DNA of 64,000 nucleotides from IMG/VR virus record IMGVR_UViG_3300034073_003023; one strand, given 5' to 3'. The notes under the pieces are model-generated. The model saw only the letters and a list, made by a program, of their open reading frames with translations. It had not been told where the DNA came from and ran no database searches. Shown one piece after another: positions 1 through 64,000 of this stretch. Origin of the DNA: an uncultured virus (IMG/VR IMGVR_UViG_3300034073_003023) (lineage: Duplodnaviria > Heunggongvirae > Uroviricota > Caudoviricetes). Every line of letters begins with the position of its first letter. Within the stretch, counting starts at the first letter, position 1. Position numbers and translations under genes: made by a program.

Positions 1-64
1 AATATCCACGACGGACACCTTCTTCAATTGCCTGTTCTAGGATTACACGAACTTTGGGTCTCAT
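1..64 (-). CDS. Hypothetical phage protein, 3' end outside window (MRPKVRVILEQAIEEGVRRGY...)
   Basis: ATG at 62-64 just downstream of a promoter; frame stays open to the window edge. Confidence 0.65.
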   Translation of the reverse strand, partial: MRPKVRVILEQAIEEGVRRGY

Positions 65-86
65 AGTTCTTTAAATTCATAAGGTC

Positions 87-145
87 ATTATAAAGCAAAA
101 ACTCCCCCTTGTGAAGGGAGAGTGTGCCGGTTCTTCAGGTGTCCT
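87..145 (-). promoter_or_regulatory. Early-type promoter copy 1: palindrome (124-145), hairpin, TTCACA-17bp-TATAAT
   Basis: Minus strand reads GGACACCTGAAGAACCGGCAC...TTCACA AGGGGGAGTTTTTGCTT TATAAT; same architecture recurs 5 more times. Confidence 0.75.
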
Positions 146-506
146 ATGGATTTCTAACTAAAACTCTATAATTTATGTTTTGAAAATAAGATATTTCTGA
201 ATTTTCAATTGGACAAAACAATGATGCCACTTCAGTCCAATTATAATTTCTATGCATATTCAAATGAAAGTTAAATCCTTTAAATCCCCAATCTTGTAGT
301 TCTAAAACTGCAATCAAGGGATGTCTATCATAAAGCAATTTTGGAGTCTTTGCATAATAAACGTAGGTGCAATAAGAACCCGGTCTTGGAATATATTTTG
401 CTTCTCCAAAAACATCAATAATGTTTTCCATTATTTTAGCAGGTCTACTTATTTTTTTAATTCTTTGTTTTAAAATATTAACTTTACTTGGTTTTACTGG
501 TGGCAT
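144..506 (-). CDS. DNA end protector (T4 gp2)-like protein
   Basis: YYAKTPKLLYDRHPL...GFKGFNFH resembles the gp2 core; late promoter ATAAATA at 531-537. Confidence 0.55.
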   Translation of the reverse strand: MPPVKPSKVNILKQRIKKISRPAKIMENIIDVFGEAKYIPRPGSYCTYVYYAKTPKLLYDRHPLIAVLELQDWGFKGFNFHLNMHRNYNWTEVASLFCPIENSEISYFQNINYRVLVRNP

Positions 507-529
507 TAAATGAATAAAATTAAGTAAAT

Positions 530-742
530 TTATTTATCCCAAGGAGCCTTGCGGGATAAAATTCTCCTTAAACTTTCTATTTGTTCTGGGTCTGGTGGTT
601 CATTGATTCGTCGCACAAGTTCATCATATGCCTCTTTGGAAACATACATCTTTTGCGGTTTCATTCCAAGATGTTTGATACACTTGCGTTCGTATTGATA
701 TTCTTTCCATCTATACCAGATGGACAATAGAAAGTTTTTCAT
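530..742 (-). CDS. Hypothetical protein (start revised to MKNFLLSIW)
   Basis: ATGA overlap with upstream 29-aa ORF at 739-742. Confidence 0.6.
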   Translation of the reverse strand: MKNFLLSIWYRWKEYQYERKCIKHLGMKPQKMYVSKEAYDELVRRINEPPDPEQIESLRRILSRKAPWDK

Positions 743-828
743 TCTTTTGGTGGGGTAAGTAAAATCCATAACCATACAAACATCGTTATGAGAACAATAA
801 GTTCTACAATCACTGGAGGTATATTCAT
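739..828 (-). CDS. 29-aa single-pass membrane peptide (MNIPPVIVELIVLITMFVWLWILLTPPKE)
   Basis: Read by hand; ATGA overlaps at both ends; hydrophobic core. Confidence 0.55.
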   Translation of the reverse strand: MNIPPVIVELIVLITMFVWLWILLTPPKE

Positions 829-995
829 TCGTCAAATCCTTCAAGATACATCTTTCTCCAACCGTAGCACATTTCTTCATAGAAAGCAAGTCGGTCTATT
901 TCAAGGAAATATTCATCAGTACTGAAATCCAGACGAAACATAATCGCAAAGTAGATGCTATAAAATCCGTATATAAAATCCTTGAGTTTTTCCAT
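825..995 (-). CDS. 56-aa hypothetical protein (MEKLKDFIYG...)
   Basis: Read by hand; TAATG coupling upstream, ATGA coupling downstream. Confidence 0.6.
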   Translation of the reverse strand: MEKLKDFIYGFYSIYFAIMFRLDFSTDEYFLEIDRLAFYEEMCYGWRKMYLEGFDE

Positions 996-1258
996 TATCT
1001 CTCTCTATAGTATGATAAGTTCATAGGGCACCGATAGTTTAGAAAATCTATATCCAAACTAATTGAAGAAATGTGAAAATTAAGTGAGAAAACACTACCA
1101 TTAAAGATACTAATACCAAATCTAATGTTCGGTTCCCAATCCCAGTATGAACTTGAATAAAATGTAGCTTCAAATAGGTTGAGTTTCCTGAATTGACCTA
1201 TGGTAAGGTATGCGTCTCTTCCATAGTCCCATTCTGTATAAAAATCAAAGAGTTTCAT
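995..1258 (-). CDS. Hypothetical protein (start revised to MKLFDF)
   Basis: ORF track; ATGA overlap at 1255-1258. Confidence 0.6.
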   Translation of the reverse strand: MKLFDFYTEWDYGRDAYLTIGQFRKLNLFEATFYSSSYWDWEPNIRFGISIFNGSVFSLNFHISSISLDIDFLNYRCPMNLSYYRER

Positions 1259-1500
1259 TTTTGAATTACCGAATGACGTTGTGAAGGACAATCAAGGAAG
1301 AACTTATATTCCGCATAACTCCCACCATTCCACTTTACAACATTACAATTTCCATATTTATCCACAACTTCAAACCTGTTCTCAAGTTCCTCTGGTTCAA
1401 CAGTAATCGCAGTATTGATGAGAGTTAATACTGTCGCACTTGTAAAACCAAGAACAAACCCAAGTAGAATAAACCGATAATAAGTGAGTTTCTGGTCCAT
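1255..1500 (-). CDS. Hypothetical membrane-anchored protein
   Basis: N-terminal hydrophobic helix; coupled to neighbours. Confidence 0.65.
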   Translation of the reverse strand: MDQKLTYYRFILLGFVLGFTSATVLTLINTAITVEPEELENRFEVVDKYGNCNVVKWNGGSYAEYKFFLDCPSQRHSVIQK

Positions 1501-1658
1501 TAGGTTGTTTTCTCCTTTCTTTGAGTGTTAATGTATTCCCCAAGTTTAGTCAAAATCTCCCTACAATTCGTTTGAATGTATTGGTCTTGGAGTTGGCTTT
1601 CCTTATATCTTAGCACAGATTGAAAGACAATCTCTGCTTCTTGTTTAGTGAAGTTCAT
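1500..1658 (-). CDS. 52-aa hypothetical protein (MNFTKQEAEI...)
   Basis: Read by hand; TAATG overlaps at both ends. Confidence 0.6.
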   Translation of the reverse strand: MNFTKQEAEIVFQSVLRYKESQLQDQYIQTNCREILTKLGEYINTQRKEKTT

Positions 1659-2446
1659 TAGATTTCAATTTCAAAGTTTGGGTCAAAGTTAGGGTTAATT
1701 TCAGTCGGATAATACCCTCTGGGATTACAAATCACTCGACACTCTCCTATCATATAATCAAAACTTTCGTGTGTATGACCGTGATGCCAGTATTTGATTT
1801 GAGGATGATTGAGGATAAAGTCATCAAGGTCACTTACATAAGCACCATTCGCAATACCACTTGTGCGATACTTTGGATGGACTGATTGATACGATGGTGC
1901 GTGATGTGTAAGAACCCAAACCTTATCGTTCTGGAATAACTCAAGGTTCTCTTGTAGATACTTCTTGGTATTCTGGTGAAAGGCATAAGTATCATCAGGG
2001 TTCATCTTGCGATACCTTGGAGTGATACGAATGGTCTTGTAATCATTCATACACTGTGCTGCCTCCATCATTTCCAGAGCATTTCCATTACGAAAGTCAG
2101 TCCAGAGTGTTCCCCCTATGAAAATCCAATCGTCAATTCTAACGAAATCGTTTTCAAATAGGTGAATACCTTTAGGCAGGTTCTCTTTAAGAACATCCCA
2201 AGTTCCTTCGTAATTATATCCGTATGCTTCGTGATTTCCCGTAACATACAATACTCGGTCGAAGTTGTCGGCACACTTCCTTAGAAAGTCCTGATAAACC
2301 TTGTTGAGAGGTCCGTTTTTCTTGAAGTGACGAGCACAGAGAATGTCTCCACCCAGAATGAGAACATCACCTTCTCCCAAGTCAGGAACTCCGTGCCCCT
2401 GTTCGCAACATTCAAGGTGTAGGTCTGATACTACTTTGACTTTCAT
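1658..2446 (-). CDS. Calcineurin-like metallophosphoesterase
   Basis: Motifs SDLH, GGDI, GNHE, THHAP, HGHTH. Confidence 0.9.
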   Translation of the reverse strand: MKVKVVSDLHLECCEQGHGVPDLGEGDVLILGGDILCARHFKKNGPLNKVYQDFLRKCADNFDRVLYVTGNHEAYGYNYEGTWDVLKENLPKGIHLFENDFVRIDDWIFIGGTLWTDFRNGNALEMMEAAQCMNDYKTIRITPRYRKMNPDDTYAFHQNTKKYLQENLELFQNDKVWVLTHHAPSYQSVHPKYRTSGIANGAYVSDLDDFILNHPQIKYWHHGHTHESFDYMIGECRVICNPRGYYPTEINPNFDPNFEIEI

Positions 2447-2483
2447 TATAAAATCCCATAGAGGGTTTGATATTCATAAGGTC

Positions 2484-2542
2484 ATTATACATCAAAAAAG
2501 GGCATCTGTGAAGTGCCCTTGTGACAGTTTAGAAATTGCCCT
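2484..2542 (-). promoter_or_regulatory. Early-type promoter copy 2, overlapping an intrinsic terminator of the upstream gene
   Basis: Palindrome 2521-2542; AAGGGCAC TTCACA GATGCCCTTTTTTGATG TATAAT; 17-bp spacer; -35 lies in the hairpin loop. Confidence 0.75.
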
Positions 2543-2981
2543 TTCCTTGACCCACATCAAACACAAATATACCACGATTTACCCACATATCAACCACCCT
2601 CTTGCGGTCATCAAATACCGCAAAGATCTTGTAGTCATTCTCAATCTCATCGGCAAGTTCCCCTTTTACAATGGCATCATCACGATGATCTTTATACTTT
2701 CGCATTAGAAGACCATTATAATCGTGCTCATAAATTCCGTGATTTTCAAACCACTGGATTGTCACATCACGATAATCATCAGAACGACCACTGACAAAGA
2801 AAATAGGAAACCGATCTTTAAGAGCATTGAATACTTCAAGAACAGGTTGATTAGGTGTATCGTTGATAATACCTGCGTTCCAAGCATCCCAGTTGCGGGG
2901 TTTGGTTGCTACATACTGCCGACGATGATAAACATTACATAAAGTTCCATCCAAATCAAAAACAACACAATTGGGTTTCAT
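2529..2981 (-). CDS. HAD-family polynucleotide 3'-phosphatase (PseT C-terminal domain-like)
   Basis: FDLDGTL, VSGR, MRKYKDHRDDAIVK, FDDR motifs. Confidence 0.85.
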   Translation of the reverse strand: MKPNCVVFDLDGTLCNVYHRRQYVATKPRNWDAWNAGIINDTPNQPVLEVFNALKDRFPIFFVSGRSDDYRDVTIQWFENHGIYEHDYNGLLMRKYKDHRDDAIVKGELADEIENDYKIFAVFDDRKRVVDMWVNRGIFVFDVGQGKGNF

Positions 2982-3205
2982 ACTTCCTCAAAATAATAAA
3001 AGGCATCATTAAAAACTTCTTCATCATCACCCAAACTCATCCAACCTGCTGCCATACTATCAGAGAATTGTTCCCAAGCATAAACAGCATCAGTGTGGGA
3101 AATTTCATAACCACGATCCGCAAAGATTTTTACAATGCGTTCAATGTCATTTTGATATTCAAAGTGATGATTGTAAGGTTGCTTGACTTTCAACTTTTTC
3201 AACAT
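2978..3205 (-). CDS. Hypothetical protein (start probably MLKKLKVK)
   Basis: ORF track; lies between kinase and phosphatase. Confidence 0.6.
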   Translation of the reverse strand: MLKKLKVKQPYNHHFEYQNDIERIVKIFADRGYEISHTDAVYAWEQFSDSMAAGWMSLGDDEEVFNDAFYYFEEV

Positions 3206-3656
3206 AATCAAAACCCTCATTAATAGTAGGAACTTCAAACTGATGCCACATTCTTTTTAGAACACTTTCGGGAATGAACTTACCTTCACGATGTTTGTTT
3301 CGTTCCAGTGCCTCTTCCAGTGATATCTCAAAGTATACAGCACCTCTGGCATAAAAGGAAGGGACTTTAGAAAGTTTTTTCTTTCGTGCCTTGACTGATA
3401 AGTTTGTCTGATCCCAGATGATGTTCTTACCTTTATCTTTTGCCATAATCAACTCAAGTTCAAGTTCCCGAGTAGCATCATCAATCACATCATCAAAGAT
3501 CTGATTATAAGTCACTCCCATCCTTTGTGCAATTTTTTCAATGTAATTGTCTGTAGAAAGGACTACTGCATCACTCCAATAGTCCAGTTTCTTAAGTTTT
3601 TCAATATAAGTGGTCTTTCCGGAAGTAGGAATACCACAGAGCATCAAAAGTTCCAT
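3159..3656 (-). CDS. P-loop polynucleotide 5'-kinase (AAA_33 / PseT N-terminal domain-like)
   Basis: Walker A GIPTSGKTT, LSTD, WDQTNL, ERNKHR lid. Confidence 0.85.
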   Translation of the reverse strand: MELLMLCGIPTSGKTTYIEKLKKLDYWSDAVVLSTDNYIEKIAQRMGVTYNQIFDDVIDDATRELELELIMAKDKGKNIIWDQTNLSVKARKKKLSKVPSFYARGAVYFEISLEEALERNKHREGKFIPESVLKRMWHQFEVPTINEGFDYVEKVESQATLQSSL

Positions 3657-4810
3657 TTTAGATTACCAAACAACCAACGATTTTGATCGATTTTAGTTTG
3701 AGAAGATAATGATTTACCAATCATATCAGTAATTACTTCATAAGCATTTTTGCCTGATCGCATACTATACATAATTGGCATTAGACGTGAATCTTCTAGT
3801 TTTTGGACAAACTCCACAGCAAAATCTTTTTTGTCTGGATATTTTTCATTTGCTGGGACAAACTGTATTGCTAGAGAAATAGCAACAGAATCAACATTAC
3901 TCCGGAAAGAATGCTGAAATTCTTTTAATCGTTCAGCATCTTGTGGAGTAAGTAGTGGAACTAAATCATCTACAGCATCATCAAGAATAACCTGAATGAC
4001 ATTCTTTTCCTGACTGATACTGTCTTTGGTCTTATGACGGAGAACATAATCATCTGCCTTGACCTTGACCATATGACCCGTATCAAAACGGAGAACTACA
4101 CCTTCCCCATCGTCCCATTCACGAACCTGTTTTACAAACAAGTTTATGTCTTGAACGGCAAGACCATCGACTGCTTTAACTACAGGAATGTTCCAAGTTT
4201 TGGCATAAATTGTCATAGTCTTATAATCAATATAATGACCTGTATCATTATACCGAATACCAGTTAAGATAAGATTATCTTCAGGATAATCAACTACAAT
4301 TCGATTTTTGCGAGAAACCCATTCAAAAATTGGAGTCATATTCATAAGAATACACTTACCAATAAGACGGGCATAATTTGGGTTATCAGCAATAAACACT
4401 TCTGCGTTCATTGCAACATCCGTAATACCTGCCTTTGTAGCAAGACGGAAACCTTCTTTGGTAGGAATCGGACGGATCATAGAACCATCCAGTTTCTCTA
4501 GAACTACGTGAGGTTCATAAAGATTGATCTTGTTCAGTTGAGTTTCTTCTTTTTCTCCAATATTGAAGAATTTTTGATAAGGACGGGAAATAAGTTTTCC
4601 TTGATTATCAAAGATCAATCCACGACATTCCCGACGAATCGAAGATGAATAAGGGTCTTCACAGTCCCATTCAAATGTGTCCTCAAGTGCTACAGCATAA
4701 TTAATAACTGTATACCACTCTTTTTCGATTACACGGATCTCATCATATCCATTGATAACATAAAGGACATCTTCAATGGTTTCAATTTTTGGAAACTGGT
4801 AGGTATTCAT
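3644..4810 (-). CDS. rnlA: T4 RnlA-type RNA ligase 1
   Basis: ECRGLIF, KFFN, EKLDGS adenylation motif, FEW, EGVV, KVK. Confidence 0.9.
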   Translation of the reverse strand: MNTYQFPKIETIEDVLYVINGYDEIRVIEKEWYTVINYAVALEDTFEWDCEDPYSSSIRRECRGLIFDNQGKLISRPYQKFFNIGEKEETQLNKINLYEPHVVLEKLDGSMIRPIPTKEGFRLATKAGITDVAMNAEVFIADNPNYARLIGKCILMNMTPIFEWVSRKNRIVVDYPEDNLILTGIRYNDTGHYIDYKTMTIYAKTWNIPVVKAVDGLAVQDINLFVKQVREWDDGEGVVLRFDTGHMVKVKADDYVLRHKTKDSISQEKNVIQVILDDAVDDLVPLLTPQDAERLKEFQHSFRSNVDSVAISLAIQFVPANEKYPDKKDFAVEFVQKLEDSRLMPIMYSMRSGKNAYEVITDMIGKSLSSQTKIDQNRWLFGNLKWNF

Positions 4811-4831
4811 CGGTCTTTGACTTATACTGTA

Positions 4832-4889
4832 ATTATAGCATAAAAAAGAGGGTAGTAAACCCTCCGTGTGTCAGTTTAAAAACTGGATT
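4832..4889 (-). promoter_or_regulatory. Early-type promoter copy 3 with terminator-like hairpin
   Basis: Palindrome GTGTCAGTTTAAAAACTGGATT 4868-4889; GAGGG/CCCTC stem plus U-tract; TATAAT 4832-4837. Confidence 0.7.
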
Positions 4890-5087
4890 TTATTTGGAAC
4901 TTACAAAATTATTAATTTTTTCGGCAAACTGTTCTACATCCTCATAAGAAGGAAATGGGGGCAAGTCCCACTTTTTTTCAGAAATTTCATTATGTGTTTC
5001 AACTAATTCACGGGAAGCAGCATACTTATCGACAGCAAAATTGTATGCTTGCTTAAAAATTTCAAACCGTAATTCGTAGGGTGTCAT
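4890..5087 (-). CDS. Small T4-like phage protein (MTPYELRFEIFKQA)
   Basis: Strong AAGGAGA RBS; CA-rich leader. Confidence 0.75.
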   Translation of the reverse strand: MTPYELRFEIFKQAYNFAVDKYAASRELVETHNEISEKKWDLPPFPSYEDVEQFAEKINNFVSSK

Positions 5088-5143
5088 AGTTTTCTCCTTG
5101 TGTGTTGTGTGTGAGTGTTAAACTCGTTATTATGTATAATATT

Positions 5144-5344
5144 TTATTCAATCTCTTTATGATAAGTCATAAACAAATATTCTTCTGGTTCTTCACCGTC
5201 CACAACAAATTCTTCAAAAATTGAGTGAGCATCATTAAATTGTTCAAGTTCAACAAGATATTCCATTCGATTGCAATAGAACTCTTCAATCTGATAGATG
5301 CTCCACTTTCGGTCAGTATCATTCATAAATTCAATCCCAATCAA
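5144..5344 (-). CDS. Hypothetical acidic protein
   Basis: ORF track; coupled to upstream gene. Confidence 0.6.
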   Translation of the reverse strand: MIGIEFMNDTDRKWSIYQIEEFYCNRMEYLVELEQFNDAHSIFEEFVVDGEEPEEYLFMTYHKEIE

Positions 5345-5583
5345 GTGGTAAAAGATTCGACTACAGAAGACTCGTAGTCATTATAACTCTCATCAAGTTT
5401 AAACCTTTGAGATTTTGTTACATATTCCATAATCCGATGATCGTGAGAATTTTCATATTCATCTCTCCAATCCATAAGAACTGAATGACAATCTTCATTG
5501 GATTCGGCAATGACATTTAGAATTCCACCATATTCAGATGAAGGAAATGGAACCCAATAATCAACGATGTAGAGATATTTCAT
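5341..5583 (-). CDS. Hypothetical cyanophage-type protein (YIVDYWVPFPSSEYGG)
   Basis: ORF track; RBS and sigma70 promoter upstream. Confidence 0.7.
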   Translation of the reverse strand: MKYLYIVDYWVPFPSSEYGGILNVIAESNEDCHSVLMDWRDEYENSHDHRIMEYVTKSQRFKLDESYNDYESSVVESFTT

Positions 5584-5606
5584 CTTTTGTTTTAAACTTC
5601 TCCTTA

Positions 5607-5635
5607 ATTTTAGAATGAAACTGAAAGATTGTCAA
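5607..5635 (-). promoter_or_regulatory. Sigma70-like promoter TTGACA-17bp-TAAAAT
   Basis: Direct match to consensus. Confidence 0.7.
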
Positions 5636-5641
5636 CCGAAA

Positions 5642-5800
5642 TTAACGGTTGCAATCAGGGTGAAATGTGTATTCGGAACAAACGGGATGAGAAGCAGAAT
5701 ATGCTTTGAAAAGTCTATCATCACGTTGAGTTAACCAAATATTATAACCAATAATAAACCCCAAACCAATAGCACCAAAAAGAAAATAACGTTTAGACAT
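5642..5800 (-). CDS. 52-aa membrane peptide (MSKRYFLFGAIGLGFIIG...)
   Basis: Read by hand; hydrophobic N-terminus. Confidence 0.55.
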   Translation of the reverse strand: MSKRYFLFGAIGLGFIIGYNIWLTQRDDRLFKAYSASHPVCSEYTFHPDCNR

Positions 5801-5954
5801 TATGTTCAATTAGAAAATACTCAATGCGTTTTTGAATGTCAACAAGTTCATCCCAGTAGGGATGCTTGTTTTCATACTTTTCTTTATCTTGTGTGATGTT
5901 GGACACTGCAGTAAGCAGTGCGATGTAATCGTGAGAATTGAATTGTAGGTTCAT
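5793..5954 (-). CDS. 53-aa hypothetical protein (MNLQFNSHDY...)
   Basis: Read by hand; fills gap in the operon. Confidence 0.5.
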   Translation of the reverse strand: MNLQFNSHDYIALLTAVSNITQDKEKYENKHPYWDELVDIQKRIEYFLIEHNV

Positions 5955-5955
5955 T

Positions 5956-6129
5956 TTAATTCACTTGAATACTTTCACGACAATAGACAAATCGATTCCA
6001 TTCTTCATCAGTAAAATTATCTGATGCGTATGGAATACCGACAACATAAGCACAGAAACGATTAACAGTTTCTGAATATTCTGCTGGTTGACTTTGTGAA
6101 ATCAAAGCAGAAGCAATAAGTTCAATCAT
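5956..6129 (-). CDS. Hypothetical protein (start revised to MIELIAS)
   Basis: Track start at 6153 abuts the -10 box, so it cannot be transcribed from that promoter. Confidence 0.6.
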   Translation of the reverse strand: MIELIASALISQSQPAEYSETVNRFCAYVVGIPYASDNFTDEEWNRFVYCRESIQVN

Positions 6130-6153
6130 TAGGTGAGGTTCCTTTACCTCCAT

Positions 6154-6212
6154 ATTATAAGGGGTTGCCTGCTTCCAAGCAACCCCCCTTGTGCCAGTTT
6201 GAGAAGTGGAAC
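6154..6212 (-). promoter_or_regulatory. Early-type promoter copy 4
   Basis: Palindrome GTGCCAGTTTGAGAAGTGGAAC 6191-6212; GGGGTTGC/GCAACCCC hairpin; TTGCTT-17bp-TATAAT. Confidence 0.75.
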
Positions 6213-6213
6213 A

Positions 6214-6690
6214 TCACTCAAACATATACTCTTTCCATTCTGGATTTTTTGTTCCATTTAGATAGAGCATTGCTTTATTGATGGGTGCTCTTGGTTTCTT
6301 AACCAGTCTCATATCAGTATTTTCAAGTAACTTATTACCTTTCTTGGTATTACAAGAAACGCAAGCAACTACAAGATTTTCCCAAGTATCACCCCCACCT
6401 TTTGATTTTGGAATGACGTGATCAATTGTAAGATTGCGGGTTACTCCACAATACTGACACTTATTCTCATCACGAGTATACACCATACTTCGTGATGGTT
6501 TCTCATTCATAATTTTGGATAAAGGAATACGAATGTAATTAAGCAATCTAATTACTCGTTTTGACAAAACCTGTGCCTTTTCTTTAAGTAGAAGAACTAC
6601 TGCTCTTTTCCAATTTGTAAAATGAATTGGTTCATATGAAGCATTAAGAACAAGAATTGTTTGATGAGGTTCTATTTTTAGATAGTCCAT
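6214..6690 (-). CDS. HNH endonuclease (McrA/HNH_5-like)
   Basis: VLNASYEP N-terminus; CQYCG, TIDHVIPKSKGG, WENLVVACVSCN. Confidence 0.9.
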   Translation of the reverse strand: MDYLKIEPHQTILVLNASYEPIHFTNWKRAVVLLLKEKAQVLSKRVIRLLNYIRIPLSKIMNEKPSRSMVYTRDENKCQYCGVTRNLTIDHVIPKSKGGGDTWENLVVACVSCNTKKGNKLLENTDMRLVKKPRAPINKAMLYLNGTKNPEWKEYMFE

Positions 6691-6712
6691 ACTTTTCTAT
6701 GATCCATAATAT

Positions 6713-6889
6713 CTATTCAAAGTCTCCATTGATCTGATGGGCAACTACTTCTTGAATTTTCTTTGATTTTCTTTCTAATTCTTCTAGATGAAGAATCAAA
6801 AGTGATAAATTGTCTTCCGTTTTTCCCATTAAAGCATCATAAATTCTTTCAAATGCTGCTGCCGTTTGTAGTGTTAAATCTTTTTCCAT
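6713..6889 (-). CDS. 58-aa hypothetical protein (MEKDLTLQTA...)
   Basis: Read by hand; TAATG coupling. Confidence 0.55.
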   Translation of the reverse strand: MEKDLTLQTAAAFERIYDALMGKTEDNLSLLILHLEELERKSKKIQEVVAHQINGDFE

Positions 6890-7398
6890 TAGTTTTGAGG
6901 TCGAACTTCTTCTACTTTTGGTTGGTTTCCATCCAGATTGTACTCTTTATTTAAGTCTTTATTCCAAGCAGTGCCTTGAATAAAGCCAAGTCCACCGAAG
7001 AATAGAGCAGCAGCAAGAGTAATCATTGCTTTTGTATGATGACTATCAGTTGTCTCTTCATCCGAAGAATCTGCATATTCACTCACACTTTGTCCCGTAA
7101 CTTTTTCCGCAACCCAAGTGGCAGCACCACCATAAACGGTCATTAGAACCCAAGGAGTAAAGTATAGAAGAAGGGCACCAGCACCAAGAAGACCTACAAG
7201 TGCCATTCCACCCCCAGGACTCGATACACCACCTCCAGAAGAACTGCTACTTACTTCACGGAGATTGATAATCTGCTGTGCTCCATAAATGTTTTCAAGT
7301 TGTTCTTTTGCACCGTTTCTTGTGCTTGCAGAAACTTCCATATCAACATAACCGGAAGCACTACCCATCCAACATTTTGCGGTCCAACGACGAGACAT
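6889..7398 (-). CDS. Membrane protein (start revised to MSRRWTAK)
   Basis: Hydrophobic helices; promoter copy 5 directly upstream of 7398. Confidence 0.7.
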   Translation of the reverse strand: MSRRWTAKCWMGSASGYVDMEVSASTRNGAKEQLENIYGAQQIINLREVSSSSSGGGVSSPGGGMALVGLLGAGALLLYFTPWVLMTVYGGAATWVAEKVTGQSVSEYADSSDEETTDSHHTKAMITLAAALFFGGLGFIQGTAWNKDLNKEYNLDGNQPKVEEVRPQN

Positions 7399-7420
7399 AG
7401 TGTAATTTGAAACTATAGTA

Positions 7421-7478
7421 ATTATACAACAAAGGGGTCGGTTTGACGACCCCTGGTGGACAGTTTGATTAGTGTCAC
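7421..7478 (-). promoter_or_regulatory. Early-type promoter copy 5
   Basis: Palindrome TGGACAGTTTGATTAGTGTCAC 7457-7478; AGGGGTCG/CGACCCCT hairpin; TATAAT 7421-7426. Confidence 0.7.
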
Positions 7479-7639
7479 CCCCCTCGTTCTTGAAGAGATC
7501 GAACCATAAGTTCAGTAAACTTCTCCATTTTTTCATAATGAACAGATGCTGGATCGGTATTAATTGCATTTTTAAGAGCAACTAATTCTTTCCACTCTTC
7601 AGGAGATAGATCTCCAGTTTTTTCTTTTATCAAGGACAT
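7475..7639 (-). CDS. 54-aa hypothetical protein (MSLIKEKTGDLSPEEWKEL...)
   Basis: Read by hand; stop codon overlaps the palindrome. Confidence 0.6.
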   Translation of the reverse strand: MSLIKEKTGDLSPEEWKELVALKNAINTDPASVHYEKMEKFTELMVRSLQERGG

Positions 7640-7710
7640 ATTAGGATTTAAGAATGATATATTATATATTTGAAATGTGTTGGTTTCCTGACATTTCTCT
7701 TAAAAAAACT

Positions 7711-7938
7711 TCAAAAATCCCGAAAGAATGCCCCAAAAGAACCAGAATCTCCAAAGTTTCTTTCTTCAAGTTTATCCATAAGGTTTTCAGTTTTTTCAAG
7801 AGTATCAATCGAATTAATAAGGTCAGCAATCTGTTTGCAGATGTATGCCTTCTCATTCACAGCAGCATTCTTAAGTGCATTGCGAAGATGACTTTGTGCT
7901 TCTAGAAGATTTTCTTTTACGTTTTTAGAAAGTGCCAT
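7711..7938 (-). CDS. Hypothetical protein (MALSKNVKENLLEAQSHLRNAL)
   Basis: ORF track; GAGGA RBS. Confidence 0.7.
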   Translation of the reverse strand: MALSKNVKENLLEAQSHLRNALKNAAVNEKAYICKQIADLINSIDTLEKTENLMDKLEERNFGDSGSFGAFFRDF

Positions 7939-7960
7939 TTAAATTTTCCTCAACATCAAA

Positions 7961-8155
7961 TTAATTTAGGTCAGATTGTGGTTCAATCAAAGTTCGGTAA
8001 TCCTCCTCTGGAAGCATACACATAGCACAAGAAGCAATCTGATAAATGTCTTCTTTTGTAAGACCTTCAAGAGTCATCAAACGATTATCATCAAAACAAA
8101 TTGAAAAACTATAACCCTCATCAGGGTGAAATGATCCACAAGTTTGTATTGTCAT
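7961..8155 (-). CDS. Hypothetical protein
   Basis: ORF track; ATGA coupling. Confidence 0.6.
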   Translation of the reverse strand: MTIQTCGSFHPDEGYSFSICFDDNRLMTLEGLTKEDIYQIASCAMCMLPEEDYRTLIEPQSDLN

Positions 8156-8487
8156 TCCTTAATCCAAAATCCGTCTGCTGTCATCGTATATCCTGCCTCA
8201 ATCATTTGTGTGTAATTAAGAGGTTGCCCTTCATTGTCAACAACAGGTTGATTTTTAAATTCTACAACAGTTTCTTTCCAAGCAACCTTAAACTTCTCAT
8301 CAAATTCTTGAAGGAAATACTGCAAAAACTCACTGGTTGCATACATCAGTGCTTCTGCTTTATCAAGTTTATGATTCTCAAGGGCATTAATTGCACTATC
8401 CAAAATCTCACGGGCACTACAAACTTTTGTTGTCACCATTTCAAGTTCATTCATTGAGTCCCATACTTTCTTATACTCAACTGTCAT
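8152..8487 (-). CDS. Hypothetical protein (C-terminal YTMTADGFW)
   Basis: ORF track; GGAG RBS; ATGA coupling. Confidence 0.7.
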   Translation of the reverse strand: MTVEYKKVWDSMNELEMVTTKVCSAREILDSAINALENHKLDKAEALMYATSEFLQYFLQEFDEKFKVAWKETVVEFKNQPVVDNEGQPLNYTQMIEAGYTMTADGFWIKE

Positions 8488-8732
8488 TGATTTTCTCCAA
8501 ATAAAATGTCAATACGATGATCTACTGCTTCAATACTATTCTGCAACTCATAGTTGCAGTTTGTCAACTCAATATTTTCTTCTTCTAATCGTTTAATGTC
8601 AACCAAAGCATCCCGATACTTTTCTTCAAGAACTAACACTCGTTTTTGAAGTTCTTCAATCATCATATAAAGATTTGGTTCATAGTTTTCTTTCCCATAC
8701 CGAGAAATCAAATAATCATAAACGTTTTTCAT
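8484..8732 (-). CDS. Coiled-coil hypothetical protein (start revised)
   Basis: ATGA overlap at 8729-8732. Confidence 0.6.
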   Translation of the reverse strand: MKNVYDYLISRYGKENYEPNLYMMIEELQKRVLVLEEKYRDALVDIKRLEEENIELTNCNYELQNSIEAVDHRIDILFGENQ

Positions 8733-9022
8733 TTTGGGACTTTGATTTGTTGAAATGGAATATTCAGGGTATCCGCATAAGATACAGGACAATTTTCAGA
8801 TGACCCGTGGGTGGCAACCCAAGAATTCAGGAGCATTATAGCACAGTTCCTGCGGAAGGCAAATGCTTCTTTTCTTTTATCAAAGGATTCCCAAGATTTT
8901 GGAGGAAGTGCGTGAGCATCCACAAGAAGAGAATACTCTTGTCGATTTACAAATTGAAAATAGTTTTCTTTATTTTCTTCTGTTGGATAATTTACAAGAT
9001 TTTCAATTAGTTCTTGAATCAT
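8729..9022 (-). CDS. Hypothetical protein (start revised)
   Basis: ATGA overlap at 9019-9022. Confidence 0.6.
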   Translation of the reverse strand: MIQELIENLVNYPTEENKENYFQFVNRQEYSLLVDAHALPPKSWESFDKRKEAFAFRRNCAIMLLNSWVATHGSSENCPVSYADTLNIPFQQIKVPK

Positions 9023-9237
9023 TTTAGATTTACACACTCGACTTTTTGAACATAATCACGAGGAACAATATGAGTCCTGATTGCATTAAACACAATAAAA
9101 CAATTCGTAATCAAAATTGAAAGAAACATCAGGAGACGAATGATAGCAATTTTATCTGCTTCCTTATCGTCTTTACCTGATTTCTCTCCAAGGGACTTTG
9201 CGATCAATCTCCAAAGAGTATTATGCTTCTTCTTCAT
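9019..9237 (-). CDS. Small membrane protein (WRLIAKSLGEKSGKDDKEADKIA)
   Basis: One TM helix; GAGG RBS. Confidence 0.65.
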   Translation of the reverse strand: MKKKHNTLWRLIAKSLGEKSGKDDKEADKIAIIRLLMFLSILITNCFIVFNAIRTHIVPRDYVQKVECVNLK

Positions 9238-9493
9238 TTCTTGGTTGTGTTTGACTGATCTTGTATGTTCCTTTTTTGAGTTTGTATCGTTTGATGTAAC
9301 TATCGCAGTGCTCCTGACAAACAAAGTAACACTTCTTGCTTTCCTTATTATCCTTATGTTCTAGAGTAACAGGAAATGCTTCGTGAAATGGAGGAGTTGA
9401 AATTGAAAGATCTTCTTTTACAACTTTAGGTGGACTTACTGTTTTTTTCTTGACAGTTCGTTTCTTGACTGGTGCAGAAGATTTACGTTTCAT
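9221..9493 (-). CDS. Basic hypothetical protein
   Basis: ORF track; ATGA coupling. Confidence 0.65.
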   Translation of the reverse strand: MKRKSSAPVKKRTVKKKTVSPPKVVKEDLSISTPPFHEAFPVTLEHKDNKESKKCYFVCQEHCDSYIKRYKLKKGTYKISQTQPRNEEEA

Positions 9494-9693
9494 TGTTCGG
9501 CAAAGAGTTCCTTGTAGTAAGCATTATACCTCACAAAGGAGGTCACTGACGGTTTTCTGTCCAAAGAGTTACAGGACTCAACATACAAGTTGAAATTATA
9601 CCACGGGGTCGTTTGATCCAGTGCTGGGAACTGACTGTTGCTGATGTAGTTGTTTAAGTGCTTCCAGAACTTCAGGTGTTTCATCCCACTCAT
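9490..9693 (-). CDS. Hypothetical protein
   Basis: ORF track; GGAG RBS. Confidence 0.6.
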   Translation of the reverse strand: MSGMKHLKFWKHLNNYISNSQFPALDQTTPWYNFNLYVESCNSLDRKPSVTSFVRYNAYYKELFAEQ

Positions 9694-9729
9694 AGGTATC
9701 TCCGGATTTTGAAATGTAAGTGCGTTTTG

Positions 9730-9939
9730 TCATAGTTTACCCCCTACTACTGATTTATAAGTGTGTGCGTCATCAAATCCTTCTTGCTTCATTTTTAAGT
9801 AAGCACGAGTTGCATTGATACATTCTTGTTCGGTTAAGGAAGTAATAATACCTTTTCCTTCCTTATCAAAGGAATCCCAAGTTCCCCATTTTTTCTGCTC
9901 TACACGAAAGCAATCATCAATCCATTCAATTTCACTCAT
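9730..9939 (-). CDS. Hypothetical protein (EWIDDCFRVEQ...VGGKL; start revised)
   Basis: ORF track; overlaps upstream stop. Confidence 0.65.
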   Translation of the reverse strand: MSEIEWIDDCFRVEQKKWGTWDSFDKEGKGIITSLTEQECINATRAYLKMKQEGFDDAHTYKSVVGGKL

Positions 9940-10174
9940 TCTTTTTTTGAAATTCCTTTTCAAGTTCTCTAGCAATTTTAGCATACTCCATCCTCATCAT
10001 CAAGTTAGTGATGGGATTTTTTGGATGAAGACGTATCATCCAGTATGCTCTTTCAATGTTAATTTTAATCATCTTAAAAACCAAAGTAAGATATTCGCTT
10101 ACATTTGGATCAAGTATCATCATATATGCTATGACTCCAAATAGTAGGAGTATTATGGAATTAAAAGGAGTCAT
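9932..10174 (-). CDS. Membrane-anchored hypothetical protein
   Basis: N-terminal TM helix. Confidence 0.65.
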   Translation of the reverse strand: MTPFNSIILLLFGVIAYMMILDPNVSEYLTLVFKMIKINIERAYWMIRLHPKNPITNLMMRMEYAKIARELEKEFQKKNE

Positions 10175-10200
10175 AGTTTTGTCCTATTGTATGAGGGTAT

Positions 10201-10566
10201 TTAGTCCTCATCTTCTTCAAGATCTATAAGATCGGATAATCTTTTCATTTGGTCCCAATCCATAGGGACAGTTTTAACTTTTCCAGTGGCAACATCGTGA
10301 GACATTTGTAGCAAACTATCAAGAAAATGTTTAGGGTAGATTTCATCTTCTAAACTATCCCAGAAGTATAGAATACACTGCTCTAATGGATCATCATTCT
10401 TTAGAAGAGCATAACCCTCATAGTTGTTTCCCATTAGGTCTGCCCAGTTTCTGAAAGCATACCAGCAATTATACCATCCCTGAATGAGGCAGGACTGCCA
10501 GATATACTCAAACCAAGTCATTTTGACTTTATCGATTTGTGTTCCTAGAAGTGGTTTTGAGAACAT
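10201..10566 (-). CDS. Hypothetical protein
   Basis: ORF track. Confidence 0.65.
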   Translation of the reverse strand: MFSKPLLGTQIDKVKMTWFEYIWQSCLIQGWYNCWYAFRNWADLMGNNYEGYALLKNDDPLEQCILYFWDSLEDEIYPKHFLDSLLQMSHDVATGKVKTVPMDWDQMKRLSDLIDLEEDED

Positions 10567-10568
10567 TG

Positions 10569-10727
10569 TTATAAGGGATTGTCATCAAGGTCTTTCAAGT
10601 ATTCTACCCACCACTGGGGATCTTTGTCAACCCACCAGTCAGGTTCCGGTAACCCTCTTTCAAAGTACCAATCACGAATGGCACCTTTAATGGTTTCACC
10701 AATCTCGATCTGCTTCTTCCTTTGCAT
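10569..10727 (-). CDS. Hypothetical protein (start uncertain)
   Basis: ORF track; Trp-rich C-terminus. Confidence 0.55.
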   Translation of the reverse strand: MQRKKQIEIGETIKGAIRDWYFERGLPEPDWWVDKDPQWWVEYLKDLDDNPL

Positions 10728-10896
10728 CAATGTCTTCATATACGTCTGCCATATAGGGTCCGTGGGGTCGTTTTGCATCTTCTTTTACATATTTAACTTC
10801 AGAAGCACTTGAGGACAACCATAATGATATTTTAGTTATAATAAAAATAATTGCAAGGGGAAGGAAACATAAAGAAACTAATATTGGGTATTTCAT
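10696..10896 (-). CDS. Small membrane protein
   Basis: N-terminal TM helix. Confidence 0.6.
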   Translation of the reverse strand: MKYPILVSLCFLPLAIIFIITKISLWLSSSASEVKYVKEDAKRPHGPYMADVYEDIDAKEEADRDW

Positions 10897-11217
10897 TTAG
10901 TCACGTTGCCTCCAATCCTCTGGTCTATCTTGAGTAAAGAAATCAACAATATCATCTACACTTTCAAATCTACGAATCCCTTTTCCTTCGTGCCCTACAC
11001 CACCAATATCAAGAGCATTTAGAAATCCATCCATAGTATCTTGTGTCATATCAGGATTTTCTGCTTTTCTTCGTGCCTGTCGAAGCATTGTAGCAGCAGA
11101 ACGATTTGCTTTTGCAAGTTTTTCTGCCCATATCATCTCTTCAAGTTCAACAGATTCTCTGTCGATAATTTTTTTACAAATACCTTCAAGTTTGAGTCGA
11201 TACTGTGTTGATAGCAT
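10897..11217 (-). CDS. Cyanophage-type hypothetical protein (MLSTQYRLKLE)
   Basis: ORF track; late promoter ATAAATA at 11280-11286. Confidence 0.75.
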   Translation of the reverse strand: MLSTQYRLKLEGICKKIIDRESVELEEMIWAEKLAKANRSAATMLRQARRKAENPDMTQDTMDGFLNALDIGGVGHEGKGIRRFESVDDIVDFFTQDRPEDWRQRD

Positions 11218-11282
11218 AATTTTAATTCTTTTGAATGATAATGGAACAGAAAGGAACTATCGTTCCCGAAGATTAATGTTAT

Positions 11283-11477
11283 TTATTTAACAATTTTCCA
11301 GTGCTCATTACCTCCTTTTTGAAGATGAAACTCATACATTCCATTTAGAGATAGTAGATGATAAAGTTTCTCGTCTTCCTCAAGAATTAAACACGAATGA
11401 AAGTTATCCATAAGGTCATCAAATCGATGTTTTGCTTGAGGAGTTAGAGGAACTACATTCACAAATTTCTTTTTCAT
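11283..11477 (-). CDS. Hypothetical protein
   Basis: ORF track. Confidence 0.6.
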   Translation of the reverse strand: MKKKFVNVVPLTPQAKHRFDDLMDNFHSCLILEEDEKLYHLLSLNGMYEFHLQKGGNEHWKIVK

Positions 11478-11523
11478 TTTAGAGTTTAGTTGATGGGATC
11501 ATCCTAGCAGGTTTTAAGTCTTA

Positions 11524-11706
11524 TCACACGAACACTGTTCCACTTTGAGAAGTGGTCTCTCGGTGATCTTGAATGAACTTCTGTGCCTGACGAACAGTGT
11601 TCGTTTCTCCAATCTGACTTCCATTAAAGATAATGACAAGTTTCTTTCCCCAAGGCACAGCAGCATAATTATCCTGGGTTATAAATCCCTCTGTTTTATT
11701 AGGCAT
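11524..11706 (-). CDS. Hypothetical protein
   Basis: ORF track; sigma70 promoter upstream. Confidence 0.6.
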   Translation of the reverse strand: MPNKTEGFITQDNYAAVPWGKKLVIIFNGSQIGETNTVRQAQKFIQDHRETTSQSGTVFV

Positions 11707-11733
11707 AATATGATCTTCAACGGGAACAAACCT

Positions 11734-11763
11734 ATTCTAATCATATTCTAGGGGTATTGTCAA
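11734..11763 (-). promoter_or_regulatory. Sigma70-like promoter TTGACA-18bp-TAGAAT at the module boundary
   Basis: Direct consensus match. Confidence 0.65.
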
Positions 11764-11784
11764 GAGTTATTTTTTATGTTAGGA

Positions 11785-12141
11785 TCAATATAGTTTGATT
11801 TCCTTATATTCTGAATTAAACTTCTCGTTAATATCTTTTTTTATTCTTGCTCTCTCATCATTAGTAATATAAACACTACGAGCAAGTTCTATAAACTCTT
11901 GATCGAATCTTTGTTCTTTTTCTAAAAGTCTTAATTTGTCTTCAATCTCCCATAATTTTTCATTTACATCAAGTAAATTTTGCAAATCATCATAATTAAA
12001 AACATTATGATTAGTTGCGATTTCTATTAAATGATTTAGTTCCTTACGAACGTATTCATTATCAGTATACTTTGATTTAATTTGGAGAATTGATATCTTA
12101 TCAATCAATTCTCCAACAGATACTGGAATATCTACTCTCAT
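11785..12141 (-). CDS. DUF6165-like protein
   Basis: PVSVGELIDKISILQIK...LWEIEDKLR...FIELARSVYITNDERA signature. Confidence 0.8.
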   Translation of the reverse strand: MRVDIPVSVGELIDKISILQIKSKYTDNEYVRKELNHLIEIATNHNVFNYDDLQNLLDVNEKLWEIEDKLRLLEKEQRFDQEFIELARSVYITNDERARIKKDINEKFNSEYKEIKLY

Positions 12142-14285
12142 TTGGGGCAGTTATTTTGAATATGACTTAGAATTACTGCATTCTTACAAGCAACACCTAG
12201 ACCAAATGAATGCTCTATGTTAAACTTTGGAAGATCTAATTCTTCAAAGAATTTCTTCACTCCATATTCTTTACCATCATAGTTTTCAATTGCGGTGTCG
12301 TGGAACAGTATAACTGCCTCATCACTTAGAAACTCACTCCAAGTTTCAAAGTCTTTCTTTACATCTTCATAGTGATGACTTCCATCAATGTGAAGTATAT
12401 CAATTTTATTATCCCAAGTCTTTGCTATTTCATTAAAATCACCTTTAATAAAAGTGATATTGTCTTGAAGATGTAGTTTTTCACGTTTCATCATCACATA
12501 TTCATATTTACCTGGAGAATCATTTCCTACAAAGTCATCACCGACAAAATTATCAATACCGTAAACATGACCAATTCTTGGAAGGGCAAAACAGAAAGTG
12601 GAAAATCCATAATCAACTCCTAGGTCAACCACAACTTTTGGATTCATAAATCTCACCAACCACTCAGCAAAATTGCGATGTCCAAACCAAGCTGTTGTTG
12701 GAGTATCATCAATATTATTTAAGAAAAGTCTATCAATAGAATCAGTTCTTTCTTTGAGTCTTAGAGTTCCTGAATTAAATGCTGTGGCAAAGATAATAAT
12801 ATTCGGATTTCTTACAAGTTTTCCAATTTCAAGCAGATGAGTAAATGCTTTACCCATAGCATCACCACCCATATTCATTGCTTCACTGACGGCATGGAAA
12901 GCATAATTTGATGCTTGCTGAATATTTCTTAGTTGAATTAAAGCAATGCTACTCATAATGAATACATCAATTCTTGAAGAATCGAAGTATGCTTTAGAAA
13001 TATTGAGATACTCTTGGCCAAGTTCTAATGCTTTTTCAAAGTTCTTGACTTCAAAATAATGTTTGAAAATGAACCACAGATAGTAAGTATTGTTTGGATC
13101 ATTCTTATATTCTCTTTCGCAAATGGAAAGATAGAATAGTTGCTTATCAATATTTGGTTGAACAGTCTTTGTGATTTTAATAGTTGTATCAACAGTAGAC
13201 TCATTTAGATGATCTTGTGTAGGAATAAACAGTGGAGTTTCGTGAACTGAATTTATCCAGGTATAATTTTTAGTTCTATGAAAACGGACATGCGCTGTAT
13301 TGGATAGAGTTGGTTCATTTTCACCAACCTTATCATAACGTTCATGATTAAATGCAGTGAATTCACCAGAGATTACATCGAGACCATCTGGGAAAAACTC
13401 TTCAACATCCTCATTGAAATCGAGTGAAAATGCCCAATCAGTTTTTACATAAGATAGTGCTTGATTTCTTGCCTTAGAGAAATCAAATTCTTCTCTTGTC
13501 TGTGGATGTTCGTAGACTTCAATTCCTGCTTCTTTGAGAAGTTCTACTGTTTTATCTGTGCTTCCAGTATCAACTACAACAGTGTGAGAAAATTTCTTTG
13601 AGTTTTCAATAAATTTTTCAACATTCTTTTCTTCATTTTTAGCAATAGCATAAAGCGTCAAATCCATGTTAGTCAGTCCTCCAGGTTTAATATGAAACCA
13701 AACTTTTCCAATATTGTCTGGTCGATTATGATAATTTGTAATAAGTAAATTTTTACCTTGAAAGTATTTATTCACTGCTTGAATGACACCATCCCAGCAA
13801 GGAACATAATCATCTCCACTGATAATTCCCCCTTGCTTTACTTTTGGATACCATGCAATAATATCTTCAAGAACACTCTCATAATCATGAGAAGCATCTA
13901 TATGAACAAAGTCTAAACTATTATCTTCAAACTGTTTTGCTGCTTCTATACTTTTTAGTCTTAATGGTATAACATAGTCTGATACTTCACATAATTGAAT
14001 ATTATTTTTGAAATCATCAAACAAAGTTTTACCTTGTAGACTTAATTCTTCTATATGATCTTTATGTTCATCACTTCCTTCCCAAGTATCTACAGCATAA
14101 AATTTTACTGTTTTATTTGAGTTCTTGATGATGGAACCCATACACGAAGTAGATCTACCTCTCCATGATCCTACTTCTACCAATGTTCCGTTGTCTGGAA
14201 CTTTATCAAACCAAAATTTATAAACATCTGGGTAATCAAAAAACCCAGGAATTTCTTTCCAAGTGGTCATAGATACTGTTTCCAA
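12138..14285 (-). CDS. Fusion protein: class I methyltransferase (Methyltransf_24) - GT2-like glycosyltransferase - TPR - Methyltransf_24
   Basis: VEVGSWRGRS/HIDASHDY; AIAKNEE...VVDTGSTD...FSKARNQAL; helical TPR-like segment; VDLGVDYGFS/HIDGSHHY. Confidence 0.8.
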   Translation of the reverse strand: METVSMTTWKEIPGFFDYPDVYKFWFDKVPDNGTLVEVGSWRGRSTSCMGSIIKNSNKTVKFYAVDTWEGSDEHKDHIEELSLQGKTLFDDFKNNIQLCEVSDYVIPLRLKSIEAAKQFEDNSLDFVHIDASHDYESVLEDIIAWYPKVKQGGIISGDDYVPCWDGVIQAVNKYFQGKNLLITNYHNRPDNIGKVWFHIKPGGLTNMDLTLYAIAKNEEKNVEKFIENSKKFSHTVVVDTGSTDKTVELLKEAGIEVYEHPQTREEFDFSKARNQALSYVKTDWAFSLDFNEDVEEFFPDGLDVISGEFTAFNHERYDKVGENEPTLSNTAHVRFHRTKNYTWINSVHETPLFIPTQDHLNESTVDTTIKITKTVQPNIDKQLFYLSICEREYKNDPNNTYYLWFIFKHYFEVKNFEKALELGQEYLNISKAYFDSSRIDVFIMSSIALIQLRNIQQASNYAFHAVSEAMNMGGDAMGKAFTHLLEIGKLVRNPNIIIFATAFNSGTLRLKERTDSIDRLFLNNIDDTPTTAWFGHRNFAEWLVRFMNPKVVVDLGVDYGFSTFCFALPRIGHVYGIDNFVGDDFVGNDSPGKYEYVMMKREKLHLQDNITFIKGDFNEIAKTWDNKIDILHIDGSHHYEDVKKDFETWSEFLSDEAVILFHDTAIENYDGKEYGVKKFFEELDLPKFNIEHSFGLGVACKNAVILSHIQNNCPK

Positions 14286-14965
14286 TCAATACAAGGTGAT
14301 AATAAATCTGCTTGACAATGTGTAGAATAACCAGGAATTGCTGATATTAGAACTTTACCTCTTTGTGATAATTCCAAAAACTTATAATGATCTGCTGATG
14401 GTTCAACTCCTGTAGAGTATTTAATGTGATACTCAAGATCATTTATAAGAGTTGAATATTTTGTAGCAAATGTATTGGTGGTGGAAGGTGTTGCCATCCA
14501 ATGAGAAGATTCAGTATGCAAAACTTTTGTTCTGAACTCTGCATAATACTCACCATACTTGTCTCTGTGGTCGTATAAGGTCGCATAAGAGACTGGAAGG
14601 GTAAATCCCTCGATTAAGATCTTATCCCACCCTGGACGGTGTACATAGTCATCCTCAAGAAAATAGATAATATCTTCGGAAGAATGATTTTGGGTTTGAA
14701 TGTAATCTAGAGTCTTAAGAAAACTCTTTGCTTCTCCTCCACAATTTATAGTATAAACATTAGTTTCTTGAGACAAGAAAGTGTCTTCTATTTTTCCGTA
14801 ATGTTCGTCGTAAATAATTGTATAGGATGTATTTTCTGAATTTAATGTATTCTTAAAATTCTGAAATACTTTTTCTTTATCCCACCAATCTGGCCTTTGT
14901 TTTCCTGGTGCCTCTTGTATTTTAGAATAATAACATTGTCTTAAATAAACATGAATTTTTTTCAT
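14267..14965 (-). CDS. GT-A fold glycosyltransferase-like protein
   Basis: IIYFLEDDYVH motif. Confidence 0.65.
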   Translation of the reverse strand: MKKIHVYLRQCYYSKIQEAPGKQRPDWWDKEKVFQNFKNTLNSENTSYTIIYDEHYGKIEDTFLSQETNVYTINCGGEAKSFLKTLDYIQTQNHSSEDIIYFLEDDYVHRPGWDKILIEGFTLPVSYATLYDHRDKYGEYYAEFRTKVLHTESSHWMATPSTTNTFATKYSTLINDLEYHIKYSTGVEPSADHYKFLELSQRGKVLISAIPGYSTHCQADLLSPCIDWKQYL

Positions 14966-15570
14966 ACTAGATTGCCTGAGATAGAAATTCTATAATCATC
15001 ACTTGTCGTGAATGGATAAACACAATGAGATAAGTGTGCTGGGAATAATACTATTCTTCTTTCCCAGTCATGATCAACATATAATGTTTCAAGAGTTAGA
15101 TTACCCAGAATGTTTGGATAGAGAAACTGGAATGCTGATGCTGCTTTATTTTTTGATTCTTTTACGTGTGGTGCATTTAATTCATCTTGTACTTTATACG
15201 GAACCTTTAACCAACAAACGAAACTAAATGTTCCTCCGTGATGATGAATTGGATTAAATTCATTTTTCTTCTGAAAATTAACCCAAACATTGCCTTGTTC
15301 AAAATGAAAATCTCCATGCTTTCTTAAAAAATTCCAATGCTCTCCATAAGACTTACACATTTCACTCATGAAAGGTTCAAGATATGGAAGAGATTTTGGA
15401 AGTCCGTATTGCATTTCTATATTTCCTGCGAGACCATCATTCCACTTTTGATGATTGCTCCAATCAGATTGAATTTCTTCAACCTCACTCATAACTATTT
15501 CATATAGTTCGTCTGGAAGAATTCCTGTAGTAACTCCAGGATTTGGTAATGAAATGTGTGTAAAATTCAT
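14962..15570 (-). CDS. 2OG-Fe(II) oxygenase (TIGR02466-like); start revised to MNFTHI
   Basis: WVNFQ...NPIHHH, FPAHLSHCVYPF, RISISGN; ATGA overlap. Confidence 0.8.
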   Translation of the reverse strand: MNFTHISLPNPGVTTGILPDELYEIVMSEVEEIQSDWSNHQKWNDGLAGNIEMQYGLPKSLPYLEPFMSEMCKSYGEHWNFLRKHGDFHFEQGNVWVNFQKKNEFNPIHHHGGTFSFVCWLKVPYKVQDELNAPHVKESKNKAASAFQFLYPNILGNLTLETLYVDHDWERRIVLFPAHLSHCVYPFTTSDDYRISISGNLV

Positions 15571-16358
15571 AGTTTTAATAAATCGTATTTGTTCCACCAG
15601 GATTTCCAATCAATAAAAAAGTCTTTGTCCCATTCTGTTTGCATATGAAGAGTTAAAGAAGGAATGGGGGTAAAACAATAGTAACCTCTTTCATAATAGA
15701 TTCTACAAATACTCTCCATTTCCATTTTTTCACTTACTTCACTAGTTCCCATTTTGTAAAACAAGTCCCAGTTTTGATTAATAATACTTATATGAGTCAT
15801 CAAAGTAACTGCTGGATGAATATTAGTTCTCCAATACCTATCTTTTCCCACAACAATATTACATTTAACAGCAGTATTTTCTGGATCGTGATATTCAGCA
15901 GGTTTATTGAAAGGAAAAATACTAGCAGGCATTCCTAAATTGCAACTAAACTGATTAATTGCATGTATCATTAACTCGATAGAATTTTGTTCATGTAAAA
16001 AATCATCTTGAACAAAATAAACCCAATCCTTTCCATGCTCTTTTCCATACTTATAACATTGAAGTATGGATGGCATTATTCCATAGGTTTCAAGATGTGT
16101 TAGATTAATCTTGAACTTTGCAATATTAATCATTCGCTGAAGAATATTTAAAAATTCTTGACTTGAATGATCATCAAAAATTTGCAATTCTATTTCATAA
16201 TCTGGATAATTTTTTTGAGCATAATTAAGACTATCAATTAAAGAAAATATACATCTTGAAGATACTTCTATTTTTGGAGCATTACAATATCTTTGATGTC
16301 TATCATCACGGTTTCCTTTTGAATGAGACTGAAGAACTACTAACAAATGAGGTTTCAT
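15567..16358 (-). CDS. GT-A fold glycosyltransferase-like protein
   Basis: IFDDHSS and VYFVQDDFLH motifs. Confidence 0.65.
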   Translation of the reverse strand: MKPHLLVVLQSHSKGNRDDRHQRYCNAPKIEVSSRCIFSLIDSLNYAQKNYPDYEIELQIFDDHSSQEFLNILQRMINIAKFKINLTHLETYGIMPSILQCYKYGKEHGKDWVYFVQDDFLHEQNSIELMIHAINQFSCNLGMPASIFPFNKPAEYHDPENTAVKCNIVVGKDRYWRTNIHPAVTLMTHISIINQNWDLFYKMGTSEVSEKMEMESICRIYYERGYYCFTPIPSLTLHMQTEWDKDFFIDWKSWWNKYDLLKL

Positions 16359-17137
16359 AAATCAAATTTAGAATAAAGTTTTACATTTTCTTCTCCTATT
16401 ACATCAATAGGATTTTGTGAAATTTTAGATAGTTTTGGACGAATATCGTGAAGACCTTTTAATCCCCAAGCATCATCTTTTTGCTCTCCACAAGCATTTT
16501 CTATTTGATTAAAATTATTACTTTCTGGACTAATTTCTAAAAATTCATAAATCTTATTTAATTCTTCTTGGGGATTAGAAACAAGTTGATTGTATTCAAC
16601 TAGATAAACCCATTCTGGATATTTTGTGAGACCATAAACCATAGACTCATAAGAGGGAGAAACATAATATCTCCAAATACATTCTGCTCGATTATTATTT
16701 GTAATTGGAAGATTCTTTTTTCTCAAGTGATTATCAATAAAATTATTTTCGTGATTGGTTCTTTCTATCAGTGAAATATAAGAAGTAATAACTTCTGGAA
16801 TAGAACGATAAGTTGCTACAATTTTTGGTTTATTAGAAAGAAACATCTGAACTGTATCAAGGTTCTTTCCCCAAAATCTATGCTTGTCTAGTATTGTTGA
16901 TTTTGGAATATGATTATAAAAATTAGCAAGGACTGCCTTATAGACATTATATGAGATTGTTTTTCGATCAAAAGTAAATTGTATATCTACTTTATTAAAT
17001 GACTTTTCAATATCAGTTACTATGTCACCTAGAGGAGAAGTAGGTGAAACATAAATGTCTGAATGTTGATTCAGAAGTGATCCAAGTAATGTAGAACCAC
17101 TTCTTGGAAGTCCTCCAAGAAAATATAATGTCTTCAT
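16355..17137 (-). CDS. Sulfotransferase family protein
   Basis: PAPS-binding loop GLPRSGSTLL; 3'-PB-like YRSIPEVITSY; VEYNQLVSNP. Confidence 0.85.
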   Translation of the reverse strand: MKTLYFLGGLPRSGSTLLGSLLNQHSDIYVSPTSPLGDIVTDIEKSFNKVDIQFTFDRKTISYNVYKAVLANFYNHIPKSTILDKHRFWGKNLDTVQMFLSNKPKIVATYRSIPEVITSYISLIERTNHENNFIDNHLRKKNLPITNNNRAECIWRYYVSPSYESMVYGLTKYPEWVYLVEYNQLVSNPQEELNKIYEFLEISPESNNFNQIENACGEQKDDAWGLKGLHDIRPKLSKISQNPIDVIGEENVKLYSKFDL

Positions 17138-17164
17138 AAAATTATTTGATTTGTTTATTATATA

Positions 17165-18343
17165 TTATATTAATAGATCGTTATAATTTACTGCTGCTGT
17201 GTGTGAATCTCCACAAGATACTTGTCTCCAATTAGTTCTACCAGCGAATGTTGTGATTGGAGTGGATATACTTGTTGGATTATTATTTCCATTTCCTGTA
17301 GTAAATTCATTACCCCAAATCCAAAGGGTTCCATCAGCCTTGATTGCTGCTGTATGAATACCTCCAGAACTCACTTGTTTCCAGTTGTTTCCCCCAGCAA
17401 ATGTTGTGACTGGAGTAGATCTATTGGTTGTATCTGCATTTCCAAGTTGCCCAGAAGATCCAATCCCCCAAGTCCATAAGGTTCCATCAGTTTTGATTGC
17501 TGCAACATTATTAGATCCAACATTTACTTGTTTCCAATTAGTTCCCCCAGCGAATGTTGTGATTGGAGTAGATCTAGTTTGATTGCTTGTTTCTGTGTTA
17601 CCAAGATATCCTGCACCACCCGCAAATCCCCAAGTCCATAAGGTTCCATCAGTTTTGATTGCTGCCACATGAAAACCTCCAGAACTCACTTGTTTCCAGT
17701 TATTTCCCCCAGCAAAGGTGGTAACTGGAGTGGATCTATTGGTTGTATCTGCATTTCCAAGATATCCTCCGGCACCCCAAGTCCATAAGGTTCCATCAGT
17801 TTTGATTGCTGATGTAAAATATTGACCACAAGACACTTGTTTCCAATTAGTTCCTCCAGCAAATGTTGTGACTGGAGTACTTTTAGTAGTAGTTAATACT
17901 GAATCCCCAAGTTTACCATAAGTTGGGGTTCCCCAAATCCAAAGAGTTCCATCAGTCTTGATTGCTGCTGTGTGTTGAACTGCAGCACTTACTTGTTTCC
18001 AATCTGTTCCTCCGGCAAATGTGGTTGCTGGAGTAGACGTATCTACTGATATATTGCCAGTTCCAAGTCTTCCTGAAGAAGATTCCCCCCAAATCCATAA
18101 GGTTCCATCAGTTTTGATTGCTGCTATATGTTGGGATCCGGAAATTAATTGTTTCCAGTTTATTCCTCCAGAAAAGGTCGTAACTGGAGTTAATTTGTCA
18201 GTAAATGATGCCTCCCCAAGTCGTCCACTAAATGCTTCTCCCCAAGTCCATAAGTTTCCATCACGAAATAAATCTGCAGGAATAAAAACATCATCAAAAC
18301 TATAATCAACTCCGTTTTGTCTAAAGTTATAAAAGGTGGGCAT
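17165..18343 (-). CDS. RCC1-repeat beta-propeller protein, 7 repeats
   Basis: Seven LWxWG...TPVTTFAGGxxWKQVS...AIKTDGT units. Confidence 0.9.
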   Translation of the reverse strand: MPTFYNFRQNGVDYSFDDVFIPADLFRDGNLWTWGEAFSGRLGEASFTDKLTPVTTFSGGINWKQLISGSQHIAAIKTDGTLWIWGESSSGRLGTGNISVDTSTPATTFAGGTDWKQVSAAVQHTAAIKTDGTLWIWGTPTYGKLGDSVLTTTKSTPVTTFAGGTNWKQVSCGQYFTSAIKTDGTLWTWGAGGYLGNADTTNRSTPVTTFAGGNNWKQVSSGGFHVAAIKTDGTLWTWGFAGGAGYLGNTETSNQTRSTPITTFAGGTNWKQVNVGSNNVAAIKTDGTLWTWGIGSSGQLGNADTTNRSTPVTTFAGGNNWKQVSSGGIHTAAIKADGTLWIWGNEFTTGNGNNNPTSISTPITTFAGRTNWRQVSCGDSHTAAVNYNDLLI

Positions 18344-18364
18344 CTGGAAAACTTGTAAACGACT

Positions 18365-18718
18365 TTACTCTACAAAAATCACAGGAGTATTCATTTTTTC
18401 ACTCCATTCTTTTAAATATTGTTTAATTTCACTTTTTATTTCTTTATTATTTATTGCGATTGCTTTTAGATATTGACCGTTCTCATTATTCTCCACAGAA
18501 ACTAATACACTAGACTTATCAGGTCTCATTTCTTCTGGAAGTAAATACTGACTCCAAGCACATTGATAGTTTCTACAACATTCTGGCCTTGCTTTATGAA
18601 CTCCACAACCAGTACATTCTAAAAACTTACAAGACTTTCCTGCGCCAAATTCCCATCCAAAAGAATCTCCAATTAACCAAGTGCAGCAAGCAGTGCATTC
18701 TCCACATTCACGAAACAT
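18365..18718 (-). CDS. YkgJ-like Cys-cluster (CxxCxxCC) protein; start revised to MFRECGEC
   Basis: CGECTACC...CKFL...C...RPECCRNYQC; GGAAG RBS. Confidence 0.75.
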   Translation of the reverse strand: MFRECGECTACCTWLIGDSFGWEFGAGKSCKFLECTGCGVHKARPECCRNYQCAWSQYLLPEEMRPDKSSVLVSVENNENGQYLKAIAINNKEIKSEIKQYLKEWSEKMNTPVIFVE

Positions 18719-19361
18719 AGTCTTCCTCTCTATAAAAATATTTGTAAGGTTCATAATCTTCTGGTTGATATAAGGATTTCATTTTTCCATTTCCAGTACC
18801 AATCCAGAATTCACGATCTAATCTAAAATTACTTTCTAAAAAAGTATTATCTAATTGATTTATATAAGAAGCATTTGCCCACCAAAAATTCCCAACAAAA
18901 TGTTTTGTTCCTACCTTTTCCCAAGTTTGAGTTCCATCACTCCAGGTTGTTGGCCCAAGAATCTTAAGATTACTACCAACAGCATCATAATCATTTAGGT
19001 ATTCCACACATTCTTTCCACCGATCAATTACAAAATATTCCATCATCAATCTCCAAGATTCTCCATTCATACTTTGATGAGTCAATCCTTTCATGTGAAA
19101 ATAAAGAACCTTGTAATCTAGATTTTCTTTACAAAAATCTCTTAATGAAATTAAAGTTTCTGTTTCTTCTTTCCAATCTTGATTTCTTTTTATGATTGCA
19201 TTTCTTGGAACATTGAATAAGTCTTTATCTCCATTTACTCCTAAATGAATATGAGATGCTTGTCTGATTAAACCAGAAGTATATAATCTATGAATTTGTG
19301 CTTGATATAAAAAGGCACTTATGCCTAGTTGCGAAACGTGATAAAAAATTGCTAATTTCAT
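18708..19361 (-). CDS. Putative glycan-modifying / glycosyltransferase-like protein
   Basis: VLYFHMKG and HFVGNFWWA motifs; genomic context. Confidence 0.45.
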   Translation of the reverse strand: MKLAIFYHVSQLGISAFLYQAQIHRLYTSGLIRQASHIHLGVNGDKDLFNVPRNAIIKRNQDWKEETETLISLRDFCKENLDYKVLYFHMKGLTHQSMNGESWRLMMEYFVIDRWKECVEYLNDYDAVGSNLKILGPTTWSDGTQTWEKVGTKHFVGNFWWANASYINQLDNTFLESNFRLDREFWIGTGNGKMKSLYQPEDYEPYKYFYREEDYVS

Positions 19362-20146
19362 GTATTATACACTCCACCATTTTCTCCTCGCATTCCTTTA
19401 ATCATTGTAAGACCAAGATTGGGAATGCTGATAATATTTTTTTTATTAATAAATCTATAAAGAGAATGTTCTACGTCAGTTCCAGCAGTATATTGAATCA
19501 TTCTTTCCATATACTTAAATGCCTTTTCAAGTGCCTCTACGATCTCATTGAATAACATTCGATCAAAAGACCACAATCCAGTAACCATTGTTCCTTTTGC
19601 ACCATAAAGATATGCATATACATTTGCTAGTTCTATCTCATCATAATTTTCAGATTCTTCTGGAAGATATTCATACTTTTTAAGAACATATCTTCCTTCT
19701 AAAAACTTACTTTCATAATCTTGAATATTAAAATCATCATTTAGTAAATATCTTCCAGTCATTTTAAAGACTCTTTGACTATCACTGAATAGATTATGCT
19801 GCTTAATTGTATACAGAGCATTTAACAATCCTCTGGTTTCCAACAATGATTTTCCGTATGTAATTAACTCTGGTCTTTTTTCAAGATTTTGGTATATCTG
19901 CTGAAGAACAGGTTCATTATAAAACTCTAGAAATAAATCACACTTTTCTCTTAAAACTTCTTTGTATTTCTCATCTATTGGATGATAAGAACATTCAAAC
20001 AAAACAACGTAAGATTTTGGAACTTTTTCACGAATACATTTAATAGTTTCTAATGTTTGATTAAATCTTTGTTCTTCACCATGAGCACTAAAATTTTCTT
20101 CTTGAAAATGCTTAAGTGCTGATCCAACTAAAAATAAAAATTTCAT
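19358..20146 (-). CDS. Hypothetical glycan-locus protein (FKMTGRY motif); start revised to MKFLFLVGS
   Basis: ATGA overlap at 20143-20146; motif and context. Confidence 0.5.
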   Translation of the reverse strand: MKFLFLVGSALKHFQEENFSAHGEEQRFNQTLETIKCIREKVPKSYVVLFECSYHPIDEKYKEVLREKCDLFLEFYNEPVLQQIYQNLEKRPELITYGKSLLETRGLLNALYTIKQHNLFSDSQRVFKMTGRYLLNDDFNIQDYESKFLEGRYVLKKYEYLPEESENYDEIELANVYAYLYGAKGTMVTGLWSFDRMLFNEIVEALEKAFKYMERMIQYTAGTDVEHSLYRFINKKNIISIPNLGLTMIKGMRGENGGVYNT

Positions 20147-20865
20147 AGTAGTCCCCTCTTCCATGCCCATAGTTGATCCTCTATTTGATTCTCTTCTTTA
20201 TATGAACCTTTTTCAATCTTATCAGTCCACATTTCCAAAAGTCTAATCTTATCATCATCACTGACACAGAATTCATGATTAAACCAATAGTTCATTTTTC
20301 CATCTTGCGGAATTAACTTATAAAAACTTTCAACTTTTAATCCATACTTTGCAATATTACGACTTACAATATAATCATCAAGAATATGTTGAGATTCATA
20401 TCCAAAGTTTTTTTCTAGATCCATTGGATTTATTTGATCTATGAATTGCTCTGGATCCTTATGTGGTTTCCATGCGTGTCTAGTCCAATCACTGAAAATA
20501 CAAACCCATGTCGTAGCACCGATATTTCTACCATCTCTTCTTACATAATTGTTATGCATAAACCGAAATGGATAGTAATCGTGACGATTAAAGATTACAT
20601 ATTCTTTCGGAAAAAGTTCTGTAAGATCAGGGCAATTTGGATGAACTAAAGCATCAGCATCTAAAAATATTGTCCAATCATAATTTGCTCCAATTTCATA
20701 CAATTGAAACTTTTCCATATTACACGAAAGATGCGGGAACTTTCTTTCGTTGATAATAACAAAATCAGCACCAATCTTTTCAGCATACTTCCTCATATAA
20801 GGATATGTAAACTTAGTGATTTCTTTGTTATAATTAATGTCCAGTGTAACGAGTGCTTTCTTCAT
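20143..20865 (-). CDS. GT-A glycosyltransferase (GT8/GT34-like)
   Basis: EKFQL...YDWTIFLDADALV containing a DxD motif. Confidence 0.7.
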   Translation of the reverse strand: MKKALVTLDINYNKEITKFTYPYMRKYAEKIGADFVIINERKFPHLSCNMEKFQLYEIGANYDWTIFLDADALVHPNCPDLTELFPKEYVIFNRHDYYPFRFMHNNYVRRDGRNIGATTWVCIFSDWTRHAWKPHKDPEQFIDQINPMDLEKNFGYESQHILDDYIVSRNIAKYGLKVESFYKLIPQDGKMNYWFNHEFCVSDDDKIRLLEMWTDKIEKGSYKEENQIEDQLWAWKRGLL

Positions 20866-21331
20866 AATCTGTGTTAAAACTAATAACGATTCTTTGTTCT
20901 TGTTCTTCTTCCGTATAATGAATTAAATCACTTGAAAAAATAACTAGCAGTCCAGAGTAAGGTTTGATCCTTCTATCTATATCAGGAAATATTAGGGGAA
21001 CTGAATTATCTCCCACAGAAACATAAAATGCTCCACTTAAAATACTTTGCTCATTCTCATTACTATGATTATGTGCTTTTAATTTATTTCCTGGTTCAAC
21101 AACATTAAACCAACTGTTGATAAATTTAAGGTTTTTATCGTAGCACAGATTGATATGTTGTTTTATAATTTTATTCAATCCTTGCAATTCTGGATACATT
21201 AAGACTGGCATTCCAAAATTAAAAGTTGATTTACCTTTTGTAATTAATCCGTGCTCGTTTCCTTGAATTGCAAGTAAAGTCTTTTGAATTGATTTGAGGT
21301 TCAAAAATGATAAATTATATTCCTCTACCAT
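20834..21331 (-). CDS. 2OG-Fe(II) oxygenase (TIGR02466-like)
   Basis: SWFNV...AHNH, SGAFYV, FSSDLIH, RIVISFN. Confidence 0.8.
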   Translation of the reverse strand: MVEEYNLSFLNLKSIQKTLLAIQGNEHGLITKGKSTFNFGMPVLMYPELQGLNKIIKQHINLCYDKNLKFINSWFNVVEPGNKLKAHNHSNENEQSILSGAFYVSVGDNSVPLIFPDIDRRIKPYSGLLVIFSSDLIHYTEEEQEQRIVISFNTDYEESTRYTGH

Positions 21332-22655
21332 TTAAAAACTCCTTGAGTTGTTTTAAAGGTTCTTCCCAGGTTCTTGGTTTCTTTTGCTTGAACAAATGAA
21401 CATTATCTCCATACCACCAAGATTTTCCTGTTGAACTTGTCCATACATAATATTCCATAATCGGAACAAATACACAGACTTCTTTTCCTTGTGATGCTGC
21501 GATGTGAGCAATAGAAGTGCAAGAAGTAATGACTAGATCCATTTGAGATACAATTGAAAATGTATCAGTAAAATCACGACCAGGAATGTTAAAAGTTTTT
21601 ACATCATAACCTTCTGGTGGTAATTGGTCTGGAAGTTGAAGTGAATATAAAGATGCTGAAGTTTCAGAAAGAATATCAAAAAGTGGTTCTGGTTGAATCG
21701 AACGGAAATGTGCCTGCTCAAATCCAGAACCAGAGTTCCAAAATACACCAATCTTATATTTCTGGTCTTCTTGAATATATGAGTATTCAGATTCTTTTTC
21801 AGGGAGTGGGTTTAGATAGGGTGTTTGACCTAGATCTTCTACTTTTAGATTGAGATAATAAGGAAGTGCAAGAGCATAAACCCAGCAAGGATCTCCTGAA
21901 AATTCTGGATTATCCCAAACAAGTTCAGTTTCAAATCCATTATATCTAAAAATCTTTTGAATATCCTTTCGGGTTGTTGTCCAAATTGGATTCATTCCGA
22001 GGTCTTTTAGATGCTTCATAAAACGGACGTGAATTATTTCATCCCCCGCACCACATTGACTGTCTATGATAATACTTCTTTCTTTTTGTGGTGTTCCATC
22101 CCATTTTTCAAATGGTGGAAGTTTTCTATTTTTATATGCTTCTACTTCTCCTGCTTTGAGAAAATGTTGAAGTCCTGTATGAATATCATCTTTTCTGAAA
22201 TAATGCCCAGAAAGATTGTGATATGCCTTACGATCAATTTCAGCAGGTAATGGTTTTTTAATCAGATCAAATAAAAGTTTTTCTGCTTTTTGTTTTTGAT
22301 TAATTGCAGAATAAGAAAAAGTTTCTTCTAAAAGAAGTTCAGTATCTTGCGGATTTTTTGATTTAATTTTTGAAATTTGAGTTAATGCTTTTTCTGGATA
22401 GTTATTTTGATTATAAGCATTAATTAAATTTTTTGTTGTGATGTAGTTTTCTTCAGGAGTTCTTGTGAGTTTAAGTGCTTTCTCCCCATAATGCATAGCA
22501 TTTGAGAAGTCTTTAATCTCAAAGAAAATCTTTGCCACATCATTATATTGCTCAAAAGTCTCTGCTCTTTTGCCGAATGCTTCTAGAACTTGTGTTGTAA
22601 GTTCTTTTTCTTCAAAAGAATATAGTGTTTTTGTGACCAACTCAAGGGGGTTCAT
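21315..22655 (-). CDS. TPR + GT9/GT-B-like glycosyltransferase
   Basis: N-terminal TPR helices; QCGAGDEIIHVRF, MDLVITSCTSIAHIAASQGK, WYGDNVHLFKQ. Confidence 0.75.
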   Translation of the reverse strand: MNPLELVTKTLYSFEEKELTTQVLEAFGKRAETFEQYNDVAKIFFEIKDFSNAMHYGEKALKLTRTPEENYITTKNLINAYNQNNYPEKALTQISKIKSKNPQDTELLLEETFSYSAINQKQKAEKLLFDLIKKPLPAEIDRKAYHNLSGHYFRKDDIHTGLQHFLKAGEVEAYKNRKLPPFEKWDGTPQKERSIIIDSQCGAGDEIIHVRFMKHLKDLGMNPIWTTTRKDIQKIFRYNGFETELVWDNPEFSGDPCWVYALALPYYLNLKVEDLGQTPYLNPLPEKESEYSYIQEDQKYKIGVFWNSGSGFEQAHFRSIQPEPLFDILSETSASLYSLQLPDQLPPEGYDVKTFNIPGRDFTDTFSIVSQMDLVITSCTSIAHIAASQGKEVCVFVPIMEYYVWTSSTGKSWWYGDNVHLFKQKKPRTWEEPLKQLKEFLNGRGI

Positions 22656-22679
22656 AAGAAATATTGAATGTATTTTGAT

Positions 22680-22686
22680 TATTTAT
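22680..22686 (-). promoter_or_regulatory. T4-type late promoter ATAAATA ahead of the modification genes
   Basis: Heptamer about 25 nt upstream of the 22655 start; same heptamer upstream of structural genes at 24618, 42719, 43371, 49181, 57491, 58867 (-) and 58844, 59332 (+). Confidence 0.6.
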
Positions 22687-23930
22687 TAGAAGTCTACAGA
22701 CTTTATTGCTACTGAGTGTCTATTTCCAGCACTTACTTGCTTCCAATTATTTCCTCCAGCAAATGTTGTTACTGGAGTGGATTTGCTAGGTGTTTCATTA
22801 TTTCCAAGAGTTCCAGAAAATCCATTACCCCAAGACCAAAGAGATCCATCAGTTTTGATTGCTAATGTAAATCTATTATCAGCACAACTTACTTGTTTCC
22901 AATTATTACCTCCAGCAAATGTGGTAACTGGAGTGGATGTATTGGTTGTTGATGCATTTCCAAGTTGTCCATTATTTCCATTACCCCAAACCCAAAGAGT
23001 TCCATCAGTTTTTATTGCTGCCATATGAACTTGCCCACAACTTACTTGTTTCCAGTCAGTTCCCCCAGCAAAGGTGGTAATTGGAGTAGATGAATTACCT
23101 GATGTGGGATCTCCATTTCCAAGTTGTCCATTTGTCTTTAATCCCCAAGTCCAAAGAGTTCCATCTGTTTTGATTGCTGCACCAAATAGACTACCTCCAC
23201 TAATTTGTTTCCAATTAGTTCCCCCAGCAAAAGTAGTGACTGGAGTAGATCTATCAGTTATATCGGCATTTCCAAGTTGTCCACTACTGCCTCTACCCCA
23301 ACTCCAAAGAGTTCCATCTGTTTTGATTGCATATGTACAATATCCACCACAAGAAACTTGTTTCCAGTCAGTTCCTCCAGCAAATGTGGTGATTGGAGTA
23401 GATCTATTTCCTACTATAAGTAGATTTGCAAGTCTTCCATTACTACTACTTCCCCATAACCATAATGTTCCATCAGTTTTGATTGCTGCTGTATGCTCAG
23501 AATTTAAAGCAAAGGAACAACTAACTTGTTTCCAATTAGTTCCCCCAGCAAATGTGGTAATTGGAGTGGATATAATAGTAAGAACTGATGATAATGTATT
23601 TCCAAGTTGCCCACTAGCAGCAAGTCCCCAAGTCCAAAGAGTTCCATCAGTTTTAATTGCTGCTATTTGATCATCTCCAGCACTTACTTGTTTCCAATCA
23701 GTTCCCCCAGCAAATGTGGTGACTGGAGTGGATCTGTTTGGAGTTATATCGTTAGTTCCGAGGTTCCCATCAGAAGAAAGTCCCCAAACCCATAATTCTG
23801 GTGGAATACCAATTTGTTGACCGATTTCAGGATAAACGCTCAGTAAATAATCTTTACGGATTAACTTACTTCCTAAGTCAACTCCATTACTATCTTTAAA
23901 ATTAGTAGTAATATTTTGATTAGAACTCAT
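22686..23930 (-). CDS. RCC1-repeat beta-propeller protein, 7 repeats
   Basis: Seven repeats, counted. Confidence 0.9.
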   Translation of the reverse strand: MSSNQNITTNFKDSNGVDLGSKLIRKDYLLSVYPEIGQQIGIPPELWVWGLSSDGNLGTNDITPNRSTPVTTFAGGTDWKQVSAGDDQIAAIKTDGTLWTWGLAASGQLGNTLSSVLTIISTPITTFAGGTNWKQVSCSFALNSEHTAAIKTDGTLWLWGSSSNGRLANLLIVGNRSTPITTFAGGTDWKQVSCGGYCTYAIKTDGTLWSWGRGSSGQLGNADITDRSTPVTTFAGGTNWKQISGGSLFGAAIKTDGTLWTWGLKTNGQLGNGDPTSGNSSTPITTFAGGTDWKQVSCGQVHMAAIKTDGTLWVWGNGNNGQLGNASTTNTSTPVTTFAGGNNWKQVSCADNRFTLAIKTDGSLWSWGNGFSGTLGNNETPSKSTPVTTFAGGNNWKQVSAGNRHSVAIKSVDF

Positions 23931-23931
23931 T

Positions 23932-24603
23932 TTACTCTTCTATTGGTTGTTCTGATAATTGAGGGTTTTCTCTAATAACGACATTATAAACATCATCAAT
24001 TGTTGTACAAGCATCAATCTCTTGTAATTTTGCTAACTCCCAATCAAATGCTTCTTGAACTTTTATATCAATTTGAGTAAGAACATATTGCAATTCTTCT
24101 GAAGTAATTTGTAACCAAGTATTATCAAATTTAAAATTATGAGGCCCTGGAGATGCAGAAAGTTTTGCAGATAAAAGAATTCTTTCCTCTCTTGAGGTTG
24201 AAATTTTTACTGCATTTCCATTCAAATTTATAGAAATCTTAGTATTTTCTTTTTCTCTTCTGAGTGGAGAAACTTCTTGTTTACGAAGTTCTTTAACTTC
24301 TTCTAAAGTCTTGTCGGATATTGGATAAGTAAATAAAACCTTAATTGGAATATTATTTTCTTCAATGATTGACCAAGTAAAATTACCAACATTATGGTAT
24401 CTTGGATCATGATTTGGAATAACTTTTTCTATTGGTATAAGATGAGTTTGGTCATCACTAAAATGAATTGGAAGATCAGAGTAACTTTGAGGAGAAATTC
24501 TTTCTTCAATCTCAAGATCTTCCAATTCAGAATTAATCATTCTGACATTGAAACCCATAGGGCCAAGTATTAATGAATTATTGTTGATCAGTGCTATTTC
24601 CAT
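23932..24603 (-). CDS. DUF4376-like tail fibre assembly/chaperone protein
   Basis: KTLEEVKELRKQEVSPLRREKE...VQEAFDWELAKLQEIDACTTIDDV pattern; adjacent to fibre genes. Confidence 0.6.
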   Translation of the reverse strand: MEIALINNNSLILGPMGFNVRMINSELEDLEIEERISPQSYSDLPIHFSDDQTHLIPIEKVIPNHDPRYHNVGNFTWSIIEENNIPIKVLFTYPISDKTLEEVKELRKQEVSPLRREKENTKISINLNGNAVKISTSREERILLSAKLSASPGPHNFKFDNTWLQITSEELQYVLTQIDIKVQEAFDWELAKLQEIDACTTIDDVYNVVIRENPQLSEQPIEE

Positions 24604-24620
24604 TGGTGTTTTTTATCTAT

Positions 24621-27600
24621 TTATGAGAGTGGGAGGTCTGGTGAGATTCCTGATTGTATTGCTGCCGCATGTATTCTTCCAAAAAATACCTGTTTCCAGT
24701 TATTGCCCCCTGCAAAGGTAGTTACTGGACTATAAAACCTATTAGAATAATTTTGTTCAAAATTATTTCCAACTTGCCCAAAAGAATTATATCCCCAAGT
24801 CCACAATGTTCCGTCAGTTTTAACTGCTATTGTATTACCATAACCAGCACCTACTTGCTTCCAATTAGTAGCATTTCCATCGACTTCTTTAGGAGACCAA
24901 TTTTGAGGTGTTCCAAGTGCAAGGTCAGTATCATCTTCATTTTGTCCAAAAACATATAATTCATTATTAATTCCATCTCCTCTCAATGCAAAAGAACTTG
25001 AATTGTTAGTAAATACCTGCCTCCAATTAGTTCCTCCAGCAAATGTTGTAACTGGCGTACTTATATTTGGATTAGAAATTGATGCATATAAAGTTTTATT
25101 TCCAAGAAAACCATATCCATTATAACCCCAAGTCCATAATGTTCCATCAGTTTTAATAGATATTAAATTATTTGATTGTGAGCATACTTGCTTCCAATTA
25201 GTTCCTCCAGCAAAGGTGGTGACAGGAGTAGATACATTAGTTAATGATGCATTTCCAAGTTGTCCATAATTTCCACTACCCCAAGTCCATAAGGTTCCAT
25301 CAGTTTTGATTGCTGCTGTAATAGAATCTCCAGCACTCACTTGTTTCCAATTAGTTCCTCCAGCAAAAGTAGTGACTGGAGTGGATTTATTGGTCGTATC
25401 TGCATTTCCAAGATGTCCAGAAGATCCAATACCCCAAACCCAAAGAGTTCCATCAGTTTTGATTGCTGCTGTGTGAACAGCTCCATTACTCACATGTTTC
25501 CAGTTGGTTCCTCCAGCAAATGTGGTGACTGGAGTGGATACAACACTATTAACTGTTACGCCATTTCCTAATTGTCCGTTTGTTGTTACTCCCCAAGTCC
25601 ACAAGGTTCCATCAGTTTTGACTGCTACACCACAGTTAAATTGTGAACTAACTTGCTTCCAATTAGTTCCTCCAGCAAAAGTGGTTGTTGGAGTGAAAAC
25701 TGCTTTTCTTCTACTTGTGAATCCATTTCCAATTTTTCCAGAATATTCATTTCCCCAAACAAAAAGTTCTTTATTGACTCCATTATCTTTTAGTGCCACA
25801 GTATGTTCTCGTCCTGAACTAACTTGTTTCCAATCAGTTCCTCCTGCAAATGTAGTAACTGGAGTAGAACTATTTGCAGTAAGCACGTTTCCAAGTTGCC
25901 CTAAAAGTCCATTACCCCAACCCCACAAAGTTCCATCAGTTTTAACAGCCATAGTATGAGCGTATCCACTACTTACTTGTTTCCAATCAGTTCCTCCAGC
26001 AAAAGTAGTAATTGGTGTAGATCTATTACCTACTATTAATGTATTTCCCAATCTTCCGTTGGATGTTGTTCCCCAAACCCAAAGAGTTCCATCAGTTTTG
26101 ATTGCTGCTGTATGTCTGTTTCCGCTACTTACTTGTTTCCAATTAGTTCCTCCAGCAAATGTTGTAACTGGAGTAGATCTAGTACCTGTTATTAATGCAT
26201 TTCCAAGTGACCCATAAGACATTCTTCCCCAAACCCAAAGAGTTCCATCAGTTTTGATTGCTGCTGTATGAAAACCTCCAGCACTTACCTGTTTCCAGTC
26301 GGTTCCTCCAGCAAATGTGGTAAGGGGAGTTGAAGTAACTGATAAATTATTTACAGCATTTCCAAGTTGTGAATTAGTGCCCAATCCCCAAGTCCATAAA
26401 GTTCCATCAGTTTTGATTGCTGCAATATGAAACCTTCCGGAACTTGTTTGTTTCCAGTTGGTTCCTCCGGCAAATGTGGTGATTGGAGTAGATCTATCGG
26501 TTGTATCTGCATTTCCAAGTAATCCAAAACGTCCATCTCCCCAAGTCCAAAGAGTACCATCAGTTTTGATTGCTGAATTGGTAGCAAAATTATCAAAAGT
26601 ACTAGTTATTGAAACAGAAGATGATACTTGTTTCCAGTTAGTTCCTCCAGCGAATGTTGTAATTGGAGTAGAAATAGCACTTGTGGTAGTCAATCCATTT
26701 CCAAGTCTACCATTTTTTCCATTTCCCCAAACCCAAAGAGTTCCATCAGTTTTGATTGCTATAGTATGTTCATTGCTTGCACTTAAAGTGTAAAGATCTT
26801 CTGGTTCTGCAGTTAAAGTATCTGCCCAATTAGTTCCTCCAGCAAAGGTGGTGACTGGAGTAAATGGTATATTAGAAGTAAAAAATCCAAGTTGAGAATT
26901 GCTATTATTTCCAAATGCCCATAAAGTTCCGTCAGTTTTTATTGCTAAAGTTGATGAAATAGAAGAATGCACTTGTTTCCAATTAGTTCCTCCGGCAAAT
27001 GTTGTAACTGGAGTATAAATTACAGTTGTAGGTGTAGAATTGGTTCCTAGTTTTTCTCCAAACCCCCAAGTCCATAAAGTTCCATCAGTTTTGATTGCTG
27101 ATCCACTAGATATTGTATAAAGATCTTCTGGTTCTGTAGTTAAAGTATCTGCCCAATTAGTTCCTCCAGCAAAGGTGGTGACTGGAGTATATCTTATTCT
27201 TAGTGGACCATTCCCTAATTGACCATATACAGAATTTCCCCAAGACCACAAAGTACCATTGGTTTTAATTCCTAACATGTGATTTGCACCACATACAACT
27301 TGCTTCCAATCAGTTCCTCCTACAAATGTAGTAACTGGAGTAGATGTAGGTTCACCATTATTATTTCCAAGAGATCCATCTGGATTAAATCCATTAAATC
27401 CCCAAGTCCATAAAGTACCATCTGTTTTAACTGCAGCAGTGTTTCCTCTTCCAGCACTTACTTGTTTCCAATCAGTTCCTCCAGCAAAAGTAGTGATTGG
27501 CGTATATGCATCTACATCAGTAGTTCCATTTCCAAGTTCTCCTGAAAATGCAGCTCCCCAAGTCCAAAGAGTTCCATCTGTTTTAATTGCAGCGACATGA

Positions 27601-28133
27601 AAAAAACCACCTTCAACTTGTTTCCAATTGTTTCCTCCAGCAAAAGTAGTGACTGGTGTGGATCTATTTCCATTAACTGTATCATTAATTCCAATGTTAA
27701 TATTATCTCCCCAACACCACAAACTTCCATCAGTTTTGATTGCAAAGGTAGAAAATCCAGACAATGCTATTTGTCTCCAGTCATTCCCTCCAGCAAATGT
27801 AGTAATTGGAGTTGATCTGACAGCCGGAGAAGATGTTATTCCATGTCCAAGTTGTCCATTAAATCCATAACCCCACATCCATAAGGTTCCATCAGTTTTA
27901 ATACCTCCAGAATGACCATTCCCTAAAGAAATTTGTTTCCAGTTACTTCCTCCAGAAAAAGTGGTAACTGGAGTAATTACAGATGTTACTGCAGTATTAT
28001 TACCAATTTCTCCACCATATCCTTGATGTCCCCATAACCACAATTGATCTCCAATATACTGATCAATTAACCAGTATTCGGTTACAAAATAATTTTCTAA
28101 GTCTCCTTCTGGGGATAAAAACTGATTAGGCAT
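24621..28133 (-). CDS. Large RCC1-repeat protein, 21 repeats (3 x 7)
   Basis: 21 repeats counted; two pairs of atypical linkers. Confidence 0.9.
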   Translation of the reverse strand: MPNQFLSPEGDLENYFVTEYWLIDQYIGDQLWLWGHQGYGGEIGNNTAVTSVITPVTTFSGGSNWKQISLGNGHSGGIKTDGTLWMWGYGFNGQLGHGITSSPAVRSTPITTFAGGNDWRQIALSGFSTFAIKTDGSLWCWGDNINIGINDTVNGNRSTPVTTFAGGNNWKQVEGGFFHVAAIKTDGTLWTWGAAFSGELGNGTTDVDAYTPITTFAGGTDWKQVSAGRGNTAAVKTDGTLWTWGFNGFNPDGSLGNNNGEPTSTPVTTFVGGTDWKQVVCGANHMLGIKTNGTLWSWGNSVYGQLGNGPLRIRYTPVTTFAGGTNWADTLTTEPEDLYTISSGSAIKTDGTLWTWGFGEKLGTNSTPTTVIYTPVTTFAGGTNWKQVHSSISSTLAIKTDGTLWAFGNNSNSQLGFFTSNIPFTPVTTFAGGTNWADTLTAEPEDLYTLSASNEHTIAIKTDGTLWVWGNGKNGRLGNGLTTTSAISTPITTFAGGTNWKQVSSSVSITSTFDNFATNSAIKTDGTLWTWGDGRFGLLGNADTTDRSTPITTFAGGTNWKQTSSGRFHIAAIKTDGTLWTWGLGTNSQLGNAVNNLSVTSTPLTTFAGGTDWKQVSAGGFHTAAIKTDGTLWVWGRMSYGSLGNALITGTRSTPVTTFAGGTNWKQVSSGNRHTAAIKTDGTLWVWGTTSNGRLGNTLIVGNRSTPITTFAGGTDWKQVSSGYAHTMAVKTDGTLWGWGNGLLGQLGNVLTANSSTPVTTFAGGTDWKQVSSGREHTVALKDNGVNKELFVWGNEYSGKIGNGFTSRRKAVFTPTTTFAGGTNWKQVSSQFNCGVAVKTDGTLWTWGVTTNGQLGNGVTVNSVVSTPVTTFAGGTNWKHVSNGAVHTAAIKTDGTLWVWGIGSSGHLGNADTTNKSTPVTTFAGGTNWKQVSAGDSITAAIKTDGTLWTWGSGNYGQLGNASLTNVSTPVTTFAGGTNWKQVCSQSNNLISIKTDGTLWTWGYNGYGFLGNKTLYASISNPNISTPVTTFAGGTNWRQVFTNNSSSFALRGDGINNELYVFGQNEDDTDLALGTPQNWSPKEVDGNATNWKQVGAGYGNTIAVKTDGTLWTWGYNSFGQVGNNFEQNYSNRFYSPVTTFAGGNNWKQVFFGRIHAAAIQSGISPDLPLS

Positions 28134-30830
28134 TTACTTTCCTCCAGCAATTTCTTTGATTGCTTCAATTAATACAGCAATTAAGTTTCCGTAAGAAACT
28201 GTTTTTAATCCTTTATCATTTGTGGTAACAACTTCTGGAAGTATCTTTTCCATTTCTTGAGCAATGACACCAATAGATGACTGATTATGGCCGTCCTTCC
28301 AATCATATTTAACACCATTCATTTGCATTACAAGTTCAAGAGCATTTTCAATTGGTCTAATGTTAGTTTTCTGTGATTCATCAGATAGTGAATTGAATAC
28401 AGTTGCAGATAAAGTTCCAGAGGAAGGATTATAAGTTAATTTATTTTCTGAAACTTTTAACTCAGAAAAGACCCCAGAAGTTACAGTAGAATATCCAACA
28501 TAATAAGTTTCATTAGTTGATTCATCATTTACTACAGTTAAAGAAGCAGAACTCCCTTGAGTTCCTTGGATTCCTTGATTTGATAATCCCTGCAATCCCT
28601 GTAATCCTTGTCTTCCTTGAACACCTTGAGAACCCTGAACACCCTGATCTCCTTGTGCTCCAACTCCACCAAAGGTTCCTTGTGATCCTTGAATTCCTTG
28701 TCTTCCTTGAGTTCCTTGAACCCCTTGGTCTCCTTGTGCTCCAACTCCACCAAAAGTTCCTTGGGATCCTTGAATTCCTTGTCTTCCTTGAGAACCCTGA
28801 ACACCCTGATCTCCTTGTGCTCCAACTCCACCAAAGGTTCCTTGTGATCCTTGAATTCCTTGTCTTCCTTGAGTTCCTTGGACTCCTTGATTACCTTGAT
28901 TACCTTGCAATCCTTGAGTTCCCTGAGGACCACTTATATTTCCTATATTAATCCAATTACCACTTCCAACATATACCCAAAGGTCATTTAATGCATCATC
29001 AAGAACAGCATTACCAAGTTCTGCAGATGGGAAAGCAGCATTTAAAGTAGTTTCTGGATCATTAGGAGGTGCTACATTTACATCAGGAACGGATCCAATA
29101 ATAATAGTTGCTTGTCCATTAGCACCTTGAACCCCTTGAAGTCCCTGTCTTCCTTGATTTCCTTGAGTTCCTTGAATTCCTTGAACACCTTGATCCCCTT
29201 GTAAACCAACGGCACCAAAAAGACCTTGAACACCTTGAACACCTTGAACACCTTGATTTCCTTGATTTCCTTGATTGCCTTGTAATCCTTGATTTCCTTG
29301 AACTCCTTGGTTTCCTTGATTGCCTTGAATTCCTTGGTTACTTAATCCTTGAACACCCTGATTTCCTTGAACTCCTTGGTTTCCTTGGGTTCCTTGTATA
29401 CCTTGATCCCCTTGTAAACCAACGGCACCAAAAAGACCTTGAACACCTTGAACACCTTGATTGCCTTGATTACCTTGAACTCCTTGATTACTTAAACCTT
29501 GAAGACCTTGAACCCCTTGGTTTCCTTGATTACCCTGGTTTCCTTGAAGACCCTGATTACCTTGATTACCTTGAACACCTTGATTGCCTTGGTTTCCCTG
29601 GAGTCCTTGATTACCTTGGAGTCCTTGATTACCTTGAACACCTTGGTTTCCTTGATTGCCTTGAACACCTTGGTTGCTTAATCCCTGAAGACCTTGATTT
29701 CCTTGAACCCCTTGAGATCCTTGATCTCCCTGAATACCTTGGGATCCTTGTAAACCAACTGCTCCAAAAGTTCCTTGGTTTCCTTGATTACCTTGCAAAC
29801 CTTGGTTACCTTGATTACCTTGGACTCCTTGATTACTTAAACCTTGAAGTCCTTGATTGCCTTGATTCCCTTGAAGTCCCTGGTTTCCTTGGACACCTTG
29901 GTTTCCTTGATTGCCCTGTAAACCTTGGTTTCCTTGATTTCCTTGGACCCCTTGATTGCCTTGATTTCCTTGTAATCCTTGGGTTCCCTGAGGACCACTT
30001 ATATTTCCAATGTTGGTCCAATTGCCACTTCCAAGATAAACCCAAAGATCATTTAATGCATCATCTAAGACTGCATTGCCAAGTTCTGCAGATGGGAAAG
30101 CAGTGTTTAAAGTAGTTTCTGGATCATTAGGAGGCGCTACATTTACATCAGGAACGGATCCAATAATAATAGTTGCTTGCCCAGTAGTTCCCTGAGTACC
30201 TTGAACACCAAAAGGACCTTGATTTCCTTGATTACCTTGAACACCTTGATTACTTAAACCTTGAAGACCTTGAACACCCTGAACACCTTGGTCTCCCTGA
30301 ACACCTTGATTACCTTGAACACCTTGATTACTTAAACCTTGTAATCCTTGAACTCCTTGATCACCTTGTAATCCTTGAACACCCTGAACACCTTGGTCTC
30401 CCTGAAGACCTTGATTACCTTGTAATCCTTGGTTGCCTTGCAATCCTTGGTTGCCTTGAACACCCTGGTTTCCTTGATGTCCCTGAAGACCCTGATTACC
30501 TTGTAGACCTTGATTACCTTGTAATCCTTGGACTCCCTGGTTACCTTGTAGACCCTGAATACCTTGCGTTACAACATCTCTAGATGGAACCCAGAATCTT
30601 TCTCCCTCATACCCATCAGCAGCAATTAGAACATAATGCTCTACTGGAACTTTAATAGGACTTTCTGGAGTTCCTGGTGTAAAAGGATTAGTTCCAACAG
30701 AAGAAACACCAACATTAGGATCACCTAAATCAGGTTCTGCCTGTTCCAATCCAAGGAATTCATATCTATCAGATGTAATTCCTGATTGAGGTAATCTTTG
30801 TACTCTTCCTGTTGTATATTTCTTAGTCAT
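28134..30830 (-). CDS. Collagen-like (G-X-Q) tail fibre with C-terminal intramolecular chaperone (peptidase S74)
   Basis: Long GxQ triplet runs; SDESQKTNI...GVIAQEMEKILPEVV...VSYGNLIAVLIEAIKE. Confidence 0.85.
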   Translation of the reverse strand: MTKKYTTGRVQRLPQSGITSDRYEFLGLEQAEPDLGDPNVGVSSVGTNPFTPGTPESPIKVPVEHYVLIAADGYEGERFWVPSRDVVTQGIQGLQGNQGVQGLQGNQGLQGNQGLQGHQGNQGVQGNQGLQGNQGLQGNQGLQGDQGVQGVQGLQGDQGVQGLQGLSNQGVQGNQGVQGDQGVQGVQGLQGLSNQGVQGNQGNQGPFGVQGTQGTTGQATIIIGSVPDVNVAPPNDPETTLNTAFPSAELGNAVLDDALNDLWVYLGSGNWTNIGNISGPQGTQGLQGNQGNQGVQGNQGNQGLQGNQGNQGVQGNQGLQGNQGNQGLQGLSNQGVQGNQGNQGLQGNQGNQGTFGAVGLQGSQGIQGDQGSQGVQGNQGLQGLSNQGVQGNQGNQGVQGNQGLQGNQGLQGNQGNQGVQGNQGNQGLQGNQGNQGNQGVQGLQGLSNQGVQGNQGNQGVQGVQGLFGAVGLQGDQGIQGTQGNQGVQGNQGVQGLSNQGIQGNQGNQGVQGNQGLQGNQGNQGNQGVQGVQGVQGLFGAVGLQGDQGVQGIQGTQGNQGRQGLQGVQGANGQATIIIGSVPDVNVAPPNDPETTLNAAFPSAELGNAVLDDALNDLWVYVGSGNWINIGNISGPQGTQGLQGNQGNQGVQGTQGRQGIQGSQGTFGGVGAQGDQGVQGSQGRQGIQGSQGTFGGVGAQGDQGVQGTQGRQGIQGSQGTFGGVGAQGDQGVQGSQGVQGRQGLQGLQGLSNQGIQGTQGSSASLTVVNDESTNETYYVGYSTVTSGVFSELKVSENKLTYNPSSGTLSATVFNSLSDESQKTNIRPIENALELVMQMNGVKYDWKDGHNQSSIGVIAQEMEKILPEVVTTNDKGLKTVSYGNLIAVLIEAIKEIAGGK

Positions 30831-30835
30831 TTACT

Positions 30836-31195
30836 TTACTGTTTTGCAGTTTCTAAAACGCTTAAAATTAATTCTAATGTATTATTTTCATCAGCTTGCA
30901 TTTTTATTACATCATTAGTTTCTAATGCCAATCTTCCATCAGGAATTAAGTTCAATCCATCATAAGGGGGGATGGAAATTTCATTTGCAAACTTAAAATC
31001 AGCACGAGGTTCAACTGATCTTGAATGAACTGCAGTAACTTTATATGTTCCCTCAGAACTTCCAGTTGAAACATTAGTAACTTGGGAAAGTATTACAATA
31101 GATGCAACACCAATCGGACAAGTATAGATTCCTACCATTTCAGTAGTTAATCCTACTCTTATTGTTCTAAATTTATTTAATGCAATTTTTGCCAT
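30836..31195 (-). CDS. Virion-associated hypothetical protein
   Basis: IYTCPIGVASIVILSQVTN; lies between fibre genes. Confidence 0.65.
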   Translation of the reverse strand: MAKIALNKFRTIRVGLTTEMVGIYTCPIGVASIVILSQVTNVSTGSSEGTYKVTAVHSRSVEPRADFKFANEISIPPYDGLNLIPDGRLALETNDVIKMQADENNTLELILSVLETAKQ

Positions 31196-31196
31196 T

Positions 31197-34100
31197 TTAC
31201 TTACTTATTCCTAGAATTAATGGTGTTACTGTATTTAACAAACTTTGGCTAAATGCCCTACCACTAATAGTTCCAGTAATCTGGTTAATAACAATGTCAT
31301 CTCCAATTTTAAAGTTGCCTGCCTGATCAGTACTGGTATAAACAACTTCACCACCATTGAGTTTTACAACCTCATTTTCTGGAATTAGTACACCACCCAA
31401 AGCAGGTTTTGCGGTGTTGATGTTATTTCCAGTTCCAACCCATTCAAATGAGTGAGAAGAAGTGATTTGTAAACTTAAACGACTAAAGTAAACAGTTGTT
31501 CCTGCACTTACTGTATTATTTAGATTCTGTTGAAGAACGATTGTAGAAATACCGGCAACAGGTAGTGTCGCACTTTCGATTGTATAATATGTTGGGTATA
31601 TTGTAGTATGAGCAGTTGCTTGAACTGCATTTGGTCCAGGTGGTGGGGGAGCAATTGTAACTGAAGGTGCAGTTCTATACTGACTTCCTGTTGCAATTAC
31701 ATCAATAGAAACAACTTTTCCATCAACAATATTTGGTGATGCTTCCGCACGAATTCCAAATGCATCTTCTGGAGGTGCTTCTATTGTTACAAGTGGAGGA
31801 TTAAGTTCAGAATATCCACTACCAACATTATCCATTTCAATTGTCTGAACAATATAGAATAGTTCTCCAAAGTATAGTGCCTGACCATCATAAGGACGAT
31901 AAGAACCTATACCTGATACTATGACCGTATCTTGTTCGACAGGAGCATTTTGTTCTACTACACCAGTATATCTGTAGATTGATTTTGAAGTTCTATCACC
32001 AACACCATCAGCAACAAGTCCAAGTCTTCCGAAAGAAGAGTTGGAGTTTGTAAGGTCGCATTGTCCACCAGATGCAGTAAAGATTGCAATGTCATTACAA
32101 ATTGTGAAGATAGAAACTAACTGAGAATATGCACCATTAGTAATGGAAACACCAATTCCCCCCTGATTATACTGAGTATAAGAGTCAACACTCATAGAAC
32201 CAGTAACACCAATATCTACTTGGTCTCCAGGTTCTGCTTCAAATCCATCAACTTTCATTCCAATACTATTGGGAACAAAGTTAGTGCAGTTTCTCACATA
32301 AGGACCTTGTGTAATTGGTCCGACTCCTGGAGAATAAGGTGGTTTTACATAACCTCCTTGAACATATTCGTGAGGTATTGTTGAAGGTCCAACTCTAACC
32401 ACAAATGTTGTTCCTGCACCTATAACATCAGTAACTCTGAATTTATAACCTTCACTTCCAGTTGGATATATTGTAGTTGTTCCTGCACCACTTGTGCAAC
32501 TAAATTCCAAATCTCTAATAGTGACTACATCATTAACTCTTACATAAGCACCAGGAGCAGTAATGGTGGTAATTCCAGTTGTATGATCATAAATTGCATC
32601 ATCAATAGCAACTGAACGATCTACAACATATCCTGTTCCAAAAACATATTCACGAACAATTGTTGATATTCCAGTATTAATAACAACTGAACCATCTTCA
32701 TTTACTCTATCAATATAATAATTGTATCCGAATTGATCATTAGTATAAGATTCTATAAAGATTGAATCAGAAAAGAAAATATAAAAAAGATCTCTTACTT
32801 CAATTAAATCTCCTTTTTTAGCGTTTAATGGAGATGCTGTTGTAATAGTTATTTCTCCATTTTGTGGATTATAAGGAGCATCAATAATTTCTACTTTTCC
32901 TTCAAATCCAACCCCACTATTTCCAGGATAAGAAGTTGTGATTCCAGATTCTGATCCAAGTCCAACGATTGTAGTAACAACTCCAACACAAGACCTTATT
33001 GCAGAAATTACATTTGAACATCCGTTAATTGCATTATTAAATCCAGTTTCAAAATCTGGCTGCATTCCCAAATCTTTTACTTGATAAAATTCATTTTGGA
33101 AACTTGTGTATTTTTGAACAGTTCCTCCAGAAACATAATTGTGAGGTAGTGTTGATTGTCCTACAACGACTTCAAAGTTATCGTCATCTATTACATCTAA
33201 AACATTAAATACATATCCATAAGCACCAGTTGGATAAGTTAGTGTAAGAACTCCACCATCAGAAGGACAAGTAAATCCTAATCCAACAATTTTTACTGCA
33301 TCATTTTGATTTAAATTATGATTTTCTGCGGTAATCGTTACAATACCTGTAACATTATCATACTCAGCAAATGTTACATCAGTAGCAACTCCTACAGGAT
33401 AACCTCCCCAAGTGCAGTTATTAACTACTGAACGAGCAACATTAAAAGAATAATCTAATGTTGCAATTGTTTGCTCGACTTCTCCAGGATTTTTTAGAAT
33501 TTCTGGAATTAAATTCCAATTTTCATCATAATAAGTTTCTCCTGCCATCACACAACGAGAATTTCCACCTCTTGTAATATCAAAACAAATTGCTCTCCAA
33601 ATATCTTTTACATCATCTGCACAGTCTTGACTCTCAAGAGTAACTCCAAATTCAATTGCTGGTGCTTGTTCAGTCCCTAATCCAACAATACTTGTAACAA
33701 TTCCAGAAAGAGTTTCAATTCTTACAATTGTATCTCCACATCCACCAGGAACTAGAATTGGAGAATAACTACTAGTATCTTGACTTAAAGAAGTATATTG
33801 ATCTGGATAAGACTCATTATTAATAACGTAAGTTACAATACCAACTGCGTGTTGAATCGCATCTACAGTTGCTTCACGAACACTATAACCATTTACATCA
33901 GTTCCTGTAATATGTTGTAGTGCTCCCGCATTATCATAATAAGATAATCCAGCACCGACAGATTTCTTATTACTTCCTGCTTTTAAGTCATAAGAAATTG
34001 AGCGAAGAATATCTTTAATATCATCCTCACAATCTTCAGGAACAGTGGGAACTACAAATGCAGGAGACTTGTAATCTGTAGAAGTAAGGAATCCAATTGT

Positions 34101-35114
34101 TTCTGATGCAATATAATCAAGATTTAAGTCTATAAGTCTAGCAGCATCTTGTTCTCTATGACTTCCAGCAAAACCACTGAATCCACTTGTTAAGAAACCA
34201 ACTGCTTCTTTTGCAATATAATCAAGATTCAAACGAAGCATTCTTGCTCCATCAAAAAATCTATCAACCTGAACACCTTCAAGGGGTTCAAATGATACAA
34301 TAGCAGCACCATTAGTCATTTCAGGACCAATGAAACTTATATCAGTAATATGACAACCATTGTTTACATAAAATAAATCTAGATCAGGGAATCTTGGAGT
34401 GACTACACAGTTTCTTAATTCTGTTCCTTCTACGGAAACTGTTTTCTTTAAAACTATGGGATTATCTTCTACATAAACTCCAGGATAAACTTTAATAGTA
34501 TCACCAAAGTTTGCTATTTGTGCTGCTGCTTTAATTGTTCTTTTTGAATGATTTTCAGTTAATCCAGTATTATTATCATCACCATTTTGAGTGACGAAGA
34601 TTGTTTTCCCAGTAGGTTTATATGCGTCTATTGTAACTATACCTTTTCCTGGATTTTGAGTAGCATCAATTTGAATGCCTATTCCAGGAACAATTTGAGT
34701 TACAATACCTACAAGATTTACACCATCACCAAAGTATTCAATGGCAGTTACATCACCAGAAACAGTTACATCATCTCCAAATGTTCCAGTGGATCCAACA
34801 TCTAAAGTACTGCCAACTACAAGTTCCTGTCCAATATCGGCAGAACCAGAAGCATTTATATTTCCATCTATACCGACACCACCTTCAACTACAAGAGATC
34901 CAGTGCTTACTGAAGTAGACTCTGTAGTATTTGTGAAATTAACTAGTCCTGTTGCGGTTAAAGGACCATCAAATGTTCCACCACCTACAACATCTAAGGT
35001 TCTTTGGGGATCGGTGGTTCCAATACCAACTCTATCCCTAACACCATCAGCATAAATTAGATTTTCATCAACTTCAAGACCATTTTTTACGACGAAATTT
35101 TTGTTTATGCCCAT
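31197..35114 (-). CDS. Large virion structural protein (fibre/baseplate-associated, pectin-lyase-like beta-helix segments)
   Basis: NKNFVVKNGL start, RVGIGTT, TIKVYPGVYVE, PYVRNCTNF, YTSTDQAGNFKIG. Confidence 0.7.
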   Translation of the reverse strand: MGINKNFVVKNGLEVDENLIYADGVRDRVGIGTTDPQRTLDVVGGGTFDGPLTATGLVNFTNTTESTSVSTGSLVVEGGVGIDGNINASGSADIGQELVVGSTLDVGSTGTFGDDVTVSGDVTAIEYFGDGVNLVGIVTQIVPGIGIQIDATQNPGKGIVTIDAYKPTGKTIFVTQNGDDNNTGLTENHSKRTIKAAAQIANFGDTIKVYPGVYVEDNPIVLKKTVSVEGTELRNCVVTPRFPDLDLFYVNNGCHITDISFIGPEMTNGAAIVSFEPLEGVQVDRFFDGARMLRLNLDYIAKEAVGFLTSGFSGFAGSHREQDAARLIDLNLDYIASETIGFLTSTDYKSPAFVVPTVPEDCEDDIKDILRSISYDLKAGSNKKSVGAGLSYYDNAGALQHITGTDVNGYSVREATVDAIQHAVGIVTYVINNESYPDQYTSLSQDTSSYSPILVPGGCGDTIVRIETLSGIVTSIVGLGTEQAPAIEFGVTLESQDCADDVKDIWRAICFDITRGGNSRCVMAGETYYDENWNLIPEILKNPGEVEQTIATLDYSFNVARSVVNNCTWGGYPVGVATDVTFAEYDNVTGIVTITAENHNLNQNDAVKIVGLGFTCPSDGGVLTLTYPTGAYGYVFNVLDVIDDDNFEVVVGQSTLPHNYVSGGTVQKYTSFQNEFYQVKDLGMQPDFETGFNNAINGCSNVISAIRSCVGVVTTIVGLGSESGITTSYPGNSGVGFEGKVEIIDAPYNPQNGEITITTASPLNAKKGDLIEVRDLFYIFFSDSIFIESYTNDQFGYNYYIDRVNEDGSVVINTGISTIVREYVFGTGYVVDRSVAIDDAIYDHTTGITTITAPGAYVRVNDVVTIRDLEFSCTSGAGTTTIYPTGSEGYKFRVTDVIGAGTTFVVRVGPSTIPHEYVQGGYVKPPYSPGVGPITQGPYVRNCTNFVPNSIGMKVDGFEAEPGDQVDIGVTGSMSVDSYTQYNQGGIGVSITNGAYSQLVSIFTICNDIAIFTASGGQCDLTNSNSSFGRLGLVADGVGDRTSKSIYRYTGVVEQNAPVEQDTVIVSGIGSYRPYDGQALYFGELFYIVQTIEMDNVGSGYSELNPPLVTIEAPPEDAFGIRAEASPNIVDGKVVSIDVIATGSQYRTAPSVTIAPPPPGPNAVQATAHTTIYPTYYTIESATLPVAGISTIVLQQNLNNTVSAGTTVYFSRLSLQITSSHSFEWVGTGNNINTAKPALGGVLIPENEVVKLNGGEVVYTSTDQAGNFKIGDDIVINQITGTISGRAFSQSLLNTVTPLILGISK

Positions 35115-35166
35115 TTTTTTAAAGGTTCACTATCCCCTTTTTTTATTATTTAGAATAGTTATATTT

Positions 35167-36387
35167 TTATGCTCTAAATGTTAAATTCAAACTAGTAGAA
35201 TGTCTAGTATTGCTTCCAAAAATTAAATATTTCCAAGTCGTATCAGGATTACCATTTCTTCTTATAACATTTGCATTTGGATCGGAATTAACATCTCCCA
35301 TATTATCTAATATAGTTGAGGATCTATATCTAACAATAACAACTCCAGTTCCACCTACCCCGGCACCATTTATTCCTTCAAACCCATTAGCAGCATATCT
35401 AGATCCTCCACCTCCACCTCCTCCAGTTCTGTTATATCCATCTCGATTTAATTGAGAATCTTCTGAAATAGGATTTGTTCCATCACCTCCACCATTTCTT
35501 CCTGGATTTTGAGTTGCTGTATCAGTAACTGAACTTCCACCTCCACCACCTCCTCCAAATCCATCAACTGCTTTTATTCGGTTAGATTCACTTCTTACAT
35601 TAAAACTAGCACCATTAAGAAATCCAACACCAATCCCAGCACCTCCGTCACCTGAAGAATCTGGTTCTGGCCTACCAGCAGTAAACCAACCTCTTCCACC
35701 TACACCAGTAGTACCTCCTCCACCCCCAGCTTCTGAACTATTAGCTCTCACAAACACTGCACCACCTCCACGATTTCCAATACAAGTATCTCCAGCTTGA
35801 CAAGTATTTCCATTAACTGCTAATCCATACCTATTGTCTGGTTCATCAACCCTAGCATTTCCTTGTCCTCCACCATTTCCACCATTTCTACCTCTGCGAT
35901 CATTCGCATTAGTTTTAGAACCACCTCCACCACCTCCACCACCTAAGGAGAGATATGTCACATTATTATGAGTAAAAGAACTACTTTTCCCATCTTGTCC
36001 TGGTCTACCATCTTGAATAACTCCATCAACACCTCCAACTGTAATGGCATAATCTACTCCAGGTATTACAAATAAATTATTTACAATTTGTGCAAATCCA
36101 CCACCACCTCCACCACCACAATTTCCATTATCATTACCATCAGGGGTTCCTCCTCCACCACCAGAACCAACAATAAGAACATCAATAAAATAGCCAGCAC
36201 TAACACCTCTAAAATCTGAATATGCTATAGAATTAGGTGCTGCTGGTAGAGTGTAAAGAGCACCATCTTTTGATGCTCTTTGTCCTCTATACTCACTAAG
36301 TTTCATAGGTCTTCCACCATCAATAGAATCGGGAAACTCCTTATCAATATCATCTCCACTTAATTCTCCATCAATTGGTAATGCCAT
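35167..36387 (-). CDS. Glycine-rich adhesin (T-even gp38-like)
   Basis: MALPIDGELSGDDIDKEF N-terminus; polyglycine motifs GGGGGGG; GGTGVVIVRY; follows an S74 fibre. Confidence 0.7.
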   Translation of the reverse strand: MALPIDGELSGDDIDKEFPDSIDGGRPMKLSEYRGQRASKDGALYTLPAAPNSIAYSDFRGVSAGYFIDVLIVGSGGGGGTPDGNDNGNCGGGGGGGFAQIVNNLFVIPGVDYAITVGGVDGVIQDGRPGQDGKSSSFTHNNVTYLSLGGGGGGGGSKTNANDRRGRNGGNGGGQGNARVDEPDNRYGLAVNGNTCQAGDTCIGNRGGGAVFVRANSSEAGGGGGTTGVGGRGWFTAGRPEPDSSGDGGAGIGVGFLNGASFNVRSESNRIKAVDGFGGGGGGGSSVTDTATQNPGRNGGGDGTNPISEDSQLNRDGYNRTGGGGGGGSRYAANGFEGINGAGVGGTGVVIVRYRSSTILDNMGDVNSDPNANVIRRNGNPDTTWKYLIFGSNTRHSTSLNLTFRA

Positions 36388-36391
36388 TGAA

Positions 36392-39300
36392 TTAACCTCC
36401 TAATTCTTGAATTCTTTTTTCTAATGATCCAATTTTTTGATTTTGCTCTTTAATTGCTTCAATTAAAAGTGGGACAAGTTTTTCATATTGAACTGTTAGA
36501 TAATCAGAATTTACTGGTGCTGACTTAACTGCCTCTGGAAGAATTTCTTGAACATCTTGAGCAGAAACTCCAACGTGAAAACCTTGTTTATGAATTCCTA
36601 CTTCTTTTGCAAGTTCATTAAATTCATATGTAAATCCATTCAACTTGCAAACTTTATCTAATGCATTTTCAATGGGTTCAATATTTGTTTTGAGTCTAAT
36701 GTCAGAAACGAATGCAACAATATCTCCAGTTGCATTAACAACACCTGCTTCAAGGTATATATCATCATTTGAATCATTAAGATTTGCAATATGCAATCTA
36801 GTATTTTCTCCAGATTCTACATAATAACGAATAAATGCTTCATCCCCACCACCTCCACCGGGATTTGTGGGCCAATATATTCCTCTATCTGAAGCATTTC
36901 CTACTGAAGGAGTAATAGCACCTGAAAATGTTTTAGTTCCTCCTATAGTTTGATTCCCAGTAGTTCTTACTACAGTAGTATCAACCTGAATAGAATCAGC
37001 ATTAACTTGAATTCCACCACCTTGAGCACCAACAATATCTAATTCTACACTTTGTCCATTTAAAGATCCTCCTCCACTCAATCCATCACCAGCAGTTACA
37101 CTTCTATCTAAATTAGAAGCAAGAGATGCAGTTCCACTTAAGTTGGTGTTTAATGTATTAGTGCTTGGATTATAAGTAATGCCTGCATCAGTATATAAAG
37201 ATTCATTCGTTGCAGTGGCATTATCAGAGTCTACAAAAATTAAGAAGTGATTTGCATCGGTTGATCTAGTTTGAGTCTTAATTAAATCAGCACTTGTTGC
37301 ATTACCACTCAAATTAGTAGTTAATACATTCGTGCTTGGATTATAAGTAATGCCTGCATCAGTATATAAAGATTCATTCGTTGCAGTAGCATTATTAGAA
37401 TCTACGAAAGTTAACCAATGAGTTGCATCAGTTGCTCTAGATTGGGTCTTAATTAAATCAGCACTTGTTGCATTACCAAATAAATTACCAGTTACGTTTC
37501 CAGTCACATTTCCAGTTAGATCGCCAGTTAATCCTCCAGGAGTGACAATTGATCCAGATAAAATTAAATTACCAGTTCCATCTAAAGAAGCAATTTCAGT
37601 TTGCCCTGCATACCACTTAAAGAATAATGATGGTGTATTACTTGGAATAGAATTCCATAGAGAGTTGCCAGTAACTCCAGTAGCATAATCTACATTAGTT
37701 CCATTCAAAGTTTCTTCATAAACAAATCTAGAACCAACACTTCGGGTTGTAAATGTTGGGGTATTCTTTCCTAATTCATTTCTAAAGTTAATAATATCAA
37801 TTGGATTTCTGAAAATAATAGTTGCAAATCCAACAGTTGTATCTAATGCAATATCAACATCAATACCAAATCCATCAGGGTCTCCAATAAATTTAATTTG
37901 GTCTACAATTCCCTCAAAAACATTTGGTCCATTTTCAACTCCAGAGTAAATATAAACTAAGGTTCCAAGATCACCAACATAACCCCACGTTCTCCAACGA
38001 TCACTCGTAGTATAAACCCATCCAATGTTTTCCCCTTCATTTGGAGAAGCACGATAGATTATATCACCGTAATTTCCTGCAACAGTGGGAATGTCGGAAG
38101 AAATTGAATATCTTCTAGAAATTTCTAGATCACCTTGTAGGAATATAGATGGTGCTTCAATCCCTTCTGGGGAATAAGAAGTTAACTTCTCATTTAAAAT
38201 AACAGGTCCATTAAATTCAGAGGTTACATCATTATTTTTTCCTCCGCCAATTCTGATAGATCTATCAACTACAACATCATTTGTTTTTACTATCTCATTA
38301 GTAATGTTTTCATCACCAGTGAAGGTTTGAATTGGGGTATCAAAGATTTCTTCCTTTCCTGTAGCAGAAGTCGTCTTTTTATTTCCTGCGTAGAAATCTC
38401 CAGAATCATCAGTTCCAGAATAGTAAACAACACCACCGTTATACTTTGATGCTTGTGAAAGTATCTTTTCAGATTCTGATAGTTTTCTATCTTGCTTTTC
38501 TGGGAAGGCAGTTGAATAATTACCTGGACCAAATCCAACATATTCAAAAGTATGTCCAGAAGCACGAATGATTGTGTTTCTTCTAAACTCAACTGGAATT
38601 GGTTTGATTCTTTGAATTACGGAACCAACTGGATGAGTTTTTCTAATTGATGCAAACTGTGCTCTATAAACCTCAACGTTATCATTTATGATAGGAGATC
38701 TGACTCTCATCACTTCTCCATTTACGATAAAGTAATCTCCTATCTTAAGTCCACTACTTGCAGCATTAGTAATAACAATTGGAATACTTGCATCATTTGC
38801 AGTAGATAAGTATTGAACACTGTTTGATAAAACAAGTTTATCATAAATGTATCTACCTCTATCAGATCCTCTTTGAGAGGTATTATATCCGTATGGATAT
38901 AATCTTCTTGTTCCTGCAGTTGATGGTGTTGTAGTTGAAGTTCCAATTCCTACAACTTCAAATGAAGTTGATGAAATTACCCTGCTGACAGAAACATCTT
39001 TATTATAAAGAGATTGTGTAAATCCATCAAGTTTAACCTTTTGATTAAAACTTAAATCGTGAGCAGATGATGTAGTAACAGTTGCAATTCCAAATGCTCT
39101 ATCATAAGTAAATGCTGAAATGCTCAAAGATTTACCAGTTATAACAGCAATTGAATTTTGTGTTGTAAATGTAGTGCTAAAATTAGTAACTATTCCAGCG
39201 GAGGCAACAACTATTCTGTTGTTTGCCGGAATAGATGTAATTCTATAAAGATTATTATATCCTGTACTAACTCCAGTATAACCAGAAAGACTAATAACAT

Positions 39301-42300
39301 CACCAACATTATTACTAATGGTTGATACAGTTACTGTTGCGGGAACAAATCCTGTAGTAGTTCCAATTCCAACAGGAGGTATTAGAGATAAAGTATTTCC
39401 AACAACATATCTACTACCTCCATCCATAATCTGGACAGATTCAACATTACCAGTAGCATTAACATCAATTGATACTCTTGCATTTACACCAGTTGTAGTT
39501 CCTTGTAAATTAACTCCATAATAAGTACCAGGAACATAACTTGATCCAGTGCTTACAATAGAAAGTGAAGTAATTTCAGAAAGACCGTGATCTATAGTAG
39601 TATAGATTGTATGAGAAGTTCCAACTGAATTTGAAACAATTGCTGTTACACCAAAACCAATATTAAAATCATCAAAGAATTTATTTAAAGTTTCTTTTGT
39701 AATACTGCTTTCAGGACTATCAGTAGTGACTTCTCCAATTGTATCTAACTTAGCAAATGATACTGCTTCTTTAGGATCTGCAATTGGATTGTCTCTATCT
39801 ATTTGAGGATAAAGTCTTTTAATTGGTTGAGATAATTTAATATTTGTAAATGGTGCAGCAATAGGAGAAACTGAATTATTTAAAATAGTTAATTCATAAA
39901 TTCCATCTTGCTTTTCTGGAATATAATCTTGAACTGTTTCAATTTTATATAACTTATATGTGTTAACAGTTTCTTTTGGTTGGAAGTATGGAAGATCTAA
40001 ATTACGAATAGAAGTATCATTAGAAAATGCTCCTGGATTATTTGCAAGATCGTATACAAATTGCTTTGAATTAATAATTCTCTTTACGGAATAAGTTCCA
40101 TTATATTCATTTGGTATTACATTTCTTATTCTTACTTCTGTTCCAACATTTAAATCATGATCTAATTCGCAAGTAACTGTTGCCTCGTTTAAAGTCCAAG
40201 TTATTGTAGAAATATATTTTGGACTTCTTAGATCATTTACACTCTGTAGTGAATCGTCTTCAAATCCAAAATAAGTATCAATTTCATTTTCTCCAAGTAA
40301 TGTCTTATTACTCTTTTGCAATACATATCCATCAAGAGGAGGTCTTGCAATAATAGAAGAGTCTTTTGGAATGACATACTCAAATTTATAAATTGTGTCA
40401 TCTATGTTTCTTCTATCTGGTGTTCTTTGAATGTAAGTTCTATTAGTTGTCGGAACACCATCCTTAGATAAAACATAATCATATAAAGTGCTATTTGGAG
40501 CAACTGTAATATACCAGTTAGATCTAACTGAATCCCACTGAACAGGGTGTCCAATTTCACCAGCATTTTTGTCAGAAACTCTACTGACAACTTTTAGTCT
40601 TCCTCCTTTTGTGTTTATATCAATAGCAAGACCATTTAAGGCAGAATCAAAAGTATCTGCTATTTTAATTTGATTATTTCCACCTGTAGTAACATCAATA
40701 GCATAGTATATTTTGTCTTCTATTCCATCAGGCAAATAACCATTATCAGAGATAATTCTTATTTTTTCTCCGGTTTCAAAATTGTCTGTTTGAGTGAAGT
40801 TTATAATTGATGAAAAAATATTATTTTCAGTATCCCCATTTATTCTATCAACATTAAAAGATTTTTCGTAAGAGTTATTAGTATTTGGTATTAAAACTCT
40901 TGCTGTTGTATCTTCAAGATAAAGAATTTCGTTTTTTGCAGCACCGATTCTATATCCATCCAGTAATATTCTTGGAGGGTGATTAATGTCATTTTCATCA
41001 TATAAGTAAAGTTTATCTGTTGTCGCTGCTCCCGCTGCTCCAGCAATCGTTAAAGCAACATCAATAGAATTAAATTCAATTGTAATATCATTAGATTCAA
41101 TGTCTCTTGGAGGTATGATTTTAGTAATAAATCCTACGTCATCTCTAGGAAATGCTTCTCTACTAAATCCCTCAGATACTAATGCCTTAGCACCAAAGTT
41201 TGAGTTTGAGTTGGTAATTGAATAATCACCACCACTTTCTGCAAGGAATTGATTTGCAAATCCAATTGCGAAAATACTTACAAGTTGACAGAAACCACCT
41301 TCAGATACTTTTATATGATAGTTTTCATATTCAGGTTTAAATCTTGCTCTTGAATTCTTATAGAGATTTGGAACTGCAACAGAATCTCGATAAGCACCAA
41401 TATTCTTATCATATAATACAAAAGCATTATCATCTTTTTGGATGCCAATTCCAGTGAATTGAGCAACAACCATACTCTTAAATCCATCTGCTTTGCTTCC
41501 ATCTGCGTGAAGACCGCACATTCCATAAACAGATCTTAATGATACGTTAAAGACATATGGAGAAGCAGATGATACAGTATCGGTTACAATACTGAAGTTT
41601 GCTCCAAATACTTGAGGAGCAGCAACTTGAGGTAAAATTTTAGATCTATATTGTAGTTGATTAGTTCCCAGAACTCTGAACACTACAAACTGACCATCAT
41701 ATCCTTCTACATCAACACCAGAAACTTGAATTGGAGTATCAACACTAATTCCTTCAAGAGGTTCTGTAGTTGTAACTGTAATTGTAGTTGTAGGAGTAAA
41801 TCCATTTCCTGCTCTGATTTCAGATATTTGGAAATCTTTTCCTCTTGAACCTACAATTCTAAATTCATCTACAACTGGTTGAATATCTACAGCAGCACCT
41901 GTTGAATAAACAACATCATCAATTGGTCTACCAGATGAATCTCCATATACTAATGAGATCTTTTCATAATACATTTCAAGATCAGTTCTTGAAGTTGTTA
42001 TATTATTAACAACATCATTAATTACAACATTATTAACTCCATCAGCATACTCAAAACAAGTTAATTTATGGTGTGAAAAAGTTGGTGTTTCTCTTAATGA
42101 AGTATAATCCTTATAAGCAATTCCATTTGGATCTGCATCAAGAATAGAAAATCCATATAAAAATGATGCACCAGTAAGTCTGAATATAGCAGATCTTTCT
42201 ATATTATTATTGGTTGGATCTGGAACATATAAGGGTCTTATGACAGTTTTTCTAAGATCTTTTGCAACAATACTTACACCACGAGGAAGAATTAATCCTC

Positions 42301-42688
42301 CGTGAACTGAATTCAATTTGTAGAGATCGTTAGTTGGTGATGTTAAATCATATACAGTTTCTAAAGACCATTGATTTATTGAGGAATCTACCCCACTTCT
42401 AAGTTTAATATTACCATCATCTTCGATTACTGCTCCAGGACGATTATCTACTATGTGCTGTCCTGGGTAAATTAATATTGTAGTTCTTCCAAATCTATCG
42501 TTATCTAATCCTGCCTGATATGAAAATCTTGCTGCTTCTGCGAGTGCTCTGTTTAATGATTTAAACGGAACCATTTGACTGCTTCCGTCATTTTCTATGC
42601 TATCTGTAGAATCTAGAGCATTTGGATCTACGTGAAGTAAATTACCACGAACAGACTTCAAAAATGCTTCTAATCTTGAAAGACCCAT
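36392..42688 (-). CDS. Very large tail fibre / virion structural protein with C-terminal S74 chaperone
   Basis: MGLSRLEAFLK start; SDIRLKTNIEPI...GVSAQDVQEILPEAV...VQYEKLVPLLIEAIKE. Confidence 0.8.
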   Translation of the reverse strand: MGLSRLEAFLKSVRGNLLHVDPNALDSTDSIENDGSSQMVPFKSLNRALAEAARFSYQAGLDNDRFGRTTILIYPGQHIVDNRPGAVIEDDGNIKLRSGVDSSINQWSLETVYDLTSPTNDLYKLNSVHGGLILPRGVSIVAKDLRKTVIRPLYVPDPTNNNIERSAIFRLTGASFLYGFSILDADPNGIAYKDYTSLRETPTFSHHKLTCFEYADGVNNVVINDVVNNITTSRTDLEMYYEKISLVYGDSSGRPIDDVVYSTGAAVDIQPVVDEFRIVGSRGKDFQISEIRAGNGFTPTTTITVTTTEPLEGISVDTPIQVSGVDVEGYDGQFVVFRVLGTNQLQYRSKILPQVAAPQVFGANFSIVTDTVSSASPYVFNVSLRSVYGMCGLHADGSKADGFKSMVVAQFTGIGIQKDDNAFVLYDKNIGAYRDSVAVPNLYKNSRARFKPEYENYHIKVSEGGFCQLVSIFAIGFANQFLAESGGDYSITNSNSNFGAKALVSEGFSREAFPRDDVGFITKIIPPRDIESNDITIEFNSIDVALTIAGAAGAATTDKLYLYDENDINHPPRILLDGYRIGAAKNEILYLEDTTARVLIPNTNNSYEKSFNVDRINGDTENNIFSSIINFTQTDNFETGEKIRIISDNGYLPDGIEDKIYYAIDVTTGGNNQIKIADTFDSALNGLAIDINTKGGRLKVVSRVSDKNAGEIGHPVQWDSVRSNWYITVAPNSTLYDYVLSKDGVPTTNRTYIQRTPDRRNIDDTIYKFEYVIPKDSSIIARPPLDGYVLQKSNKTLLGENEIDTYFGFEDDSLQSVNDLRSPKYISTITWTLNEATVTCELDHDLNVGTEVRIRNVIPNEYNGTYSVKRIINSKQFVYDLANNPGAFSNDTSIRNLDLPYFQPKETVNTYKLYKIETVQDYIPEKQDGIYELTILNNSVSPIAAPFTNIKLSQPIKRLYPQIDRDNPIADPKEAVSFAKLDTIGEVTTDSPESSITKETLNKFFDDFNIGFGVTAIVSNSVGTSHTIYTTIDHGLSEITSLSIVSTGSSYVPGTYYGVNLQGTTTGVNARVSIDVNATGNVESVQIMDGGSRYVVGNTLSLIPPVGIGTTTGFVPATVTVSTISNNVGDVISLSGYTGVSTGYNNLYRITSIPANNRIVVASAGIVTNFSTTFTTQNSIAVITGKSLSISAFTYDRAFGIATVTTSSAHDLSFNQKVKLDGFTQSLYNKDVSVSRVISSTSFEVVGIGTSTTTPSTAGTRRLYPYGYNTSQRGSDRGRYIYDKLVLSNSVQYLSTANDASIPIVITNAASSGLKIGDYFIVNGEVMRVRSPIINDNVEVYRAQFASIRKTHPVGSVIQRIKPIPVEFRRNTIIRASGHTFEYVGFGPGNYSTAFPEKQDRKLSESEKILSQASKYNGGVVYYSGTDDSGDFYAGNKKTTSATGKEEIFDTPIQTFTGDENITNEIVKTNDVVVDRSIRIGGGKNNDVTSEFNGPVILNEKLTSYSPEGIEAPSIFLQGDLEISRRYSISSDIPTVAGNYGDIIYRASPNEGENIGWVYTTSDRWRTWGYVGDLGTLVYIYSGVENGPNVFEGIVDQIKFIGDPDGFGIDVDIALDTTVGFATIIFRNPIDIINFRNELGKNTPTFTTRSVGSRFVYEETLNGTNVDYATGVTGNSLWNSIPSNTPSLFFKWYAGQTEIASLDGTGNLILSGSIVTPGGLTGDLTGNVTGNVTGNLFGNATSADLIKTQSRATDATHWLTFVDSNNATATNESLYTDAGITYNPSTNVLTTNLSGNATSADLIKTQTRSTDANHFLIFVDSDNATATNESLYTDAGITYNPSTNTLNTNLSGTASLASNLDRSVTAGDGLSGGGSLNGQSVELDIVGAQGGGIQVNADSIQVDTTVVRTTGNQTIGGTKTFSGAITPSVGNASDRGIYWPTNPGGGGGDEAFIRYYVESGENTRLHIANLNDSNDDIYLEAGVVNATGDIVAFVSDIRLKTNIEPIENALDKVCKLNGFTYEFNELAKEVGIHKQGFHVGVSAQDVQEILPEAVKSAPVNSDYLTVQYEKLVPLLIEAIKEQNQKIGSLEKRIQELGG
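37133..37478. repeat. Tandem duplication of about 171 bp (57 aa) in the distal fibre
   Basis: GNATSADLIKTQ...NATATNESLYTDAGITYNPSTN occurs twice. Confidence 0.85.
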
Positions 42689-42737
42689 CTTATTATTTTA
42701 TAGATTTCCGTTAATGATTATTTATCATAGATGAAAT

Positions 42738-42902
42738 CTACTTCTTCCCTATAAGATATTCAACTGTATTTGCAATATCATTCATTGCGTCTCTAAGTTC
42801 AGGTCTTTGTCCTGACTCTTGTTTTATTATTGGTCGGTGATCGTCTGTGAGAGTCCATCTCCATTGCTTCATAGACTCACACCACCAGAGATTAATTTTC
42901 AT
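42738..42902 (-). CDS. 54-aa cyanophage-type protein (MKINLWWCESMKQWRWTL)
   Basis: Read by hand. Confidence 0.65.
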   Translation of the reverse strand: MKINLWWCESMKQWRWTLTDDHRPIIKQESGQRPELRDAMNDIANTVEYLIGKK

Positions 42903-43047
42903 GCTTATATTTTTCCAGTTTAATCCAATTTAAAAGTGCATTTAGTTGCATTCTTTTTTCTTCAGTTAAATCAAATTTTTTATTGAATAGATAAAAATCA
43001 ATTGATTCGATTGCAAGATCTCTATCTGATTGGGAAATTAATGACAT
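42892..43047 (-). CDS. 51-aa hypothetical protein (MSLISQSDRDLAIE)
   Basis: Read by hand. Confidence 0.6.
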   Translation of the reverse strand: MSLISQSDRDLAIESIDFYLFNKKFDLTEEKRMQLNALLNWIKLEKYKHEN

Positions 43048-43070
43048 ATAAAATAATAAGTATAGGGCAT

Positions 43071-43349
43071 TTAAAGAATTTCGTCAAGAACCTCTGGATT
43101 TTCCAACTCAACTTCAAACAAACAAGGATGAACCTCTTCATCAATTAAATAAAATGATTTGTGATAAAATATCTCAGGTGTCATTGTAAGTTGCTCATTT
43201 GCTTTTTGAATTATCTCAGGATCATCTTGAGCAATGTCTGGAATTTCATCAAAAGTAAAAGGTATATTGTTTATATAATAAGTCTTTATAATATACTTTT
43301 CATATGAAGTTTTATACCAATTATAAGATGTAGTAATCTTATACTTCAT
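43071..43349 (-). CDS. Hypothetical protein
   Basis: ORF track; late promoter at 43371-43377. Confidence 0.7.
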   Translation of the reverse strand: MKYKITTSYNWYKTSYEKYIIKTYYINNIPFTFDEIPDIAQDDPEIIQKANEQLTMTPEIFYHKSFYLIDEEVHPCLFEVELENPEVLDEIL

Positions 43350-43365
43350 TTAACTTGAGGTTAGA

Positions 43366-43584
43366 TTAACTATTTATTGGATTTTTATATGTTGGTGGGT
43401 GATATTTGAGATACTCAAAAAAAGTAAGTTTCATTTCTTTTTGAGTCATTCCACAATGCTTTGCTGCTGCTGGAAGAGTCATCGCACAAGAAAAGAGTGC
43501 TTCGTTTGCTTCCTTTACGTTTTCTGGAGTTGTTTTCACTGGAGGTTCGTATAACATATTGTAATTAATTTTGTATGGGTTCAT
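43366..43584 (-). CDS. Hypothetical protein (possible HTH: LPAAAKHCGMT)
   Basis: ORF track. Confidence 0.65.
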   Translation of the reverse strand: MNPYKINYNMLYEPPVKTTPENVKEANEALFSCAMTLPAAAKHCGMTQKEMKLTFFEYLKYHPPTYKNPINS

Positions 43585-43763
43585 AGTGGATTCTTATATT
43601 CGATTAAGTCTTCTTTAATTTTAGTTCTAACAACCTCAAGAACTTTTATAAATTGATTGATAGTTTTACAATATACTTCTTTTTTTGTTCCTAGATTAGA
43701 ATAAAGATAAAACATCTTATTCATAGGATCTACAATACAACGAATAAGATATTCATTATCCAT
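43581..43763 (-). CDS. Hypothetical protein
   Basis: ORF track; coupled to neighbours. Confidence 0.65.
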   Translation of the reverse strand: MDNEYLIRCIVDPMNKMFYLYSNLGTKKEVYCKTINQFIKVLEVVRTKIKEDLIEYKNPL

Positions 43764-43764
43764 C

Positions 43765-44061
43765 TTAAGATTGTAAACTTGTTAAAATTGCTGCAATTTC
43801 ACCTTGCAATCCTCCGATAGCAGCATTTAGATTTTCAATTTCTTGTAAAATATCCACTCCTTGAACAGTTAATATTCCATCAATTGTAACATCATCGTCA
43901 AACTTTGCTCTTTTAGTTACATCTAGTTTACCACTTAAATCTAAATCAACACTTCCATCCTCATTGAAAACGAATGGATCATTAGTTTCTGGCATTTCTG
44001 GTGGTTCTTGAGGGGTAAACTCAGGACCAATAATTTCAGTTGATGCAATACCTACAACCAT
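43765..44061 (-). CDS. Hypothetical structural protein
   Basis: ORF track; AGGAG RBS. Confidence 0.6.
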   Translation of the reverse strand: MVVGIASTEIIGPEFTPQEPPEMPETNDPFVFNEDGSVDLDLSGKLDVTKRAKFDDDVTIDGILTVQGVDILQEIENLNAAIGGLQGEIAAILTSLQS

Positions 44062-44071
44062 TTTAACACTC

Positions 44072-44740
44072 CTATAATGATAACCAAAGACTTGGATGGG
44101 GCATAGACTGATGATGTAAATTATATTCTGGTTTTAAACATAATTTAACATCACCAGCAATTACATATCTATCACTTAAATTTTCTTTTTTTAAAGTTGA
44201 GTGTGATAGATTACTTGGAAATATAACAACGGTTCCTTCATGAGGTGTTATTGTATAGTTTCCACAATTATACTTATTAAACTTTTTAATCAAATTATAT
44301 TTGTTGCTCGGTTCAAAGATATTTCCAGATACTTCATTTAAATTATTTGAACTATGAACACAGAACTTATCCGAAGTATTATCAGAAGACAGATAATAAC
44401 AAAAAGAAATATCTGAACCATTATGTATGTGAGGTTTCAATTGAGGAATATCTTTATTATGATATCCAACCCAGGATTTTATGAAGTTAATGTTTAATTT
44501 ATTATGATCTACTTCTAATAGATCCAAGTAATTGCATATATTATCTTTTAAAGATTTGAAAAGAATGTGATAATTAGAATTCAAATGTAAAGAACATCTT
44601 CCAGAATTTTCTGGAGTTTCATTTTCATAACCATTAAACCATAAAGTTTTTAATTCTTCAAAATATTGGTCTTTAAATTCTCGATGTGTTTTTACCTCAT
44701 CTTGAGCAACTAATATTGGAAAGACCTCATGAACCTTCAT
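44072..44740 (-). CDS. 2OG-Fe(II) oxygenase (TIGR02466-like)
   Basis: SWVG...PHIH, SFCYY, EGTVVIFPSNLSH, RYVIAGD. Confidence 0.8.
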   Translation of the reverse strand: MKVHEVFPILVAQDEVKTHREFKDQYFEELKTLWFNGYENETPENSGRCSLHLNSNYHILFKSLKDNICNYLDLLEVDHNKLNINFIKSWVGYHNKDIPQLKPHIHNGSDISFCYYLSSDNTSDKFCVHSSNNLNEVSGNIFEPSNKYNLIKKFNKYNCGNYTITPHEGTVVIFPSNLSHSTLKKENLSDRYVIAGDVKLCLKPEYNLHHQSMPHPSLWLSL

Positions 44741-44741
44741 A

Positions 44742-45533
44742 CTATGTGTTTATGCTATACTCACTATTATCACCTGGATAGTCGTCTGGTGTCAAGCCTT
44801 GATACTCAGGGATAAGGTCTTCCCCATCAGTTCTTGTTCCATAAACATGGTAAAAACAATCAATAGGCATTCCACCTTTTGCTTGAAGATGTATTTGAGT
44901 CTTATCAATTCTTTTTACGATTACATCCTGATGAGCACCAACAGGTGTTAAAGACACTGTAATTGATTGAGTGTCAACAAAAGTTTTCCAATACTCTGGA
45001 AGTTGAATAACATTCTTATTTGTAATTCTTCCACGCACATATACATCATTAGAAGGTGCCTCTGGGCACGTATGCCTTAATCTCCATCCCTCTTTTGTTG
45101 GATGAGGAATATCAAAGTTTTTCTTTGAAGATAATCTATGAGCACCACAAAATGCCCATACATCTCCTTGAGAAACAACAATTGCTCCTGCTCTTACAGC
45201 AAGACCAGCATTGACACTTAGATTGGCGTCTAAGTTATTGAAAATAGCAGCATCTCCTATTACTGCAAGAGAATATGGAGAATTATTTGTAGGAATACAT
45301 GCTTGAAGAACACCTGGAATAACTGCAGGAGGAGAATCACTATTTGTTAAAGGGGCAATCATACACGATGCCCACACACTTGGAAATGTTGCATGATTTC
45401 CAATAATTGCTGGACCTTGAGTATATGAAGATCCTTGTATTTTTAATGGCCCTCTTCCTAATATTTCTGGTCCTACTGGATCCTTAACATTAAAAAACTG
45501 TCCTTTTACATAGATATCATCATAAGATGCCAT
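44742..45533 (-). CDS. Baseplate-region protein with C-terminal chaperone-like domain
   Basis: KNFDIPHPTKEGWRLRHTCPEAP...YVRGR...IQLPEYW; follows gp5. Confidence 0.6.
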   Translation of the reverse strand: MASYDDIYVKGQFFNVKDPVGPEILGRGPLKIQGSSYTQGPAIIGNHATFPSVWASCMIAPLTNSDSPPAVIPGVLQACIPTNNSPYSLAVIGDAAIFNNLDANLSVNAGLAVRAGAIVVSQGDVWAFCGAHRLSSKKNFDIPHPTKEGWRLRHTCPEAPSNDVYVRGRITNKNVIQLPEYWKTFVDTQSITVSLTPVGAHQDVIVKRIDKTQIHLQAKGGMPIDCFYHVYGTRTDGEDLIPEYQGLTPDDYPGDNSEYSINT

Positions 45534-45548
45534 AAATTTTCCTCTTTA

Positions 45549-46127
45549 TTAAAATATGTTAAATGATGGTAATGCTCTTTCCCAAATACTATTCTCAAAT
45601 TCAATTGGAGGTTTGATAGCACTTGCTGATGTTACATTTTGAACTTCACCAGCATACATTTTCATTATATTAGTAGCAGTAAGTTGCATTGACCCATTGG
45701 TATATAAACTTGCTGACTGTTTTCCATTAAATTCTACTTGTTTACCCTCCACATTTATTTTTGCAGAAGCCTTTATATTCACGTTACCATTATTATTATC
45801 GGGCCCATATGCAATCATGTCAATGTTTTCTGCTTCCATTCTAATTCTGCCACGGGTAGAAATTACAATATCCCCATTAGCAGCATCTAACCAAAATGCA
45901 GGTTGTCCTTTTTCAATGTTATCTCCACACTTAATTTGATATCTTCCTCTACATCTATTTGTAATCCAACCAGATCTTGGATCTGTTTGATCTATGGTGA
46001 TGTATTCAAGTCCTCCTTGACCTTGTAAGAGAATTGATGACTTAACTTGATCTTTATGTATATGACCAAATCTTAAGGCACCGTCTTTAGTTCTTATGTC
46101 TTTAGTTTCGTAATTTTTTGATGTCAT
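45549..46127 (-). CDS. gp5 C-terminal spike-like beta-helix protein
   Basis: Beta-repeat composition (NGDIVISTRGRIRMEAENI); directly after gp5. Confidence 0.5.
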   Translation of the reverse strand: MTSKNYETKDIRTKDGALRFGHIHKDQVKSSILLQGQGGLEYITIDQTDPRSGWITNRCRGRYQIKCGDNIEKGQPAFWLDAANGDIVISTRGRIRMEAENIDMIAYGPDNNNGNVNIKASAKINVEGKQVEFNGKQSASLYTNGSMQLTATNIMKMYAGEVQNVTSASAIKPPIEFENSIWERALPSFNIF

Positions 46128-46131
46128 TTTA

Positions 46132-48942
46132 TCATTTACCTCCTAAACATTTTATACATCCAGTACAATCAACTACATTAATAACTTTTGAATCTTTTGG
46201 AACATCAAACTCTTCATCCTTAGACAATCTCTTCACTTTAAGTATTGGAGCAAGTAAAGCATTAAATCCTGTAGAAGAATTTGTTTTGATTTCTGGAATA
46301 TCATCAAAACCACAACCACTATTTAACACTCTAACACCAGTGATTTGTCCATACTCATTAATTATGGGTTTTGCAACAACACCATTGCTAGGTGTAATAA
46401 TAAGTTCATCTTCTGGTCTGTATCCGTATCCACTTTGAAGAACCTCAATCTCCTCTACGCATAATACTACATTATAAGATACTCTTCCTCCACCTTCTCC
46501 AGAAGAATCTGTGAGTGCAAAGTCATTTACAACTGGTATATTTGGTGGTTTTACTGGAAGAAGTGGAAGATTAATAGTCTTTCTGTCAGTTCCTATTCCT
46601 GAAGTATCAGTTGATATTCCTAGATTGTTTCCAGTGGTTCCTATACCTAGATTTCCGGTGGTTCCTATACCTAGATTTCCGGTGGTTCCTATGCCCACAC
46701 TTTGATCTAAAACTATAATTGTTCCTTCGACAACATCTTCTCCAACAACTGTAGATCCTCCTCTAGCAATTCTATTTGGAACAGTATTCAAAGATAACTG
46801 ATTATTAGAAATAAATCCATAATATTTTTTAGATTCTCCTTCAAGATTAGTAATTGTCATCTGAATTGGTTCTTCTTCAGATGCTACTGTTTGCTCTATA
46901 TTTACTTCAAACTTATTAAACTGAAGAGGTACAGTTTCTGGAGGACCAATTGGTGGGTAGTAAGTATCCCCAGGTTCTAGGACTGCTGGTTTATTAATTC
47001 CGACAATTCTATATCTACCATCTCTGGTTCTAATATATCCTTCATCAGGTTCTTTCCAAGTAAATCCATCACCTCCCATACTACCATCAGGTTTCTGTAA
47101 ATATCCTGTTCCAGGAGATTCTACTGCAATACTTTTTAGTTTTAACTTTCCAGGATTTTCTTCATCAGGTTCCATTATTGCTTTAAAAGAACCTCCTGAT
47201 CCATTGCCACAAGCATCCTGAAGACTAACTGTAGGAGTTGAGGTAAATGATCCAGGATTAATAATATCAAATCCAATAATCGAAGAATTTGACCCTACAA
47301 TTGGATTTGCGATTGCACCAGAATTTTCTCCTCCCAAGAAGTTAACTGTAGGTGGACCGCAAAGAACTGGACCGACTTCACAATTTACTGCTCTAGCTGG
47401 TGTTTTTCCTGGAGGAGCAAGAGTCTTAACGATTTCAGAAGAAAAATCTCCGACTTGTATTCCAGGGGTTGCTGGTCCTGCCAAATCAATCTCATCATAT
47501 CCTGGGCAACTTTGATCTTCATCGCAAAGAAAGAACTTTAATATTCCAGATAAAATATCAAAAGCAGAAGCAACTATGGAAGCAATATTACCAATTGCAC
47601 CAAGAACACCGGAAAGAGCAGAAGTTATTTCTCCTAAAATTGGATTTAAAAAATCAGAAAGTAATTGTTGAACTGCACAAACTGGACCACTAACTAGTTT
47701 TTCAATTGAATCAGTAAGCAACTTTACAAATGTAGGAACAAGAGATGAAATTATTTTTTTAAATAAGCAAGAAAGAATTTCAAGTGCCTCAGATACAATG
47801 TTATTATATGTTGGTCTTTCACTTGGAAAAAGAAATGGAATTACTTCTTTTTGTAAAAGATTTGTAATTTCAACTTCCAATTTTTCCAAAATAAGACCAA
47901 GTAAATTGGTCATATATGAGGAAATAAAACTAGATGCAGTTTGAATAATATTATTTAATTGTGATTGTATAGAAGCTGCTGCTAAAGAAACTTCTCCGGC
48001 AGTTCTCTTAATTTGATCTGCTTGTGTTATTAAATTATTAAGAACTTTTGCAATTCCTTGAACATCAGAATCATCTTTTTTACAAGCATTTCTTAAAGGT
48101 CGTTTTACCTTTTTATCTTGATCCTGAGTATCCCAAGCTAATGTAGTGACGTGAAGTCCCTCAGTAACTTGTAAAGGAACATTAAAAATATTTAAATTAT
48201 CAGGAACATATGCTGGTGCTTTGTTTGAATCACTAAATGTATTATTAAACTGTTGATATCCTTGATTACAATTTCCTGGTGGTTGAGTTGCTGCTTGTCT
48301 TGAAGCTTTTGCAGTAGCAACTAAGACTTGTCTTTCTACTTCTTGTGGAGGAAGTCCTTTTGCTTTTGCTTCAGATCTTGCTTTAGAAGCAGCATCAAAT
48401 TCTTCTCTGGTTGGAGTTCTTGCGGGATTAAGAAGTCTTGATAATTGTTGCGTGGATAATTTATCAACATCTGGAGGTAACGCAGTGTTTGATAAACTTC
48501 CAGGACCATTAGGTGGAGGTGGTGGAGGTGGAGGAACAACTCCTCTTTCCTTTGGAACATTATTATTTGAATTTCCTACAACACCAACAATATAACCTTC
48601 CTGTCCTGCCATTCCATCCATAAAGAATCCAAAGACCACAGATCCTGGTTCTATGGATGGAGTTACTGATGCTCCACCGTGCCCAGAACCAGCAGTGACA
48701 GGCATTATCACCTGACAGAATGCCATCTGTTCTGGTGGAAGTTTATCCAACTCCCCAGTGTGCCAATTAAAAACTCTTACTTTATATCTATGTCCCCATC
48801 CCTTAATGGAAGCAATATTCGTAAATGTTCCTGCTTCAATGTTGTCTTGCCAAGATTCTTTTGTTTCTACTCTGCCTAACCACCAAGGGGGATTGACAAA
48901 AAATTGAGGATTAAAAGTAGAACCAGTAGTTACATCAGACAT
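46132..48942 (-). CDS. gp5: Baseplate hub subunit gp5 (OB-fold N-terminus)
   Basis: WWLGRVE...RYKVRVFNWH...VFGFFMDGMAGQEGYIVG. Confidence 0.8.
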   Translation of the reverse strand: MSDVTTGSTFNPQFFVNPPWWLGRVETKESWQDNIEAGTFTNIASIKGWGHRYKVRVFNWHTGELDKLPPEQMAFCQVIMPVTAGSGHGGASVTPSIEPGSVVFGFFMDGMAGQEGYIVGVVGNSNNNVPKERGVVPPPPPPPPNGPGSLSNTALPPDVDKLSTQQLSRLLNPARTPTREEFDAASKARSEAKAKGLPPQEVERQVLVATAKASRQAATQPPGNCNQGYQQFNNTFSDSNKAPAYVPDNLNIFNVPLQVTEGLHVTTLAWDTQDQDKKVKRPLRNACKKDDSDVQGIAKVLNNLITQADQIKRTAGEVSLAAASIQSQLNNIIQTASSFISSYMTNLLGLILEKLEVEITNLLQKEVIPFLFPSERPTYNNIVSEALEILSCLFKKIISSLVPTFVKLLTDSIEKLVSGPVCAVQQLLSDFLNPILGEITSALSGVLGAIGNIASIVASAFDILSGILKFFLCDEDQSCPGYDEIDLAGPATPGIQVGDFSSEIVKTLAPPGKTPARAVNCEVGPVLCGPPTVNFLGGENSGAIANPIVGSNSSIIGFDIINPGSFTSTPTVSLQDACGNGSGGSFKAIMEPDEENPGKLKLKSIAVESPGTGYLQKPDGSMGGDGFTWKEPDEGYIRTRDGRYRIVGINKPAVLEPGDTYYPPIGPPETVPLQFNKFEVNIEQTVASEEEPIQMTITNLEGESKKYYGFISNNQLSLNTVPNRIARGGSTVVGEDVVEGTIIVLDQSVGIGTTGNLGIGTTGNLGIGTTGNNLGISTDTSGIGTDRKTINLPLLPVKPPNIPVVNDFALTDSSGEGGGRVSYNVVLCVEEIEVLQSGYGYRPEDELIITPSNGVVAKPIINEYGQITGVRVLNSGCGFDDIPEIKTNSSTGFNALLAPILKVKRLSKDEEFDVPKDSKVINVVDCTGCIKCLGGK
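46620..46695. repeat. 24-bp tandem repeat x3 (GIGTTGNL) within gp5
   Basis: cctagatttccggtggttcctata units. Confidence 0.8.
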
Positions 48943-48944
48943 AA

Positions 48945-49160
48945 TTAATCTTCATAAATTCTGCACTCTAAAGCATCTGGATTTAAATCGCAGTAAACTT
49001 CAAGTGGGGTTGGATCGTGATTATCCCCAGGATGATTCTCTTGATATTTTTCAAGATTTTGTATTTCATCATTTAGATGTCTTCTTCTTTGACTGCTGAC
49101 ATTGGGATTATCTAATTCATTTCGATCATCCTCAATGTGCTGTTGGAGTGTTCTATTCAT
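48945..49160 (-). CDS. cp12: CP12 Calvin-cycle regulator (phage auxiliary metabolic gene)
   Basis: C-terminal PLEVYCDLNPDALECRIYED; late promoter at 49181-49187. Confidence 0.85.
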   Translation of the reverse strand: MNRTLQQHIEDDRNELDNPNVSSQRRRHLNDEIQNLEKYQENHPGDNHDPTPLEVYCDLNPDALECRIYED

Positions 49161-49188
49161 AGAACGAAAAATATACTTGATTTATTTA

Positions 49189-50487
49189 TTACATTTTCAT
49201 CGGTTTTCTTCCGTATGTTTCACGAATCAACTCCAAAGAAGTATAACATTGACTACTAGGGTCTATTCTATGACACAAACTTGATATGAGATATACTCCA
49301 CTCATTCTTGGATCATATGTTGGATTTGGTTTTGTTGACTGTTCTGGAAAATCACAAAATATTAATTGCCCTGCTTCTAGACTAAAATCTCCATAAATTG
49401 TTATCTGTATTCTTAATGTAAATGCTTGATTGTATCTAGAAGATGCAGCAGAAAGATAATCTTTCTTTTCAGTATCTAATTCTTTTGATTGTTCTATGGG
49501 TTTTAAGTTTCCAACAGACTCAAGACTTGTAAAAAATCTAGAAGGACTATCAATGAATTCAGTATTCATATTTGTTCCAAACTCAGTAGCCTGAGAACTT
49601 GTCACTGGTGCTTGTTGGGTAATGCTTAATGGGTTACAGTTGTATACACTTTCTTGAGAATTAAACAAGTTCACTGATGAATTATAAGTTCCCATTTGCA
49701 ATTGATCTTTGAGATCATTATCACTTACAACTTCAAAGTTTAATATTTTTCCTGTATATCCTGGAGGAGGAACTGATACTGTATTGTTGTAAATAAACTT
49801 CTTAGTATATTCTTGTTCAAACAATCCATCTACAGACTTAAATTTATATCCACTTTTTGTTTCAAAAAAGAAGTACCCAGCAAGTAATCCAAGAGCACTT
49901 GTTCCTTCTTTGATTGCTTGTGATGCCAACCACATTATAAACCAAAAGGGTTTCTTAGTAGTTCCGATAAAAGACCTTTCATTTTTAGTAGGTTCTATAT
50001 CAAAATCTTTTGGTGTTTTTAAATCTTCTAGTAATATTTTAACCACAGAATCTGATATTTTTCCATCATATCTTTTTACTATTCTTACACTTTCATTTTT
50101 TAAATATTCTTTTGAAACTAATTCTATAATTTCAAATTCTTTTAACTTATCACTTCCTTTATCTTTTGATGTAATGTGTAATGGATTTATTTCACTCTTA
50201 AAAGGTATCTTCTGTTTATTTGCATCTTCAATTTCAATATAAACTTTTTCACCTCTAGAAATTCTAACGGCATTTGATGCGGTAACTTTTCCCCCAGTTC
50301 CATCATTTCCTCCTGCGGCATTTCCTGTATCAACAAATGCTATCGTCATTCTTACAGTCTCTGATAATATATTTTCATAATAATACAATTCAACTAAACC
50401 CTTGTTGAATGCGAGTGGTTCTCCCCCCGCATTTGGGTAAATATCAAAAACTGGAACGTTGCCTTTTGATTGATCTAAAGAAGTCAT
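49189..50487 (-). CDS. Baseplate hub protein (gp27-like)
   Basis: YYENILS, YFFFET...FKSVDGL, GDFSLEAGQ, SGVYLISSLCH. Confidence 0.7.
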   Translation of the reverse strand: MTSLDQSKGNVPVFDIYPNAGGEPLAFNKGLVELYYYENILSETVRMTIAFVDTGNAAGGNDGTGGKVTASNAVRISRGEKVYIEIEDANKQKIPFKSEINPLHITSKDKGSDKLKEFEIIELVSKEYLKNESVRIVKRYDGKISDSVVKILLEDLKTPKDFDIEPTKNERSFIGTTKKPFWFIMWLASQAIKEGTSALGLLAGYFFFETKSGYKFKSVDGLFEQEYTKKFIYNNTVSVPPPGYTGKILNFEVVSDNDLKDQLQMGTYNSSVNLFNSQESVYNCNPLSITQQAPVTSSQATEFGTNMNTEFIDSPSRFFTSLESVGNLKPIEQSKELDTEKKDYLSAASSRYNQAFTLRIQITIYGDFSLEAGQLIFCDFPEQSTKPNPTYDPRMSGVYLISSLCHRIDPSSQCYTSLELIRETYGRKPMKM

Positions 50488-50488
50488 A

Positions 50489-53400
50489 TTAACCTATTGC
50501 GTCTAAAATATCCATTCCTGGAACACTATTATCTATATCACGCATCATTGAAATAGAAGTTCCACCTTCACCTCCAAGTGGGACAGGAACTTCTATTTCA
50601 ATAGGGACTTCAACAATTTCAGGTTCAGCATATGGTTGCTCATAGTCCATATATGTATTTAAAGAATTTATAATTGAAGGCATATATTTTTTCAATGAAT
50701 TTCTATCGTGAATATCATAATTTAATATATCAAGAAGTCCTGGCGCAACTTTTTCAGTTTCTTTGTAAGAATCTGCATCAATTACATATTCAGTTCCTTC
50801 TTCTCCTATCATTGCCATATGTGGGCCATCTAGAGTTTCACCACCTCTTGCATAAGCAACGTGAACGTGATCATTATGATCAGCTTGATATGATCCAATA
50901 TTTTTATATCTAGGGGAATGGTGTATAAGTTCAGCTGGACTATATCCATTTTTTCTATTCCATTCTAATATTGCTTTTATAACAGGAGCTTGTTCGTCTC
51001 TACCACCACTACTTGGATGGGATGGAGCCCAACCACCTAAATCAATCGCTCTTCCTTGATAATGCAATGATCCAGAACTATGTCCAGATTTTGCCCAAGG
51101 AGGATGTCTTGGATGTCTATGAATAGACCCAGTAACAGGAAGTTTGGATCTATTTGCTTTCATAAAATCTCCAAGATCTCCTGCAATTTTTTGACCACCT
51201 TTTCCATAACCTTTCCCCATTTTTATATTTTGATCTTTACTTGAAGATAATTCAGATTTAGAATATCCTCCTTGTTTGACTTTTGATAATGCTTTTAAAA
51301 CTTTATCAAAAGTAGTGTGAGCCTTATTCCTACCATCTCCGTGAAAATAAGATAAATTATCATTTCCTCTAGGCAATCCTGCCCATTCCATAGAAAGATA
51401 TTTTGCAAATTCTGGATCCGATATTTTCCCAGCTAACCAATCTCTACCATATCTCTTCTTTTCAATAAGAGCTATAGCCATTTTATCCTGATTTTCTGGA
51501 CTAAAAAGATCATTCGGTTTTAATCCAGCATAAGCAGCTTGTGCTGCAATATTCATAAATTGATATTTTCCAGATGCTGCTGATCCCCATTTTCTATAAT
51601 TTGCCAGTTGAACAGCATTAGCTTGAGCAATTGTTAATTTTGAATAACCAGGATAAATTCCTCCATATCTACTATCATATGAACCTCCTGCAGATTCTAC
51701 AGATGATATTAAATCTAATAATGGACCCCATTTTCCAGAAGTTAATCCACCCCCTTCAACACCTTCATCCATTCCTTCATCAGATGGTTCATTATTTTTT
51801 TCAAGCATCTCTTCTCTACCAACAGGTCTTAAAGATAATTCTTTACTCAAATTATGAATAGTAGTATTAACCTCTTTAGATACAGAATCTTCAACAGACT
51901 TTGCTATTACATTTGTATAGTCTTCTCCACCAAAATATTTTTGTGCATCAACTTCTCCTCCTCCAGAAAATCCAAGAGGACTTGATTTGAATGTAGTTTG
52001 AATCCAAGAATTTAATCCTCTACCTGCATTTTTATAATCAAGCAAATCAGGTTTTTGTCCTAAAACACTCTTTAAAGCAATGGTAAAGAATGGACCAAAG
52101 AAGTCTGCCTTTCCTAAATTATCATTACTTTTGACTAAAAATTCTTGAGGATTTGTTGTTTTTTGTGTTGGTTTTTTAGTCTCTTGAGGTTGTTCTTTAC
52201 TTTTTCCAGTAAATAAGCCAAAAGGATCCCACCAAGCTTTTTCAGGATTTGGAAATACCTTTCTTACTTTCTTTTCTCCGCCAGTATCAGCACCGGGTTT
52301 TATTTTTCTAGGAATAAAAGATACAGTTCTTTTTGGTTTCTTTTTCTTTAATGTTCTTCTTACTGTTTTTGATCTAGAAGTTTTTGGAATTCCTCCTCCA
52401 GCAAGTTTATTTACCTTACCTTTTTTAGGAGTTTTTCCTCCAAAAAATAAATCATATAAAGCACCACCAGCTAAATCCCCAGCAACTCCTCCAATCATAC
52501 CCCCAATAAAATTTCCAGCAACTGGAACTACAGATCCTATAACTGCTCCAAGAGCACCTAAGAGACCTGCACCAATTGCTCTAAATGCTGCTCTACCAAG
52601 ATTTTCACCAAGAGCAACAGACAATCCAAAATCAATTAATGCACCAACTACTGGCAATGGTATTCTTTTTAAAAATGGTCTAACTGAGGATAAAAGTGCT
52701 CTTTTCCCACCACCACTTGTAGTTATCGTAGGTCTTTGACGAAGTGGATTTCTTATATCAGGTCTACCTGCTGCACCACCACCACTTGTAGTTATTGTAG
52801 GTCTTTGACGAAGTGGATTTCTTATATCAGGTCTACCTGCTGCACCACCACCACTTGTGGTTACTTTAGGTGTTCCAGAAATTTTTGGAGATGCTCCTTT
52901 TCCTCCTCCACCAAATCCACCAGAACCAGCAGCAACCATCCCAGCAATGATTGCCAGATTTAAAAATTTATTTAATACTCCAGACAATTCATCAAATTTT
53001 TTTACTCCACCATCACCAAAAAGATTCTTTACAAATCCTCTAGTTGCATCATACGTTTTATATCCCCAATCAATAAAAGTTACTAAACTATCTAATAATT
53101 TTCCTCCCCAATCAATAATAAAATCACTTACATTAATAATAACAGGAAGTATCTTTAATAATTGAGGAAGAAATCCGATCAACCTAACTGCAAGAAATCC
53201 AAGAACAGTTTGAGTAATAAAGTTTTTAATCCATCCAAAAAAACCAAGTTTTGGAGCAGATGGTAGTTTAACTTCTTTTTCAGGTTTTGGAAGTTTTTTT
53301 TCTAAATCCTTTTCTCTTTTAGAAAATTCTTCTCCTTCCTTTTTAATTCTTGTTTTTTTATCTTCTTTTTTTGAAAGAAGTAAAGAATCTTTTAGTAATT

Positions 53401-53557
53401 TATCAACCTTAATAACCTTATTCTCAATCTTCTTTACAGTATCTGTTATAGAAGATGTCTTTGTTATTTTAGCAGAAGGTTTACTAAAATTTAAAAACTT
53501 ATCTGCTTTAACTATAGAAGATTTTGAAGATTTTGATGGAGGAAGTAGTTTTGCCAT
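50489..53557 (-). CDS. Hub/tape-measure-like protein with lysozyme-like and zinc-peptidase-like domains
   Basis: LLDLISSVES...SAASGKYQF...FSPENQDKMA...EWAGLP; HYQGRAIDL...HNDHVHVAY. Confidence 0.65.
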   Translation of the reverse strand: MAKLLPPSKSSKSSIVKADKFLNFSKPSAKITKTSSITDTVKKIENKVIKVDKLLKDSLLLSKKEDKKTRIKKEGEEFSKREKDLEKKLPKPEKEVKLPSAPKLGFFGWIKNFITQTVLGFLAVRLIGFLPQLLKILPVIINVSDFIIDWGGKLLDSLVTFIDWGYKTYDATRGFVKNLFGDGGVKKFDELSGVLNKFLNLAIIAGMVAAGSGGFGGGGKGASPKISGTPKVTTSGGGAAGRPDIRNPLRQRPTITTSGGGAAGRPDIRNPLRQRPTITTSGGGKRALLSSVRPFLKRIPLPVVGALIDFGLSVALGENLGRAAFRAIGAGLLGALGAVIGSVVPVAGNFIGGMIGGVAGDLAGGALYDLFFGGKTPKKGKVNKLAGGGIPKTSRSKTVRRTLKKKKPKRTVSFIPRKIKPGADTGGEKKVRKVFPNPEKAWWDPFGLFTGKSKEQPQETKKPTQKTTNPQEFLVKSNDNLGKADFFGPFFTIALKSVLGQKPDLLDYKNAGRGLNSWIQTTFKSSPLGFSGGGEVDAQKYFGGEDYTNVIAKSVEDSVSKEVNTTIHNLSKELSLRPVGREEMLEKNNEPSDEGMDEGVEGGGLTSGKWGPLLDLISSVESAGGSYDSRYGGIYPGYSKLTIAQANAVQLANYRKWGSAASGKYQFMNIAAQAAYAGLKPNDLFSPENQDKMAIALIEKKRYGRDWLAGKISDPEFAKYLSMEWAGLPRGNDNLSYFHGDGRNKAHTTFDKVLKALSKVKQGGYSKSELSSSKDQNIKMGKGYGKGGQKIAGDLGDFMKANRSKLPVTGSIHRHPRHPPWAKSGHSSGSLHYQGRAIDLGGWAPSHPSSGGRDEQAPVIKAILEWNRKNGYSPAELIHHSPRYKNIGSYQADHNDHVHVAYARGGETLDGPHMAMIGEEGTEYVIDADSYKETEKVAPGLLDILNYDIHDRNSLKKYMPSIINSLNTYMDYEQPYAEPEIVEVPIEIEVPVPLGGEGGTSISMMRDIDNSVPGMDILDAIG
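52706..52858. repeat. 69-bp tandem repeat, about 2.2 copies (TTSGGGAAGRPDIRNPLRQRPTI)
   Basis: Near-identical units with period 69. Confidence 0.9.
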
Positions 53558-53562
53558 TGATC

Positions 53563-56500
53563 TTATTTCTTAACTCCATAAGTACTTCTTGCAGTTTTTG
53601 TAGATTTAGCGCTATGGTTTGGAGAAAATGAAGGTGGTTTACTTGATTTAGTAGATCCTTTTGATTTACTAGATCTTTGACCTCCTTTATATTGAGATGT
53701 TTTTTTATTTGCTGCTGGCTTTGGTATAGGTTTTACCGGAGTTTTGGTTGCTGTTTTTGGTCTAGTAAATCTAGATTTAGTAGGTTGTTTTGTATTTTTT
53801 TGTGGTTTATCATAAAGTTTTGCTGATTTATTTTTCTTCAAAAATTCTTTTTTCTTTTTCTCTTCCTCTTTTACTTTTGCAGATCCTCCACCAAACCATC
53901 CCATCTTATCCCACCAAGGTCTTTTTTCTTCTAATTTACGTTGGTTTTCTTGTTGTTTTTTAATTTTTTTCTGTTCGGCAATTGCTTTTTGTTGATCTTT
54001 TTTCAATTGTTCTGGTGTTTTTTGTTTTCCTGTTGAAGGATCTATTTTACTCCTATCAATTTTCCCAATTTTAATTTCACTACCAAGGGCTCTTTGATTT
54101 AACCATCCAATATCTTGAGCAAATCTTCCCAACATAGAAGCACCAAAATAAGTTGCATCACTAAAAGATCCTTTCAATAAACCTTCTTTTGCTAATTGAG
54201 CATATTCTCCAACAGTTCTATTAAAATTATACCTATCATCACTGTAAAGAACATCTCCCCCAGGTTTTGTAGAAGCAGTAAATCTTCCTAAGATAGAATT
54301 AGCTGCTGATCCTCCAGATACTTTATCGCTATATGCACCTCCACCTTTAGCACCCTTATTAATATCTTCTTGATTCCAATTCATAGTTACTTTACCAGTT
54401 TTTGGATCAACTTTCAATCCGTTTTTGCCCATAGTTTGTTCTATAGTTTGCATTCTCATTTTATCAACTTGAGGATTTGATAAAATTTTAAATGGTCTCC
54501 CTAAAGGTCCTAATATGGATTTTAGGAAAGTTAAATTTCTCATCGTGGTAGCATTCCCAGATGGAATAGGAATTAATCCTTTATCAGCAATTTCTTTAAA
54601 TGGACCATCAGGAAGTTTTCTAATAAAACTATCACCAAAAGTAATCTGTCTATCTTGAATCTTTTCCATTCCTTTAGAAAGATCATTATATCTCTTAGAA
54701 GATGATACATTCTTCATAGTATCAAAAAATTTAGCCCCAGTATTTTTTGGTATTTGAGAAATTTGGTTTACTGTTTGAGAAGCCTTATCTTGAATTTTTC
54801 CAGATTTAATATCGGATAAAACTTTATTGCCATAGTTTAAAGATTGACTATACAATCCTGATCCAAATTTTGCACTAGAGTCTATCAAAGATGAAACATC
54901 TTTTTTTAATTGATCACCTTGCAAATATTTTTGTGCTTGAACACCAGCATTCATTCCAATATTCCCAATTTGATTGGGATCTAATTTAATATTCCCAATT
55001 TGACCAGCTGTCCTATTGATAAAATTAGCAGAATTAGAAGCAAATTCATTAGTTGTAGGTCCCCAAGTTTGCGGTTCCTGAAGATTAATTCCTTTACTAA
55101 GGAACCACTTATTCATAGCATATAATAATTTTTCAAAATCATTACCTCCACCAGAATCACGTCTAATTTCTCCTCCACCATAAGCATAAGTTTTTCCTCC
55201 AACTACTTGAGGTTGGTTTGTACCACCTCCTGCAGCATTCATTGCTTCTAAGGTCTCTACTCCATACTTATTGACAGCACCAACTGACATAACAAATTCA
55301 CCATCAGTAAGCATTGCAGGAACTCTATCTCTTCCCTTTGGTCCATTTACTAATCCACTACCTAATCCTCCAGAAAATCCTCCACCACTAAATCCATATT
55401 GTTTTGTCTTTCCTGTTTGTAAGAAATAAATCTGCTCATCAATTTCAGATCCCTTTCCTTGTAATCTTTCAAAAACATTAAGATTTGCTTTTTGTGTTTG
55501 AAGTTGTTTTATCTTATCATCTTTGCTTCCAGGTGCTTTTTCAGTTTTTCTTTCCTGCTCATTTACAGTTTGAGGAAACATTGCAGGGATTGTTGCCCCA
55601 GCAGTAAATAGAGCAATTCCTTTTCCTAAAGGAGTTCTTATAAACTTTAAAAGTTGTGGTATGGCAACCTTACCAATTTGGAAGATAAATCTTCCAAGCA
55701 TACCAACAGTTCCTCTGACAAATTTGCCAAAGGTTGTTCCAAATAGAACATAAGATCCAAGTAATGCTGGCCACCAATCTTTAAAAAATCTTATAATACT
55801 TTTTATTTTTCCTTGATTTTTTGGATCTGCAATCCAATTTACAAGTTTAATTAATATTCTTCCAAGAATTATATTACCAATAAAATTAAGTATCTTATCC
55901 CAAATAGATTGAAATGGTTTAGTAATTGCAGATATTGCTTTCTTGATTCCATCAAAAGTTTTAGATTCTAATTCACCCTCTCTTGACTTTCTTTTTTTAT
56001 TTTCTTCTTCTTTTCTTTTCTCTTCTAATTGATTCCTATTTCGATCATTAATATCTGTTAGAGTATTGACAATTGAATCAAGAGTTTTATTAATATTATC
56101 TAAAGAAGTTTTTAATGATTCAGAATTATCAGATGATGTTCTAGAAATTTTAGCAGACTTTTCTGTAATGTCTCTAACTTTTACTGGATCAATATACTGT
56201 TGGAAAAAAGAATTATTTGCTGTTATTTTCCCAGAAGGAGATTTAGCAATTTTTCCTCCTCTTGGTCGATTCCCTCCTCCAGATGAAGGGGAAGGAGGTG
56301 CAGATGGAGGAGGAGAAACTGATACTTTTGCTTTTGAGGTCTTTACTTTAAATCTACCTTTCTTATTTTTAACTCTCTTAAATTCATTTCTTAAGAGCTC
56401 ATCTTCTTCTCTAGGAAGTTCTTTTCCTATTAATCTAGCAGATGCTAATTTTTTCTTTATAATTTCATAGTAAGTCTGGTAATCAAGTTCCAATCCAGAA

Positions 56501-56568
56501 TTGATCTTCAGTAATCTTAAAATTACTTCATTGATATTTTCTGTAGTAACTTTTTGATTACCAGCCAT
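53563..56568 (-). CDS. Baseplate hub / tape-measure-like protein
   Basis: Coiled coil plus amphipathic segment; DRVPAMLTDGEFVMS motif. Confidence 0.6.
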   Translation of the reverse strand: MAGNQKVTTENINEVILRLLKINSGLELDYQTYYEIIKKKLASARLIGKELPREEDELLRNEFKRVKNKKGRFKVKTSKAKVSVSPPPSAPPSPSSGGGNRPRGGKIAKSPSGKITANNSFFQQYIDPVKVRDITEKSAKISRTSSDNSESLKTSLDNINKTLDSIVNTLTDINDRNRNQLEEKRKEEENKKRKSREGELESKTFDGIKKAISAITKPFQSIWDKILNFIGNIILGRILIKLVNWIADPKNQGKIKSIIRFFKDWWPALLGSYVLFGTTFGKFVRGTVGMLGRFIFQIGKVAIPQLLKFIRTPLGKGIALFTAGATIPAMFPQTVNEQERKTEKAPGSKDDKIKQLQTQKANLNVFERLQGKGSEIDEQIYFLQTGKTKQYGFSGGGFSGGLGSGLVNGPKGRDRVPAMLTDGEFVMSVGAVNKYGVETLEAMNAAGGGTNQPQVVGGKTYAYGGGEIRRDSGGGNDFEKLLYAMNKWFLSKGINLQEPQTWGPTTNEFASNSANFINRTAGQIGNIKLDPNQIGNIGMNAGVQAQKYLQGDQLKKDVSSLIDSSAKFGSGLYSQSLNYGNKVLSDIKSGKIQDKASQTVNQISQIPKNTGAKFFDTMKNVSSSKRYNDLSKGMEKIQDRQITFGDSFIRKLPDGPFKEIADKGLIPIPSGNATTMRNLTFLKSILGPLGRPFKILSNPQVDKMRMQTIEQTMGKNGLKVDPKTGKVTMNWNQEDINKGAKGGGAYSDKVSGGSAANSILGRFTASTKPGGDVLYSDDRYNFNRTVGEYAQLAKEGLLKGSFSDATYFGASMLGRFAQDIGWLNQRALGSEIKIGKIDRSKIDPSTGKQKTPEQLKKDQQKAIAEQKKIKKQQENQRKLEEKRPWWDKMGWFGGGSAKVKEEEKKKKEFLKKNKSAKLYDKPQKNTKQPTKSRFTRPKTATKTPVKPIPKPAANKKTSQYKGGQRSSKSKGSTKSSKPPSFSPNHSAKSTKTARSTYGVKK

Positions 56569-56740
56569 TACTTTGTTGCTTCTGTTTAGATTCTTCTTCT
56601 TCTATATGTTGCTTTAATAATTCAACGTAAATATCCCTTTCCCAAGGAATCATATTTTCAATTTCAGTCAATGAATATTTATGATATTGCATTAACGAAA
56701 AATTTAATTTGAAATATGATTCAAGATCCATATGAATCAT
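56558..56740 (-). CDS. gp51: Baseplate hub assembly catalyst gp51
   Basis: NFSLMQYHKYSLTEIENMIPWERDIYV. Confidence 0.85.
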   Translation of the reverse strand: MIHMDLESYFKLNFSLMQYHKYSLTEIENMIPWERDIYVELLKQHIEEEESKQKQQSNGW

Positions 56741-56742
56741 TG

Positions 56743-57462
56743 CTATGCGAAAAAACTTGATAACCCTTCAAGAATGACTTCACTTTCAACCTTGGTGTTA
56801 GGATTTGTAACATTAATTGTATGAGAAAGTTTTGGCATAGTCTCAAAGAACTTTTCAATTTCTTTGAATTGAGATGAATTCATTTGATCAAGAAAATCCA
56901 TCAGTTCTTTTTTAGTCACATCAGCAGCAGACCAAACTTCTTCTTCATTATAGATTTTATCCACACAAGATGCAACAAGTTCAAATGATTGTTCCATCGC
57001 ATTATTACTAGACATATCAAAGTTATTTTTAATGAACTGATCTAGAGAAGGATACTTCATTTCCATCATCAAAGAATCATCTAACTTAATTTTGTTAGTA
57101 TGATCTGGATTAGTTTTAACTTTAATATCATCGACATCTATTTTAACAGTCACATTTGTCTCTTCGTCATCTGGACAAATAACATTTAACTCTATTTCTT
57201 CACCGACTGATTTTGCACGAATATTTAAGAACAAATATTCAATGTCAAAGGTAGGTAAAGATTCTACTTTAATTCCTTTTGTTTCAACACAGTTTTTAAT
57301 GACTGTTTTAATTGCAGTAGTAATTTGTTTAGTATCTTCAGACTCTAAAGCAATGACCAAAAGTTTTTCTTCTTTAACTAAGAAAGGTCTATACTTAATT
57401 GTCTGTCCAGTTGAAGGCAATTCAAGTTCATAAGTTGGTGTGGCAATTTTTGGTAAAGGCAT
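56743..57462 (-). CDS. gp26: Baseplate hub subunit gp26
   Basis: MPLPKIATPTYELELPSTG...YRPFLVKEEK...FDIEYLFLNIRAKSVGE. Confidence 0.9.
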   Translation of the reverse strand: MPLPKIATPTYELELPSTGQTIKYRPFLVKEEKLLVIALESEDTKQITTAIKTVIKNCVETKGIKVESLPTFDIEYLFLNIRAKSVGEEIELNVICPDDEETNVTVKIDVDDIKVKTNPDHTNKIKLDDSLMMEMKYPSLDQFIKNNFDMSSNNAMEQSFELVASCVDKIYNEEEVWSAADVTKKELMDFLDQMNSSQFKEIEKFFETMPKLSHTINVTNPNTKVESEVILEGLSSFFA

Positions 57463-57504
57463 AATCTCCTTACAATAAACTCAGGTATTTTATTTATGAG
57501 GGTT

Positions 57505-57561
57505 GTGCCAGATTACAAAGTGTCTCCTAATCAGACTTTTTTGGAGAGTATGCCCTATAAT
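57505..57561 (+). promoter_or_regulatory. Early-type promoter copy 6 (plus strand)
   Basis: Palindrome GTGCCAGATTACAAAGTGTCTC 57505-57526; TCTCC/GGAGA inverted repeat; TATAAT 57556-57561. Confidence 0.7.
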
Positions 57562-57585
57562 TAAATGGTAAACCATCAAAACGAA

Positions 57586-57825
57586 ATGCGAAAACTTTTT
57601 TTCACCCTAGTATTTTTCTATGGAGTTGGTCTATCCACCTACTTTGCTCATTGGGGAATTAGGGACATGGCAGCTCTAGAAAAAGCAGTTTCAGTTGGAG
57701 CACATCACGAAGAGATGAGGCATAGGATGAATGTTTCTGCTGAGGGGAATTGGTTTCTTCTTTCAAATCTAATTGCAGTAACAGGTGCTCTAGGTGTTGT
57801 CGGAGGATCTAAAAAAAATGCTTAA
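57586..57825 (+). CDS. Two-TM membrane protein (start revised to MRKLFF)
   Basis: Two hydrophobic helices; ATG at 57565 is too close to the -10 box. Confidence 0.65.
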   Translation: MRKLFFTLVFFYGVGLSTYFAHWGIRDMAALEKAVSVGAHHEEMRHRMNVSAEGNWFLLSNLIAVTGALGVVGGSKKNA

Positions 57826-57949
57826 GGTTCTAAAGTATCTTATTATTGGATACGGAATATTATTAGGGTCTATTTATTTTCTTGCGGCAATTGTTCCTGC
57901 ACCATCTGCTGATATTAGGGAAGGATTTTCCTCTAAGTTTTCAAAATAA
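57818..57949 (+). CDS. 43-aa single-TM peptide (MLKVLKYLIIGYGILLGSIYFLAAIVPAPS...)
   Basis: Read by hand; GGAGG RBS; overlaps upstream stop. Confidence 0.55.
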   Translation: MLKVLKYLIIGYGILLGSIYFLAAIVPAPSADIREGFSSKFSK

Positions 57950-57950
57950 T

Positions 57951-57983
57951 AAAAAAGAGAGGAGATATCTCCTCTCTTTTTTT
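57951..57983. terminator. Bidirectional intrinsic terminator
   Basis: AAAAAAGAGAGGAGATATCTCCTCTCTTTTTTT between convergent genes. Confidence 0.85.
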
Positions 57984-57985
57984 AT

Positions 57986-58840
57986 CTAAAATAATCGAGT
58001 ATTGAGTGCATTATTATTTCCAGAGAAAGGATTGGATAATGCACTATCACTAAAATTAGTAAAATTAGTATTAGTAAGAGTTCCTGGAGAAAAGTTTCCA
58101 AGATTAAGACCTTGCTGAAAAGCATTTGTATTAATTTTAGCTTGATCTGCTTGAGTTAAATCAAATGGATTTCTAGGAGCAGTCTTTGAAGTAGTTTGAC
58201 CAGGCTCAGAAACTCCAGGATTTTCTTTTATATTACCTGCAACATAACGATCAAAAGAAAATCCAACTGTAACCTTAAGTAACTGAGAAGATTCATAAGA
58301 AACTGGCATAGAATTTATAGATACAGGAAATGCATTAATAAAATCATATACCATAGTTTTTGAAGATTCTCTTGTTCCAAGATTTCTTTCAAACTTTGTA
58401 ATACTTATAAACTCAGACTTATAATCTTTTGGGTATCTAATCCTATAAAAATTATTAATATCTTTTGATCCAGTAACTTGTTCTCCAGAAATCCATCTTA
58501 ACCAAGCTTCAAAGTAACGAATTTGATCATAAGATTGATTTACATAAAAAGTAAAGTCTGCCCTATCATCATAAATTCTTCTATATGCGTGTCTTTGAGT
58601 AACCCCAGTATAATCATTATTCAATTCGTGAGTAGTAAGAGTAGATCCAGGGAGACTTGCATCAGAACAAGTTAATGTAAGAATATCTGTTATTTCTCCA
58701 GGAAATCCACTTTGTCTAATAAATGATTCTGCTTCATCAGGTGGTTTTATGTAAACCTCATAATGAGAAGTTAATGCGGGTTGCATTATGATTCTCTTAA
58801 TATCCAATATCTTCCTAGTTCTTGGAGTTGGCGCTGCCAT
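57986..58840 (-). CDS. Baseplate-tail tube junction / tail-tube-like protein (gp54-like)
   Basis: CSDASLPG, FTFYV, FINAFPVSINSMPVSYESSQLLKVTVGFSF. Confidence 0.7.
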   Translation of the reverse strand: MAAPTPRTRKILDIKRIIMQPALTSHYEVYIKPPDEAESFIRQSGFPGEITDILTLTCSDASLPGSTLTTHELNNDYTGVTQRHAYRRIYDDRADFTFYVNQSYDQIRYFEAWLRWISGEQVTGSKDINNFYRIRYPKDYKSEFISITKFERNLGTRESSKTMVYDFINAFPVSINSMPVSYESSQLLKVTVGFSFDRYVAGNIKENPGVSEPGQTTSKTAPRNPFDLTQADQAKINTNAFQQGLNLGNFSPGTLTNTNFTNFSDSALSNPFSGNNNALNTRLF

Positions 58841-58871
58841 CGAATAAATATTCTTTGTTTATATTGTATTT

Positions 58872-59339
58872 ATGAGAAGAGAAGAAAAATATCATCAAGG
58901 TAAATTTAGACCACAAAATCCAGAAAAATACAAGGGAGATATTAACAATATAATTTACAGAAGTTCTTGGGAGTTGGTTGCACTTCAATGGTGTGATAGA
59001 AATCCAGATGTATTAGAATATGGATCCGAGGAATTTTTTATTCCATATTTTGATGAAACTACAAGAAGAGTCAGAAGATATTTTCCAGATCTTTTCATAA
59101 AAGTAAAAGATAATCAAGGATCTATTAAAAACTATGTGGTAGAAATAAAACCAAAAAAACAAACAAAACCACCAGAACAGACTTCAAGAAAAAGACAAAA
59201 AACTTATATTAATGAAATGATCACTTATGAAAAAAATTTAAGTAAGTGGAGATATGCAGAAGAGTGGTGTAAAGATAGAGGATTGATATTTAAAATACTT
59301 ACAGAAGATGATTTAGGGATTAAGTATCGTAATAAATAA
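58872..59339 (+). CDS. gp4: Head completion nuclease gp4
   Basis: PQNPEKYKGD...IIYRSSWE...RYFPDL...VEIKPKKQT...ILTE. Confidence 0.9.
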   Translation: MRREEKYHQGKFRPQNPEKYKGDINNIIYRSSWELVALQWCDRNPDVLEYGSEEFFIPYFDETTRRVRRYFPDLFIKVKDNQGSIKNYVVEIKPKKQTKPPEQTSRKRQKTYINEMITYEKNLSKWRYAEEWCKDRGLIFKILTEDDLGIKYRNK

Positions 59340-59420
59340 ATTATAAAGAACTTCTATTCTAATGCAATATAAAAAGAATCCAACTTACATTCTCGGGTTC
59401 CTTGTTAGGGAGGAGTTCTA

Positions 59421-60776
59421 ATGGCTGAAGAAAAAAAAGCTGGACAAGGGTGGGAAAAAAATACAGATAATACTTTTAAAGCAACTTTAAGTGTTCCAAA
59501 AAAACCATCGGCAGTAGTTCAAACAGCATCCTCTTCAGGAACAAGTCAAAATACAAATCAAAGAGTAAGAGTAATAGTAAATAATGAAACTGGTGCAATA
59601 CAACTATATGAAACTAGGGAACCTTTAGGTGATAGATTATTCAATACCTTTAATCCATCTACAGGTAAATGGGAATCTCCATCTAATGATCCTCAAGCAT
59701 TTAATGAAATACAAAATAGAATAGGAACTGATGGAATTCAAAAATTACAAAATCAAGCAAAACAAGGAGCAATAAATGGAGTAATAAATCCAACTTCAAC
59801 AAATGAAAATAAGGTAAAAATATCATCTACAGAAGGATATAAATCTTTATCAAATACAATTAAACAAGATCCAAATTCTGGACAAGTAGGACCAGAATCA
59901 TTTAATCAAGGCGAAATTAGTCAAGCAGTAGGACAAGGAAAACTTAGAAGTAGTTATGGGGATACTAGATATCCACTAAATATGAAATCTGACCAAGATT
60001 ATATTAAATTTACAATGTATACTTATGTACCAAAAACATTTGGACTTACATCTGGACTTGGTGCATTTAGTGGTTCAAATAAAGGATCTAAACTTGGAAC
60101 AGTCACTCTTCCTATTCAACCACAAATTTCAGATTCTAATTCAGTTACCTGGGGAGAAGATACAATAAATTCTGTAGAAGCAGCGGCTGCAGCGACTGCC
60201 TATGCATCAATAACAAGAGGTGTTGAAGGAGCAGAGGAATCTGTCAACCAAGCAGCAACAGGTATTGCTGAACAAAAAGGAAGCATAACTACAACTTTAG
60301 CAGCAGGTCTTGCTGGAAAGGCTGTTGGTGCAAATGAAAATTTCTTAAGCAGAGTAACTGGAGGAATCTTAAACAATAATGTAGAGTTATTATTTCAAGG
60401 ACCAGCTTTAAGATCATTTTCTTTTACTTTTATAATGTCAGCAAGAGAGCCAAGAGAAAGTGAAGCAATAAGAAATATCATAAGATTTTTCAAGCAAGGA
60501 ATGAGTGTTAAAAGAACAGAATCAAATCTTTTCCTAAAAGCACCTAATGTTTTTGATATTGAATATTATCATAAAAATGCTCCTCACAAATATATAAACA
60601 AAATCAAAACCTGCGCTCTTCAAAATTGTTCAGTAAATTACACTCCTGATGGAAATTATGCAACTTATGAAGATGGAGCTATGACACAATATAGTTTAAC
60701 TCTATCATTTGGTGAGATTGATCCATTATATGATGATGAATATGATGCACTTGGACTCGATCACATAGGTTACTAA
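59421..60776 (+). CDS. gp48: Baseplate tail tube cap gp48
   Basis: NNVELLFQGPALRSFSFTF...KTCALQNCSVNYTPDG...LSFGEI. Confidence 0.85.
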   Translation: MAEEKKAGQGWEKNTDNTFKATLSVPKKPSAVVQTASSSGTSQNTNQRVRVIVNNETGAIQLYETREPLGDRLFNTFNPSTGKWESPSNDPQAFNEIQNRIGTDGIQKLQNQAKQGAINGVINPTSTNENKVKISSTEGYKSLSNTIKQDPNSGQVGPESFNQGEISQAVGQGKLRSSYGDTRYPLNMKSDQDYIKFTMYTYVPKTFGLTSGLGAFSGSNKGSKLGTVTLPIQPQISDSNSVTWGEDTINSVEAAAAATAYASITRGVEGAEESVNQAATGIAEQKGSITTTLAAGLAGKAVGANENFLSRVTGGILNNNVELLFQGPALRSFSFTFIMSAREPRESEAIRNIIRFFKQGMSVKRTESNLFLKAPNVFDIEYYHKNAPHKYINKIKTCALQNCSVNYTPDGNYATYEDGAMTQYSLTLSFGEIDPLYDDEYDALGLDHIGY

Positions 60777-60777
60777 A

Positions 60778-61443
60778 ATGGCATCGTACTTCAGACAAGT
60801 TCCAAATTTTGAATATATATCAAGAAACTCCGATGAAAAAAATCTATCGGATTATGTTCCAGTAAAAAATCTTTTTAAAAAAGGAAAATTAAGAGAAGAT
60901 ATTTTTCAAGATCTTTCTTTCTTTGAAAAGTATCAAATTATTGGAGACGAAAGACCAGACAACGTAGCATTTAAATTTTATAATGACTCAACTTTAGATT
61001 GGGTAGTTCTTCTTTCAAATAATATTTTGAATATCTACAGTGAATGGCCAATGACTCAAAGAACTTTTGATAAAGTGATGTTAGAAAAATATGGATCTTA
61101 TGATAATCTTTACAACGGAATTCATCATTATGAATCAATAGAAGTAAAAAATTCAGCAGGAGTTACAATTGTTCCTTCTGGTATTTGGGTAGATCCTGAT
61201 TTCACAGTAGAATATAATGAAGATGGAGGAATAGTTTTTGAACAAGATGTTGTAGTCCCTGTCACTAACTATGAATACGAATCTTCAGTAGAAGATCAAA
61301 AAAGAGGAATTTTTATTCTTAAACCACTATACTTAGGTGTAGTATTTAATGACATAGAAGATATTATGACATACAAAAAAGATGGGGATCAGTATGTGAA
61401 CCCCACCTTAAAACGTGCTGATAATATCAGATTATATTATTGA
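60778..61443 (+). CDS. gp53: Baseplate wedge subunit gp53
   Basis: YFRQVPNFEY...DERPDNVA...DWVVLLSNNI...EWP...IHHYES. Confidence 0.9.
   Translation: MASYFRQVPNFEYISRNSDEKNLSDYVPVKNLFKKGKLREDIFQDLSFFEKYQIIGDERPDNVAFKFYNDSTLDWVVLLSNNILNIYSEWPMTQRTFDKVMLEKYGSYDNLYNGIHHYESIEVKNSAGVTIVPSGIWVDPDFTVEYNEDGGIVFEQDVVVPVTNYEYESSVEDQKRGIFILKPLYLGVVFNDIEDIMTYKKDGDQYVNPTLKRADNIRLYY
61375..61408 (-). terminator. Intrinsic terminator for gp32, antisense within the gp53 3' end
   Basis: Minus strand AGGTGGGGTTCA-CATAC-TGATCCCCATCT followed by a T run. Confidence 0.6.
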
Positions 61444-62412
61444 TCAATCACTAGCAAGTTTCTGGAAATAAGAAAGAGCATCATCTTCATCATCATCGGT
61501 TGATGATAGACTATTCAACTGTGCCTTGAGATCATCAGGTACTGGAGGAGCAGACTTACTCTTGCGATAAGACTCTTCAAGTTCCTGCATTACATTCTCT
61601 TCAGTATTCCTCGCAGGAGTATAAGATTCATACTCCTCTTCTTCATCTGCAGTAGATGACCTAGGAGCAACCTTACCAATACCAAGAACTGAATTCAGAC
61701 GCTTCTCAAGATCATCATAAGACTTGAATTGATCTGGAGCAACGATGGCAGAAAGTGAATATTCTTTCTTCCAAATTGCTTCTAGAGCATCGTCATCATC
61801 AAGAAGTGCTTCAGGAGAATCAAACTCAGACTTATCGTAGTTCCAGTATCCTTCTACCTTACGAATCTTGAGACGGAAATTAGCACCTTGCCAGAAGTCA
61901 AAAGGATTGATGGGTGCTTCATCTTCAAATTCTGGTTGCATTGCATTCAGAATCTTATCAAAGATCTTCTTACCAAACTTGAAGAGGAATACCTTACCTT
62001 CGTTTTCTGGATTTGCAGGATCCTTGATCACATAGATGTTAGAATAATATGACAGTTTACGCTTACGTTGACGAACAATATCCTTATCTCGGTCGTTTCC
62101 ACTGTTCCATAGTTCACTGTTAGAAGCACATACAGGGCACTTCTGACCTAAAGTAGTGAGGCAGTTGTCAATCAACCAACCTCCAGTTCCTTGGAACGCA
62201 TGATTATACATTTTTACCCAAGGGAGATCTTCACCTTCTGGAGCAGGAAGAAAACGAATAATTGCAGAACCTACGTCTCCTTTACCCATAGTAGGTTTCC
62301 AGAATCGTTCATCTACTCCACCAGAACCAGTGTTCATCTTTTCTACTTCTTTTACCAGTTTATCGGTAAGAGAACCAAGTTTTGATTGTTTTTTTAGAGA
62401 TTCAAATGACAT
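61444..62412 (-). CDS. gp32: Single-stranded DNA-binding protein gp32
   Basis: DERFWKP, IRFLPAP, NCLTTLGQKCPVC, FKFGKKIFDKI, NYDKSEF, acidic tail. Confidence 0.95.
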   Translation of the reverse strand: MSFESLKKQSKLGSLTDKLVKEVEKMNTGSGGVDERFWKPTMGKGDVGSAIIRFLPAPEGEDLPWVKMYNHAFQGTGGWLIDNCLTTLGQKCPVCASNSELWNSGNDRDKDIVRQRKRKLSYYSNIYVIKDPANPENEGKVFLFKFGKKIFDKILNAMQPEFEDEAPINPFDFWQGANFRLKIRKVEGYWNYDKSEFDSPEALLDDDDALEAIWKKEYSLSAIVAPDQFKSYDDLEKRLNSVLGIGKVAPRSSTADEEEEYESYTPARNTEENVMQELEESYRKSKSAPPVPDDLKAQLNSLSSTDDDEDDALSYFQKLASD

Positions 62413-62473
62413 GTTAGTTAAATGCGGATTTGGCCTTTATGACTTTGCTTAAGGGATCGTCCAGCCCAGAAAT

Positions 62474-62502
62474 AATATAGCAGGTCTAGATCTGTTTGTC
62501 AA
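62474..62502 (-). promoter_or_regulatory. Sigma70-like promoter TTGACA-17bp-TATATT for gp32
   Basis: Direct consensus match. Confidence 0.65.
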
Positions 62503-62821
62503 TCTGCTTTTTCATTACCTCAATCATCTGGGACATATTATCAAATACAATATTCATATCCATATTTGGGGGCATTCCTAAAATAGAAGCAGCATCAATT
62601 ATTTTCTCCTTCATTTCAACTGCTTCAGGATCATCAGATAAACTTAATCTAGTATAAAGAACTTTTTGTTTTTCTAAAAGTTTTTCAAGCAAAGCAATGT
62701 GAAATTTTTTTTCTTCAAGATCCATTGATGAAAAACTAAAAATATTTCTATAAATGTCATCTTGGAGCATAGAAATTTCTGTCATTTCTGCTCTGACTAT
62801 ATCTGAATTAAAAAAACTCAC
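62486..62821 (-). CDS. DUF1825-like cyanophage protein
   Basis: MSFFNSDIVRAEM...LYTRLSLSDDPEA. Confidence 0.75.
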   Translation of the reverse strand: MSFFNSDIVRAEMTEISMLQDDIYRNIFSFSSMDLEEKKFHIALLEKLLEKQKVLYTRLSLSDDPEAVEMKEKIIDAASILGMPPNMDMNIVFDNMSQMIEVMKKQIDKQI

Positions 62822-63411
62822 AACACCTCCTCCTTTAGAATTTGCTTAAATTTATTGTTATCAATATGTAGGAAAGGTGAATACTTTTCAATTCTCATTG
62901 ATATGAATTCCCACACAGGATCTTTTAACTTTTTATCAAAATGAGATTTATAATTAAGAATATTATTCAGAATTATCATTGTTTCTAATGATAATTTTTT
63001 TTGTAAAAACTCTTTTAAAATTTTAGGATGTTTATTACTTTTTACTTCAAACATCTCATCAAAATTTTGTGAATTTAAGATACTCACTTCCTCTTTAAAT
63101 TTATATGAAAGTGATTGGATTTTGCGTATCCAATTTTTATAGTTCTCTTCACCTTCTTTAATAATTTCTCCAATCCATAGTGATTGAGGATCATCACAAG
63201 AGACAAAGTTTGATATAAAAAAGTTAATTATTTCTTCGTCATTTTTTTGACGAGACATCTTCTCAAAGTAAAATCTATCTTTCCTTTTATAAAAAGATTG
63301 AATGTTTGCTTTTACTTTTCCGTTATAAGTAAAGTAATTATATTTTTTATCCGTAAAATGATTTTTTAATGAAAGATAGGTTGTATATGCTTGATATGGT
63401 TCCAATTTCAA
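62818..63411 (-). CDS. gp59: Helicase loader gp59
   Basis: YLSLKNHFT...YNYFTYNGK...KRKDRFYFEK...SLETMIIL. Confidence 0.9.
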   Translation of the reverse strand: MKLEPYQAYTTYLSLKNHFTDKKYNYFTYNGKVKANIQSFYKRKDRFYFEKMSRQKNDEEIINFFISNFVSCDDPQSLWIGEIIKEGEENYKNWIRKIQSLSYKFKEEVSILNSQNFDEMFEVKSNKHPKILKEFLQKKLSLETMIILNNILNYKSHFDKKLKDPVWEFISMRIEKYSPFLHIDNNKFKQILKEEVL

Positions 63412-63698
63412 AATACTAGTCGTGCTCTAGAAGTTTTTTTGAGAAAATTGAGTTCCATTGCTTCAAATTTAATTTTCTCTTTTAGAGGTTTAGATAGAAG
63501 TTTAGGAACTGATTCTAAATCAATTTTATTGATTTCGCAAAAAGTAATTATAGCATCAATGTAAGACAACTCTTCCTGCTTAACAAGTTTCTCAATTTCT
63601 TGAGCAAACCTTGAAGGGCAGAAAAACTTTTCTTCTAATACTTTTTCTAATTCTTCGTTGATGTCAGAATTCATTAATTGAATGAGAGTAAGAGACAC
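63408..63698 (-). CDS. gp33: Late transcription accessory protein gp33 (start may be 63674)
   Basis: FAQEIEKLV...SYIDAI...LSKPLKEKIKFEAMELNFLK. Confidence 0.9.
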   Translation of the reverse strand: MSLTLIQLMNSDINEELEKVLEEKFFCPSRFAQEIEKLVKQEELSYIDAIITFCEINKIDLESVPKLLSKPLKEKIKFEAMELNFLKKTSRARLVF

Positions 63699-63725
63699 AA
63701 TAATTAAGTTTCAACAATTGTCATA

Positions 63726-63754
63726 ATCATAACCGTTATCCTTTTGAATGTCAA
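63726..63754 (-). promoter_or_regulatory. Sigma70-like promoter TTGACA-17bp-TATGAT
   Basis: Direct consensus match upstream of gp33. Confidence 0.65.
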
Positions 63755-64000
63755 GAAATTTCTTTTATTTTATCGTTTACAAATTTTTTAATATACTGAA
63801 CTACAAGTTTCATATATTTCTTTAGATCTCGTTCTTCATAAACAACACATTCACCATTTTCACAAGTCATAATAATTACAAGTTTCTTAATTTGAATGCC
63901 AGTCATTTCATAAAGAGCCATTCCATAAAACATTGCTTGAACAAAATATCCTTCAATCCATTCTCTGGGTTTTGGTTCCTTTGAAGTTTTATAGTCTATG
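63751..64000 (-). CDS. PD-(D/E)XK exonuclease, 5' end outside window
   Basis: Frame extends to the edge: IDYKTSKEPKPREWIEGYFVQAMFYGMALYEMTG. Confidence 0.8.
   Translation of the reverse strand, partial: IDYKTSKEPKPREWIEGYFVQAMFYGMALYEMTGIQIKKLVIIMTCENGECVVYEERDLKKYMKLVVQYIKKFVNDKIKEIS

Follow-up and report, generated by a model that had tools for sequence, protein, structure and literature searches.

A 21-blade gene in a cyanophage tail-fibre cluster

The window, a 64,000-nucleotide stretch of DNA from an uncultured virus, encodes a protein with 21 RCC1 blades on one chain, which raises the question of how these blades are shared out among propeller rings. Conserved linkers in the protein pair like brackets around three sets of seven blades, suggesting that whole propellers were spliced into other propellers; a correspondingly nested fold was not supported by structure prediction. 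The features of the locus are listed in Table 1.

The reading frame is open throughout. Its 1170-aa product belongs to the RCC1-like domain family, with matches above the curated profile cut-offs to PF25390 (WD40_RLD; E 1.5e-177, 590.9 bits against a cut-off of 150, four stretches) and PF00415 (RCC1; 383.3 bits against 21.7, 15 stretches). The gene lies inside a tail-fibre and baseplate gene cluster, where neighbouring genes have PHROG matches to families of tail fibres, baseplate hubs and tails, and it is part of a T4-like cyanophage tail-fibre cluster. From this position, the product is probably a virion-associated RCC1-like protein and may serve in host binding. Two single-ring RCC1 paralogues are encoded nearby, each running from a first strand C to a last strand B, and all three RCC1 genes recur in the nearest record (G001; 63,207 bases, estimated 25% complete). 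A literature search on RCC1 in cyanophages or phages returned nothing relevant, neither proteomic nor binding data, the matches being culture-collection numbers or locus tags.

Table 1. Features of the 21-blade gene and its neighbours
Positions	Strand	Feature	Basis or remark
28134..30830	-	Collagen-like tail fibre with C-terminal Peptidase_S74 chaperone domain	Upstream, abutting
24621..28133	-	1170-aa gene, 21 RCC1 blades	Stop codon included
28044..28133	-	Peptide at the N terminus (aa 1-30) of type 'MPNQF..YFVTEYWLIDQY', a type seen together with C-terminal tail type '..SGISPDLPLS'	
27948..28043	-	N-terminal half blade C0-D0, aa 31-62; expected partner A21-B21	Sequence split
27162..27947	-	Blades 1-5, aa 63-324; arc 'a', proposed outer ring	Sequence split
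27115..27197	.	83-nt repeat copy over entry joint 1	Family D10; 94% identity to the 26788-26870 copy
27114..27155	-	Entry linker 1, WADTLTTEPEDLYT, aa 327-340	10-residue insertion between strands D5 and A6
26835..27161	-	Blades 6-7, aa 325-433; arc 'b', opening two blades of proposed middle ring	Lower pLDDT
26788..26870	.	83-nt repeat copy over entry joint 2	Repeat search, family D10
26787..26828	-	Entry linker 2, WADTLTAEPEDLYT, aa 436-449	Between D7 and A8
25668..26834	-	Blades 8-14, aa 434-822; complete seven-bladed ring under both readings	UVR8 structural and sequence match
25752..25796	-	Exit-type hairpin 1, ALKDNGVNKELFVWG, aa 780-794, blade 14	B-C hairpin +3 residues; LW.WG becomes LF.WG
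24870..25667	-	Blades 15-19, aa 823-1088; arc 'c', closing five blades of proposed middle ring	
24945..24989	-	Exit-type hairpin 2, ALRGDGINNELYVFG, aa 1049-1063, blade 19	Followed by atypical polar D strand (..SPKEVDGNATNW)
24624..24869	-	Blade 20, half blade A21-B21 and C-terminal tail, aa 1089-1170; arc 'd', proposed outer ring	
23932..24603	-	223-aa gene, DUF4376; downstream	Pfam; marginal (26.2 bits, cut-off 25)
22686..23930	-	414-aa RCC1 paralogue with a single seven-blade ring	Without joints
17165..18343	-	392-aa RCC1 paralogue, also single-ring	Without joints

Paired linkers mark three sets of seven blades

The protein was cut at the conserved 'TNWKQV', a blade being defined as strands A-B-C-D. 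The result was 20 full blades flanked by two half blades, C0D0 at the N terminus and A21B21 (aa 1144-1170) at the C terminus, or 21 blades in all, in agreement with the 21 repeats counted in the initial annotation. The same annotation had described two near-identical opening linkers, at blades 6 and 8, and two closing linkers. All four motifs were found where it had placed them, and the DNA surrounding the two entry linkers differs by only 2 mismatches in about 74 nt, while DNA identity between blades elsewhere is mostly 55-80%. The closing linkers proved to be exit-type hairpins in blades 14 and 19; of all the blades, blade 19 diverges most, sharing 22-37% identity with the rest.

When entry and exit marks were paired as brackets, the inner set comprised blades 8-14, the middle set blades 6, 7 and 15-19, and the outer set blades 0/21, 1-5 and 20, giving the 7+7+7 division that had been claimed. 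As a chance control, two entry and two exit marks were placed randomly among 21 blades; seven blades at every level arose in 70 of 36,100 arrangements (0.19%). The bracketed 21-blade gene is a confirmed observation.

The bracket grammar extends across the homologue family

A protein 52% identical to the query occurs in Synechococcus phage S-SRM01, and homologues number roughly 5,700. We parsed 140 homologues with a combination of joint HMMs, whose training set was the protein set later scanned, and a Y/F parse. An entry linker was recognized in 104 proteins; the marks were balanced in 89 and enclosed seven blades at every level in 78, which displayed 23 different bracket patterns, up to four deep. 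Among the closed levels, 142 of 152 contained seven blades. Similarly, a regular-expression parse of 120 homologues detected marks in 109, balance in 59 and seven at every level in 48 (20 patterns), with seven blades in 110 of 135 closed levels; a looser expression for the entry linker was dropped because it yielded false entries. Blade totals clustered sharply at 14, 21, 28 and 35, and relatives of each of these sizes with matched linker pairs were found, as predicted. Some relatives parsed to levels of 6, 11 or 14 in the 140-homologue parse, and most such odd levels belonged to proteins in which the parse had missed a blade or mark. Searching viral contigs with the full-length protein gave only two loci. 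A representative search retrieved chiefly giant multi-RCC1 proteins (1083-7235 aa), 11 of which were inspected and left out of the homologue counts.

The joint itself is conserved like core sequence: 129 of 155 entry matches share an identical 15-residue length and a common consensus, and the two linkers and two exit hairpins line up across the four proteins that have the query's pattern (62% identical overall). Judging from two relatives, a full joint is not obligatory in multi-ring proteins, as P0027 has 21 blades with no recognizable joint, and P0077 has an entry linker and lacks an exit-type blade. The terminal sequences also agree in type, 25 of 29 proteins with an N terminus of type A having the matching C-terminal tail type '..SGISPDLPLS'. 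We did not take this agreement as proof of a blade shared between the two ends, since internal insertion alone preserves both of them and the agreement is therefore uninformative on the fold.

Taken together, the family-wide grammar and the low random expectation make repeated insertion of a seven-blade cassette during the evolution of this family well supported at the sequence level. The claim that whole propellers had been inserted and lie nested therefore holds for sequence and evolution, in that the joint brackets exactly seven blades in relatives, recursively and at many sites; it did not hold for the predicted fold, in which the rings are consecutive. The bracket grammar is no proof of the fold, because insertion history alone gives sevens at every level.

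Structure prediction returns consecutive rings

The sole interpretable model of the protein was an AF2 model built on a 51-row alignment (mean pLDDT 66.5, pTM 0.45). Structural alignment of this model delineated three consecutive rings, at about residues 21-410, 431-806 and 808-1169. UVR8 (4dnv_A) superimposed on residues 431-806 with Z 49.1 and rmsd 1.8 over 347 of 370 residues, and its sequence match covers aa 437-809. RCC2 (5gwn_A) matched residues 808-1169 with Z 40.5 and rmsd 2.5 over 339 residues; 8bqs_Dl matched 809-1161 with Z 33.3, and the seven-blade peptidase propeller 8wt1_A matched 21-410 with Z 16.5 over 276 residues. These alignments place blades 15-21 in one ring of the model and blades 0-7 in another. 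Two of the rings are well-formed seven-blade propellers like solved RCC1-like domains (RLDs), in a model of moderate confidence. A nested fold had been expected from a prediction of this kind, and consecutive rings had been named in advance as the outcome that would refute it.

We did not take the model as decisive because its confidence is moderate, strands C0, D0, D7 and D14 are unformed, and its weakest blades, 6-7 and 19-21, are those whose ring assignment differs between the nested and the consecutive readings. In addition, the alignment is dominated by other bracket patterns, 35 of 50 rows having a plain junction at the query's entry linker 1. The pLDDT fell below 50 over aa 1-63, which include the N-terminal half blade, and over aa 408-434 and 796-823. 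The ring of blades 8-14 is identical in both readings, so that the inner ring cannot discriminate between them. In 14-blade relatives of pattern 6(7)1, of which at least 18 were collected, both rings differ from one reading to the other.

AF2 with only the four same-pattern sequences was unusable (mean pLDDT 37.4, pTM 0.40); as the other AF2 model is consecutive, no model supports nesting. We also predicted a complex of aa 1-433 with aa 823-1170. Removal of the inner ring from the query would leave the 6(7)1 class, and the alignments accordingly comprised 21 rows per chain from 14-blade relatives of pattern 6(7)1. The scores were 0.39, 0.03 and 0.30 (mark 0.32) in a prediction run without controls, and are neutral for and against nesting.

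A proposed nested fold and its alternatives

Among the readings we favour, at about even odds, that the 1170-aa protein was built by cassette insertion and folds nested along its brackets. Two insertions of a seven-blade cassette, both at D-to-A strand junctions, would have built it: the first interrupted a seven-blade propeller, and the second interrupted the cassette already in place. Each copy would open with the conserved acidic entry linker W-ADT.T.EPEDLYT, and its seventh blade would carry the lengthened B-C hairpin AL.DDG.NKEL[FY].[WF]G, which resembles the joined C and N termini of a single-ring propeller and might represent a 'healed velcro' blade. The outer ring would then consist of C0D0/A21B21, blades 1-5 and blade 20, the middle ring of blades 6, 7 and 15-19, and the inner ring of blades 8-14, with each inserted ring hanging off the loop face of its parent. 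With similarly even confidence, the entry linker and healed-velcro exit blade may be regarded as a reusable joint that plugs a whole seven-bladed propeller into the D-to-A loop of any blade, repeatedly, to yield a branched propeller tree of three rings in the query and up to five in close relatives. In the query, split rings of 5.5+1.5 and 2+5 blades would have to close around their inserts.

Besides the bracket counts, the family-wide grammar and the conservation of the joint, two lines of reasoning favour this nested arrangement. If unequal crossing-over copied seven blades from a random starting phase, one mark of a pair would in most cases be duplicated and the other not; the large proportion of balanced, properly nested patterns suggests, by reasoning rather than computation, that the marks are under selection, as if they decide ring membership. 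The 1170-aa protein also has the strand order of the single-ring paralogues, opening with strand C and finishing with strand B, so the simplest closure would join both ends in one blade.

A possible alternative, which we hold with some doubt, is that the three rings follow one another in chain order (about blades 0-7, 8-14 and 15-21). The inner pair of marks (entry linker 2, exit blade 14) would then denote a real ring boundary, and the outer pair (entry linker 1, exit blade 19) would be cassette remnants, or surface or hinge loops with another role. The AF2 rings and their matches to UVR8, RCC2 and 8wt1_A favour this arrangement, the counts of seven are explained by insertion history alone, and double-propeller GH74 enzymes align over model residues 63-797, albeit with an rmsd of about 18. 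The 21 plain blades of P0027 further show that the chain in this family can pass from ring to ring through connections of ordinary length. Against it, the model's moderate confidence, its low-pLDDT junctions and its unformed strands weaken the structural argument, and the plain junctions prevailing in the alignment may have pushed together the blades neighbouring entry linker 1. Unless loops cross from one ring to another, the strand counts of the rings would be 29, 28 and 27. The outer pair of marks would be left at arbitrary places within rings, in the 14-blade relatives the marks would never fall at a ring boundary, and the strong conservation of the joint and the high balanced share would be left without a reason. 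Another arrangement, with rings that are not all seven-bladed, arcs completed between subunits of an oligomer or a flexible, partly open string of propellers, is improbable: neither AF2 run is globally confident, the neighbouring fibre proteins are probably trimeric, judging from their collagen repeats and S74 chaperone domain, and levels other than seven occur in some relatives, but blade totals fall sharply at multiples of seven, the odd levels mostly reflect missed blades or marks, and the AF2 model contains two well-formed seven-blade rings.

If the fold of the 1170-aa protein follows its brackets, it would represent recursive nesting of domains of the same fold, in which blades separated by at least one whole ring still close. 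It would provide designers of branched multi-propeller scaffolds with a natural portable joint, and would explain how a single fibre-associated protein can let phages multiply their binding surfaces. If the rings are consecutive, the family would still be a clear case of modular growth through a marked seven-blade cassette, and a useful, demanding benchmark for structure prediction, in which near-identical repeats appear to be folded into consecutive rings by default.

Comparison with known propellers

Solved single RLDs (UVR8, the HERC2 RLDs, RPGR, RCC1 and RCC2) belong to the same blade family, PF00415/PF25390, as the phage protein, and the seven-bladed geometry of UVR8 and RCC2 is matched by rings of the phage model. 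Sequence matches in the PDB comprised 31 chains, all of 370-536 residues, so none of them contains several RCC1-like rings. By contrast, the phage protein combines 21 blades per chain with conserved joints for entry and exit, its gene sits among phage tail-fibre genes, and nothing about it points to guanine-nucleotide exchange or UV sensing. Literature on nested or inserted propellers, as far as our search reached, does not describe a bracketed RCC1 design; in the TREAD preprint the word 'nested' refers to training subsets alone.

According to the passages considered here, the RCC1-like propeller of UBR5 accommodates ~270 extra residues within blade 2 and a further >220 that separate blade 5 from blade 6, and strands from the C terminus complete blade 1 (PMC10830417). 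UBR5 is thus like the phage protein in tolerating large insertions in an RCC1-like propeller; unlike those proposed for the phage protein, its inserts (UBA, dSBB) are not propellers and, in those passages, are not described as recursive (PMC10830417).

The WD40 triple propeller Trm734 is described, in the section considered here, as having BPB inserted in BPA, with BPA breaking off after strand c7 and regaining its missing strand, d7, only beyond BPB, and an N-terminal strand that belongs to the last propeller, BPC (PMC6847430). A propeller within a propeller is common to Trm734 and the proposed phage fold, but Trm734 returns a single strand rather than five blades (PMC6847430). Trm734 is also of the WD40 rather than the RCC1 type and, as far as that section extends, has one level of insertion and neither a reusable joint motif nor a set of variants that differ in insertion site (PMC6847430). 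A nested fold of the phage protein would go well past this single returning strand (PMC6847430).

Blade layout and entry and exit marks of the 1170-aa RCC1 protein

The whole length of the 1170-aa protein matched RCC1 or RCC1-like domains (Pfam). Cutting the protein at the conserved TNWKQV motif, with a blade taken as strands A-B-C-D, gave in chain order an N-terminal peptide of 30 residues, half blade C0-D0, 20 complete blades and half blade A21-B21. The two single-ring RCC1 paralogues of the window (414 and 392 aa) likewise begin with strand C and finish just past strand B, so both chain ends are expected to share one blade in this RCC1 family. The N-/C-terminal pairs of the window's RCC1 genes are MPTFYNF../..NYNDLLI, MSSNQ..KDYLLSVYP/..KSVDF and MPNQF..YWLIDQY/..SGISPDLPLS, with a different N-terminal type in each gene. 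Across 140 homologues, N and C end types co-occurred (A with a in 25/29, B with b in 31/45, C with c in 25/31), independently of blade number.

A 10-residue insertion between strand D and strand A, ADTLT(T/A)EPED, precedes blades 6 and 8 (the entry linkers). In exit-type blades 14 and 19, the B-C hairpin is three residues longer and LW.WG is changed to LF.WG or LY.FG; blade 19 is the most divergent of all, and its D strand is polar. The two entry joints differ by 2 mismatches over ~74 nt of DNA, and a repeat search of the window found 83 nt shared between them at 94% identity. When the marks were paired as brackets, each level contained seven blades: 8-14; 6, 7 and 15-19; and 0/21, 1-5 and 20. 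If the two entry marks and the two exit marks are scattered at random, this result arises in 70 of 36,100 cases. Thus, the four non-canonical features lie where the initial annotation had put them, and its claims of near-identical DNA around the entry linkers and of seven blades per bracketed set held up. In an alignment of four proteins with the same bracket pattern (A1; P0001, P0021, P0032 and P0018), entry linkers were more alike within one protein than to their counterparts in the others; likeness of this kind inside one gene looks like gene conversion between joints.

Probable growth by insertion of marked seven-blade units

In a homologue search over 5.8 billion proteins, 5,742 of the 7,998 candidates scored reached E ≤1e-10. 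Lengths among the 120 matches listed (of 5,742) clustered near 765, 1140, 1500 and 1850-1900 aa, corresponding to 14, 21, 28 and 35 blades. Among the homologues listed, the entry motif was 15 residues long in 129/155 matches, with the consensus W-ADT-(A/P)-T-x-(E/N)-P-E-(D/E)-L-Y-T-(L/I); that of the exit hairpin was T-x-A-L-x-D-D-G-(V/I)-N-K-(E/Q)-L-(F/Y)-x-(W/F)-G.

We parsed the brackets in two ways. With regular expressions, marks were found in 109 of the 120 homologues listed; 59 were balanced, 48 had seven blades at every level (across 20 patterns), and 110 of 135 closed levels equaled seven. With small joint HMMs and a Y/F criterion, applied to these 120 homologues and 20 from a second search (n=140), the entry linker was found in 104, 89 were balanced, 78 had seven at every level (23 patterns), and closed levels equaled seven in 142/152, a count not independent of the first because the HMMs were trained on the set they scanned. 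Neither parse counts the 142 proteins from the representative search (P0121-P0262), most of them giant; the RCC1-repeat proteins among them reach 7235 residues. One of these, P0121 (2936 aa, 60% identical), has many of the same joints and a ~200-residue non-RCC1 insertion within one blade.

Some patterns had a single insert, at one of at least five distinct junctions, others had inserts lying side by side, and nesting reached a depth of four (for instance in P0002 and P0005). The pattern of the 1170-aa protein recurred in P0018, P0021 and P0032, and with one additional insert in P0007. In the 26 proteins that had an entry linker but not seven blades throughout, mostly one blade (level 6) or one mark (11/14) had been missed. 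P0077 (779 aa) has an entry linker and no exit-type blade, and P0027 (1121 aa) has 21 canonical blades without recognizable marks; both are possible natural controls for the role of the joint. Two 14-blade homologues, P0112 and P0117, carry another joint, ..IPISPVPDTNWKQIDE(T/S)DP(L/I)EVPLPTLAC.., at one junction, with an altered C-D loop seven blades on, which suggests a second, unrelated answer to the same junction.

This grammar shows that the family is enlarged through marked seven-blade units placed at D-to-A junctions, among them junctions inside earlier units. The proposal that whole units were inserted and that a constant scaffold allows this to repeat is well supported and very probably correct. 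Because the exit hairpin resembles a single-ring C-terminal end (..H..A(I/L)K..) followed by 3 residues and an N-terminal start (EL(W/F).WG), the inserted unit may be a single-ring propeller that had its two ends joined together and was then opened again at the next junction along.

Does the fold follow the brackets?

Counts of seven do not prove a nested fold, because insertion history alone gives seven per level. Conservation of the joint matches that of core sequence, even between proteins only ~60% identical, and this points toward a fold that follows the brackets. Marks were balanced in 89/104 proteins with an entry linker in the second parse, many of them properly nested. We reason that unequal crossing-over of seven blades in any phase would normally copy one mark without its partner, so this balance also favors such a fold. 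Nesting makes only a mild topological demand on one-level proteins, whose outer ring becomes an unbroken stretch when the two chain ends come together. A ring with another whole ring between its arcs is needed only where brackets lie inside brackets, as in the 1170-aa protein. For this protein, we regard a nested fold as about as likely as not.

Structure prediction by AF2 from the four same-pattern sequences was unusable (mean pLDDT 37.4, pTM 0.40). A second alignment of 51 rows in good register (homologues of 1080-1220 aa less two aberrant ones, plus P0007) gave a model with mean pLDDT 66.5 and pTM 0.45. Structural matches to it cover separate successive ranges (see table), indicating three rings one after another along the chain, the outcome that the initial annotation, which predicted nested rings, had named as refuting. 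The model is real evidence against nesting, albeit of limited weight, and makes three rings in chain order a serious, if lesser, possibility. However, its pLDDT falls below 50 at residues 1-63, 408-434, 796-823 and 1066-1080, and blades 6-7 and 19-21, the sole blades that change ring between the two readings, are its least confident. Strands C0, D0, D7 and D14 are absent from it. Moreover, at the first entry linker 35/50 alignment rows show a plain junction, and at the second exit ~38/50 show a plain hairpin, so the network receives a neighbor signal for blades 5/6 and 19/20. The best-modeled ring (blades 8-14) is uninformative, because with seven blades (five plus two) ahead of it the inner set is a ring in both readings. 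Other arrangements of the 21 blades are improbable.

Genomic setting

The window (G+C 31-40%) covers a part of a T4-like cyanophage genome that encodes tail fibres and baseplate. Large ORFs neighboring the RCC1 gene matched PHROGs for tail fibres, baseplate hub, tail proteins and baseplate tail tube cap. The closest isolate relative of the 1170-aa protein is in Synechococcus phage S-SRM01 (52% identity; 17 matching phage records), and the nearest database record, a 63-kb viral fragment estimated to be 25% complete, has the same three RCC1 genes. From its position, the protein is probably fibre-associated and host-binding.

The 898-aa fibre has two near-identical ~75-residue non-collagen domains (ATIIIGSVPDVNVAPPNDPETTLN..NIGNISGPQG) and several repeated GxQ blocks, and ends in Peptidase_S74. 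Within the ORF row, a 715-aa protein had PHROG matches to methyltransferase and beta-1,4-glycosyltransferase, and a Pfam search of a 446-aa protein gave no match.

Genes of the window (nt) and structural alignments of the second AF2 model (residues)
Feature	Position	Strand	Details
1170-aa RCC1 gene	24621-28133	-	ORF; adjoins stop of collagen-like fibre gene
Collagen-like fibre gene	28134-30830	-	898 aa; Peptidase_S74 chaperone domain
DUF4376 gene, then 414-aa RCC1 gene	downstream of 1170-aa RCC1 gene		DUF4376 match marginal
Three RCC1 genes	17165-18343, 22686-23930, 24621-28133	-
Small/medium ORFs in a row	12138-22655	-	between the RCC1 genes
UVR8	residues 431-806		Z 49.1, rmsd 1.8, 347 residues
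RCC2	residues 808-1169		Z 40.5, rmsd 2.5, 339 residues
8bqs_Dl	residues 809-1161		Z 33.3
Seven-blade peptidase propeller	residues 21-410		Z 16.5, 276 residues
Two-propeller GH74 enzymes	residues 63-797		rmsd ~18

Comparison with known systems

The protein belongs to the RCC1-like domain fold family. All 31 PDB sequence matches were chains of 370-536 residues, so none of them bears several RCC1-like rings. In the literature searched, which excludes most subscription journals, we found no description of a propeller within a propeller with several blades returning, or of a recursive form. The RCC1-like ring of UBR5 accommodates inserts hundreds of residues long, though these have other folds and are not propellers (PMC10830417). 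The nearest known chain topology to the proposed nesting is that of yeast Trm734, in which one WD40 propeller interrupts another before its final strand, and the third is completed by the N-terminal strand (PMC6847430).
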